NCBI RefSeq assembly: GCF_964355755.1
Contig: NC_092679.1
Span: forward strand, 14,429,432 to 14,493,431
From: Antedon mediterranea
Taxonomy: Eukaryota > Animalia > Echinodermata
Direction: 5' to 3'
Length of the DNA stretch: 64,000 nt
The position numbers and the translations under genes were made by a program. Under the pieces are notes generated by a model. The model was not told the origin of the DNA, searched no databases, and saw only the letters and a program-made list of their open reading frames with translations. Below, piece by piece: positions 1 to 64,000 of this stretch (its first letter is position 1; each line of letters begins with the position of its first letter).

Positions 1-391
1 CGCACCTTGTTCATTGATGTGACGTACCATCTAGGTTTTTTGACGCACCCCTGCGTCAGTAATTATTTGTAAATGACACACCCATGACGCACCCATGACG
101 CACCTCTCCCGGGGGTCGTATAGTGGGTCATACAATTGATAAGTGCATTACTACACATCACATTTCAAGTGCAGATTTTTATTACTGATAATAAACACTT
201 AAACCAAAAATGTCACCATACAACATACACAAGTAATACATTTTTTTTTATAAATTAATATTAAATTATTTATTTCTTTTAGTTTACAGAACAAATCAAA
301 AAAGCATAATTAAAAAAGTTTATGTTTGAACTAATTAGATCAAGGTCTAATTTTCTTATTCCATTCCAACATCATTATTGCATACTCCTTA

Positions 392-572
392 AGGGTCTTT
401 CACACCTGTTCCGGCACGGTTCCGGTCCGGCGAATCGAACATCAATGTTTCGTTTTCACGCGGCTATGCGCCAATCGATATGCGCGTAGCCGCGTGAAAA
501 CGAAACATTGACGTTCGATTGGATTTTCCGGCGCCGGACTGGAACCGTGCTGGAACAGGTGTGAAAGACCCT
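392..572. mobile_element. Harbinger/PIF-type palindromic MITE
   Basis: almost fully self-complementary, TIR agggtctttcacacctgttcc; TTA on both sides (389-391, 573-575); second copy at 38580. Confidence 0.85.
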
Positions 573-831
573 TTAATCATGAACCACTCATGAGACAAGC
601 TCAAGATAAAACCATTGAAACTAGATTGTGGTTAAGCGTATTTTGTTGACCGTTTGTGTGCGAAATTTGGCCGAGCATGAAAAAAGTCTGTTTAAATTTG
701 AGAAATAAATATTTTTTTAGATTTACTGTAAAATATATTAAAACACTCTAACCTCATTGACAATTCACGTCCGTGCCCTCCTTGACTGATACCCTTCCTA
801 TTAATAATCTTTTACACATTTGTTTATACAG

Positions 832-1025
832 AATGATTTTAAAGGCCAGTGTATACTTGGGGCCGACGTGAGGTGGAACACGAGTAGTAACTTTGTAATA
901 TACACAGACGCCAGCAATGCATCCAAGTGCGCATTCTGTATGGGTCTTCACATTGTACTGTTAATTTTCAGTCTAGTCTATGCTACGTATTGGCTTGTAA
1001 CGCTTATCCTGCGAAAAGAAGGAGT
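832..1025 (+). CDS. TMEM179: TMEM179/TMEM179B-like gene, internal exon (first exon lies upstream of window)
   Basis: tttatacag acceptor and gtaagt donor; encodes NDFKGQCIL...SNASKCAF...LVYATYWLV, matching remembered TMEM179 motifs (HDFRGRCLL, ACRF); phase 0 to phase 2. Confidence 0.85.
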
Positions 1026-2257
1026 GTAAGTTTTAATTCATTTGCATAATTAATATTCGTTAAATTAGTTTAATTCTTGACTCCATTATGTGTTTATGTC
1101 TGAACACTTTCATACATGTACTGTAACATTTTTTCCCATAAAAACTTTCTGCTTCCATTTACTTAATTTATTTTTTCTATACTCAAAGTACATGGTCAGG
1201 ACAGGGTATTCTGCCTCTATTAATGGCGTTTCCAATTGCGCAGGTCATTTTTAGTTTTATAATATTTTTATAGTTTCTTAGATTGTACTTAAATTGTTTA
1301 TTTGTTTAATTGTTAATTGTTTTGTTTAGATTCTTAAAATCATGATGAGGAAAAATTTAAAGCATTTTGATATATCCCCAATCCGGTAAAGAAATAAAAG
1401 ATAGGATTTATTCATTAATTTGTTTTCATTATCTCATTTATTTATCATACACATTATATTTATATACAAAACACATAATTATGTACAAATATCAGTGAGT
1501 ACTGTCAATCAGTGAACGAAATGTGGATATACAGTAAAGGCATAGAAACTTGCTAAATCACATCTCCAGTATATACAATATTTAGAAAAGAAATCAAATC
1601 TGTAGACCTCTGACAAGTTGATCACCTAAATAATAAATCTTAAAAAATAAAATATAAATACAATTTCCTTATCTTTAGCTGTAAAAAGAAATACATTCAT
1701 ATCACTGGATGGTGTTGAGTTTCTATGCCTATCATAGTATTAAATAAATAAGTAATTATAGTGAATGAATAAATACACACACAGTATATAAATTCCATCT
1801 CCAGTTTAAAATATCAATATTTTTAAAAAGAAATCCAATCCAGATTGCTATTTTTATTCTCGTTACCTGCTAGCTATCACCTGCAGATAAAAAATAATGT
1901 ATTTTGAATTATAATTGATAATATTCATGATGATACTCTGAGTGCTATTTTGGTTCATTGACTTAAGCATATATCACTGACAATAACTTATACATAATTA
2001 TTATTTTTCGCTCGATAGTGTGTATGTAGTAGAAAAGTGCCTCTAGTGGCATATGATAGTTCAACCTGTTTCAGTCTATTTTTAGTCTTTTGGTAATAGC
2101 TAGAATTCCATTGGCAGAATAAATTTTATTCTTATTTATAGAGGAGAGAAAAATAAAATTGAAAAGGCTATTAAACTGTATGCCTTTATTTGTGATGACC
2201 TGAGGATTTTATCTTCATGGCTTGTTGATATCTTTATGTGATGTGCATGCAAACTTT

Positions 2258-4790
2258 CATCCTCCCTCACCATTATCATCATTTTCCCTCACCATCATCA
2301 TCATTCTCCCTCACCATCATCATCATTCTCCCTCACCATCATCATCATCCTTCTCCCTCACCATCATCATCATCCTTCTCCCTCACCATCATCATCCTTC
2401 TCCCTCTCACCATCATCATCCTTCTTCCTCTCGCCATCATCACCCTCCTCTCTCACCATCATCATCATCCTCCCTCACCATCATCCTCCTCCCTCACCAT
2501 CATCATCATCCTTCCTCACCATTATCATCATTCTCCCCATTATCATCATTCTCCCTCCCTCACCATCATCATCATTCTCCCTCACCATCATCATCATCCT
2601 TCTCCCTCACCATCATCATCCTTCTCCCTCTCACCATCATCACCCTCCTCTCTCACCATCATCATCATCCTCCCTCACCATCATCATCATCCTCCTTCCT
2701 CACCATCATCATCATCCTCCATCATCATCCTCCTCCATCATCATCCTCCTCCCTCACCATCATCTCCCTCTTCCCTCACTATCATCATCATACTCCCTCA
2801 TCATCCTCCTCCCTCATCATCCTCCTCCCTCACCATCATCATCCTCCTTCCTCATCATCATCATCCTCCCTCACCATCATCATCCTCCTTCCTCTCCATC
2901 ATCATCCTCCTCCTCACCCTCATCCTCCTCCCTCACCATCATCATCCTTCTCCCTCACCATCATCATCCTTCTCCCTCCCCATCATCATCCTCCTCCCTC
3001 ACCATCATCATCCTCCTCCCTCACCATCATCATCCTCCTGCCTCACCATCATCATCATCCTTCCTCACCATCATCCTCCTCCTCCCTCACCATCATCATC
3101 ATCCTCCCTCACCATCATCATCATCCTTCCTCACCATCATCCTCCTCCTTCCTCACCATCATCCTCCTCCTTCCTCACCATCATCATCATCTTCCCTCAC
3201 CATCATCATCCTCCTCCCTCATCATCATCATCCTCCTCTCTCACCATCATCATCATACTCCTCTCTCACCATCATCATCCTCCTCCTCTTTCACCATCAT
3301 CATCCTCCTCCCTCACCATCATCCTCCTCCCTCTCCATCATCATCCTCCTCCCTCTCCATCATCATCCTCCTCCCTCTCCATCATCATCCTCCTCCCTCT
3401 CCATCATCATTCTCCCTCATCATCATCCTCTTCCTTCCTCATCATCCTCCCTCTCCATCATCATCCTCCTCCTCACCATCATCATCCTCCCTCATCATCA
3501 TCCTCCTCTCTCAACCTCCTCTCTCAACCTCCTCTCTCATCATCATCATCCTCCTCCCTCGGCATCATCATCCTCCTCCCTCGCAATCATCCTCCTCCCT
3601 CGCAATCATCATCCTCCTCCTCACCATCATCATCATCCTCTCTCACCATCATCATCATCCTCCCTCACCATCATCATCCTCTTTCCTCGCAATCATCATC
3701 CTCCTCCCTCCCTCCCTCACCATCATCATCCTCCTCCTCTCTCACCATCATCCTCTCTCACCATCATCATCCTCCTCCCTCGCAATCATCATCCTCCTCA
3801 CCATCATCATCATACTCCTCTCTCACCATCATCATACTCTCACCATCATCATCATCCTCCTCCCTCCCTCACCATCATCCTCCTCCCTCTCTCACCATCA
3901 TCATCCTCCTCCCTCTCCATCATCATCCTCCTCCTCACCATTATCATCCTCCCTCATCATCATCATCCTCCTTCCTCATCATCCTCCTCCTCACCATCAT
4001 CATTCTCCCTCATCATCATCCTCTTCCTTCCTCATCATCCTCCCTCTCCATCATCATACTCCTCTCTCACCCTCCTCTCTCATCATCATCATCCTCCTCC
4101 CTCGGCATCATCATCCTCCTCCCTCGCAATCATCATCCTCCTCCCTCACAATCATCATCCTCCTCCTCACCATCATCATCATCCTCTCTCACCATCATCA
4201 TCATCCTCCCTCACCATCATCATCCTCTTCCCTCGCAATCATCATCCTCCTCCCTCCCTCCCTCATCATCATCATCCTCCTCCTCCCTCACCATCATCCT
4301 CTCTCACCATCATCATCCTCCTCCCTCGCAATCATCATCCTCCTCCTGACCATCATCATCATACTCCTCTCACCATCATCATCCTCCTCCTCACCATCAT
4401 CATCCTCCCTCATCATCCTCCTTCCTCATCATCCTCCCTCACCATCATCATGCTCCTCCCTCTCCATCATCATCCTCCTCCTCACCATCATCATCCTCCC
4501 TCATTATCATCCTTCTCTCTCACCCCCCTCTCTCACCATCATTATCCTCCTCCCTCGCCATCATCATCCTCCTCCCTCGCAATCATCATCCTCCTCCCTC
4601 GCAATCATCATCCTCCTCCCTCACCTCACCATCATCATCCTCCCTCATCATCATCCTCTTCCCTCATCATCCTCATCCTCCTTCCACCTCATCCTCATCC
4701 TCCTTCCTCATCATCATCATCATCCTCTTTCATCACCATCATCATCCCCCTCCCTCACCATCATCATCCTTCCTCACCATCACATCAATC
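2258..4790. repeat. 2.5-kb degenerate (CAT/CCT/CAC)n microsatellite in intron
   Basis: directly visible triplet repeat, almost G-free on + strand. Confidence 0.97.
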
Positions 4791-4937
4791 ATCAAATCAA
4801 TGTATATTTATGTTTGTCATCCTTATATTATCATAATAATTTTGTTTAATTATGATAAAAAATGTTTAATCTTTTAATTGTTATTGTTAATGATAGCATA
4901 TTAAAAAACTATATTAATATGGAACATCTCTTTACAG

Positions 4938-5078
4938 TCGTATTTTTCAGATTATAACCATCTTTCTGTATGCAGCATTCACATTTTTAGTATTTGTACA
5001 AGCTGGTGTATTAACGCGAGGACTAAATCGATTCTGTGACGGCTTAACGTCTGGAGACATGGGTAGTCATATAGAATC
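4938..5078 (+). CDS. TMEM179: TMEM179-like internal exon (TM segment + GLNRFCD)
   Basis: tttacag acceptor, gtaaga donor; 141 nt, phase 2 to 2; (V)RIFQIITIFLYAAFTFLVFVQAGVLTRGLNRFCDGLTSGDMGSHIE(S); joins in frame to both neighbours. Confidence 0.85.
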
Positions 5079-5107
5079 GTAAGAATGCTTTTTTTATTTT
5101 CCTTAAT

Positions 5108-5335
5108 GCCCCAGTGGTCTAATGCTTAAAGACAGTTGCATATCAAGCAGAAGGTTCTGAATTTTAATATTGCAACCAAAACATATAATATAATGCGTGT
5201 ATGTTTGTGATACAGAATCCAAGGTTAATGTCACCGGCGATGACCAACTACTTCACAAAAATTGCCAAACTACACCTAAACACAAGATCCTAGATCCTTG
5301 GGGGTCGTAAAGCAAAAGCTTCCTCATTCATCATT
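5108..5335 (+). mobile_element. degenerate tRNA-derived SINE-like remnant
   Basis: tRNA-like 5' end (gccccagtggtctaatgcttaa) and cattcatcatt tail; B box poorly preserved. Confidence 0.35.
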
Positions 5336-5602
5336 AATTCTATACAGTTAAACATTATATGCAGTAGATTCCTTGTGGTACGCCAGCCAGTGGCCTTAGG
5401 CTATGATATGCAGACATGTCTAGCATAAGCGGTATATAACTCTACTCCACTACTAATATAATACAACTATTGCCCGAAGGGTATCTTTTCTTGACTAATT
5501 ATGTTGTATGCATACAATTACAATGGCCTCCGTGCTCGGTACCTGTATAAAAATCTAGCGTCCTTGTGCTGTTAGAAATTTAGTTATGTCTCTTCAACCA
5601 CC

Positions 5603-6432
5603 GTTACTAAATATAGTAACATGTTCAGCATGGTAACATGTTCAGCATGGTAACAACATGTTCAGCATGTTTATTTTTAGTAACATACTGTATCCCCACA
5701 AACATTGTTACTAAATATAGTTAACATGTTCAGCAGGTTTATTTTTAGTAACATATCCCCACAAACATTGTTACTAAATATAGTTAACATGTTCAGCATG
5801 TTTATTTTTAGTAACATATCCCCACAAACATTGTTACTAAATATAGTTAACATGGTTCTGGTGCTAGAACGAGTCTTCTCGGATAAGGACTATAAACCGT
5901 AGGTCCAGTGTACACATAGCTCATGCGCACTTTAAAGAACCTAGTACATCTTTCGAGACGAGTAGGGGGTTACCCCAGTGTACTAGTCCACACAAACACA
6001 GCCACTGTCACACACAGCCACTGTACAAATTGGGACTGGACCGTTTTAGAGGTGTTTACCACCTGTTGGTCCAGATCCTTCACTAACTGAGTTAGTGAGA
6101 AGTCGAATAAATAAAAAATAAAATGTTCAGCATGTTTATTTTTAGTTAAACATATCCCCACAAACATTGTTACTAAATATAGTTAACATGTTCAGCATGT
6201 TTATTTTAAGTAACATACTGTATCCCCACCAACATTGTTGCTAAATAGAGTACTGTAACATGTTCAGCAACATAGTAACATATCCCCACAAACATTGTTA
6301 TATACGGTAGTAACATTGTCCCACAAACATTGTTATATAGTAACATTGTCCCACAAACATTGTTATATAGTAACATTGTCCCACAAACATCAATTGTTAC
6401 TATAGTATTAGTAGCATGTTTGTATAGTAACA
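5603..6432. repeat. 63-bp minisatellite decaying into 30-bp units, interrupted by a SINE
   Basis: aacattg recurs at 5701/5764/5827; taacattgtc at 6311/6341/6371. Confidence 0.9.
5855..6122 (+). mobile_element. 5'-truncated SINE with Deu-domain-like core
   Basis: ctcggataaggactataaaccgtaggtcc...ttaaagaacc...gagtagggggttacccc resembles the DeuSINE/SINE3 central domain; A-rich tail; splits a minisatellite unit. Confidence 0.65.
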
Positions 6433-6998
6433 TGTCCTTCAAACTTTTTACTAAATGTAGTAAAGTGTTTAAAATAAAGTAAATAAAAAAAAAATGTTTC
6501 TATGTTTAGTAACATGTTTGAAGGGACATGTTACTAATAGCATTTATGACCACAAGTACATGTTTCTGTCAATTAAATGTTGGAATTCTCTCTCTAGCCA
6601 TTTTCTCTCCAACAGAAACAGTACCAATGTAATTATTGGTTTAATTTTCCTGAAAATGGAGTCTGTTCATGTAGCACAGCCATTTAACTTATTACCGTGG
6701 TGCTTCCTCCTGTTGTTGATCTCTTCTTTACTTTCCACCATTCAAACCTCATTATTAAATTTCCTAATGCATGCCCTGTTGACATTTATGTTTAATAGAA
6801 AAAACTAAATGCAAATCTTGGCTCGAAATTTAAAACAAATACAAATATTACTATTAATTATTACTATTAAATATTTGGTATTCATGATAAACACTTTCGT
6901 GCAGTTATTTTAATTTTATTTAAACTTTGGATATTTCTTCTGGAATAACCGTTATTTGGTAGTCAATGGCTGGTACAAATTAATACTTGTTCTTTCAG

Positions 6999-7077
6999 TT
7001 GTCAAGAATCACAAGATCTTGTTCGTTGGAAAGGTCTTAAAGGATCTGATTTCTATTCAATGTTAAAGAAAACACAG
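6999..7077 (+). CDS. TMEM179: TMEM179-like internal exon
   Basis: ttctttcag acceptor, gtaaat donor; (S)CQESQDLVRWKGLKGSDFYSMLKKTQ resembles TMEM179B SCSEAQ...FYSNLHNAE; phase 2 to 0. Confidence 0.85.
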
Positions 7078-7375
7078 GTAAATCAATTATATATTTATTA
7101 TACTAACTTCCATTTACATAAAGGAGTGTGTCGAGCATGAAAATGAGCGCAAATATCAGAATACGTCACAAATGTAAAGGTAACCGCAAATGTCAAGCCA
7201 TGCCACCTACAATTTATTTAAAAACTGCATTTCAAGACCTTAATGTCTACAATTTGTTTTATAAATTACCCATTATCGCAAATATAAAAACATATCAGCC
7301 ACAATGTAAAAACATATTAACTGCAAATTTATCTAAAAACATATCAACCGCAAATCTAATAATAAAGTATCCAAG

Positions 7376-8151
7376 TTTTGTCACACCCTGTTGAAATGTC
7401 ATAATTATTACACTGGGATATTCCCCTACTACTATATTAAAAGATGAGGATGATTCTCTCTTTTCAAAGTTTTTAAAATGTATGTACACAGAAGCAACAG
7501 CTTTTCGTCAGTCCGCATGTCTAACTAAATACTGTAGCATGGAACATATCTTTTCATCAGAAGTCTCGTTTAAAGTTCTTTAAAAAAAAAAATGTTGACT
7601 ACTTCATTCTGTCAGAATGGGGCAGAATGAGAGTAGTGTTGCTTTTGCTCACAAAGTACTCCATTTTCATTTGCCTTTCAAAAAACGGATCTGCTCCATT
7701 ACTGATAATCATTATCTACACATATATAATATTGTATGCGGTTTTGTACACAAACGAAGGAGTTTACAGAAATACTGTAGGCCTTCTTAGATTAGAGCTA
7801 CATCTGTTAGCCTTTTGTCACTCCCTGTTGAAATTAGTACCCTGGAATAATCCCCTACTACTACTATCTTAAGAGATGAAGTTGATCTTTCTTTTCGATT
7901 TTGATACAAAATACCAAATAATAAAATGTATGTACACAGAACCAAAAGCTTTATGTCACTTTAAGGCAATAAGAGGGTTGCTTTTGCTCACAAAGTACTC
8001 CATTTTCGTTCATCTTTGTAAAGCTAATCTGCTCCATTGCTGATAATCAGTATTATTATCTGATCTACTAAAATTGTATGCAGTTTTGTACACAAACGAA
8101 GGAGTTTACAGAAATACTGTAGGCCTTCTTAGAGCCACATCTGTTAGCCTT
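7376..8151. repeat. diverged local tandem duplication (about 440-bp and 340-bp copies)
   Basis: shared blocks such as gcttttgctcacaaagtactccatttt (7641/7980) and tgtacacaaacgaaggagtttacagaaatactgtaggcc. Confidence 0.85.
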
Positions 8152-9792
8152 TCAGTTCTTTAGCAATTAATCGGATATTCAATCTTCATGGCTTGTTGAT
8201 GTCTTTACGTGATGTGCATGCAAACTTTTAAAGAGCAGCTTATTACCAGTGAAACACAGTGGTTATATCAACATAATAAATATTGATAATTGTTTTTTAC
8301 AAATGTCGTTGCAGGCAATATTGAAGTAGAGTGTTTTAGGCTTACTAAAATCAATGTAATTTTAAAGTTTATTGGACTTAAAAAAAAAGAAGTTATCATT
8401 AAAAACATATTCAGAATACTCTATCCATACTAGATTTTCTAGAAAATTAGAAATACTGATATTGTTCAGCCCAAGGGAGTCCAGTATTGGGAGAGTTGAC
8501 ATGATGCAGAATCTTTAATTGATAATGACAATTTCTCAATGACTTTTCCCTAATCACTGTGGGTATTGTCTCAAATCAGAATATTACTGTAATCTCTTTA
8601 ACTACAAATCATGGATATGTCAACATAAGGAAATGTATTTTAATTGTTTTCAAATCCGGGATTATGAATTTAATTGTCTTCAATCAGTGAAGTGGAAGTT
8701 ATCAAGTTGTCTCTCAGTGAAGAGAATGTTCCTTTTCTAGTGTCCTTCCATGAGCACATACATACATAAGTCCAACTAAGTTTGATTATAACCTACGAAT
8801 GAATATGAATGACGTAAAAAGAGTATGAATATTATAAAAATAGGTAAATCATAATAACTGAATTGGCACAACTTTAAAGATTTGTGCAAACAAATTGTTC
8901 AACAACATCTTCAAAACCTGTTTGATGAAGTAACAGACAGAGTACATAATAAAAAGTACTTGTAATAACATAAACTATGCATAATGTAAACTATAAATAC
9001 ACTCACATACAATGTTCCCTCAGGAACATTCCTTCTCTAGCTCAAACTAATATTGATAGACAGAATAAAAACAATGCAACTAGGCCTAGATGATTACCTT
9101 ACAATAGAGCTAACTGATCCTACAACAGATGGACAGCTTGGGAAGATCACTGACTGAATCAAACACTAGATAAGCTGATGGATTCAATGATAGTAAAAGC
9201 ACTAGTTTGATTTGATTTATGATTTGATTTATTCAATATCGGCTCATAACAATAACAACAGAATACATAAAAATACAAAAAGCCAGGATTGTCAAAAGCG
9301 AACCCAATCACTGTTTAAAGACTTTCTTTTATTAGTTGAGAACCCCTGAAGAAATTAAGTTGATTTATATTGTCTGTTCTGCTTTCCATTAATTCATTAA
9401 TTAAACAAACATAACATTATTTGATTATTAACTAGCTTACTTTCTTTAATTATTTATATGTCTAGTTTGGGCAGTTCTTGTTCTAAATTCTCTATCTGCC
9501 GTTAGCGCTTCTCTGTTGCGACCAAATGCAATAAGTTCTCCACTAAAATTCTTGAAACGTATTACGATTTACAGAAAGTAAAAAAAGATTTGTTTAGGGT
9601 AGAATCAATCATACCAAATAAAAAACACTGTCCCTATTTTGGTTGATTGTAATGCAGCTGTTTAAGTAGAGAAAGCTTTGCCAAAATATACACACTATGT
9701 GGTAGTTGCCCAGGTGTGAGGTGAATAGGTTTTAAATAGCAACAACATTTAAAAGATTTAAACCATAGAATAGAATGTTACTATAAAGAGGC

Positions 9793-10733
9793 ATTTTCAC
9801 AGATTAGACATAGATACAGTACCACCTGATTTACCTTTATCTGTCAACATTTTACAGATTAGACATAGATACACTACCACCTGATTTACCTTTATCTATC
9901 AACATTTTACAGATTAGACATAGATACAGTACCACCTGATTTACCTTTATCTATCAACATTTCACAGATTGGACATAGATACAGTACCACCTGATTTACC
10001 TTTATCTGTCAACATTTTACAGATTAGACATAGATACAGTACCACCTGATTTACCTTTATCTATCAACATTTTACAGATTAGACATAGATACAGTACCAC
10101 CTGATTTACCTTTATCTATCAACATTTCACAGATTGGACATAGATACAGTACCACCTGATTTACCTTTATCTATCAACATTTCACATATTGGACATAGAT
10201 ACAGTACCACCTGATTTACCTTTATCTATCAACATTTCACAGATTGGACATAGATACAGTACCACCTGATTTACCTTTATCTATCAACATTTCACAGATT
10301 GGACATAGATACAGTACCACCTGATTTACCTTTATCTATCAACATTTCACAGATTGGACATAGATACAGTACCACCTGATTTACCTTTATCTATCAACAT
10401 TTCACAGATTGGACATAGATACAGTACCACCTGATTTACCTTTATCTATCAACATTTCACAGATTGGACATAGATACAGTACCACCTGATTTACCTTTAT
10501 CTATCAACATTTCACAGATTGGACATAGATACAGTACCACCTGATTTACCTTTATCTATCAACATTTCACAGATTAGACATAGATACAGTACCACCTGAT
10601 TTACCTTTATCTATCAACATTTCACAGATTGGACATAGATACAGTACCACCTGATTTACCTTTATCTATCAACATTTCACAGATTGGACATAGATACAGT
10701 ACCACCTGATTTACCTTTATCTATCAACATTTT
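9793..10733. repeat. 55-bp minisatellite, about 17 near-identical copies
   Basis: unit acatttcacagattggacatagatacagtaccacctgatttacctttatctatca; acagtaccac at 10201 and 10311 (two periods). Confidence 0.97.
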
Positions 10734-12489
10734 ACTCAAATTAGATTATTTTAGTAATTTTGGAAACAGAGAAACAATTATTGAACAAGTACTGTGATGG
10801 TCATAGCATTTTGTGTTTGTTCAACTTTTACTTGAGTGGCTTGCCATGCCATGGTGTAGGAATTTCAATCAATCAATTTCAATCAATCAATCAAACATTG
10901 GGCATTTTGTATAAGATGTTTAATTCAACTTAAATTGATGTAAATTTAAAATTATGACATTATATCTATATATGATTATGACATCGATTAAGTTTAAAAA
11001 AAAATAAGCAGTATGTATATTAGAAGAGCTATCCGTTTAGTATGGTGCTTACACATTTGAATTGCATTTATTTTGGCTTAACATTATTGAAGCTTTTGAC
11101 ACAAAAAAAACATCTAAAGAAGATTTTTCAGGATAGACCTACATTAAAATTGTATTTCCATTGACATAGTGTAAAAACAATAAAAATTAATAAATAAATA
11201 TAATAGAATAATTGTTGTTAAAGATATTCATTATAATTTTAAAATAATAGCTTAATCAAGTTATAAACCATATTCCATGTTTTAACTTACTTAATATCCC
11301 TTGCACTTTGATATTTTTCTTAATTTTATATAGTATTAGTAAGTAATTTTGAGCGTTATGCATTTATACATGTTTACAGTCATCAGTCTCATGCTGTACC
11401 GATAGTTCTATTTTCCAGTAGCATTAAACGTGTCAGATTTATGGTATGTAGCCATTAATCTGTTGCATTTGATAATATATTTATAAATGACCCACAATGT
11501 ATTCACATTTATAGTAGCATCAGCTATTATGCTTAATACATGATTCTATAATTTTACCATCAATCTTGTGACAAATTTACTCTACATACAAGATTAAGTA
11601 GGTGACAATATGATTGATTCCAAGTTCCGCAACATGCCTTTGTCACGCAAGAGTATGTGAATTTCGCAAAAAAATATTATGCAATAAAATAATAATTGAT
11701 TCCACTGTGACTACCCAGTTTCAGTGTGAGTAGCTTTAGCTGCATCAAATTGAATTTGTCATCACAGAATTTCTATGAAGGAACCAATATTTTTAATGCA
11801 CAAGTACAAATTAAGCTGCCATATGATTTATGAATATAATACATGTGATAATAAAACTACCAAAACTGGTTTCAAAGAAAACCATTCTTTTGGGTTTTTT
11901 TTAATACAAGCCGGTTCTTGGTTAGAATGACAATCTCTGGTCAGAATAAAAAGTAAGGCCTACAGATTAATAAATGTCATTATCTCAAGAAAACCATACA
12001 TTTATTGCATGATTTAAAACAAGTAGATGTGTGCATTATTTTGTGTGATCATATAATTATAATTTTTTAAAACTAGAAAATAGATACATTTTTATATGAC
12101 TCTTTTAAACCATAGAAATATTCTTTTTTTTACACATTATCATCTCATAAAATATAAGGCCTAGATAGCAACCAAGCGCATCTTGGCAAACATAAGGTTA
12201 TTTTCCCTGACGTGTACTGTACAGGTACATTTTTCTTCCCATAAATTTAATGTTTAATGGTAATTCAGCAGTCATTGTTATTGAAATATCGTAATTAAAG
12301 CACATCATATAGTAAATACAAATGTTAGTTTGATCACAATGATGATTGATGTTTGCATGGAAATTGAGATTGTCTTTGGGTAACGTATATTGTTACTTTT
12401 ATTAATTTAAATTATTAAACAGGGCAAAGTATAATTATAATTTATATATAGATTGTCAACATTATCATTTTAATCACCTTCATAATAAT

Positions 12490-13890
12490 TGTCTCCATTG
12501 TCACCCTCATTCTTATCTTTACTTTATTGTCACCATCTTCATCATTGTAATTTCACCATCTTCATTTGTCACCATAACTATAATCATCATCATTATCTCC
12601 TTGATATCATTATCATTGTCACAATCTTCATCTTTGTCACCATAATCATCATCATTATCAACTTGGTAATGGTCATTGTTGTCACCATAATCTTTGTCAC
12701 CATAATCATCATCATTGTCAACTTGGTAATGGTCATTGTTGTCACAATAATCTTTGTCACCATAATCATCATCATTATCAACTTGGTAATGGTCATTGTT
12801 TTCACCATAATCTTTGTCACTATAATCATCATTATCAACTCGGTAATGGTCATTGTTGTCACCATAATCTTTTTCATCATAATCATCATCATTAGGCCTA
12901 TTAACTTGGTAATGGTCATTGTTGTCACCATAATCTTTGTCATCATAATCATCATCATTATCTCCTTGATATCAGTATCATTGTAACCATCGCCATCATT
13001 GTCACAATCTTCATCTTTGTCACCATAATCATCATCATTATCAACTTGGTAATGGTCATTGTTGTCACCATAATCTTTGTCATCATAATCGTCATCATTA
13101 TCAGCTTGGTAATGGTCATTGTTGTCACCATAATCTTTGTCCTCATAATCATCATCATTATCAACTTGGTACAGTAATGGTCATTGTTGTCGCCTCACCA
13201 TAATCTTTGTCATCATAATCATCATCATTATTAACTTGGTAATGGTCATTGTTGTCACCATAATCTTGGTCACCATAATCATCATCATTATCAACTTGGT
13301 AATGGTCATTGTTGTCACCATAATCTTTGTCATCATAATCATCATCATTATTAACTTGGTAATGGTCATTGTTGTCACCATAATCTTTGTCATCATAATC
13401 ATCATCATTATCTCCTTGATATCATTATCATTGTAACCATCTCCATCATTGTCACAATCTTCATCTTTGTCACCATATTCATCATCATTATCAACTTGGT
13501 AATGGTCATTGTTGTCACCATAATCTTTGTCGCCATAATCATCATCATTATCAACTTGGTAATGGTCATTGTTGTCACCATATTCATCATCAAACCATAT
13601 TTATATCATCGCCATTTTTATTTATGTCACCATCATTTTCACCATATTCATCATCATAACCATATTTGCATTATTGTCACCTTGATAATTGTCATTGTTG
13701 TCACCATCTTCATCATTGTCACCATCTTCATCATTGTCACCATCTTCATCTTTGTCACCATCTTCATTTGTCACCATATTCATTAACATAACCTCTCTAA
13801 AGATGGTTAATAAGATAAAAGTAAATAACCATATTCATCATCATTATCACCTTTATCATTGTCACCATCTTATTCTTATTGTCATTATTG
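12490..13890. repeat. CAT-derived 60-bp minisatellite within low-complexity tract
   Basis: acttggtaatggtcattgtt recurs at 12661/12721/12781 and onward. Confidence 0.95.
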
Positions 13891-14102
13891 TAGTGGCGGA
13901 TCCAGGTTTTTTAAATAGAAGAGGCTCAGCTGAGGGCCTATGATAATCATTGACAATTTCACCTTAATCATCATCACAGTTGTATAACCTTCATAAATTG
14001 TAATATCTATCTATCTTATTTATCTTTTTATTATCATCATCCTTGTCACCACCTTCATCATAATCATCACCTTCAAAATTGTCATACTTTTAACTTTATT
14101 AT

Positions 14103-14292
14103 CAGTGCTGGCGTAACGCAGGAGGCTAAGACTGGTTTAGCACTCCTACAATAAGGAGCCCTCCAACGCTGTGTACTGTAGTTGAATCGGGCTGCATGTG
14201 CTCTGGGGCCCCTCATGCTCTTGGGGCCCCTTATGCTCTGGGGCCCCTGGGTTTAGCCATTGAACGCTCATACAGTAGCCATTACACCACTG
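14103..14292. mobile_element. degenerate hAT-like MITE
   Basis: cagtg...ggcgtaac / attacaccactg termini with internal ggggcccc repeats. Confidence 0.45.
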
Positions 14293-14609
14293 TGTATCAT
14301 CATCATTTCATCATCATGTACACTACTGTCCTTTCACAGACCATTTAGTATGTTGCTTCATCTCTGGGAGTGGCAATACCACTGTCACACTCAACCTGTT
14401 GTTACACGCTGATATTTTAATTTAATTATTTAAATATAATGCTAGTTGATATTTCTGTAGTCATCCCAGCATGATAGCATCATTAGAAACAACGTAACTT
14501 AATATACAGTTGTGGCTTAACTAGCAGTGGTTCTAATAATGAACATTTGCATTTCCTTGTTGAGAATAATTCACATAGAGACATCCATACTGGATGTATA
14601 AAGACATCT

Positions 14610-14790
14610 GTGGCTGTATTCACCATTCACACTTAGGCTAAGGGAAACACTTACCCAATAACATGTAAAAAATATCCTATTTATTGTAAATACAATTTAA
14701 GGGAAATACTTAAATATTTGTTGAGTTAAGTGAAGAACTTAATATTTAGAGGAAATATCTCACTTAAGTGTGATTGGTGAATACGGCCAC
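14610..14790. mobile_element. MITE with about 27-bp TIRs
   Basis: gtggctgtattcaccattcacactta versus taagtgtgattggtgaatacggccac. Confidence 0.75.
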
Positions 14791-16245
14791 TAGCTTTTAC
14801 CAGACAACAAATTAAAATTAATTCGTTAAAAATAAGTACCCTGATTTAGTAACATTTCCCTAGCAGACCACAACCCACAATTTCAGGATGTAATGTTGTT
14901 AAATGATGGTAATATTTTGATTAGTACTGTGGTTATATTTGATGAACTCTGAGTTAATGTGTCATACTTTATTCATGGACCTACTGTATAAATTTATAGG
15001 TTCGTGATGTCAATGATGTACATGTCCACTCGGACCTATCGATAAATATTATTATATTTCTTCGATCTCTTAATAAATTTAATTTTATACTCTGTAGGAG
15101 TAGAAATGTATGTAATTAGATGTTAAATTTTGAATCACTATAAACTTTTTTTTTATACCCTAATATTTTTTAACACGCCTACTGTTTATAACACTCCTAC
15201 TGTTTTAGAGTAAACTTTTATTCAATTATACTGTTGAATTCCAATTTGAAACTAATTTACACAACATTCAATTTTTTGAACGAAAACTGATCATGCAATA
15301 ATATGCCTACAGTACAGTATTAAGTACCTTCTAAAACAGGAAAAAAATGCACTACTGATATAAAATCAAGCAGTAAGATATTGTACACATAATAATAATC
15401 TTTAACTATCATTATTGTTGCCAAGCAATCATCCGTTTACATAATGTTATTAAGATTGATCTTCCTAGCTGCAAAAAATAATTAACGCAAGTAATGTAGT
15501 TTTCTATAGGTTTTTAATGTCACGCACATTGATTTTTGAGAGACCTATTATTTAACAGTAGACAAGTCTCATTTTCAGGAAATCCTTTAGGTAATAATAT
15601 ACCTCTTAATAGTTTTGAAATCTGATAAAAGTATTGCATTGGGCTATTTTTGAAAGTTGCAGAAAAAGATTTTTTTTTTAAAAGATAATGAGTTTAGATT
15701 ATTTCCTGCAAGGTTTGATGACAGATGTAAATGTCTGAATCCAAAAAATTTGTCCAAAAAAGTCTTTTGGAACAGGGAATTAAGCGAACAGTGTCAAAAT
15801 ACACACTGTATTATTACAGTTAAAATAAATGTAGCATAATAAAATAATTGTGTATAAAGATTCTAACAACTAGGTCAGAGTTAGGAAAAATATCTGAATA
15901 ATAGAATGAAAATAAAGCTTAAAAAATTATGTTGCAGTGCCGAAGTGTGATTTGATTAAAATCTATACAGTATATTAGAAATTGCATAATGATGATGATT
16001 GAATTTCCTATAGTGCTGCTTTTTTTATGTTACGTTTTGGCCCAGTAGTAGATTTTTAGAAAGACTATTTTGATTTCTCAGCATGCATTTTAATGATTTT
16101 TAATATTAAAAAGAGACATCCCTATATTATTATTTTAATAAAATTAATAACTAAACTCTACTGACAATGCATGATTAAAGTTGATAATTATGATAATACA
16201 TTTTTTTGTCTGCCTCACTGGCAAAATTTATTTTATCTTCTTCAG

Positions 16246-16356
16246 ACTGCCTCATGGTTTTCGGCTTTTGTCTGGATGATATTACTGTGTTTGACCGGTT
16301 TTCGGCGAATCTATGAAATGCGACAATCTTCGGTTCCAAAGGATACGTACACTTAA
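16246..16356 (+). CDS. TMEM179: TMEM179-like exon with last TM helix (stop at 16354-16356 or splice at 16346)
   Basis: tcttcttcag acceptor, phase 0; TASWFSAFVWMILLCLTGFRR resembles TMEM179B TSSWVNLVLW. Confidence 0.8.
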   Translation, partial: TASWFSAFVWMILLCLTGFRRIYEMRQSSVPKDTYT

Positions 16357-17198
16357 AATATTGGTTGTCTTGTTGTTGGTGCTATAATTGTATTGTGTCA
16401 AAAAAAGCTAAAAAAATAGTTTTACAAATTTAATACACCTATGCAAATAACTTATTTTAATTCTTTTTTTCTTAATTTAAATTTTAAATCGATCTCATAA
16501 AAAAACAATATTTTTTATATACAGTATTATTTATGTTTAATTTTAACTTCATTTAAGTATTTATTTATAGTCTTAAAATTATATTTTCATATTGTTGTGG
16601 CAATATGTAACATTTATCAAATTAATTTATTTAGTAATATCTTTTTTTTATTATTATTATTCTCTAGTAGCTTTACTTATACTACAGTGCAACCAGGTTA
16701 TACGTTTTTAGTAACATTTATAAAGTGTTTTTAAAAAAGCTTAATTCTAGGCAATCGCTGGCACGCAGATCACCTGGATCAAACCCAGGTTTATTAGGAA
16801 TGTTGACAATGATGTTCGGAGTATGTAGGTCTAGTCTGTAGGATTAGCATTAGCCTAAACTACAGTATCCACATTTATGTGCATGTTATATTGTTAGTAT
16901 TTTGTAGATCTTGATTGATTTGACACCCCTTTTACACTGCCAGCAACAATGCTCTGCAATTGTCTTAAGTAAATTGAGCATTGTGAACTTGCCAAATGTC
17001 TTGGTGGACTTTTCCAGGGCCGTAGCCACCAGTACGGTTGGTAAGGTTTCAACCTGACCACTTTTTCACAGAGGCCTTTGATAACCCAGTGGCTTGAACA
17101 GAGATTGTTCTCTTTTCTTGCGAAAACCGTTATTTCTTGTGGCTATACTGTGCATCACTTTTTTATTACCAACAAACAATTACTCTCTCCTCTCCCAG

Positions 17199-17325
17199 GT
17201 GTCAGATCCCAATAGAAATTTGTCAGGATTGGTTTGTAACATTACTTGTGCAGTGGGGAGAAATATTGCAGTACATATACCGTTTCCAAAAAAATGATCC
17301 TTTAACAGGAAAATCCTACTTATAG
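17199..17325 (+). CDS. possible additional terminal exon of the TMEM179-like gene
   Basis: strong ctctcctctcccag acceptor; phase fits weak donor ac|gtacac at 16346, giving ...PKDT-CQIPIEICQDW...GKSYL*. Confidence 0.4.
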
Positions 17326-18103
17326 TAATTTAAGAGTAAAAAAAGGAAACAGATTTCTCTGAAACAGTAGTAGTAGTAGTACAGTGTAGTGGCCTCAATT
17401 AATCCAGTATTATATTAATGTAACACTTGTTCATCTAAATATTGTGACATTTAATGTGCTCAATATAATATCACACACTACTGCAAACACAATGTTAAAT
17501 GTCAAACATTTGTAAATAAAACACACTAGGATTGTGTACAATGTTTTGACTACACTTGTAATAGGTTACTGGTTATTGGTGGTTGGTGACATTGGTCTTC
17601 GGAGGGGTACTCGGAGTAGTTCGGTTGAAGTTGTCCATTTGTCTATAGTTAGTTTTCCTGGAATTATGGAAATCTCTATTTTCCACAAGAATGCAATTTG
17701 CAATATGTACTAGTTTTAAGAAAAATAATGAAACAGCTTCTCCCAATTTTGTAGTCAAAACATTGAAAATATTTAAGACTACATTCACATCCCCAAATGT
17801 TTTAATATAAATTAATATACCATAATACACAAAACTAAAAAAAAAAGATCAAAGATTTTATGATTTTAATATACTACACTGCAATATATTTTAGTTGATA
17901 TTTAATGTATGATTTATTCTTGACTATTGCTGTTGATAATGTCTCTCCATTGGGCTTAGATTCACCTATTTTTAATGTTTTTGCGCTCGAGTAGTTTTTT
18001 TAATCATAGTACAGATTTGTCACTACTGATTATGGCAACGAAAAGATGAATCTTAAACAAAGTAGGTTTTAAATTGTTATTTGAAGGACTATTTTGAACT
18101 TAA

Positions 18104-18393
18104 AGGGTAGCTCCGGGCTTAAAATTTCTTCTCTTTTTTGATAATAATATTACAGCTTAGAAGTAGAATGAGTGACATGAATAAGCCCCTTTTAAAAGAA
18201 AAAGTTACTGGACTTTTTTTTCTATTGTTTATTTTTAACACTGATAATAATATATTACCCACTTATTTTTCGACAGCGGAGAAGTAAAATGAACGTCACG
18301 ATATAAGCCCCTTTTAAAAGAAAGTTACTGGACTTTTTTGTAATATATTGCTATTTTAAAAAATATTTTTTAAACCCAGTGTTACTGTACCCT
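18104..18393. mobile_element. Kolobok-like non-autonomous element
   Basis: ttaa|agggta ... taccct|ttaa; internal direct duplication (taagccccttttaaaagaaa...gttactggactttttt). Confidence 0.55.
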
Positions 18394-19645
18394 TTAAACA
18401 TGAAAACGATGGCTTAGGAACGGCTTTACCATTACAATGTAGTGTTGTATGTATATACTTTGTGAATATGTGCATGTACAGTTTTGTCCACTCGCATTTT
18501 ATCTTTTAAAATTATTAAGACAGTAGACTACTTAATATGAATGAATGATGACGTCATGCAACTATATATGGACATTTCATGACCATATATAGATCTGTCA
18601 TATGGACATATATGTTGATAATGTATATTGTGGAAATATTCTGTACATGAAATAGTATGGCTTATTACATGAATTTGATTTATATTATATGGACACGTTA
18701 TGACTTTATATGGATAAATTATGAACATAATTTGGACCACTCATGACCCCCTATAGGTCTCTCATTAACATTGGACAATGTTTATATATGTTTTTATATT
18801 GTAGTGCATTATGCAGTATCACTATATTGGATTGCATTATGAATATTTCAGGCTAATATGGACATGTTATGACTCTATATGGAAATGATATGCCTATAAA
18901 TGGCCATATTAAGACTATATGGCCATATTATACCTATATATGGTTATGTGATGTAGATGACTTTATTTGGAAATAATAAATAAAATGTGATGTCAACAAA
19001 AATTTTAAAATGGATTAAAGAATATATAAACAAGATAGAATGATGTAAAAGATTTATTTAAATAAAAAGAATATTTTCTTGTGTATATAAAAAGGAAAGA
19101 ACTTTAAAAACTTGGCATGGTTTGCATAAAAATAGTTAAGATTAATAATAAATATCAACATTTCCATTGATGTTTAGTTTAAACACATTATGAATGCCAT
19201 ATACAACGCCACTTAATATTTAATGCTTTAAGTATATTACTTAAGTTCACATTAAATAGGTCATTCAGTTAATAAGATGTTGATTAAAATATATATAATT
19301 GATTATATTTTATATTGAAGGTTATTATGAATAACTTAAAGGAAATATGTATTTATCAATGAACGTATATTAAATTTGACATGTTATATTGCGTTATGTT
19401 TAATATATCAAATTGACGTTTTTTCTGAATTGTTTTAATGAAATAGATAATCGATCTTGCCGTTAAGAAATGATTACTTTTGACATGTCACATAACAGCT
19501 ACTTAACAGCCAATGTTATTTTATTTTAATGCAATGTTTTTAATACTCAAAATAAATAACTGTTTCTAGGAATGAAGGAACCTTCACCTCTTACTGACCC
19601 TTGAGATTTTTTGCGGATATAATAATGCATAATATTTATGTATAT

Positions 19646-20152
19646 TTGATTGGTCAGAATGTTTGCCAAACTCTGACGTCATTTTGTACCGAATACTGTA
19701 CATTGAGAACACCTGTGAAACGGTTCAGAAGTGAATAAATCGAACATGTGTATAAATACGTCACAGTTGGGCAAACGTCTTACTAAATTAACTATGAATC
19801 TTTGATTGGTTAAAATGATTGTCCAACTCTCACGTCATTGTATCGAATACTCTGTACATTGAGAACACCTGTGAAACGGGCGTATACGACGAGTCGCAAG
19901 TTATTCTCAACAAACCGAGTATTCGTACAATTACGTCAGAGTTTGGCAAACATCTTACTAATCAATGTATATTTCATTGGTCAAAATGTTTGCCCAACTC
20001 TGACGCCCGCTCTGACGTCATTGAACCAAATACCCGGAACATTGAGAAACGGGCCTTAGCACGGCTTGTATCAAGCCGCCTCGCAAGTTATTCTCAATGA
20101 ATCTAGTGTTGGTACAATTACGTCAGAGTTGGGCAAACATCTTACTAATCAA
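19646..20152. repeat. three tandem 150-180-bp units, each bounded by about 33-bp inverted repeats
   Basis: ttgattggtcagaatgtttgccaaactctgacgt ... acgtcagagtttggcaaacatcttactaatcaa in three variants. Confidence 0.8.
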
Positions 20153-20736
20153 CTTACATCCCTGGCGTACACGTTGATTCCAGTTCTTATTTTTAAAATC
20201 AAAAGCCTTTTTTAGGCATTCTTCGATATGTACTATATCATAAAATTCTGAAGACAATCCCGATTAGTACATTTTGGTTCGACTGCTTAACGTCCGATCC
20301 ATAGGATAAGAAGATTCCTATCAGTTGATTATTTCTACTTTCTATTTTAAATCTAAGAGATTAAAATGCATTTCAAAATTGGTATTCACATAATTTACGA
20401 TGTTGGTAATAATAAAGTAATGATAAATGCACTTAGGTGATATTAAATCATTTATATGATGTATTCTTAGAAGGTTTAAGTCCAAAAAGCAATGTACTTT
20501 TTGTATATATTGCCTCAGGATTTATGTTTTGAATTATACATACAAAACCTATCGATAACCAATCACCATTTTCATGGATCTTATTCTATTTTTGTCGGTT
20601 GCAAAATAGATGCTTGATTTCACATTTTGTCCATTGGAGAGTGAGATTATATCTCTTGTTTTTAAGAAACTCTAAAAATAGATTACAATAAAGCAAAATA
20701 ATATCGAAATCGCAATCGAAAATGTATAGGAAACTG

Positions 20737-21015
20737 AAAGCCTTTATATAATAATGATTTGTTTGACTGTTTAAAATGTCATAATCAATTTATAATAATA
20801 ATGGTCTTATATAGCGCCTAATACAATGTTCCAGGCGCTTACACGCAAAAATTATCCATAAAATATCCTAAGATAACAAGAAAGCCTTTTGTATAATAAT
20901 ATTTTTTTGGCTGTTTAAAATGTCAAATAATTATGGTATAGTCTTACATAGCACCTAATATAATGTTTAAAGCGCTTTACACACAAAAATGATCCATAAA
21001 ATATCCTAAGATAAC
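20737..21015. repeat. tandem duplication of about 144 bp containing an L2-type 3' end (minus strand)
   Basis: aaagccttt...ctgtttaaaatgtc...cttatatagcgcc...atccataaaatatcctaagataaca occurs twice. Confidence 0.75.
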
Positions 21016-22244
21016 ATCAATAGTAACGTTAGCGCTGTTAACTTCTTCGAAACGAAAAATTATTCTGTATTTTTGTTCATAAAATCAATGTTGCTAGGTA
21101 ACCACAATTTAATACCATTCTGACGGTTATTAATGTTAAAATAACACTTTATCAATGATTATGGAGTTCTGAGAATAATCGATAAACAATGTAATATTTA
21201 AGAAGCCTCATTTTGAAGAAATCCGTATTTATAAAGTCCGGGTACATTTTTAAAGTAAAATTGTAATTGACAAAATAATTAAACATTTTTTTACTTCGTT
21301 GCTATGGAAACATGATACAATGTTTGTTGTCACAGTGATATGTGTTGTAGGATTCAATAGGATTATTGTAATTACTGCGGTATGATTTCACACATGAAGT
21401 ACGTTTTTGAATAAATCTATTAAAATATTTTCATATAAGTATTCGGCTAGTGTGTTAGTGGAATATATAAATAGAATTTATACGAAATGAACTAATACTT
21501 TGTAATGCGCGCTGTTGGATTTAGGTTAACATGATCGTGTTAATGTTATCACTCGTGAATATTGGTTTGAATATAAAATGACATCTAAACATTTATGTTC
21601 ATTGCGAACAAGTGACAAAATGGATGATGTTGTTAATAACAACAGCAAAAACCAGGACGTCTGAACGTACCAAAACAGCATAATGGTAATGTTACTGGTT
21701 TCAGCAGCCACGGCATTGCCAACAATCATGCCCAATTAACCATGGAACTACAAATAATCATAATTAAAAACAACGACCTCACCCAGCAACCACGACGTCA
21801 CCCAGCAACCACGACGCCACCAAGCAATCATGGCGTCATCCAGCAAATCACGACGCCACCCAGCAAATCGCGACGCCACCCAGCATCCACGACGTTGCGG
21901 AAGAGGGTGACGCTGGTTCATTTATTTCAACGACAACCAAGACAGATAAAGAAATATATTTACGAATAACAATAAAGATTGTCCTATTTTTTGGGGTTTT
22001 TTTGCGTGTTAGACCTATTTTTGTTTAAATGTTGAATATTAGTGATCAGTTTGAATAGTGATCGAGGGATTCGATGGGGAGCAGGGTGACTGTGAACATA
22101 TCGTTTTTGTCTTTCAATTAATTTAGTAACATCTTCACATGCCAATGAACATGTTTATAAATCCTAAGAAATAAGGTGTATAGTACAATTAATAGAAATT
22201 ATTAATCCCAGTATCTCCCGACCATTCCACCAACCCCTAGCGAT

Positions 22245-24710
22245 CTTGATCCTCCAAATGTCCAGGCAGTGGCCACCGAAAGCTCTGAACCTAAGAACAC
22301 GACAGCAGATGATGAACAAGTAACTATGTTGACAATTGACACAGATAAGCTGTCGGATACTAAGGATGGGAAAGACAAGAAAAAGAAGTCTAAATCCCGA
22401 TTAGCCAGACTTTGACGATCACTGAAGAAGTCGAAGAGAGTCGGACTTGATAATGAGGATGCTACCGATGCTGCAACAATCAAAGACACTATTATTATTT
22501 ATGGACAACCACCAGTGGATGTGGTGACAACAGAAGCTGCCAATGAAACTGGAAGGTACGGTATGTCTTGCATTGGTTTAGTATAGTGTCTAGATTTATG
22601 TATTGGATTCTTAAATTAAAATATTTTACAGATCAATAAGTAATTTGTTTTTATTCCAGTATTCATCAAACGGACCTTTAAACAAAAGTGATGGAGGTAG
22701 ATGAGCTCGAATGTGAAGACATGCAAGAAACGATGGTTCTGTAAGCCTAAATATTACTTTACAGTTTTTAATACACTACTCTAAATAATGTATGCATTCT
22801 CATGTGAAGAATATTTACATTTTATTTGATAAACGTTCTTGTCATTAATACATGCATACATCATTAATTAAATAATAAGCGAAAAAAAAAAACCATTTCA
22901 GAATGTTTGAATTTTGGTCCATTATTATTTGAATTTTATTTAATTTTGAATTCAATAGAGATCAGCCCATTGCAGAACTTCTAAACAACGACGATGAGCT
23001 CAATATCCCAGAGGATAACTCTGACGACAGGAACAGTTTGTGGTCGGACGTAGAGGACGACGACAGGAAAATGGTCCAAGAAAGGTATGATGTGCCTTTT
23101 ATTTAAGATATTGTTTATTTTGGTCTGAAATATTTCTAGATATTTCATTTCTAAAAATGAGTCAAACTTATTAATATTACGTACTTCGTTTTCCAAAAGG
23201 TGACGTGATTGGATTGCCGATGCACAGAATCAGATTAGAAGGTAAATCACACGCAATAATCACAATTAATTCATCATCATCATCGTCATTATTATTTTTA
23301 ATCATCGCCATCATATTCATTTCCTGACAAATTATCTTTAACATCACCATGTCATTGATGATGTTAAGTATTCCTTCATTTGTTAGCATTGCATTGGAAG
23401 TGTCAGTAGACAGTCAGCTTTCTGTACAACGACGTCACCGAGCACCGATACGATACGGACCCGTGAATGAGCTGAAATTATCGTTTAATCCTGATGTGGA
23501 CAGAGAGCTACCCTCAATCTTCTCCAGTGTTCAAAATAACCATTCTCGTCATCGTAATAATCCGCTATTGCAAGGAATTAAACATGCTAATAAATTCCAC
23601 CAGGTAAAATAGTATATACCACACACACAATTATGAGAAACAATTAACCAAGGAGGTTAGTGGGTAAAACGGGGGGAAGAGAAGGGGAATGTCAACATGG
23701 CAGTGGACTTATTTATAAAAGAATCCCTCTCAATTAAGCTTCTTTTTTATAGTACAAACTAGAAGAGGAGCAAAGGCAGAACAAAAGACGCCTTCATAGA
23801 CTGGCCATGAGGCGAGAACGAGACACCCAGTATAAGTTACTGATGTGGGAAAACCGGCAAAGAAAGAAGGAAAGAGATCAGTTAGAGGTTCACTTTGAGG
23901 TGGACGAGTGGTAGCGGGAAAGATGTCACAGACGAGGGGGTGTCTTGGTGGAATATTACACAAGGATCATCAGTGCCATTATGTATTTTAACAACCACGA
24001 AGTTTTTCTTGTTTTCGTGAGTAGGCCACCAGGGGCTGGTCTATCAGTATGAATTAGTGATATGAACTGTGAACATCTGGTTTTTATCTTTCAATCAATT
24101 TAGTAACATCTTCACATAACTTATGCCAACAACCACGACGCTGGCAACAACCATCTCATTAAAGAAGACGCTGCCAATAACTTCGATGCCGCCAGTTATC
24201 ATGCCACCATCTAGGCGTTGCCAACTTCCATCAACCACGACTACGTTGCCAATAACTACCAACAATATTGACGCCGCCAACAAACGATACAGGCCAGCAT
24301 CCAGGTGACGTTACAAACACCTATTCCAACAACGCTGCCAATCACTATGCCATCAACAACAATGAAGCTGTAATGATCCAATAACCACAACGCTGCACCA
24401 TACATGCATGTCAATAACCACGACGCTGGCAATAACCTTACCAACAACCAATGACGCTACCAATCATTCTGGCCAGTGACCCTGACGCTGCTAACAACCA
24501 TATCACAACACCACGACGCTGCCAACAAACATGTCCGCCACCACGGAGCTGGCAAAAATAACACCGATGTTTCCAACAATTACACAACATACAAAAGATG
24601 CTATCAACAACCAGGACGACGCGGACGCAACAACCACACCTAACCAGGATGACGTTAGAAACACGACCACATTGACGAAGAGAAGGTGATTATGAATCTG
24701 CCAACAACCA
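22245..24710 (+). pseudogene. multi-exon orphan gene, copy A (acidic segments, charged coiled-coil-like exon, N/H/D/A-rich repeat)
   Basis: GT-AG exons ending 22555, then 22660-22740, 22959-23084, 23200-23241, 23387-23603 and 23753 onward; in-frame stops; homologous copy on minus strand. Confidence 0.7.
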
Positions 24711-27700
24711 TAGAAGGTTTATTAGAATAAAACTTAAATACCATATATCTAGCAGTACTCTAACATAATCGTATTGTATTTAAATACGTTCACAGTTCAA
24801 ACTTCCTTGTACTTCTTTCCCCACGTCTAGGAAGAACTGACCATTGGTCTGTCACATGTTCTTGATAATGCCCCAATAATGCAAAACTACAATGATCATA
24901 AGTTTACACTAAAAACTCTCTAAATAAAGTAGAGACTTTACAATAAGTTTCTCCTTTATCATTTAACTGACTTGTAACATATTCTATACATGAATGACTC
25001 ATCACAATTCTATTATAAGGTATATAAGGTAATGGATGCATTCAAATCGTTTTTATATTAATGCCAGCTTCAATGATTATCGAATAACGTAATAAATAGC
25101 GTTGGTATTCAGCCGAGGTAACCCAAACCAAGTTTACATCAATTATTCACTTATCTCTTTCTATATAAATCTTATCGTATCGTTTACATGAATTTCTTGC
25201 ACAGAATTGATGTACATTATTAAATATGATATCACATAATAATAATAACAATATTTATTAATTTTTCTTATTAGACCTACATTAAACGTGATACTTGTAT
25301 ACTAATCACGTAATTCAAATTGAATTTTATCTCATAACTGTAGGCTGTTCCTTTAACAACATCTTTTGACAACACATTTGTTTAAGCCTTTTTTAAAATG
25401 TAAACTAATCTTTAGGTTTGTAGCTGCATATACAAAAACGTCTTGTTGTTAAATGAGACTCATTTGGCCGGCACTGGGGAATATTGGTGCGCCCACAGGA
25501 CTTGGACTAGACCTGTTTCTAGGAATATTACAAAGGGATCGGATGCGATTTCCTTCAATGCATTGTGCATCAGATAACAGAAGCGACAAAAGCATATGTC
25601 ATCCTAGAGCTGACTATCGTTATACCTCCCTTCTCATCAAACCCCTACAATTACGCCGTTATGTGAACTAAACACGTTTGCTTTAATAACACTATCTGCT
25701 ATACAGTCTAACAGTCATCCATCGGTACCAACAGTAAACGTTGGCTACCAAGGTTTCAATGCATTTATATTGATATGCATTACGCAACTTCACATGTATC
25801 ACTCATCATAACGGCCAATATTTACACAGACGAGCGGTAACGGTTAGCGGTAAACAAAATAGAATCTATGTAATTTCTTATGACCATTTAGGCCCTACAT
25901 AAAACGCGGAGCGGACGGGTGGTTTGGCGGAAATCCTCTCATGATAGATACAGATACATGAGTCAAGCACACGGTTTGTTTATCGTTCGTTGGTCCGTGT
26001 GACCAATTGCTCAATGGTCACCAACCAATATATAATAATAGTCTAATTTTTTAAGCGTTTGAGTACAATACATATTTACTGCGCACATATTTGAAACAAA
26101 TACATGGTATTCCAAAGTATGGCACGATATTATATTATACACAAACAAGAAAATACACTCAAAAGCATATTAAAACACATAATGCCTAACATGTATCATA
26201 AACATACGCATCATCAAGCTATTGGCTTCTATTAAACATAAATATTAATATTTCACGCAATCAATATAAATTGTACATAATGAATGTAGATTCTCTCGCT
26301 TGTGATTGGTCAAATTTCTTACGTTGCGCTTTCGTCCTTGCATTGCGTCTCTAGTGGTAACCAAGATTTAGGAAGAAAAAACGTTGTTTATATTTCTCGC
26401 CCTCAGATTTATCCTACCGTAATTTGCCTTTGCCCCGAACCTCCTAAAGGATATAGAGAAGGGTGGTAAAGAAAAGAAGGGTATATAGAAAAAAAGAATA
26501 TATAGAGAACACAAAGGTATATAGTAGGCCTAGATAAGACGTGGTTTAGAGAAGATATATAGACAAATGAAGTGTGATAATAGAGAAGGGTACGAGAAGG
26601 ATATATAGGCCTACACGTACGTATATTCTGAAATATGTACAGTTATAGTTGATATAGTTATATCATGGATGAATATTATTGCTATTCTTCCATACTTCAC
26701 TACATTTCATGTCATGCATAAATAGGTTGTTTAATAGTCATTCACAGGTAAGTATGAATAAGCTACGGATTAATAACCAAAACGTGTGAATAGCTTAGCT
26801 AATGTGTTTTTGTCGTTTACTTTAATATTTAAGTATATGTCCATCAGAATATTAGAAAGTAATAAAGTTTTAATAATTATATTAAATTAATTTTTACCTT
26901 ACAGATTACATTATAGATAACAGCAACAGGAATACATTGTTTAATTGGTTTTTTTTTAATCTCACGATAGTACACATGACCTCTAAGCAATAGGTTTTAT
27001 TGATTAGGATCAACATTATTTTCATTTTATTAAAGAGTTCGTATATTCCACGTAAACTCTATTAATATCCATTATGGTTTATATATAATAGGCCTATATT
27101 AATACCTTACAGTAGAACCTTACCTTTGATGTGCCCATACATGGACATGATGATGTCATATCACTACCATATTTGGGAATATCACTACAATACTTGGGCA
27201 CATTACATCACTTTTGTTGTCAAACTAGTTTGATAGTGTAGACAGAGTTTAAAACGAATACTTTCCTGTGAATCAAACGGGGAGCAATATATTATTATGT
27301 TGAACAATATCACTCAGGAGAGGAGACACCCTTATTAAATTATTATTTAGTGCCGAAGGACCCTTATAGGTTCTATAGGCCTACTTATCTGGTGATATCG
27401 TAGGTAGACTATTTATAAAATTATTCAAAAAATTGAACTTTATTGATTTAAAAAATCATCATTTTATTAATACCATCCCTTTTGTATGTGGAAGTAAGTA
27501 ACTGTATATTAAAAATCTTTGAATTAGAAAAAGCCAATCTACTGTAATTGAAATATTGCCTCTAGTATCCGTATATCCATCCATTCGACAAAAGAAATTC
27601 ATTAAAAAACGATAAGTTATAATGTGTTGTGTGGAATTATGCATTATTAAGTAAAGACGGGCACGTGACCTTGTGGTGATCAGACGATTAAAGTGTACAG

Positions 27701-29559
27701 TATATCAAAGTGTGTTTGCAATATTTAAAAGTTCATCGTTTAAAGACCGTAAGTTGATATAAAAAACCTTCTTAAAGTGTCATTTGTAAAAGTTGTATGC
27801 CATGAACCCATACACTGGTGCTCGTATTTCATTGACACATTATTATAAATAAAAACGGATTAATGAGTTTTTGATATTTTATTGTAATAAAGCCGGTTTT
27901 CCCATAAAGCGTCGTCGGCTTATGCATAAGACGCCTATTTATACACAATGCACCCCTGTTGAGAGGACACATTGATTTGCTTAATTTTGTTATGTATTTG
28001 GAAATCATTATAACAATTATAATACAAGGTAATACATTACAGAGAAATTGCATTTATAGAACATTTTCAAGGATATTCCAAAAATAGTAGCAATTATTTA
28101 CATGGGGTCATTCCTTGGTATAGGCCTATCAAGAAGTTTTAGTAATTAGCATTCCCTGACCGACTCTCTTTTTATTTGTCTTCATTGTTATTTTATTCTT
28201 TGCTGGTTTAAAAATAAGTTTATTAATTCATTGGCTTGTTCTAATGTGAATTTCTTTAGGAATTTTTCTGTGATATTATCTAACAATTTTGACACCTTGG
28301 CTTACATGATCTTACTAACAACTTAGGCTGTCGGGGGGCACGGCACGTAATAAGCCTGCATGAAGAAAACACTTTATAACATATACAGTATTGGGTAGTA
28401 CTATAGATGTCGTAAACCTAGAACCAAAGGCAGATTTGGAACTACATCCCTCCCGTAAATAATTCACACAAAACGCATTTATATTTAATATTCTTTGCTC
28501 AGACTATCGCGAGCAGCGGAAAGGAGGAGGCCTAGACTACTCTGTTAGCAGACCCTGATCATACTGTATCCCCTGAGTCATAGGCCTAACTAATGACTCA
28601 CGATCAGTATACTATCATAATGCAATATTCATATTTAGAAGGCTTGTGAACCATGACAAATTAAATTCGTATTTTACTTTATTCAATTACAGTTTTTTTA
28701 TATATAAATAGGCATAATAACGGGGTTTTCTATACAACATAAAATAGACCTCGATATGAAAAAAGAAAGTGTATTATTATTCTCTTGATGCTCATTATTG
28801 TTAGTTAGTATACAATATACAATAGGCTTGTTCGTGTTTTATAATAAGTCATGATATTTATAAATAAACAAGATTAGTAAATTAGTACAAAGAGAACATT
28901 TTACATGCTGATAATTTTGTAATGTATAGAGGGCGGCGTACAGTTAATTTTTCTTTTATAATTTATTTACCTAAAGATGAATTTCTCCCTGAAAACATAA
29001 TTTTGTAACATAATTTTGTTGAATACGCAATTTTAATGTTACATGATATTTATTGAAATGGCTGCCAGTCAATTGGTTTTTGGTTTAATTTAATTTATTT
29101 TGTCTTTTTTTAAACTTTTTTTCTCCGAAAGTAATAACTTTATTAAAGCTGCAAAATGGACTAATAATAATGGCAAAATCTTATTTTATTAATCTTCATT
29201 TTTCATGATTTTGGAGGGACAATACATCTTTAACACTAACCGCAAATGCTTTGTAACAAAAAAACGTAACGCAAATTGCAACGAATACACATTGTTGATC
29301 GTTAAAAGTTCAAAGACGATCGTTTTCAAACGATCAAGTTGAAATGATAACGCGAACATTTTTGATGTCTAACGAAGAACGTTCAAGTTACAGTATCTCC
29401 TTCCGCGACTTCGTCGTAACGGGAAAAAATAAAACAGACGAAACACGAATTGTAATAGTCTAGTCGGGCAGCATTTTTAATTTACTTATGCGATTTGGCC
29501 AATTTTGATTTTTCACTTTCATGTGGTCAATAACATCATAAGAAACAAATTTAAACTTT

Positions 29560-31110
29560 GTGTCCAACTTTCAGATGCGTTTTTCGCCTTTTTAAAATGG
29601 CCGCCTATATCATATATCTCAACAACCGCTTATTCTAGAAACTCAGTTATGGTCTCTAATTTTTCATAATATTATACATATTTATATTTGCTCTAATGAC
29701 AAGTTTCTTGAAATAATTACGAGAAGTGCCACTTCTGACCTTTTGACCTTGACCTTGATTACATCTCAAAAACTACTCGTTTGCGTTTTTTTTTTATTTA
29801 TTGATTTTTAATTTTCATGTTTTGGGGAAAATGCATCTTTAATTAATTTGATCTTCAACATCATCTAGTTGTGGAGTCATGTCCTTTGTTTAATTTTCAC
29901 ATCCATCGCCAGACTCACAAGCATCAGTGCATCTAGAAGAGCATCAGGTGCTGGTGGATTGTTGGTTTAAACTACTATTCTCTAGTTTCCATGAGTAATC
30001 TGTTGTTGGTGGAATATCATGGATTTGGCTTAATTATATGATGACTTCCATACTAACGACATAAAGTATGCTCTTTCCACATGTGGTCTCAGGGTTCCTA
30101 TTGTTGGAGATAATTGCTTTCCTTCCCTACCCTTTTGTGCAAACAACATCCACCTTAATTCGTTAACATTATCGGTCTTGATTGTATTAGTTCTGTAAAG
30201 TAAGCAGACATACCTTTCCATTTGTTGACAATACAAATACAAATCCAATCTGGTATTTGAGGTGTCCGGCCATATACAGCAAATGCATCAATATATCATC
30301 ATCATCACACTGCATGAGAGCTTTAAAGTGTGCTGTTACATCTTTCCCAGCAAATGCATCTGTTGTGTCACTCCCTTTGAATGCATACCAGCCAATAAGT
30401 GCTGCTTACCAAGTTTGAAGTAACACTCCCAAATAGGTATTTTTTCACCTTTTTTTTTCTAAAAAAAAAAGTGGTCATGTCATAAATCAAGGGATAACTT
30501 CCTGTTAAGAGGATCAAAACATCAGTGTCTACTGAAAACATATCCAGAATCTTAACATTTACAGCATGAAGTAGGACGAACTGATCCCCTTCCTCTAAGG
30601 AATGTTCTCCTGCAGTCATCTCTGGCATAGTAACAATACTAGACAAGTTACAGTTGGCCTTCATTGTTGAGTGATGCGTTACTAGCACTCTCATTGCTTT
30701 TCCTTTGAAGTGATTACGTGCCTTCTCGGAGAGATATTCTGTCAACTCAAAAAAAAAAATAAAAAAGTCTGTTTTTTATCTCAGTGTTATCATTGACGTG
30801 ATACTGGATAACATTGGTTTTGGTTGTTCTCTTATCTCGTAAAGTTTCTTTCATGAATTCTATTAGGTACAGGTCAAACACAATACGTACTTCATTGTAT
30901 GGTGTACTTATACCAACGATAATGTTGACAAATTCAGAAGCAACGTGGGAAGCATTGAACTTATCAGATACCTTCTTCACCATATTTACGACACACATTC
31001 CATCAATAATTAAAATTAATACTGCAGTGGGATCATCATTTTGGCACAGTGTTGTTAATGTTGTCTGGCAGTACTGACTGTACAACCTTGGATTTCCCAG
31101 AAAGCATTAT
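29560..31110 (-). mobile_element. Academ (XPG-type) transposon 3' remnant
   Basis: IIDGMCVV..VFD, EEGDQFVLLHA, DTDVLILL, LSPT...ERAYF..VWK motifs of the XPG/PIN-like region; subterminal tgacctt repeats. Confidence 0.65.
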
Positions 31111-31126
31111 CATTCTTACATCAGGA

Positions 31127-33790
31127 TAATAATAATAATAATAATATTTATTCAGTTATTTGGAAGCCTGTATAGAAGATGTTCGCAATTGGATGACAAC
31201 AAATTACCTAAAGTTGAATGATGGAAAGACAGAGTTTATTATCGTCGGATCTAAATGTAACATCTCCAAAATCAACATCACACATATCAGAATCGGAAAC
31301 TCTAACATCGCTCCCTCATCGGTGGTCCGGAATCTGGGAATCATGCTGGATAGTAATCTCACTATGGAAGCACAAATAACAACTGTATCCAAAGCAGCAT
31401 GCATATCGATTAGGAACCTTGGTCGTATTCGCGGTAATCTTAACAAGAAAACAGCTGAATTGATTGTACACTCATTTGTCACTTCTAAAATTGACATTGG
31501 TAATGCCTTGTTGTTTGGCATACCAAAATCTCAAATACAACGTTTGCAGCGCTTGCAAAATATGGCAGCTAGAATTGTAACTTATACAAAATCAAACGCT
31601 CACATAACTCCTGTCCTGATGGATTTGCATTGGTTGCCTGTTCAACAACGTATTAAGTACAAACTTGCGTTGTTTGTATTCAAGATCCTAAATGACAGTG
31701 CTCCTGCTTATTTATCTGACCTTGTGGATCGTTACGAATCATCCCGCAGAGGCCTACGATCATTGTCACAAAACCTTCTTCAAGAGCGTAGAGCGAAAAA
31801 TCAGTGGGGTCAGAGATCTTTTTACGTTGCGGCCGCAAGTGTATGGAACAGCTTACCAGCAACAGTTAAATGCTCAACTAGTCTAAACAGTTTCAAGACC
31901 AACCTAAAGACGTCGCTATTCGCTGATGTTCTCGCACGTTGTTAATGCACAAAGCGCCATGAGCGCCACATGGGTGGAGGATACCGGCGCTATATAAGTT
32001 TTCATTTATTATTATATTATTATTATCAATGTAAAAATAACCAGGAATGAGAATAGGCTAAAGCCCAAACAGATTCTGCACTCACTCCATACAATACAAT
32101 CAGTTAAAGATAAAACCATATACAAGAAAAATACAAATAAATTATACATAACATGAAATATAGTGTTTTGTTAGAGCAGCCTTAAATATTGAAATTGTTT
32201 GTGAATCTTTTATGTCATTTGGTATTTGCTCCCATAGTCTAGGAAAGGAAACAAATACAGAATTATGAAAAGTATTGCCTTTCGAATTCCAACGTAAAAG
32301 CCTACCCGGACATCTTTCACTAGTTTAAATATACTCATTGAAAGAATGGGGACAGTAACGTACCTTTCAACACCTTAAATCCTAATGAAAGTCTATGTAA
32401 TTTAAACAAGTCATCAATAGATAATAATTCAAGCACTTTCAACCTATGAAAATAAGATGTGTCCCAGGAACCTTCCTTTCTAAACATTATTATCCTTGTT
32501 GCTTTCCTTTGTATACTTTCTATTCTATTAATATTTGATTTCTCAAATGGTGCCCACATTGAACAACAGTAGGTAACCACTGGAAGTAATAGAGCTTTGT
32601 ATAAGTTCAACATAGCTAACCAGGACATATTTTTACTACATTTTGAAATGAAACCAAGCAATCTGCTTGCTTTACAACATATATAATTAACTTGTGTATG
32701 ACAAGACAACGAACTATTTACATAAACACCTAGAAATTTGAATTCTGTAACTTTAGGAATATTGTCTGATTCTATGGTATAATCCCAGTTAACTATCTCT
32801 TTACATCTTATAACATGCATTACGGCGCATTTGACAGGATTTAAGGGAAGTTTGTTTACATTTGCCCATTTAGCAATTAAATCTAAATCCTTTTGAAGCA
32901 ATTTACAATCATTATTGTTATAAATAGGACGTGATAATGTGTGATCATCAGCAAATTGAAAAAGTGAAGAAGAAATATTATTTACAATATCACTTACATA
33001 AATCAAAAATAAAAGAGGGCCCAAAACTGACCCTTGTAGTAGCCCTGAAGTAACATTTACCCACTCTGACTTTTCTCCTCTGTAAATAACCCTTTGGCGT
33101 CTATTTGAAAGAAAATCTGTAATCCATGCATTAGTGTTTCCACCAATGCCACAGTTATTAAGTTTCTTAATTAATCTTTTATGAGACACCTTATCAAATG
33201 CAGACGAAAAATCAAGAAAAATAATATCAATATTTTTACAACCTTTAAGTTCTAAGCTCTGTGCCCATGAATGAAAAACCTTTGAAAGTAAAAGTTCAGT
33301 ACTATACATTTGTCTAAACCCAAACTGATTTTCTGAAAGGATATTATTATATTCTAGATATTCCCTTAAGCGATAACAAAGCAATTTCTCAATAATCTTA
33401 CAAATTATGGGAGTTAAGGACACTGGACGATAGCTTTTCATTTCGTCTTTGGGTTTTCCATTTCTTTTGAAAATAGGTACAACATTTGCATCCTTCCATT
33501 GTTTTGGTAAAATACCTTTTTGTACAGTTAAATTAAAGAATGTACATAAAACATTAGCCAATTGTGCCTTACATGACTTTAAGAATATTGGAAGCAAACA
33601 ATCAGGTCCTGGTGATTTGGATACATTTAACTGTGAGAGGGCATAAAATACCTCAGGCATCACAAAGGGTTCACATTCAAAGTTGGTAAGACAATCTATT
33701 GTATCCAAATCACAATGCTGATCATTATGCAAAGGTTGTTTACAAATTGTGTATTGAAAAGATTAGCCAACACCTTGAAAATTTGATGGT
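31127..33790 (-). mobile_element. 5'-truncated CR1-group LINE (RT 32335-33732); tail displaced to 31127-31158 by an L2 insertion
   Basis: KSPGPD, YRPVSLT, LDFSSAFD, QGSVLGPLLF, FADD motifs; 3' UTR near 32030-32100; aataaa-(tat)n tail on minus strand at 31127-31153. Confidence 0.85.
31159..32027 (+). mobile_element. L2-clade LINE 3' fragment
   Basis: NYLKLNDGKTEF, LQRLQNMAAR, LHWLPV motifs; gcgctatataag-(tat)n tail. Confidence 0.9.
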
Positions 33791-33869
33791 GGAGTACTAT
33801 TGAATTCGTATCAGGTCAGATTTTATTTTACTTTTAAATTGTTCAAAATATATATATTTATATTCACTC

Positions 33870-34410
33870 TAATACAACATTTTGTCTAACAATGACCGGA
33901 ACTACCATTTTTAACATTTTTACTTTTGACCTCACATTCTCATATCTCATTAATGGCTAATAGCACATGCTTAAAATTAGGCTTAAATTATTCAGAAGAT
34001 ATATTTTTATATTTGTTGTAATGAAAACTTTTTGTTTTAAATGACCTTTTGGAATTGACCTTATTGACCTTTGAGCCTGAAACTTCATATCTCGATAATT
34101 AATTGTCATAGAAGCATAATATTAGGCTTAAATCATTCAGAAAGTATAATATTCATATTTAATGCAATGACAAATTTGACCCCAAAATGACAGGAAGTGG
34201 CATTATTGACCTTAACACATACTCTAACGGACAATCATTTGACCTTTGACCTTCTCATCTCATTAACGACTTAACTTGTCTTTACACAAATCTGGGTACC
34301 GTCTAATGGCTAGCACAAACACATCTGTATCTGGGGAATACATTGTAGTTTTGGTTGCATCAGTTGTTGCATTAATAGCATGAAGCAGTCACTTTGTGTC
34401 GGCTTCTTTA
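33870..34410 (-). mobile_element. second Academ remnant (short XPG-like fragment plus subterminal repeats)
   Basis: 34273-34409 minus reads KEADTK*LLHA...YSPDTDVFVLAIRRYP; tgacctt/atatctc repeats as at 29.6-29.8 kb. Confidence 0.6.
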
Positions 34411-35817
34411 AGGTATATTTACATCTTTGTGTGTTGCCTTGCACTTAGATCCCAAGCTACTACATAGCTATGGCATAGTTATTGACAGCGACCTCCGTGA
34501 TGGGATGGTTGTTGCCAGCGTCGTGGTTACTGGATGGCTTCGTGGTCGTTGTCATAAGTTATTGAAAGCGTCTTCATTGATGGGATTGTTGTTGCCAGCG
34601 TTGTGGTTACTGAGTGGCGTCGCGGTTGTTGGCAGCGTCTTCTTTAATGGGATGGTTGTTGTCAGCGTCGTGGTTACTGGATGGCTTCGTGCACTGTAAA
34701 AAGTAGTGTTAATGTTTAAACGCTAAAATTAATACGTTTCGGATAACACTTAATGAACACGTTTAAGTGTTAATGTCAAAATTATTAACACGTTTAAGTG
34801 TTAATGTTTCCATAATTATTAACACGTTTAGGTGTTAAAGTTCCAAAATTATTAACACGTTCAGGCGTTAAAAGAAATAACACATATACACGTTTATGAG
34901 TGGATAACACTTTATTAATGCTAAAACATGTTTATATACAGAATGGTGTTAAAGTACTCTTAAATAGTATCTGTAATAAACACAAAAATGAAAAAACAAT
35001 CATTTTTGTCACTGTTTCAGATCTTGTAAATGCGATCATTGCTTTGCGTTTTTTACTTTGGTAGAGAATGTTTGGAGCAGTGTGCCCTTGAAAGTTTATA
35101 AACTGCCCTTCACCAACAATAAATATCTTTGTACTGCCGTCCATACACACAATGCGTAGTAGGGCAAGAGGACTTGTCTTGAAGCTGTTCAGCCAGAACG
35201 TCTGATACGTCTATTTCCTCTACCTGAAATATAAGGAAATGTAAATTGATTTCATTTTCAGTTATTTTATTTGATTGAGAGTCACTTTTAGGCATATCTA
35301 ACTGATGCATGGTCAGGTGGATATTATATTTTAATAATAATAATAATGTCAGTTTTTATATAGCGCGCTACACAATTAAGACTCGGAGCGAAAATCAAAC
35401 AATACATAAATCAATGTGTTAATTATTACTAATCACCTACTTCCAACATTGTCATGACGGTCTTGGATCTGGTACATTTGCCTTTGACAACGGCAACCTT
35501 CTTCTCCAGGATGTCCAGTAGTCTAATCGAATCATCCTCAGCTCCCTCAAAATAAAATAAATTAATAAAAAAAATTTAAATTAAAACAATTTCAAAACAA
35601 TTTAAAAAAAATCTGGGGGCCTGATAAACTAATAAAAAAATGTATGGACCTTAGAAGTAGACTGGCCTAGCTAGGGGCTCAAATTGGAATTGGTCATATG
35701 ACCCATTTATTTTTAAATAGGTAGCCCGGTAGGCAAGGATTAGGCAGGCATATTAATAATAGGTAGGTAGGCCTAGGTTAGACTTAGAATGAAGTACTAA
35801 AAATAAAGGCCTAGCTA

Positions 35818-38520
35818 TAGTTGAAGGGTTGAACCGGGAAAATGGTACAAAGCAAATTTTTACATCGTTGGAAGCGCAATTTTATGGAGAATAACATATC
35901 CAAATCGACAAAAATCCAACTTGGGGAAAATTTTTTAGACGCGTTTTACTTTTATTTTGTCAATTTACTTAAACCACTCTTACAGTCATTATATAATCGT
36001 ATATCTTGGAAACCGCTAACTGTAGAGTCTTTAATTTGGTCTCTAATTGTTTGTTATGTACATATTTCTATTTGCTCTTACGAAATTCTTTGTCAAAAAA
36101 TGGCGGGAAAGTTTATTTCTTGACATCTTGACCTTTTACCTCTTATTTCGATATCTCAATAAATACTGAGTGTACAAATTTAAAATTGGTCTTAAATTGT
36201 TCGTAAAGTGAACATTTCTATTCATGCTAATGACAAGTTTTTAAAATAAACGACATTAAAGAGGTCATTTTGAAACCATAAACTTGTATAATAACAATAT
36301 AGATGGAAGATGGAACATTTTGTAATAAAATCGACTTAATTATAAAATTAGGCCATACCATTCTTTTTCACTATTCTTCATCTGATTCATCAACAACCAA
36401 TTCCTCTGAATTTTTGCAACTGTCCCCTCTGCAATCTCCACATGATGTTACGCATTTCAGTCCATTTTTACGACATGAACATAAATTTGTACCACATGGG
36501 TTGTTGGATAATAATTTGCACTTGCAACGAACAAACTTTAAAAATGTCTGGTGCTGCAGCAGAATCTGTCATGATTGGAGTTAGATGGGTTCCTTCGCAT
36601 TTCCAACCCCATTGTAAAGGGTCCAAGTCAGTATTTAGTTTTGACCACACAAGTATCTGTAAAAGTACCCGCAGACTATGGAAATATGCTGCTCTCTCTC
36701 TGTAGGTGGAAGTTTTTGAGGCTCAATAGATGATTTTGATGCTACCATATCCATAAATTTCACATACCGTAAGTTGTTTAAAGATTCACAGTTTTTGCCA
36801 CCGTAGATTATTTTGAATACTTCAAGTCCAGCTTTTCCAATATCTTCTGCTGTTGCACTCTCATCACTAACTGACTTGGATAACTGTTCCTTGGCACTAC
36901 GAATTTTCTTCAGAAGATTAGTTTTTCCTTGGCCAAATATGGAAGATGTCGTATCGCAGCCACTCCAAGCATGAGCGAATGACAAATGTGATGTTACATC
37001 ATTGCCAGTATTCTTGACAGATCACAACTTTTCTACAACTTTAGCTCTTTATTATATGACTGTTTCGCTTCAGTATATATCTGCCATAGTTGGGTTAAAG
37101 TGGTACATCAGCAACACAAGCACGTCTGTGTCATCGGCTACCACATCAACAGTTTGCCCTTGCCGTGCGTACTCTAGAGCAAATGAAACAATCATTGTAT
37201 CAGCATCTCCGGTACTTGTATGAACTACATGCCCATCTTTTTTGAGGTAGCAGCTTAACAATTCAATTAATTGACATTTATTTTTCTCATTCGATAGAAA
37301 TAATTAATTCATTCAGTTGAATAGCGGCGGATGTTCTTCCAACACGCCTTTGATGCTCATGGTCTTTTATTGATGGTCCCTTTTCATAACACAATGCATG
37401 AATCTCAACATTTTTTACGAACATAACTCACATACTGCATGGCTATATCTTTATATGTTGCCCCTTTTGCCCATTTAACTCTGTGTAAGAGCTCCTCCAT
37501 CTAAAACATACATTGTATGTTGGTTTCGTGCAAGTGATTGTGTTCTGCTTCAGTTCTGATGGAATCAAATATTTCAAAAAAGTTTGTAAATGAGGTGGTA
37601 TCCACATTTTGCCTCGTTCAATATTGCCGATGTCTTCATTCATGGGATATGATTCAGTGTTGTACTTACTTTCTCTTATTTCTGCTCGTAAGATAGTTGC
37701 TGCAGTACATACAATTCGCTCTGATTCATCTTCAATGTTTTGTTTTCTCTCCGAGTACCATTTCTCATTAAGTATGTACTTTGCCATGTTTTTGAAACAA
37801 ACAATATTCCCACGTCCTTCAACCTCCGCAAAGAAAATAAATTGTTTGTAACGTTCTTCTAGCTTTTGTTTTAGTCTTTTAACTGAGTATATTATAGACT
37901 CTTCAGCTAACTCTCTCATCTTTGTGTGTAAGACTGTAGAGTTCTGCATCAGCTTCTAATTCCAGCCACTGGCACAGTTTTTCAAAACATTGCAGCATTT
38001 CTTGGTGTTCATGCCTTCCTTGCTGCTTTTTTACACTTGCAGACGTTTTTCAATTTCAGAAGCCCAAGAGTCTGCTTGTGCTGCGCATTTCTCCAAAAGT
38101 CTACCACGAATCGTAACAATATGTACACGTGGTGTTCTATTTGGATGCCTAGTATCAACTGTAGTGGATTTCCCGCAAAAAAAAACAATCTCTCTTCCAG
38201 TTGAAAGGTAAATCATTAGATCGTAGCCTTTTCACACTTGAAACATCATCCTCACGTTCTTCATCACGCCCAACTGGGACTCTTTCATTGGTAAATTTTC
38301 CACGACATTTCTTATGAACTAATACTTTACCAATTGGTGTGGACTTGGCACATTCAGTTAAATAATTTAATCTAAATGTCCACGGTTTTTACTGAACTCA
38401 ATCATGGTGAGAATTCTCTTTCTTGTTACATTGACTGGCACAACATCATACTCATACCAAGTGTACATATCACACAACGGTCTTCATTCAAGTTGTTATA
38501 GACAATAATATTTTCCATCT
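35818..38520 (-). mobile_element. internally deleted Academ transposon nested in EnSpm (ends uncertain)
   Basis: DADTMIV, DDTDVLVLL, HAWSGCDTTS, LPPT, QWGWK and a C-terminal Cys-rich finger (CSCRKNGLKCVTSCGDCRG); N-terminal HKKCR and CFFCGK fragments. Confidence 0.75.
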
Positions 38521-38579
38521 TTGACTTTTGTATTGATATCAAAAGTTATTCTCACTGTAGACCTATGATGCATGCGTTA

Positions 38580-38737
38580 AGGGTCTTTCAAACCTGTTCC
38601 GGCACGGTTCCGGTCCGGCGAATCGAACATCAATGTTTCGTTTTCACGCGGCTATGCGCCAATCGATATGTGCGTAGCCGCGTGAAAACGAAACATTGGC
38701 GTTCGATTGGATTTTCCGGCGCCGGATCGGAACCGTG
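38580..38737. mobile_element. second copy of the 392-572 Harbinger-type MITE, right end truncated
   Basis: near-identical sequence, preceded by TTA. Confidence 0.9.
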
Positions 38738-40155
38738 AGAAACTTCAACGAGTACTTTAAACGTCATGCGTTAATAAAATATTTTCACGGAGTAAATATA
38801 ACAAAACAGGAAAAAATCTGAGATATTCGTAGCTCTGAAATTCATATTCATAGGTTTACCAATGTTTTTAAATCACGCAAATGAATAAGGCCTATCATAG
38901 CATAGGCCTATGTATTATTTCCCATGTAAAACTTTATTTTAAAATACAATGATCGTTATAAACACCATGGTGTTAAAATGTAACGGCACTGATAACACAC
39001 CAAGTGTTAATAATATGCTACTTTAACACCTACCGTTGATAATTAAACATCACAACGTGTTAAAATACAACGCCAGTTTTTACAGTGTGGTCGTTGTCAT
39101 AAATATTGACAGCGTCTTCATTGATGGGATTATTGTTGCCAGCGTCGCGGTTACTGGGTGGCGTCGTGATTGTTGGCATAGTTATTGACAGCGTCTGGGA
39201 TGGACACGCGAAATTTAGGACAAAAAAATAGGATAATTTTTATTGTTATCCGTAAATAATAATATATTTTTTCATACATCTGTTATTTTGTTTTCGTAGT
39301 CGTTGAAATACATGATGAGTCTGATAACCAAATGATCCTTGTGTGAGCTTCCACCAAGATACCCCCTCGTTCGTGACATCTTCCCCGCTACATCTCGTCC
39401 ACCTCAAAGTGAACCTCTAACTGATCTCTTTCCTTCTTTCTTTGCCGGTTTTCCCACATCCTTAACTTATACTGAGTGTCTCGTTCTCGCCTCATGGCCA
39501 GTCTATGACGGCGTCTTTGGTTCTGCCTTTCCTCTTCTTCTAGTTTGTACTATAAAAAAAGAAGCTTAATTTAGAGGTATTCTATAAATAATCTATAAAT
39601 AAAATAGGTCCACTGGCATGTTGACATTCCCCTTCTCTCCCTCTTTTCCCCACCAACCCACTTGGTTAATTGTTTTTCTTTGTGTGTTATTTAATTATTT
39701 TACCTGGTGGAATTTATTAGCGGGTTTAAATCCTTGCATTAGCAGATTATTACGACGGCGAGGATGGTTGTTTCGAACACTGCAGAAGATTGACGGTAGC
39801 TCTCTGTCCACACCAGGCCCAAACGATAATTTCAGCTCATGTATGAGTCCGTATCGTGTCGGTGGTCGACGTCGTTGGACACTAGCAAGCTGACTGGCTA
39901 CTGACATTTCCGATGCAATGCTGAAAAAACAAGGAATACTTATCAAGATGGTGATGTTGAAGATAATTTGTTAAGAAATGAATATGATGGCGATAATTAA
40001 TGATAATGATGATGATGAATTAATTGTAATTATTGCGGGTGATTTACCTTCTAATCTGATTCTGTGCATCGGCAATCCAATCATAGTCACCTTTTGGAAA
40101 ACGAAGTAATATTAATAAGTTTTACTCATTTTTAGAAATGAAATATCTATAAATA

Positions 40156-43100
40156 GATATTATAACATCTCGCATCTGCGAAGATATGGAACTAATCGAT
40201 ATAGACCGAACTCACCGACTTGGACGGAAGAAAGTACTCCATAACAACAAAACACGCAGCAGTTCTAAACCGAGGCCTCGTCCGATTATCGTAACATTTT
40301 CCACATACCGCGCACGAGCAGAAGTGTTTCGCAACAAGAAATTGCTTAAAAATTCTTCTTACTCTATAACCGAGAACTTAACACCTTCTCGCATGACCCT
40401 CCTGCGCGAAGCGGGCGCACATGCCGCTGTGGAAGCCGCGTGGTCGCTCGATGGACGGATCAACTGCCTTCTGCACAACAAGAAGAAGATTGTCATTAGG
40501 TCTACATCCGACCTCCGTAATCTCTAGATGTAATTAAAACATCAACTATCAATTAATATTGCTTGTATGTTCCGCTGTGCGGATTCAGCTACAGTAAACC
40601 TTGATTGTTCCTGTCTGATCCCAAAATTATTTATATTACATATTACTCCTGCTGTTGTCGTTTATCGTCATCATCATCTTTTATTATTATTATTATTAAT
40701 GTTATTATTATTATTGTTGTTATTTTTATTATTATTATCGTTATATTATTATTGTTGTCACGAGTGTTAAATAAATACACTTGTATTTATTTATTTATTT
40801 ATCTATTTAAGAAAAAAACAACAACTCTATTACAATTGGCCTACCTCACTTGTGTTGTTTATCTGCTACTTGCAAGTACAATGGTAACTCGCTATCAATT
40901 TAAGTAGTATACGTAATCATAATTACATGGTACATAGTACCTTACACATTATTACAAAATTAACATTCCTCGACTTGCAACTATTATTACTACCGGTATT
41001 ATTTACTATTTATTATCTATTATAATAATACGATATATGAAATAGAAATTATATATAATATATATGTATAATTTTATAAACGACAGTGTTCATTTGACTG
41101 GATTATACCAATTTCACCCACTGTCCAAAAATGCATTTTACGAGTCAATGCGTTGCGATTTTTGAAATTATTATTTAATCAAAATTTATCTTACTTATCA
41201 CGTCACTGTAACCTACTTCTACGTAAATTTGTTCTATGTTGTGTGTGTACTGTAATAAGTGTATAAGGACAAACACATATACAAGCTGTTCTATTTGTAA
41301 CAAGCCATCCCATACAAATTGCGCCCCTCCATCTGTGAACTTTTATTGCCTAAAATGCCTTGCCGACTCTCTTCCTTTCAATCATATAACAAATGATGAT
41401 GAATTCAAATACGAAATAAATCAACTTAACAATGATCATACTATAAGCTTTCATGAACTCCAAAATTTAAAAATTAATCCCTTTGAAATAAATGATAAAA
41501 CTGACAAAAATAATGATAATATAGGCCTAACTAATAAAAATGACAAATGCGAATGCTACTTAAGTGATACATTTAATAACAAAATCAGTAACAAAAACAC
41601 AATGCTAAGCATAATCCATATGAATTCCCGTAGCCTGGTCAAAAATTTCAATTCTATAACAAATTATCTTCTCACCCTAAACCATAAATTTTCCATTTTA
41701 GGCTTCAGTGAAACTTGGTTTGACCAAAACAATTCCCCTCCTCCTCTTACACATATTGATGGATATACATTGGTACAATGAAAAGGTGGAGGGGTCGCCC
41801 TCTATATTTCAAATGATTTAAACTTTAAAATTAGAACCGACATCAATTTACCGTCCAATCCAACATATGAATCCCTCTTTATCGAAGTTGAAAATGAAAT
41901 TAAAAAATAGCATAGTAGGTATTATATACAGACCACCCAATAGTTCCACCCATCCCTTTTTAAACAACCTCTCAACATGCATTGACATGGCGTCACGTGA
42001 AAAAAAACACTCGTTTGTTTGTGGCGACTTTAACCTTGACCTTCTCAAACATACAACACATAGTCCCACTAATGAATTTTTAAACATCATGTACTCTGCA
42101 TCCTTTTACCCTCTCATTGATAAACCCACCCGAATTACTACCAAATCCTCTACCCTTATTGATAACATATTTTCCAACGTTCTTGACCATAAACTTACTC
42201 CAGGTATACTATACAACGACATCACCGATCACTTCCCAATATTCCAAATACCAAATAATCCCAATGGTAACTCTCATACTCGTCAGATACAAATTAAAAA
42301 TACGTACTCCACAAGAAAAATTAATTCTAAAACAATTGCATCATTAGGTGTCAATTTAATCAACACAAACTGGAATGAGGTATATGAAAACAACTCTGCG
42401 GAGGAATCATATAAATCATTCCATGATAAATTTTCTTTATTATACAATACTAATATTCCAAGGACAAAAATTAAAATAAATAAACGCAAACTAAACAAAC
42501 CTTGGATAACAAATGGAATAATAAAATCTATAAATACTCGAAATAAACTATATAAAAAATACATAAATTCACCTACCCAAATCAATAAAACCAACTATAT
42601 AACATTCAGAAATAAACTTACCCATCTGATTAGAATTTCAAGTAAACAACATTTTACAAATAAATTTGATAATTACAAAAACAACATAAAAAAAACATGG
42701 CAAACAATCAATAATATCTTAGGGAAAAACATCCAAAAGACAACAGCCACATTTTTTCTAAATGACGACATTAAATTAACTGATCCCATTGAAATTGCTA
42801 CCAAATTTAATCAATATTTTACTGAAATTGGCCCCAAGCTTGCTTCAAAAATCCAATCCAACGGTGGAAATTTCTCTGACTTTCTCAACAACCCCACCAA
42901 AGACTCTATCTTCTTCTCCCCCACCTCTAGCAAAGAAATTCTCGACATCACATCAAAATTTAAAAACGGCAAAAGCTCTGGGCCGGATGACATTGACCCT
43001 AAGGTCTTAAAAGATATTGCACCATTTATTGCCGGTCCCCTTACTCATATTTTTAATCTTTCTCTTTCTACTGGTATTTTTCCTTCCTCCCTAAAAACTG

Positions 43101-44833
43101 CTAAAGTAATCCCCGTTTTCAAAAAGAACGACCCACATTCCTTCTCAAACTATCGACCTATCTCTCTCATACCTTGCTTTTCTAAAATACTAGAACGCAT
43201 TATCTATGACAGACTTTATCATTTCTTCTCTACCCATAACATTCTTCAAAACAACCAGTATGGCTTCCGCTTACAACACTCCACTGATCTCGCACTTCTT
43301 GACATCCAAAATAAAATTTCTGTCGCACTATCAAATAAACATCACACCATTGGCCTATTCCTCGACCTATCCAAAGCTTTTGACACTATTGACCATTCAA
43401 TCCTCTTATCTAAACTTAACCACTATGGCATCCGTGGAATTCCTTTATCCCTAATTACTAACTACCTTCAAGACAGAATGCAATTCACTTCTTTTAATTC
43501 TCACTCCTCTGACATCCTTCCTGTTAAATGTGGCGTTCCTCAAGGTTCTATTCTTGGTCCCCTTCTCTTCCTAATCTACATAAATGATCTGATTTATGCC
43601 TCAAACTATTTCTCTTATGTTCTATTTGCAGATGACACTAATATCTTTCTCTCCAGCCCAGATCCTAACACTTTAATTCAAACTTTCAACCGAGAAATCC
43701 GAAACGTTTCAAACTGGTTTAAAATCAACAAGCTTTCACTAAACATCAGCAAAACAAATTACATTCACTTTTCCGGAAATAAAAACAATAATAATGCTAC
43801 AAATACAAATATCTATATCGATAATATACCCATCAAACCAGTCGACCACACCCATTTTCTTGGTGTAATTATTGATAATAAACTGAACTGGAATCTCCAT
43901 ATTAATAACATATCAAACAAAATTTCAAGAACTATTGGCATACTAAATAAACTTAAATTCACTCTTCCGTCTAACATCCTTTTTTCTTTATATAATACTC
44001 TAATACTTCCACATCTCTCTTACTGCAACATTGCATGGGCAGCCACTAACTCAAAACATCGAACTCTCTGTCCATGGACCAGCACGGAAACAACCAAAAT
44101 AGACAAACTTTTCAAACTCCAAAAAAAGGCCCTTCGCATTTGCACTCTCTCAAAATACCTCTCCCACTCTAAACCTCTTTTTCACACCCTAAATACCCTA
44201 AACATTTTTGACATTAATAAATTGCAAACTGCCCTCTTCATGTTTAGGTACTCAAATAACAAACTACCATCCACTTTCAACGGTTTCTTCACTAAAAATA
44301 ACGAACTACACAAATATAACACTAGGAACGCAAACAACTACATTTCCAAAAACTATAGCAGTAAGCAAATACTTAACTCTATACTACATACCGGTCCCCT
44401 ACTCTGGAACTCTCTTAATCCGTCAATAACTAATAGCAAAACAAATAATACTCTAAAACTAAACTACAAATCTTATCTAATATCAAAATATAAAGTAAAT
44501 TAATTATTTTGATCATATTAATAACTTATAATTAAATTTAATTAGGCAAATCATATAAATACAGTTTGTCCTTCCTGTCGTCCTTGTCGTGTTTGTATCG
44601 TCGTACATGTCCGTCTCTGTCTGTCAGTAGCGTACCATCACTTTGCTTATTATTATCATTTTTAACTTTTTTATTCTTTCTGGTGGATCCAGGCTTAAAG
44701 CCCCTTGGGGTTTAAATGGTATTCTCCAGGCATAATGCAACTATTATTTACTTAATTTCCAACCACTTGTATCTTTTATATTTTGTATATGTTTGCATTA
44801 TGTGAATAAATTTGAACTTGAACTTGAACTTGA
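40156..44833 (+). mobile_element. CR1-group (Crack/Daphne-like) LINE, truncated within ORF1
   Basis: ORF1 C-terminus (IDRTHRLG..RPIIVTF..ITENLT), ORF2 PHD-APE-RT, 3' hairpin near 44680-44730, aataaa-(ttgaac)3 tail; sits in an intron of gene copy B. Confidence 0.92.
41236..44503 (+). pseudogene. LINE ORF2: N-terminal PHD-like finger, AP endonuclease, reverse transcriptase (disrupted near 41780-41900)
   Basis: CxxC..CxxC..HxxC..CxxC; SETW, GDFN, TDHFP; GVPQGSILGP, FADDT. Confidence 0.92.
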
Positions 44834-44842
44834 TGTTAGACC

Positions 44843-44924
44843 CTGACCATTGTGCTCTGTTTCTGTTCTGTTCTGTATCTATGTTTTGGTCGAATAAATA
44901 AGAAAAAAAGAAGAAACAAAGAAT
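44843..44924 (+). mobile_element. short 3'-terminal fragment of another non-LTR element
   Basis: absent from the copy A intron; gacca...tggtc stem followed by aataaa and an A-rich tail. Confidence 0.45.
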
Positions 44925-45215
44925 GAAATAAACAATATCTTAAATAAGGCACCTCATACCTTCTTGGACCATCTTTCCGTCGTCGTCCTCTACGTCCGAC
45001 CACAAACTGTTCCTGTCGTCAGAGTTATCTTCTGGGATATTGAGCTCATCGTCGTTGTTTAGAAGTTCTACAATGGGCTGATCTCTATTGAATTCAAAAT
45101 TAAATGAAATTCATATATAAATCATACATATCATATATAAATAGAATAATAGACCAAAATTCAAACATTTTGAAATGTTTTTTTTTTTTCGCTTATTATT
45201 TAATTAATGATATAT

Positions 45216-45523
45216 TGTTGTAAAACGGCCGAGATTATAATACAACTAGCAGAAAGTAGTGTAGCTTACCTGTCGTTGTGGACTGGTCTCCTGGGAGTTC
45301 ATAGCCCAGCAATTGCCAATAGTAAATACTACAATCCTTATGTGGTATCTGGGTATCACACACGGTAGACACTCAGTCTAATATTCCGATGAGCGGTGTC
45401 TGTTCTCCGTGTATATGCTATTCCGTCTAAACCTCACGAGAGCGCTGGTCTCTTCAGGACGGCACACATGACCTCTGGTCACTCGGTGGACTGAACCATT
45501 AAGCGGAGGGGTATTTCACTACA
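45216..45523 (-). repeat. 3' LTR
   Basis: 308 bp, 3 mismatches seen versus 61759-62066. Confidence 0.97.
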
Positions 45524-45533
45524 CTTCCCCCGA
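45524..45533 (-). other. polypurine tract
   Basis: gggggaag immediately before the 3' LTR on the minus strand. Confidence 0.8.
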
Positions 45534-45698
45534 TTTTATAAGGCCAGGGCCGGTGCTCGGATGGTCATGCTGTAAAATAAAACAATAACTTCTGGTTAAC
45601 GCTAGAATAACCGAACCCGGTGCATCTTCTAGCACATTACAAAAAATAACATAATAGAATAACTTAAAACTTCTGGTAGGCCGCCGGAATGGTCGGCT

Positions 45699-47376
45699 CT
45701 ACACCATAAGGAACAGATCTCGGCCGTTCTTCCGGGTCAAGTCTAGCACTTGCTCGGCGTCCTGGCCCAAGATCCTTCCAACTTTCCAACTGCCTCTGCG
45801 GTGGGATGGAGCAGATGTGGTGCACCCACTCGTTGCCCCGGGGGAGCAAAGTGGGGCCCATCTGATTCCAGTAACAGGCGACGGTCATCCGTGCGGAAGA
45901 TGTTGTGTCTGCACGCTTCCTTTTGCTCTTCGTTGAAGCTCTCCACCGACCGTGTAAAGCTGAAATAGGTCAGGGGGAAAACACTCCTAAACCTATCCGC
46001 CATTAGCACAGTCGATGAGAAATTATGCAGTAGAATGCGTACGCATCTCTTGGAACCCGTGCTATCTGCAAGATGTTGAGGCAGTTCTGATAACACGTCT
46101 CCGCCGTCGCGTCGTTGCGGCTGCCTCTTTGGTGCAGGCAAATCGCCAGATGGTGTCGAGGTGAGAAAGCCTGTGCCAGGAGGCAACGCAGCATCTCTTC
46201 CTGCCTAAACCAGTCAGCTACCGGAGCGGAGTGGTTCAAGCCAATCTCCCCGAGCACCCGGGCAGCGCCGGAGCGCACCAAGGCTTTCAGTCGGGAGAGT
46301 TGACCCGGCGAGACGTCCTTCTTGGGGTGCACCCCGACCCCCACCTCATACTCCTCTCGCCGAAGAAGGCGATGAATCTCCTCCGCTGAAGGGTAAGAGG
46401 GAGGATCGCAAAATATGGCGACACCCCCGACAGGTCTTACCGGCTTCGTCTGGGCTCCAGCTGGTTCAGCTAGCAAGGTCTCCATCAGTGTGGCTCGCGG
46501 AGACAGCCTCAGAAAAGAGCGCAAACGGTCCGGGTGGAAGTGGGCGTCGAACGCTCTTATCGTGGTCCGCACCATCTTCTTCTCCCGCCTGGAGGGGGTC
46601 GGTGACCCGAGCCTCCTCTTGCGTTTTACGTTCTTACGTCTGGTGGCTGGTGGCTGGGCGCGGCCAGTCTCGGCCTCAGCTTCGGCGGCGGAAGGCTGGG
46701 CGAGGGGATTCTTGGCCTCAGCTTCGGCGGCTAGCTGGCTCATCTTGGTGATATCCATCCGCTGGGCCATCGCTACCATGTAGCGCCAGTGGATTAGGGC
46801 CGCTGGATGGTTGAGTGGCACAATGTTAAATCCTTCAGGTGGCTCACCTCCGATCGCCGCTTGTAGCTCGGAAATCATCTCCAGTGTCCTCTGGTCGATG
46901 ACGCCTACATGCGGACCAACAGCCCTCTCAGCATTCAGCTGGGTGACCAGGTCGTCCAAAGTGGACTCCGGCGGCCTACCCAATATTTCGACGGCGTACT
47001 TCCGCAGCAGGCAGAGTTTGGTCTGTGTTTTCTGCGGAGTCGACGGTAATTTAAAACATGAGGGGAGGTGGTGGGACCACACGTGCCTCCTCATGTTGTG
47101 CACAGCCTCGAATTTACATCCTGGAAACCCGCACGGGTTTTTACGCCGTGGGCGCGAATCCTCGGTCGGCGCGCTGGATGGTGGTGGTTCTGGCGTTGAC
47201 TCGAGGGCAGTATCTACACCGGTCACGTCTCCACTGACCTCCGCCGTTGGTGCTGGGGTAGGTTCAGATACGAGTAGTCGTCGCCGGGTTTCCTCCTGCT
47301 CCTCTCCCGACAGTGCACGCCACCGTCCATCGACTTGCCGTTGTGTTAACCGGATGTCGGTTGCGCCGAAAACAAC
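45699..47376 (-). pseudogene. env-position ORF: C2H2-like finger + basic NLS-like patch + TatD-family metal-dependent nuclease (two frameshifts)
   Basis: FDAHFH, GVHP, GEIGL, LHQR, LHNF, LLESDGP and terminal EQVLDLTRKNGRDLF motifs in TatD order; frame opens exactly at splice acceptor 47377. Confidence 0.85.
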
Positions 47377-47444
47377 CTATGGAGATACAAAAACACAAAG
47401 ATAATTAAATAACGGTACCCTACAATCGCTTCAGCTTGGACTAC

Positions 47445-47873
47445 TCAGTCTCTGCAGTTAGCGCATTTGTAGCGGTCGATATTCAGAGCGTCTAAAGGTG
47501 AGACATTCACGCAGGCGCCATGGTACCAAACGTCGCAGTAGTCGCACTGAATCATGAATGACCCAGCCCAGGGTCTTCGGCAGGAACAGTATAGCGTTCC
47601 AGGCGCATCGTCGACATTCTCATCGCTCGGATCTGAAAGAGATAAATGATAGTTAGCTATCCACCCCGGGAGCTGCCGGTCGTGACAGGGCTTGAGCTTG
47701 TCGTGGTTCAAAACCATCACCTTGTTCCTCAGCTTGACCCGGAACAGTCCCGGAGAGATAACTTGGATGATGATGCCGGGTCCCTTCCAAGGAGGACACA
47801 GCTTCTTACATTTACCCTTCGGTTGGCTATTATCTAGCACATATACCTTATCCCCACGGTTGTAGGGGCGTTG
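47445..47873 (-). pseudogene. Gypsy integrase C-terminus with GPY/F motif and PHD finger
   Basis: continues MKRDYDLRVL|QRPYNRGDKVYVLD across the LINE insertions; PWKGP; YCSCRRPW..FMIQCDYCDVWYHGAC..YKCANC. Confidence 0.92.
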
Positions 47874-50800
47874 TCATCTCCCATTCCATGATTTTACTAT
47901 AGATTCTGATACTATTAACCATAGTGATATATCTAACATTATTATAAACCCTCATACTGAATATGATAAATTTGATGAACATTCCGAGCCTCTTGCCAAC
48001 CAATTAAATTCTAGAAATTCGACACTCGAGGATTGTATATACTATGACACTAATCATTTTAATACCACTTTTAGAAATGTTTCAAATTCCCTAATTTCTC
48101 TCTTTCATGTTAATATTAGAAGCGTTATAAATAAAACTGATTCCCTTGAACAATTTTTAAATTCAATTAATTTAACATTTTCTATTATTGGTCTCTCTGA
48201 GACCTGGTTAAATGACACGTCACCTACTCCCTTCTTGCATAATTATTCATTTATATTTCAAAATAGGCAGTCTGGTAAAGGTGGTGGCGTAGCTTTTTTC
48301 GTAAAAAAACGATCTTAATGTTAGAGTCCGTCTTGATCTATCGATTTCTCAACCATATGATTCCCTTTTTCTAGAAATAGTACATCCTAATAAAAAAAAT
48401 ACAATCGTTGGTGTAATTTACCGTCCTCCAGATGGTAATATTGATCATTTCTCCAAATCCTTCGATGAACTCTTAAATAAAATAAATTCTGAACATAAAC
48501 CCTGTCATATCATGGGCGATATAAATATTGATATCATAAAATATCAAAATCATATTCAAACTAATAATTATAGCCTATTGATATGTTACTTTTTCGCTCA
48601 TTTAATCCAACAATTTCAAAACCTACTCGAATCACACCGACTACCGCCACCTTGATTGACCATTTTTACACCAATATTATTGATACAAAAATACATTCTG
48701 GTGTATTTTTTTTTATATATCCGACCACCTTCCTATCTTTCATATAGTAGATGAAAAATTATACCATACTGACACCGACAATGTACCATCTCGTATAATA
48801 GATATTGATGCTTTGTGTGGTGATTTGGTTGAGGAAAATTGGTCAGAGGTTTACGATTGTGACCAACCCGTATCTTTTGATAAATTTCTTTACACATTCT
48901 ATAAAATTCATAATAAACATATTAAAAATAAATATAATGTATCAAATAAAATGAAAGCAAAATAGTCTTGGATGACACCTGGCTTAATTAAAAGTAGCAA
49001 AAAGAAACAAAAACTTTATAAAAAATATATTTATTCTCATGATATTCAACATAAAAGTATACTAAACTCTGTCGAACCGCCAAAAGAATGCATTATATAT
49101 CAAAATTATTAAGACCAGAAAATCGAAACAATTTCCCATCCCTCATAAATAACGGTTTTGAAACAATTACATCAACTAAAGAAATATGCGATTCATTTAA
49201 TAATTACTTTTCAACAATTGGTTCAAATTTAAATAATTCTATGCCTGACCCTCATATTGACCCAATCTCATATTTACCTAATCCAATTTCTCAATCCTTT
49301 TTTATAAATCCTGTTACAAAAGAAGAAATAATAATTATTGTCAACAATTTAAATCCTAATAAAGGATCTGGTGACGATAATATCACTTCACGCACAATCA
49401 AACAAATACTACCGTACATAATTGACCACCTTACCTTCTCTATAAATTGTTATTCTCATCTGGTGTATTTCCAAATTTATTAAGAATAGCTAAAGTTTTC
49501 CCAATCTTTAAGAAAGGTGACAAGGGTCAAGTTAAAAATTACAGGCCTATCTCCCTTCTTAGTGCTTTTTCTAAGATCTTAGAAAAACTCATGCACCACC
49601 AGCGACTCTATGATTACCTTACTAAATTCAACATTCTTTATACTCACCAATATGGCTTCCGTCATAACCATTCCACATCCCATGCAATTCTGGATCTTGT
49701 TAACAACATCACCTCATCTCTTGACAATAAACAATTTTTACTCTCCGTTTTTATAGACTTTTCAAAAGCGTTTGATGTCATCAATCATAAAATTCTTCTT
49801 GTTAAAATATTTAATTATGGCATTAGAGGAATTGCATTAAACTGGTTTGAAAGTTATTTAGTAAACCGTAAATAGTATGTTGCGTTAGGCTCATTTAAAT
49901 CATCAGTGGAGGCTGTAAATTGCGGAGTGCCTCAAGGGTCGGTTTTAGGACCACTACTATTTTTAATTTATGTAAATGATCTTTCTAGATCAAGTCACAC
50001 TCTGAAAGTCATATCCTTTGCTGATGATACTACGATTTTGTATTCTCATTCTGATATCAATGTCTTATATAACACCGTCAACACTGAACTAAATAAAATG
50101 ACTGACTGGTTCATCTCAAATAAGCTTATTGTTAATGTACAGAAAACTAATTACATTTTATTTCGTACTCAACAAAGACAAATTGATTTCTCTAATCTTA
50201 ATATTTACATTAACAATAATATTATTGAACGTAAACCCGAAGTATTATTCCTCGGAGTTTATTTACATGAATACTTGAGATGGACCAGTCATCAAGCGTA
50301 TGTATCTAAAAGATATCTAAAGTAATTGGCATCCTTTGTAAATTAAGACATTTTTTTCCACAACATATCTTACTCTTGTTATATAACACCCTTATACAAT
50401 GTCATCTTTATTTCAACATTATTTGGGCAGCCGACTACCCATCAAATTTAGAAAAACTTAATAAACAAATTAAACGTGCTGCCCGTATTATTACTTTCTC
50501 TCACAATCCCGCCCCTTCCCAACCTTTACTTAAAAAACTCAATATTCTTAGTCTACATGATCTATTTACAACACAAATTGCTTCCTTTATTTTTCAATTC
50601 TTTAATACCAAACTCCCTGTGACAATGTCTAATCTATTAAGTCATCATACAAAATCACACAAGTACAATTTACGTATCGACAATAAATTTCAGCATCTTG
50701 ATGTACCTCCTTTTAGACTGAAAATTTCCGAATATTTTATTTCTGTTTCAGGACCGCGAATCTGGAATGATCTTGATGACAAACTAAAGCATTTTAAATC

Positions 50801-51124
50801 TCTTTATACTTTTCGTAAAAATTTAAAAAAATATCTTATTTCTTTATACTAATTTTAATATTATTATGATTGTAGTACACTGGAAGTATCTATTTCTATT
50901 TCATCGTTTTTGTTTTTATTTATTACTTTATATAGTAAATTGTATTAGTTTAAATGTATGTGTATTGTTTCTGGGGTCTTTCTCGAGACAAGAAACTTGA
51001 TTTCTTCTAGAGAAGACCCCAAATGATGGCTTATTACTAATGTTTTCATTTATGTACACATCTATATATTATACTGTATAATGCCATTGTTGAACAAATA
51101 AATGTTTTTTGAACTTGAACGTGA
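47874..51124 (+). mobile_element. 5'-truncated, decayed CR1-group LINE nested in Gypsy integrase
   Basis: APE (SETW, YRPP) and RT (GVPQGSVLGP, FADDT) fragments; 3' hairpin ggggtctt...aagacccc near 50973-51020; ttgaac tail. Confidence 0.92.
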
Positions 51125-54100
51125 TAATAATAATAAGAATAATAATAAGATTTTTATAGCGCACATACCACTCCAGAGTGCTCAAGGCGCATTTAAAAAT
51201 AAAAAGAAATAAATCATACAAATTCCTGACAAATAAAATGCAATTTCTTTGGAGGGTCCCCATCCGTTTTCGTTCTGTCGCGGTCCCGGACCCCTACCTA
51301 GGTGACCAAACAAAGGAGCAGGATACACATTTGCCTTGCCACAGACGACCGGGTGCTCAGAGACAACAACCAAGACAGAGGCACCCCAAAGATAATGCTG
51401 GCCAGGAAAAGGTATACAAAACAATTCTAAGCCTAAAAAACTTTAAGAAACCTCATGATTTCCATATGCCTTAATGAATAAATGTGTTTTTAATAATTTT
51501 TTAAAAGTCTCAACAGTTTTGCAAAATCTTATAGAGCTCGGTAGAGCATTCCACAGACGAGGAGCAGTAACGGAGAATGCTCTGTCACCCCATGAGTGGT
51601 GAGACTTAGGCTGATGTAGAAGCAGCGAGTCACTAGAACGCAGATTACGTCCGGGAACATACAGCCTAAGCATGTCAGAAATATATTCAGGAGCCATGCC
51701 ATTTATAGACTTAAAAACAAAGAGTAATATTTTAAAAACAATGCGGTACCTAACAGGGAGCCAATGCAATATTTCCAAAGTATTTGATATGTGTCCATAT
51801 CTTGGTAATTTTTTAACAACTCGTGCCGCTGTATTTTGAATCAGTTGGAGCCTGTGGAGTTGTTTTGTGGTAGCCCGTATAGCAAAGAGTTTCCCATATC
51901 CAGTCGTGAAGTGACAAAAGCATGAACAAGTTGTTTAGCTGCTGTCTCATTTATAAACTTGCGAATCCTTCGAATGTTTCGCAAGTGAAAAGACGACGCA
52001 GAAATAGTTTTTGAGATATGAGAAATCATAGTCATACCCACATCCATTTCAACCCCAAGATTTCAAACCTGCCTAGCCGGGTCAATTTGGGTTTCACCAA
52101 TGTGAATAAAGCTTGGTGGCAGTTTTTCCAACTGCTGTTTTGATCCAAAGAGAACAAATTCTGTTTTTTCATCATTTAATTTAAGAAAGTTGTTTTTCAT
52201 GCAGACACGCAATTCATAGATACAATGTTGGAGCAATTCCAAAGAAATGTCACTGTGTTTCATAGTAGGTTTAAAAGAAATATAAATCTGAGTATCATCA
52301 GCATAAACATGATAGCACAGATCATATTTACTTATGATATCCCGTATCGGGTGTAAATAAATAGTAAACCATTGCGGCCCAAGAACAGATCCTTGTGGTA
52401 CCGAAAAGTTTAGAAAAGAAGCTTTTGAAATAGCATCACCAATACATACGTGTTGAGGTCGTTTTTCCAAATATGACCGACACCAATCAAGTGCATTTCC
52501 TTCAATACCAATATAAGTACTGAGTCTATTTAGCAACACAGAATGATCAACCGTATCAAATGCTGCACTTAAATCTAATAATACTAGAGCAGTTAGCTTT
52601 CCATCATCCATCCCACGTAGGATGTCGTTATTTACACGAAGTAATGCCGTTTCAGTACTGTGATGCGCTTTGTAGGCAGATTGATACGGATCAAGTAGGC
52701 CATGTTTTTGTACATGCGACAAAATCCGTTTAGAAACAACCTTCTCAATTATTTTTCCTAAAAAACTAAGATTCGAGATAGGTCTGTAGTTTTTCAGAAT
52801 CTCGGGATCTAGACCTGTTTTTTTCAATGTGGGTCGAACGTGAGTGACTTTTAGAGACTCTGGGAAAGAACCACTTTCAAGAGACTTATTAACAATATGT
52901 GTGATTAATGGAATAAATGCAGAAGTACATTTCTTAATCAGTCAAGTTGGTACCGGGTCAAGTGCACACGATTTAGAGGGAGAATTTTTGACAATTTTTA
53001 AAATTTCCTCATCACTTGCAGGTTCGAACTGAGAAAACCGTATAGACCTAGTAAAACCATAAGATATATTACATTTATCAGAAGCAGTTATAACTTCGGC
53101 AGTATTTTCATTTTCTAGTGAATCACGAATTGATTTAATTTTATTTACAAAAAACACAGAAAATCTTTCAGCAAGAGCTTCATCGGAGACAGACGAAGGA
53201 AGGACCGATGACTTGGAGTGATGTAAAAGTTTATTTACTATATTGAAAAGTTTCTTTTGATCACCTGTGCAGTCACTAACCAGACTAGAGTAATACCGCG
53301 TCTTGGTCTTTTCAATCAGTCCATTTACAACGCATCTTTGAACACAGTATTCCTGTCTATCCTTAAGAAGCTTTGATTTCATCCATTTACGTTCAAGTTG
53401 ACGACGTACTTTCCTTTCAGATCGAATTTCATCGGTATACCACGGTTTAGCTTCATTTTGCCTAATTGTTTTGTTCTGAACTGGCGCATGTAAATCAAGT
53501 ACAGCTCTGAGATCAGAATAGCTTTCTACACTGTCTTCAAGAATTACACTTACATCGGTTATATTAGACACACAGGCTTTAATGTCATTTGTGAATTTCT
53601 CAATATCAATTTGTTTTAGGTTGCGACTTTTTCTTACAGTTTTGTGTGTTGTGGGCCGTTTAAGATCAAACTTGCAAAATATGGGAAAATGATCTGACAG
53701 GCCAGGGTGTATCTTTACATCCGAGAGCAGTAGATCATCTCTAGTGATGATAAGGTCGAGGCAGTGCCCACTACAGTGTGTGGGTTCATTTATATGCTGC
53801 TGGAGACCAAACGATCTAAGCAGTGTTTTAAATCTATCCGCTGCCACATTTTTTTTATTATCCATATGGATATTAAAGTCTCCGCAGAAAACAATTTCAG
53901 ACGAAAAGAGAATAAAGTCAAACAAAATTTTTTCAAAATCATTTAGGAACTCTGTAACCGACAAGGTTGGTGGTCGATATATGTTAACTAAACGAAGAGA
54001 TTTAGAGTTAGACGTAATATGCACATGTATAGCCTCAAATGATGCATATGTATGTACATCCGTTTTTAAGTTAACAACTAAGCTTGACTTAGACAGAATT

Positions 54101-55099
54101 CCAACACCACCCCCTGTTTTGTCCACCCTAGGGACATGCACAAAGCGATATCCTAGTGGAGTTAAATCTCCAATCACAAGATCATCGTCTGGTCTTAACC
54201 AGGTTTCAGACACCGCCACTACATCTAGATTATACAGTCCACAAATTCATCACACTTGTTACGCAGTGAACGTGCATTTAGAACGCCAAAATTAAGATGT
54301 GCTTTTTCTTTAGACCTATGCTTTTCTGTGGATTTAGTACTCGTCTCACCATTTCCAGATACTTGCTCCACTCCTTTTCTTGAGGCTTTGCGTTGCGTGG
54401 ATCGAGCATTAAGTACACATAATTTTAATTTAGAAAAATGAGTACTTATGGTGCTGTGTCTTTTTGCAGTCGACTGTGTCCAGGTACTGCAGGGAATAAT
54501 TTCGCCAGTGTAGCATAGCAAAAAGCTATACAAAACAACCTTTTTGCTACACATTTCTACAATTATGTAGCAAAAAATACAATACAAAACTATGTTTCTT
54601 GACTAAAAAATCAGTTTGATTATCAATTTTGCTAAACAACATTTTCAAATGAAATTTTTCTCTGTACTGGCTCCACTCTTGGTGTATTTGGTCTCTGTGG
54701 GGTTTTATTTGTAGAAATTGATGATTCTCCAATGGACGATTTGCTTCCGTTTGTCGTTGATACATATTCGCACGATGAAAAATCGACGACTGTGGCTTGT
54801 GTATGTCAGGCACAGGTACAGACAAAGATTCGTCGCACGAATTTCCATTGATGTGGTTTATAACATTTTTGGCAAATGACCCAACTCCAATTTGGTTTAG
54901 GTGAGTTCCATCCGAAGACAGGTGTTTTGACATGATACAACTATTGTCAATAAAGCCCCAATTTCGCTGTCTAGCAACTGCTCGTATCTTGTCATTGGCA
55001 TCGTTTATACGCTTAGATTCTGTAAGAGATTCATGTTTTCGATGAATTATCGAGGAGATTGTTACTCTTCTCGGTTGTAAAGATTCTCCGAGAGATTGA
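51125..55099 (-). mobile_element. L2-clade LINE with SGNH-esterase ORF1 remnant and APE-RT ORF2, nested in Gypsy integrase
   Basis: DGTHLN esterase block; SETW, GDFN, SDH; LDLSAAFD, VPQGSVLGP, YADDTQ, LHWLPV; gcgctataaaa-(tat)n tail. Confidence 0.92.
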
Positions 55100-58000
55100 G
55101 AGGACACGGAGGTCGTAGTCTCTCTTCATGCGTCGCTGCGTTTCCCCCAGAGTAGCCCGTGCTATGTCGTGTGCTTCACGGATTGATTGTGCGAGGGCAG
55201 TCACGTAGTTATCGGGTGCTCGTGCAGTGGGAGGGTCGCTAGCTGTAAACATGAGATCGGCAGGAAGGTTGATCTCTCGTCCGAGCATCAGCATGTTGGG
55301 AGTGTAACCCGTCGAGCGATTCACCGTCGCCCAGAGGGCTACAGTTAGCTGTGGTAGAAACACATCCCAATCTTTCTGCTGCCGGCCTACAAAACATCCA
55401 TTCATCCATTCACAGCATCCATCAGTGTCCGGTTGTATCGTTCCACCTGGCCGTTGGTGGCGGGTCGGTAACTGGTGGTTCTGGTCTTGTGGATCTGTAA
55501 AACTTTACATAAAGAACTAAATAATTCACTTTCAAAATTACTCCCCTGATCAGAGTGGAGTTCCAAGGGCATCCCGAACCGGGAGAAGAAATTCCCTACC
55601 ACGGCTCGGGCCGTTACCTCCGCTGTCTGACAAGGAAGTGGGCTCGCTTCAACCCATTTAGTGAATTGGTCCACCATCATGAGAAAGTATACATTGCCCA
55701 TGTGGGTTTTACTTAGGCAAAGGCCCAAGGAAATCGATATGTACCCGTTCCATGGGTGTACCTGCATGAAAGTTTGTTAAGGGATATCGGACTTTACGGC
55801 CGGTTTTCTTATTGCGGTTACACACTTCACAGTTGGCTACATACCTTTCGATATCCCTGGACATACCATACCAAAAGAACTGTTCCTTAAGACGAAAACG
55901 GGTTCGGGCGATGCCTTGGTGTCCAGCTGAAGGGAGGTCGTGGTGTAGTCGCAGGGCGACTAGTTGCAAATCCCTTGGCAGTACCAAAAGGCGCTCGCCA
56001 GACGTTTCATGCTTCAGGAACATAATGCCGTCGTCGGACAGATGAAGACGGTCTCGATTCAACCAAAAGAACTTCGTGCTCGGGCTGAAAAGGAACAGCT
56101 CATTAGTTGAAGGGTCGTCTTTGCGCTCCAACCACCGCAGGATAGGCTGGAGATCAGCGTCCTTGCGTTGTTGGTCCTGGAGTTCGCTGACAGAGTACCC
56201 CCAACATCGGGCGGTCGGTGTCTCCGGCTGAATCGATGTGACCATATCTCCATCCTGTAAAATACAAATATTAGTTAATCCATTGGGAGCCCGGGTTATT
56301 TCCACGGTCGCTCGACCACCCGGGTCCCATAGAAACGCCTCACTACCCACTCCTCTACTCGCCTGTCGAATCTGGGAGATGGGTACGACGTCGTCGACAT
56401 CCTCCCGGAACCGTGCCCATTTCGCATGCGTCCTACGACAGTAGGTGCAACCCCCACAGGGCAGGTCGTCCGGAGTGATGGCGCCGTGCTCACCCCCCCC
56501 CCCCCCCAATACGGGAGAGTGCGTCTGCATTGGTGTGTAAACTACCCCGCCGGTGCTCGACTACCATGGTATACTGGCTGAGCTCCTCCATCCAACGAGC
56601 TAGTTGTCATTGGGGACCCTTGAAATTAAGGAGCCCAGCAGGTAGTGGCGGAAATGCCTGGTCATATACACAATGGCCAGCAAATCCTTACGAGTTGTGC
56701 AGTAGTTGCGTTGTTCAGCGGTGAGCCGGATGCTAGCGTAGGCGATTACTCGTTCCTTACCCTCTTGCATCTGCAGCAATTCACCGCCGATGGCGTGGTC
56801 CGATGCGTCCACATCTAGTATGAATTCATCCCGGATGTTTGGTAACGTCAAGACAGGAGGTTGAACCAATGCGTTCTTGAGAGATTCAAAAGCGATCCGC
56901 TGGTCCTCTCCCCACACAAATTGGACTCCCTTCTCAGTCAGACGGTACAACGGGACAGCCAGGTTGGCGAAAGAATTGATGAATTCCCGGTGGTAGTTAG
57001 CCAGACCAAGAAACTGTTGTACTTCCAGGTTGGTTGGCGTGGGCCAGCTCTGGACGGCTTCTACATCTGTGTCGGAAACTTTAAAGAGTTGTCACCGACG
57101 ACACGTCCAAGAAATTCTACCTTTCTCTAAAAAAAAACACACTTTTTGGGTTTTAGCTTAAGGTTAGCATTCCTAAATCTTCCCAGGACAATGGTTAAAT
57201 TATTCAGGTGATCTTCAAAGGTTTTTCCCAGCACGACGATATCGTCCAGAAATGCTAGTACGACGTCCCATACCAACCCTCGTAGCACTAACCCCATGGC
57301 ACGGGAAAACGTAGCCGGGCAGTTTGAAAGACCAAATGGCATTTTAACAAATTCATACAAACCATGCTTGGTAATGAACGCAGTTTTCTTCTGGTCCTCC
57401 TCCTTCATTGGGATCTGCCAGTATCCCCAGAGGGGGTCAAGCTTGGAGAACCAGATGTTTCCAGATAACGTATCGATGCAGTCCCTTACTAACGGCAACG
57501 GATAGGCATCCTTCGTGGTGATGTTATTCAGTGCTCGATAGTCTATACAGAAGCGCACGGAGCCGTCACGCTTCCGCACCAGGACTGGGGGTGATGCCCA
57601 CTCTGAGATGGAGGGTTGAATCACTCCAGCTCGGAGCATCTTTTTTATCTCCTTCTCCTCTTCACCAGCAAAGCGAATCGGCGTTGGTCGGAGCCGTTGC
57701 TTGATAGCCGGCGCCTTGCCCGTATCTATGATGTGCTCAATATCTTTGAACGTACCAATATCGAACTGATGTGAAGCGAAGGCTTCTTGATATTGAGTGA
57801 TAAGAGAAGACAGTTGTGCGAATTCGGAGTCGGAGAGATCAGTACGGGACGCTTCTAGCATGTCCACCAGATGCATGGGTACTGCCGAAACAGGTTCATC
57901 ATGACTGGCTGCTGAACATACATCTGCGGCGTTGGCTTCTCCATCCTCCTCCACCTGATCTACTTCTGTGGCTGTTGCAATGTTCCGTCCCTGTTTCAGA

Positions 58001-58990
58001 GTGACGTACCTGTCCGATGTGTTGACCACACACAGGTGCGGAATACGCAAACCTCGATGTGTGGTAGCTGGAATCGCCACAGAAGCGTTGATCTCTGGAT
58101 TTATAAAGAAATCTGGTAAAGGTAAATGGTTAGGTGAAAGTTGACATTGGACGTGCGCTACCGAGTGAGGTGGTATCACTATACACTTGGCGACAAGAAC
58201 CCGAGCGGTTCTCGGGGGTTCGGGTTCCCGATTTCCCCGCAGAGAGACTGTGCTCACACCCACGGTTAACAGCAGCTGTTCGCAGTCTACCATGGCCCCA
58301 TTTTTGACCAGAAAATCCTGACTTAACAACATTTCATCGTGAATCGGTGCTACATAGAAAAATTCAGTGTAGGATTCCTACCCTAGCCTAAAATGAATAG
58401 GTCCCACCTTGTAACCAGGCATCGATGTCCCTCTACCCGCTAGGGTAAAGTTAAGCTTGGCCATAATAGGTGGTTTAGGAACTAAACGAGAATATACGTT
58501 ATCTGAGAGTATCGTCTGGTCCGCAGCCGTGTCCACAACAGCTGTTACTTCAGTCTGATTCACGTAGACCGTGGTGTATAAGGCTCGGTTGGATCGTACT
58601 CGGTTGATAACGATTGGTTTTTCAGTTTCGTCTGCCGTGTCGGCTACTTCCGCTGGCCGAGTCCACCCCGCAGCACCCTGAGGTTCCAACGGTTCGTTGG
58701 AAGTCGAAGTCGTCTCCGCCACCTGGAAGCAGGTCTGGTTGCAGCGTTGTCTCTGAAAGATTACTCATAGTAATGAAAGAATTATTAGTATTATCTTGAC
58801 CCGTGTTAATGTGACTAATACTTCTATTAATGTTATCACTATTATCTCGGTTATTGTCATTACTATTATTATTTTTACCATTATTCTTACTACCATTATA
58901 TTTACTGTTGTTACCCTTCACAAGACCTGAGCCCGGACGAGGTGACAGGTTGGGAAGCTGGGCTGCGCTTCCAACCTGGTCTAGTTTGAC
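55100..58990 (-). pseudogene. Gypsy pol: protease, RT, RNase H, integrase HHCC and DDE core (frameshifted)
   Basis: VVDTAA; FCIDYR, MPFGL, FLDD; LDVDAS; HHD..GH..CEVC; HIDF, HSDQG, NGQVER. Confidence 0.95.
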
Positions 58991-61029
58991 GACTGGTCAC
59001 CTTCCGACTCAATCTGTCGAACTTGTCGGGCTAACTTAGGACAGTCCTTTCTGAAATGACCTGGCTCTCGACACTCAAAACACACTCTCGGGGGCGAGGT
59101 TGAGTACCGTCTACCCGGCGAGGGTGGTGATGCAGGTGTTGGATGCAAGGCAGTTAATAGACTGTCGAACCTGGTCATCAAATGGCCCACGTTAGTCGTC
59201 AAATGGTCGACGTTCGTGTTCAGTTGCCCCACTTGTCGTTCGACCGCTTCCATCCTGGTCTCGGTGCGAGGTGGAGTCGGCCGTGGAGAACCTCTGCGAT
59301 CGTGTTGATCCTTCCTATCCACAGGCCCAGGGACGATAGGTTTCTCGAGGCTCACCGGGCGAGTCCACCCCTTTCCAACCTGTCGAACCTCTACCTCCTC
59401 CCCACTCTCAGAAGACTCTCTTGTATACGAGGGCGGCGACCGGTGATGTCGTTGGTCAGGCACAGTTGCGAATCGTACGTGCGGCCTCACCTGCTCTCTT
59501 GGTCGCCCCTTTCTTCCTCGATTACAAAGTTCCCTAAAGCCAATGTATTTCTCGTAGGCTGCCAGTGCTCTCACCAAAGTAGTATGATTCTGGTGTAGAA
59601 TATACTAACCGGCCTCGGCATCGAGACAACCCACGCAAAACTTCACGACTGCTCTCCGATGAATCCAGTCTTTAGGAAGTTCACGGAAAGCTTTCCTCGT
59701 TAGGGTGAGTACTCTGTCGCTCCAATCTTCAATGGATTCACCTTCCTGTTGGCTGGCCGTATCCAACTTCACTTGCAAGACCTCAGGTAATTCCTCAGCC
59801 TTGAAGCGCTCGTCGAAAGCTCCTATAATATGCCTGAAAGATAAATCTCGGTTCATATGAGTTAGGTTAATGAAGTAATCTGCCGCAATACCTGTAACGC
59901 ACCATTGAAAAGCATCGCGCATTCCTCTATCGCTGAGACCATATTCGTCAGCATAATTGAGGAACCGCTGCTTAAATAAAACCCAATTGTCCCACCCGCT
60001 AAACGACAGATTTTTAGGAATGTCCTTTGACCTAAAATGTGGTTGTTGCCGTCTAGGAGCCCTACGCTCGGTGGTCCGTAAGAACTCTCTAAAGGATCGA
60101 CGCTAAGAATTCATCGTGTTCGGTGTGAAATGATGGTTGGGTATATTCTCCCTCACTCTCGCTGCCGTCGTAATACGTACGGTCAGTGTTTTCATAAGCC
60201 CCGTCAACATGGCGTCTCTGAGGTATCTCTCTAGATGACCGCCTTGTTGGTGGATGACCCCCTCTGTTATTGTATTGGGGCCTGTGAGAGACAGGGGTGT
60301 GCGACCGTATATATGCTGATGTGGTGCTAGTAGTAACCCCGGGAATGTTACCCCTCATGTTAGACTGTTCAGTCTGAGGGGTAGCCTGGGCCCTGGAATA
60401 CACTGGCGTAATTCCAGGATTAACAGTTGATGTTACCCGTGTACCTTGAAATGATAAGGTGGGAGGGGTGTCCCGATACTCCGGTGCCCCCCAAGAATCT
60501 ACATAGGAGTATTGACCGGGCGTATTGGATGGGACAACTCCCTCCGGGCCACCTACAAACGGGTTAGATGGTGCAGCACCATTGCCATCGTAAAGAGGGC
60601 GGTCTTCCCCAAACTCGGAATGTAATGTAACATCCGGGAGTGTAGGGGATCTAAATTCGTGTCCCGGGTTGGCAGGGAAGTACGATCGGTCCCGTTCATC
60701 TCCCCGAGGCTCACGGTGAATCGTGGAATCCCCGTTAGTGGGATTTAAACTGGCCGCCCTAGTTTCGTTCCGTGCATCCACTAGGTAGTCACAGCGTTCG
60801 TTGTGGTGATAATCCCTCCCCGCTTAGGATTTAGGGTGAAGTCGAACCATCTGGAAAATTTGGTTTTCCCCAAACCCTTTATATCCCCAATATTGACCGG
60901 GGTGATATTCCCATAACGACCTCTCCAGTCTATTAATTTTTGAGCACGTGGAGCACCTATACCAGGCACCAGGAGTAGGTCTGTAACGCCTCAGAAATTT
61001 ATAGATATCAGTCTGGCTTTTGGAGGCAT
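58981..61029 (-). pseudogene. Gypsy gag with N-terminal helix-hairpin-helix and C-terminal CCHC knuckle (disrupted)
   Basis: ATG at 61029; LLVPGIGAPRAQKL..IKGLGK; QQEGESIEDW capsid-like motif; CFECREPGHFRKDC; tcaaactag stop with pol in the -1 frame. Confidence 0.85.
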
Positions 61030-61744
61030 ATTTATGTAATCAACTGCACTCTAAATAATAATTCAAGGTCAAACCAGAGTATTATATCAATAGGGATTCA
61101 AATTGTATATATTGACTACTGATTATACTTATTCTACCCCAAAGGAAATGTATCCCAATTTACAAAGAGTATACGTAAAATGTAATTGTAAAATATATCG
61201 TTATAAAACAAGTTTCAAAATAAACTCTATTTCTGAAAGACAATAGTAATTAAAATTGCTAAACACAAAACGATATGCAAAATGAGACTAATGGAATGTG
61301 CGGAATCCGCCCACATGTGTCTTAGGAATTCAAAAGAACACACAATAGAGGAGTCGCCCGTTGAATCAATTCCCACAACGTTTGAACTAAAAACAACTGA
61401 AATAATTCTTAGTTCTTCTATAGTTTATCTTTTTACTATTTCTATATCAATAAAAACTACAACAAAACAATACTCAATTTATAATTCTTATGTAGCCTAA
61501 GTCTAACTTCTCAATGGGTCTCACTTGATGAAGTTGCGTTACAAAAGCAATAACGCAGTGCCAGTAGCGCCTACAGAGTCGAACAAAAATCCGTGCACTT
61601 TATTAAATTCACTAATCGCGGTGAGGCTACACCGTGCGGAATTGTGAAAATGCAGCGGGAAATTTGAACCGTTGTCGCCCCACAGGTGTGGGAACGAACT
61701 CTGTGCCAAAACTAATTAACTTGGCGTTAATCGCTGACGTTTTT

Positions 61745-61757
61745 GCTCGCAGCGCCA
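61745..61757 (-). other. primer binding site, probably tRNA-Ser
   Basis: tggcgctgcgagc one base after the 5' LTR; resembles the complement of tRNA-Ser 3' ends (from memory). Confidence 0.7.
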
Positions 61758-61758
61758 A

Positions 61759-62066
61759 TGTTGTAAAACGGCCGAGATTATAATACAACTAGCAGAAAGT
61801 AGTGTAGCTTACCTGTCGTTGTGGACTGGTCTCCTGGGAGTTCATAGCCCAGCAATTGCCAATAGTAAATACTACAATCCTTATGTGGTATCTGGGTATC
61901 ACACACGGTAGACACTCAGTCTAATATTCCGATGAGCAGTGTCTGTTCTCCGTGTATATGCTATTCCGTCTAAACCTCAAGAGAGCGCTGGTCTCTTCAG
62001 GACGGCACACATGACCTCGGGTCACTCGGTGGACTGAACCATTAAGCGGAGGGGTATTTCACTACA
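61759..62066 (-). repeat. 5' LTR
   Basis: 308 bp, TG...CA, followed by PBS. Confidence 0.97.
61813..61845 (-). CDS. putative LTR-encoded leader exon MNSQETSPQRQ for the TatD ORF
   Basis: atg aac tcc cag gag acc agt cca caa cga cag|gtaagc; phase 0 matches acceptor at 47377. Confidence 0.7.
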
Positions 62067-62989
62067 ATATGCATGTATCGATGACAAGAAGATTTATCCA
62101 ATAAAATGTAAATATTCTCCACATGAGTATGCATACATTATTCAGAGTAGTGTATTTAAAACTGTAAAGTAATACTAGGCTTACAGAACCATCGTTTCTT
62201 CCATGTCTTCACATTCGAGCTCATCTACTTCTATCACTTCTGTGTTAAGGTCCGTTAGAATACTGGAATAAAAGCAAATTAAATTATTAATTGTAAAATA
62301 TTTCAATTTAAGAATCCAATCTAGACACTATACTAAACAAATGCCAGACATACCTTCCATTGCCATTGACAGCTTCTGTTGTCACCACATCAACTGGTGG
62401 TTGTTGATCATCAACAATGTCTTTGATTGTTGCAGCATCGGTAGCTTCCTCATTATCAAGTCCGACTCTCTTCGACTTCTTCAGTGATCGTCGATGTCTG
62501 GCCAAACGGGATTTAGACTTTATTTTCTAGTGTTTCCCATCCTTAATATGCGACAGCTTGTCTGTGTCAATTGTCAACGCAGTTACTTGATCATCATCTG
62601 CTGTCAGATTTCCCTTAGCCCTGGTTGTATTGCAAACACTGCCCTTAGTTTTGGGTGTGTGTTTGTGCACAAAACAGACTCATGTGAACATTGAAAATAT
62701 GAGATCATTCTCAAGTCTGTCAGCAGAAAATGTAAATCTTAAACTCTGTTCTTAGATTCAGAACTTTCGGTGGCCAGTATCTCCTGGAAATTTGGAGGAT
62801 CAACGCTAGATCCGTCTTCAGAATTAAATTCGAATTCCTCAATTGCGTTTGCGTAAGGTCAACGAATTACCCATTAATAATTAATATAGATACAATACGA
62901 GATATGGAATCAATATAACTTTCCGAAAGGTTTCCAATAGTTTTCTGAAGGCGTTTGTTATGATCCGTTGATATGGCGATTTAGTTCTG

Positions 62990-63100
62990 TATCGTAGTAA
63001 CTTCGAAGCGCGCACAAGGCGTTCACACCAACAACGCGCAACCAATACATGTGACGACGCCGCCCGCGCTTCATGTGACGCCGCATTATGGTGGGGCATT
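62990..63100 (-). promoter_or_regulatory. CpG-rich putative promoter of gene copy B
   Basis: local CpG cluster with ccaat and catgtgacg twice, just upstream of the first exon, in AT-rich surroundings. Confidence 0.35.
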
Positions 63101-63179
63101 CTAATTCATAAAGCTTTTCCCGGAAATTATCGTCCCAGAAACAATCAATTGAACTAGATAAAGATGTTATTATTATGTT

Positions 63180-63323
63180 TCTCTTTGGAATGCGTCAGGC
63201 AACTTCCACCAGTGTCTTCAAATCTCTCCTCAAAACTCACCTAAATTTGTCTGTCTATGTAAAGCGAATTGAGGCTTTCAGCATAATGCGCTATATCAAG
63301 TACCAGTTATTATTATTATTACT
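63180..63323 (+). mobile_element. L2-type 3' end fragment
   Basis: FKSLLKTHL followed by gcgctatatcaag-(tat)n. Confidence 0.75.
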
Positions 63324-63479
63324 ACATGAAGTAATAATATTACATTTTTTTTTAATATTTAAATATTATAGGCATGAGAGAGTAAAGAAAACAACTATTA
63401 AACGAAAAATTGGTGTTAGGTCCATGCTAGCTGTTAATTGGTATCTTTCCCAACTAATCACATTTTTAATTTTAATTGG

Positions 63480-64000
63480 GTTAGGTCTTCGCAATATTCA
63501 TGACGTAAGCCTAAGATTCATTTATATGACCATTTTCAGTCGAATGTGGGCGTATGTGAACATCCCATATAGACCCGCGTACACTACCTCACTTCTTCTA
63601 ACACTGCTAGAACAGATTGCACTCACTTTTCTCAGATCGCAAAATCTCTGATGGCCTGCATGCCTTTTCTCATTGTTGTTTGATGACAATCCTGCAAGTT
63701 CAAATAAGGCATCTTTGAATTTCGCTAAATGCGGCCGGTTCCGTACCCATCTCTCATATGCAGATTTATTCGATGAGAATTGATGATCCTCAGTGTACTC
63801 CGTTTGCTGACAGCCCTTTCTTTTCGATCTGTGATTTTGCTCTTTTGTTCCACCATATGTACATAATATAACCCGTATCGTGCATAGTTTTGTTTGTTGA
63901 AACCAAAGCAATAACTTGTACTTTCTTTCCAGCATGCGAGTCGATCATAAAAGTTGTTTTCTTTGATAGCCAGGTGCAAGAGATGTTGCGTTTTAATGAT
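63480..64000 (-). mobile_element. Academ transposase core fragment, runs off window
   Basis: HLAIKENNF..NKQNYARYG..AYERWV motifs typical of this transposase family. Confidence 0.55.

Follow-up and report, generated by a model that had tools for sequence, protein, structure and literature searches.

A Gypsy retrotransposon with a TatD-family gene in the env position: a likely accessory nuclease of animal LTR elements

What is a TatD-family nuclease gene doing at the 3' end of a Gypsy retrotransposon? The question is raised by a 64,000-nucleotide stretch of the genome of the feather star Antedon mediterranea (the window, in which all positions below are counted). A preliminary description had placed such a gene in the env slot of the element and proposed that it encodes an accessory nuclease. 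The reading favored here, with moderate confidence, is that the window holds a dead Gypsy copy whose third gene (ORF3), a zinc-finger/helical domain joined to TatD, is likely a long-kept and lineage-wide accessory nuclease gene, probably captured from TATDN2.

The element and its third gene

The element is 16.85 kb long and extends on the minus strand from 62066 to 45216. LTRs, primer-binding site (PBS), polypurine tract (PPT), and target duplication were all identified, as listed below together with the genes, in the order of the element.

62067..62070, minus strand: 5' target-site duplication ATAT, checked against a vacant copy of the repeat that flanks the element (near 22855)
61759..62066, minus strand: 5' LTR, 308 bp, TG...CA, 99.0% identical to the 3' LTR
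61745..61758, minus strand: PBS, TGG..., from sequence inspection, which we take to be of the tRNA-Ser type
58981..61029, minus strand: gag, broken, with a PNMA-like capsid part and a CCHC knuckle (PF14893, PF00098)
55098..58764, minus strand: pol, broken, with protease, reverse transcriptase (RT), RNase H, and integrase zinc finger and core, from domain matches
47872..55097, no single strand: nested insertion within the integrase, made up of two LINEs that face opposite ways, absent from a contig of another copy
47445..47871, minus strand: integrase C-terminal tail, SH3-like part and PHD finger (PF00628, E 7.7e-9)
45699..47376, minus strand: ORF3 with two breaks, comprising a DIRL motif, low-complexity arm, zinc-finger/helical domain, basic linker, and TatD, from frames and profiles
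46720..47154, minus strand: zinc finger C-x4-C...H-x4-H and helical 'HWR' domain, present in 79/79 relatives of at least 500 aa
45705..46560, minus strand: TatD domain, group II (HxH), from Pfam, family profile, and ligands
45524..45537, minus strand: PPT, directly before the 3' LTR
45216..45523, minus strand: 3' LTR, 308 bp, with 3 differences in 308 from the 5' LTR
45212..45215, minus strand: 3' target-site duplication ATAT, 4 bp
21500-24000, 39293-40155, 44926-45215, and 62068-62605 of the window: pieces of the repeat region, from sequence comparison

The domain order runs from gag through protease, RT, and RNase H to integrase, and the element is therefore Ty3/Gypsy. Of the two gag domain matches, PF00098 has an E value of 2.5e-6, while PF14893 (E 6e-5) is below its cut-off. 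The insertion site may be compared with that of the flanking repeat's uninterrupted copy, at about 22855: where the element is bordered by the 4-bp duplication, this copy has a single 4-mer (ATAC). Gag-pol is interrupted by many breaks, in addition to the 7.2-kb LINE insertion that splits the integrase, and the copy in the window is dead. A contig of another copy passes directly from 47871 to 55098 without this LINE insertion.

Other repeats were recorded in the window. The Gypsy element and a LINE are both inserted in one copy of a roughly 2-kb repeat, an uninterrupted inverted copy of which, 84–87% identical, lies at about 22300-24000. A nearly whole plus-strand LINE (40153-44503) has an open RT frame of 893 aa (PF00078), and an ORF1 piece (55125-54547) of the minus-strand LINE in the nested insertion resembles, by eye, an SGNH esterase. 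Long tandem arrays with units of about 22, 55, and 60 bases occupy 2200-4870, 9685-10860, and 12450-13780.

The frame stopping at 47445 had been read as the end of the integrase. It is indeed the integrase tail, and the PHD finger at its end had been missed. The same SH3-PHD tail is found in a Pol protein from another genome (P0280), with 51% identity to that of the window over 141 aa. Through the reading of histone marks, the PHD finger may direct integration. The literature search gave nothing on point for PHD-tipped Gypsy integrases.

ORF3 lies between pol and the 3' LTR, in the env slot, and ends with a stop codon at 45701-45699. The Pfam TatD_DNase profile, which has a cut-off of 27 bits, matches two ORFs of this gene above that value, namely 47376-46006 (E 1.9e-8, 34.4 bits, profile 1-132) and 46204-45746 (E 1.8e-6, 28 bits, profile 142-233). 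When the TatD part is read through with X at both breaks, near 46050 and near 45780, it scores 235 bits on the family profile and aligns from end to end (positions 252-521). The two frameshifts described earlier at these places are thus both seen, and the motifs DAHFH, GVHP, GEIGL, LHQR, LHNF, ESDGP, and LTRKNGRDLF were all found on the minus strand in the order reported. Together with the LTRs, PBS, PPT, and target duplication, the Pfam matches bear out the description of a Gypsy element with a TatD gene in the env slot. The account of ORF3 itself was right about TatD, and had overlooked the zinc-finger/helical domain and the missing start codon.

All eight ligand and catalytic positions of TatD are present in the ORF3 of the window. 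At a further position, beyond the eight, it has N where 159/159 relatives have D. In the same 159 relatives, which are those with a nearly full TatD plus the second domain, the eight positions are conserved as follows: D 159, H 157, H 153, E 152, H 151, H 155, E 159, and D 156. PF01026 was found in 53/53 aligned relatives. The HxH motif defines group II of the TatD proteins, to which TATDN2, TATDN3, and YcfH belong (PMC10085689; this and the other articles are cited for the sections available), and the TatD of ORF3 is placed in group II because of this motif; it also scores above the PF01026 cut-off and has the Glu, His, His, and Asp ligands. The best structure matches of a model of one relative (P0003, pLDDT 80.7) are TatD proteins, with an E value of 1e-12, and among solved structures the family profile matches E. 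coli YcfH best, with human TATDN3 and TATDN1 ranking behind it. No transmembrane segment was found in ORF3, the maximal hydropathy being 0.81 in the first piece of the window's copy; among 110 long relatives, a hydrophobic segment reaching 2.0 occurs in 3 and a basic patch in 91.

The second domain was found in 119 of the 150 best relatives, including every one of the 79 with at least 500 aa. The C, C, and H of its zinc finger are invariant, and the C-x4-C...H-x4-H pattern is matched by 92/110 long relatives. Its model, of 145 residues, has a pLDDT of 93 and a pTM of 0.87, and a fold search in the PDB and viral sets gave no match at E ≤ 0.001 (best Z 3.4). The domain may be a new zinc-binding fold, the lack of a structural match being no proof of this.

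Some relatives vary in architecture. One protein (P0060) has the zinc-finger/helical domain twice, and in it and in P0117 the HxH motif is apparently lost, according to a motif scan. Gag-like CCHC knuckles occur in P0062, P0065, P0115, P0210, P0228, and P0230. Two proteins, P0223 and P0232, have a similar C-x4-C...H-x4-H finger, but their TatD groups with presumed host TATDN2; they may reveal where the architecture came from, or may stem from a second capture.

Relatives, other copies, and ancestry

The HMMER search gave 410 clusters of relatives (50% identity level) at E ≤ 1e-3, 159 of them at ≤ 1e-10. The best 150 of the 410 were examined individually, and TatD was present in 150/150. The named relatives are from Anneissia, Patiria, Ptychodera, Pecten, Argopecten, Mizuhopecten, Mercenaria, Dreissena, Crassostrea, Saccostrea, and Lingula, and so span echinoderms, a hemichordate, bivalves, and a brachiopod; Anneissia accounts for 3 of the 20 proteins first looked up. 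Many relatives are in multiple copies. In a Dreissena cluster of 20 members, the 15 listed are 91–98% identical, some of them being fragments, and lie on 9 sequences that differ in their chromosome-scale lengths, and clusters at the 90% level have up to 182 members, others having 64 and 52.

Two links to pol were seen at the protein level. The gene model of P0269 has an integrase core, 73% identical to that of the window, followed by the DIRL motif and then TatD, and its TatD matches a Lingula protein without a difference. Among the 15 members listed for the 182-member ORF3 cluster, 8 are Pol pieces, among them P0280, which ends in a PHD finger. Such a mixed cluster suggests a fused gene model bridging ORF3 and Pol, the bridging protein itself being unseen. 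No pol domain was found in the best 150 of the 410 relatives, as would be expected for a separate ORF. A word-index protein search, which is weak evidence in either case, gave no long fused forms (1844–5000 aa) and no match with the ORF3 of the window as query. Most of the 410 relatives are linked to Gypsy by their clade, their copy number, and these two protein-level links only.

Four relatives (P0012, P0015, P0020, and P0024) carry the database label 'TatD family hydrolase' and are assigned to bins of Candidatus Thiodiazotropha and Sedimenticola. Such entries are probably host DNA in the symbiont assemblies. Among 151 genomes of a symbiont family, no host-contaminated contig was found. Locus scans with the family alignment gave bacterial and phage TatD genes at about 172 loci, which were used as an outgroup; an RT scan of viral contigs gave 0/28, and a motif scan gave 1 chance match, in a phage tail gene.

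Other copies of the element were sampled in public sequencing runs. Eight runs of two organisms contain the stretch, and four of these were examined. In all four, from both organisms, contigs at varied identities cover every one of the 30 bins between the integrase tail and the LTR, so that the earlier claim of an element-encoded gene is not contradicted by family copies without the ORF. Contigs that span the PHD frame and ORF3 place the gene beside the same PHD-type pol in the two organisms. At the first break of ORF3, length differences are present in contigs of 3/4 runs, and at the second in 4/4. Therefore, the breaks are not universal among copies, although contig depths give no proportions of broken and intact copies. 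Length changes that keep the frame are frequent within ORF3.

For an estimate of selection, 59 changes were classed, from the 80 best-supported of about 900 rows, with non-coding rows, duplicate rows, and one integrase row excluded. In the two conserved domains, 17/29 listed changes are silent, against an expected fraction of about 0.3 (P 0.004 against 0.33). The values elsewhere are 10/17 in the arm upstream of the domains and 0/3 in the linker. In the TatD part alone, 5/10 listed changes are silent, which is not significant by itself. The excess of silent changes is a hint of selection and no dN/dS, the rows having been chosen by support.

The TatD of the window is 49% identical to that of its nearest named relative, a feather-star protein, and 26–29% identical to presumed host TATDN2, far from the near-identity to a host gene by which the element-encoded reading might have failed. 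In a quick tree of 102 rows out of 240 (26 chosen and 30 random family rows, candidate host proteins, and 28 bacterial rows), 58 family rows group together with a support of 81, beside short-branched gastropod, spider, and other proteins. In a careful tree of 37 rows, 16/16 family rows fall on one side (100/100), five presumed host TATDN2 proteins are apart (99/95), and 16 bacterial rows are separate, each of the three groups lying to one side of a branch supported at 99–100. The family is sister to presumed TATDN2 in this comparison, for which the trees were rooted on bacteria by choice and contain no TATDN1 or TATDN3, and in which the label 'host TATDN2' rests on one source name and on profile scores. 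Its separate clade, low identity, and multi-copy state set the family apart from orthologs of host TATDN2. The branching order is compatible with an old capture, probably from an animal TATDN2 gene.

The HMM matches, the presence of the ORF in other copies, the divergence from host proteins, and the conserved ligands are all consistent with the proposed 'element-encoded accessory nuclease', at the level of sequence. We are highly confident of the observations behind it: the layout of the element, the fold of the TatD part and its ligands, the conservation of the second domain, the large separate clade, the dispersed multi-copy state, and the integrase link in one other named species.

Expression, proposed role, and alternatives

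The first Met of ORF3 is codon 95, inside the zinc-finger domain, while conserved sequence begins already at codon 6. Two features may account for the start of the protein.

61813..61845, minus strand: candidate mini-exon in the 5' LTR, ATG plus 10 codons with a consensus donor, in phase with ORF3, from sequence inspection
47377..47398, minus strand: candidate splice acceptor, a pyrimidine tract and AG, directly preceding the first ORF3 codon

The acceptor ranks 4th of the 162 AG sites of the 3' region by a simple ad hoc score. Runs X5 and X7 both keep its AG; in X4, one contig shows a changed G. The donor of the mini-exon (intron from 61812) is among the 7 best of the element, both of the listed changes in the mini-exon are silent, and a comparable ATG with an in-phase donor arose in 54/2000 shuffled LTRs. 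Gag contains another strong donor (59490) that is likewise in phase, as counted by hand. No spliced contig was seen in the assembled public runs, none of which is recorded as RNA. In one run, a depth step at 47377 is accounted for by a contig break at a nearby variant, and two loose contig ends of the same run near the ORF3 start have no match in the window. A short intron joining the PHD frame to ORF3 was rejected, as there is no donor before the pol stop. A second strong acceptor-like site is present at 45569, in the interval between the ORF3 stop and the PPT (45524-45570).

Env is made from a spliced message. A similar arrangement is probable for ORF3, most likely with the 11-codon exon of the 5' LTR spliced onto the acceptor at 47376. 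Spliced messages are also typical of the ORF3s of LTR retrotransposons (PMC5408684). Among 119 long relatives, 75 possess a Met of their own together with an N-terminal helical domain, for which no match was found in the six frames of the window; because of these relatives, the splice arrangement may be special to the branch of the window element.

As to the function, TATDN2 is reported to be active on hairpin RNA and R-loops, and to degrade the RNA, not the DNA, of R-loops (PMC10711561). The ORF3 protein would be made from a separate spliced message and carried into the nucleus by its basic patch. In intact elements it would be a two-metal nuclease that, like TATDN2, degrades the RNA of RNA:DNA hybrids as well as structured RNA from the 3' end, and it would thereby clear the element's own hybrids and the RNA by-products that stall the element or feed host silencing. 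A nuclear, TATDN2-like enzyme with this clearing role is put forward tentatively, as a possibility that falls somewhat short of an even chance. The roles suggested in the preliminary description, namely trimming of cDNA, clearance of hybrids, and evasion of host sensing, are likewise putative.

The activity may instead be directed at DNA. The protein would then be packaged with Gag or be present at integration, and would trim the 3' ends of cDNA or cut abasic sites left after uracil removal, like YcfH, TATDN1, and TATDN3. A 3'-5' exonuclease activity on single-stranded DNA combined with AP endonuclease is common among TatD proteins (PMC10085689), the best solved match is YcfH, and the in-phase donor in gag could give a Gag fusion. 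However, the nearest cellular group is presumed TATDN2, and TATDN2 is reported to attack the RNA of R-loops but not their DNA (PMC10711561); moreover, most relatives are free-standing ORFs rather than Gag fusions. A DNA enzyme is considered unlikely, although the observations do not discriminate between it, the counter-defence enzyme described next, and the RNA and hybrid nuclease.

Slightly less likely again is a counter-defence enzyme, which would act in trans to destroy host small RNAs or their precursors rather than the element's own hybrids. The separate message and the large, variable arms would suit such a role, as would the fact that 3'-5' exonucleases have been gained here more than once, one case being the DEDDy enzymes of rotifers (PMC5408684).

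The family might also consist mostly of expanded or domesticated host genes, one member of which was taken by the element as a passenger. The databases do label members as TATDN2, YcfH-like, or TatD-like host genes, the context of most members is unseen, and P0223 and P0232, which have a comparable zinc finger, fall with presumed host TATDN2. Such an origin is nevertheless improbable in view of the position of the gene beside the same PHD-type pol in two organisms, the integrase link in the brachiopod, and the dispersed, 91–98% identical Dreissena copies with their fragments. Moreover, many members come from short contigs or from bins labeled bacterial, which suggests single-exon genes.

A neutral, one-time uptake of a TatD gene from a host or a bacterium by the window copy or its family, which the two breaks and the D-to-N change might suggest, is largely refuted by the 26–29% identity to host-type proteins, the deep clade, the excess of silent changes, and the second domain, which is absent from every ORF of the 172–173 bacterial and phage TatD loci.

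The accessory-nuclease reading may be extended beyond the window, to a proposal that we rate as close to, and slightly below, an even chance. An old Gypsy lineage of echinoderms, hemichordates, molluscs, and brachiopods would combine a PHD-tipped integrase with an active, TATDN2-derived nuclease, spliced or free, which carries a new zinc-binding fold and clears hybrids or silencing RNAs; most annotated 'TATDN2-like' and 'YcfH-like' genes in these animals would then be transposon genes.

Comparison with known systems

In the literature searched, to which Repbase, Dfam, GyDB, subscription papers, and supplements did not belong, no description of a TatD in a retrotransposon was found; the term has 0 occurrences in the available sections of PMC5408684, PMC6238403, PMC12440569, and PMC6338049. 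In one article, a figure legend on the squid Hox cluster counts a TATDN2 with the transposon-like genes there (PMC6962438).

With the group II TatD nucleases (TATDN2, TATDN3, E. coli YcfH, and YjjV; PF01026, TIGR00010), ORF3 has the HxH motif, the metal ligands, and the fold in common, and the long N-terminal arm with basic patches described for TATDN2 (PMC10085689, PMC10711561) has its like in the ORF3 family. The family differs from these nucleases in that it forms a separate, long-branched clade, is borne by LTR elements in multiple copies, and has a second domain of its own. With the env genes of errantiviruses and retroviruses, ORF3 shares the slot between pol and the PPT, and a spliced subgenomic message like theirs is likely for it. 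In contrast, env is a membrane fusogen with a transmembrane anchor, whereas ORF3 encodes an enzyme, for which Pfam gives TatD only.

The pol gene may be compared with that of the chromoviruses, which have a chromodomain at the end of Pol (PMC12440569). Both have a chromatin-reader domain at the integrase C-terminus, but in the window element it is a PHD finger, and no chromodomain match was found in its Pol. The element also differs from Troyka, which has CG...CG ends and a 3-bp target duplication (PMC12440569), in its TG...CA ends and 4-bp duplication.

The closest parallel is found in the Juno and Vesta LTR retrotransposons of bdelloid rotifers, which carry a DEDDy 3'-5' exonuclease or a GDSL esterase as ORF3 (Rodriguez, Kenefick, and Arkhipova 2017; PMC5408684). 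As in the window element, a non-env, enzymatic ORF3 follows pol, with intact catalytic residues, a 3'-5' exonuclease type, and a putative function. For the rotifer DEDDy ORF3s, evolution within the genome is reported not to depart clearly from neutrality (PMC5408684). Juno and Vesta have the RNase H-like DEDDy fold, in contrast to the TIM-barrel TatD of the window, which is neither DEDDy nor GDSL; the window element has, in addition, the zinc-finger/helical domain, a PHD-tipped integrase, and relatives in at least four animal phyla. An enzymatic ORF3 is therefore already known, and the TatD case is apparently undescribed in the literature searched.

It appears from this comparison that TatD is a second, unrelated class of 3'-5' nuclease in the env slot, accompanied here by a well-folded domain of 145 residues without a match among solved structures. 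Transposon genes or host contamination probably account for many genes annotated as TATDN2-like or YcfH-like in bivalves and echinoderms, and for 'TatD hydrolases' assigned to symbiont bins. The repeated gain of a nuclease, DEDDy in rotifers and TatD here, suggests a problem shared by LTR elements and solved by a nuclease, be it hybrids, RNA by-products, or silencing RNAs.
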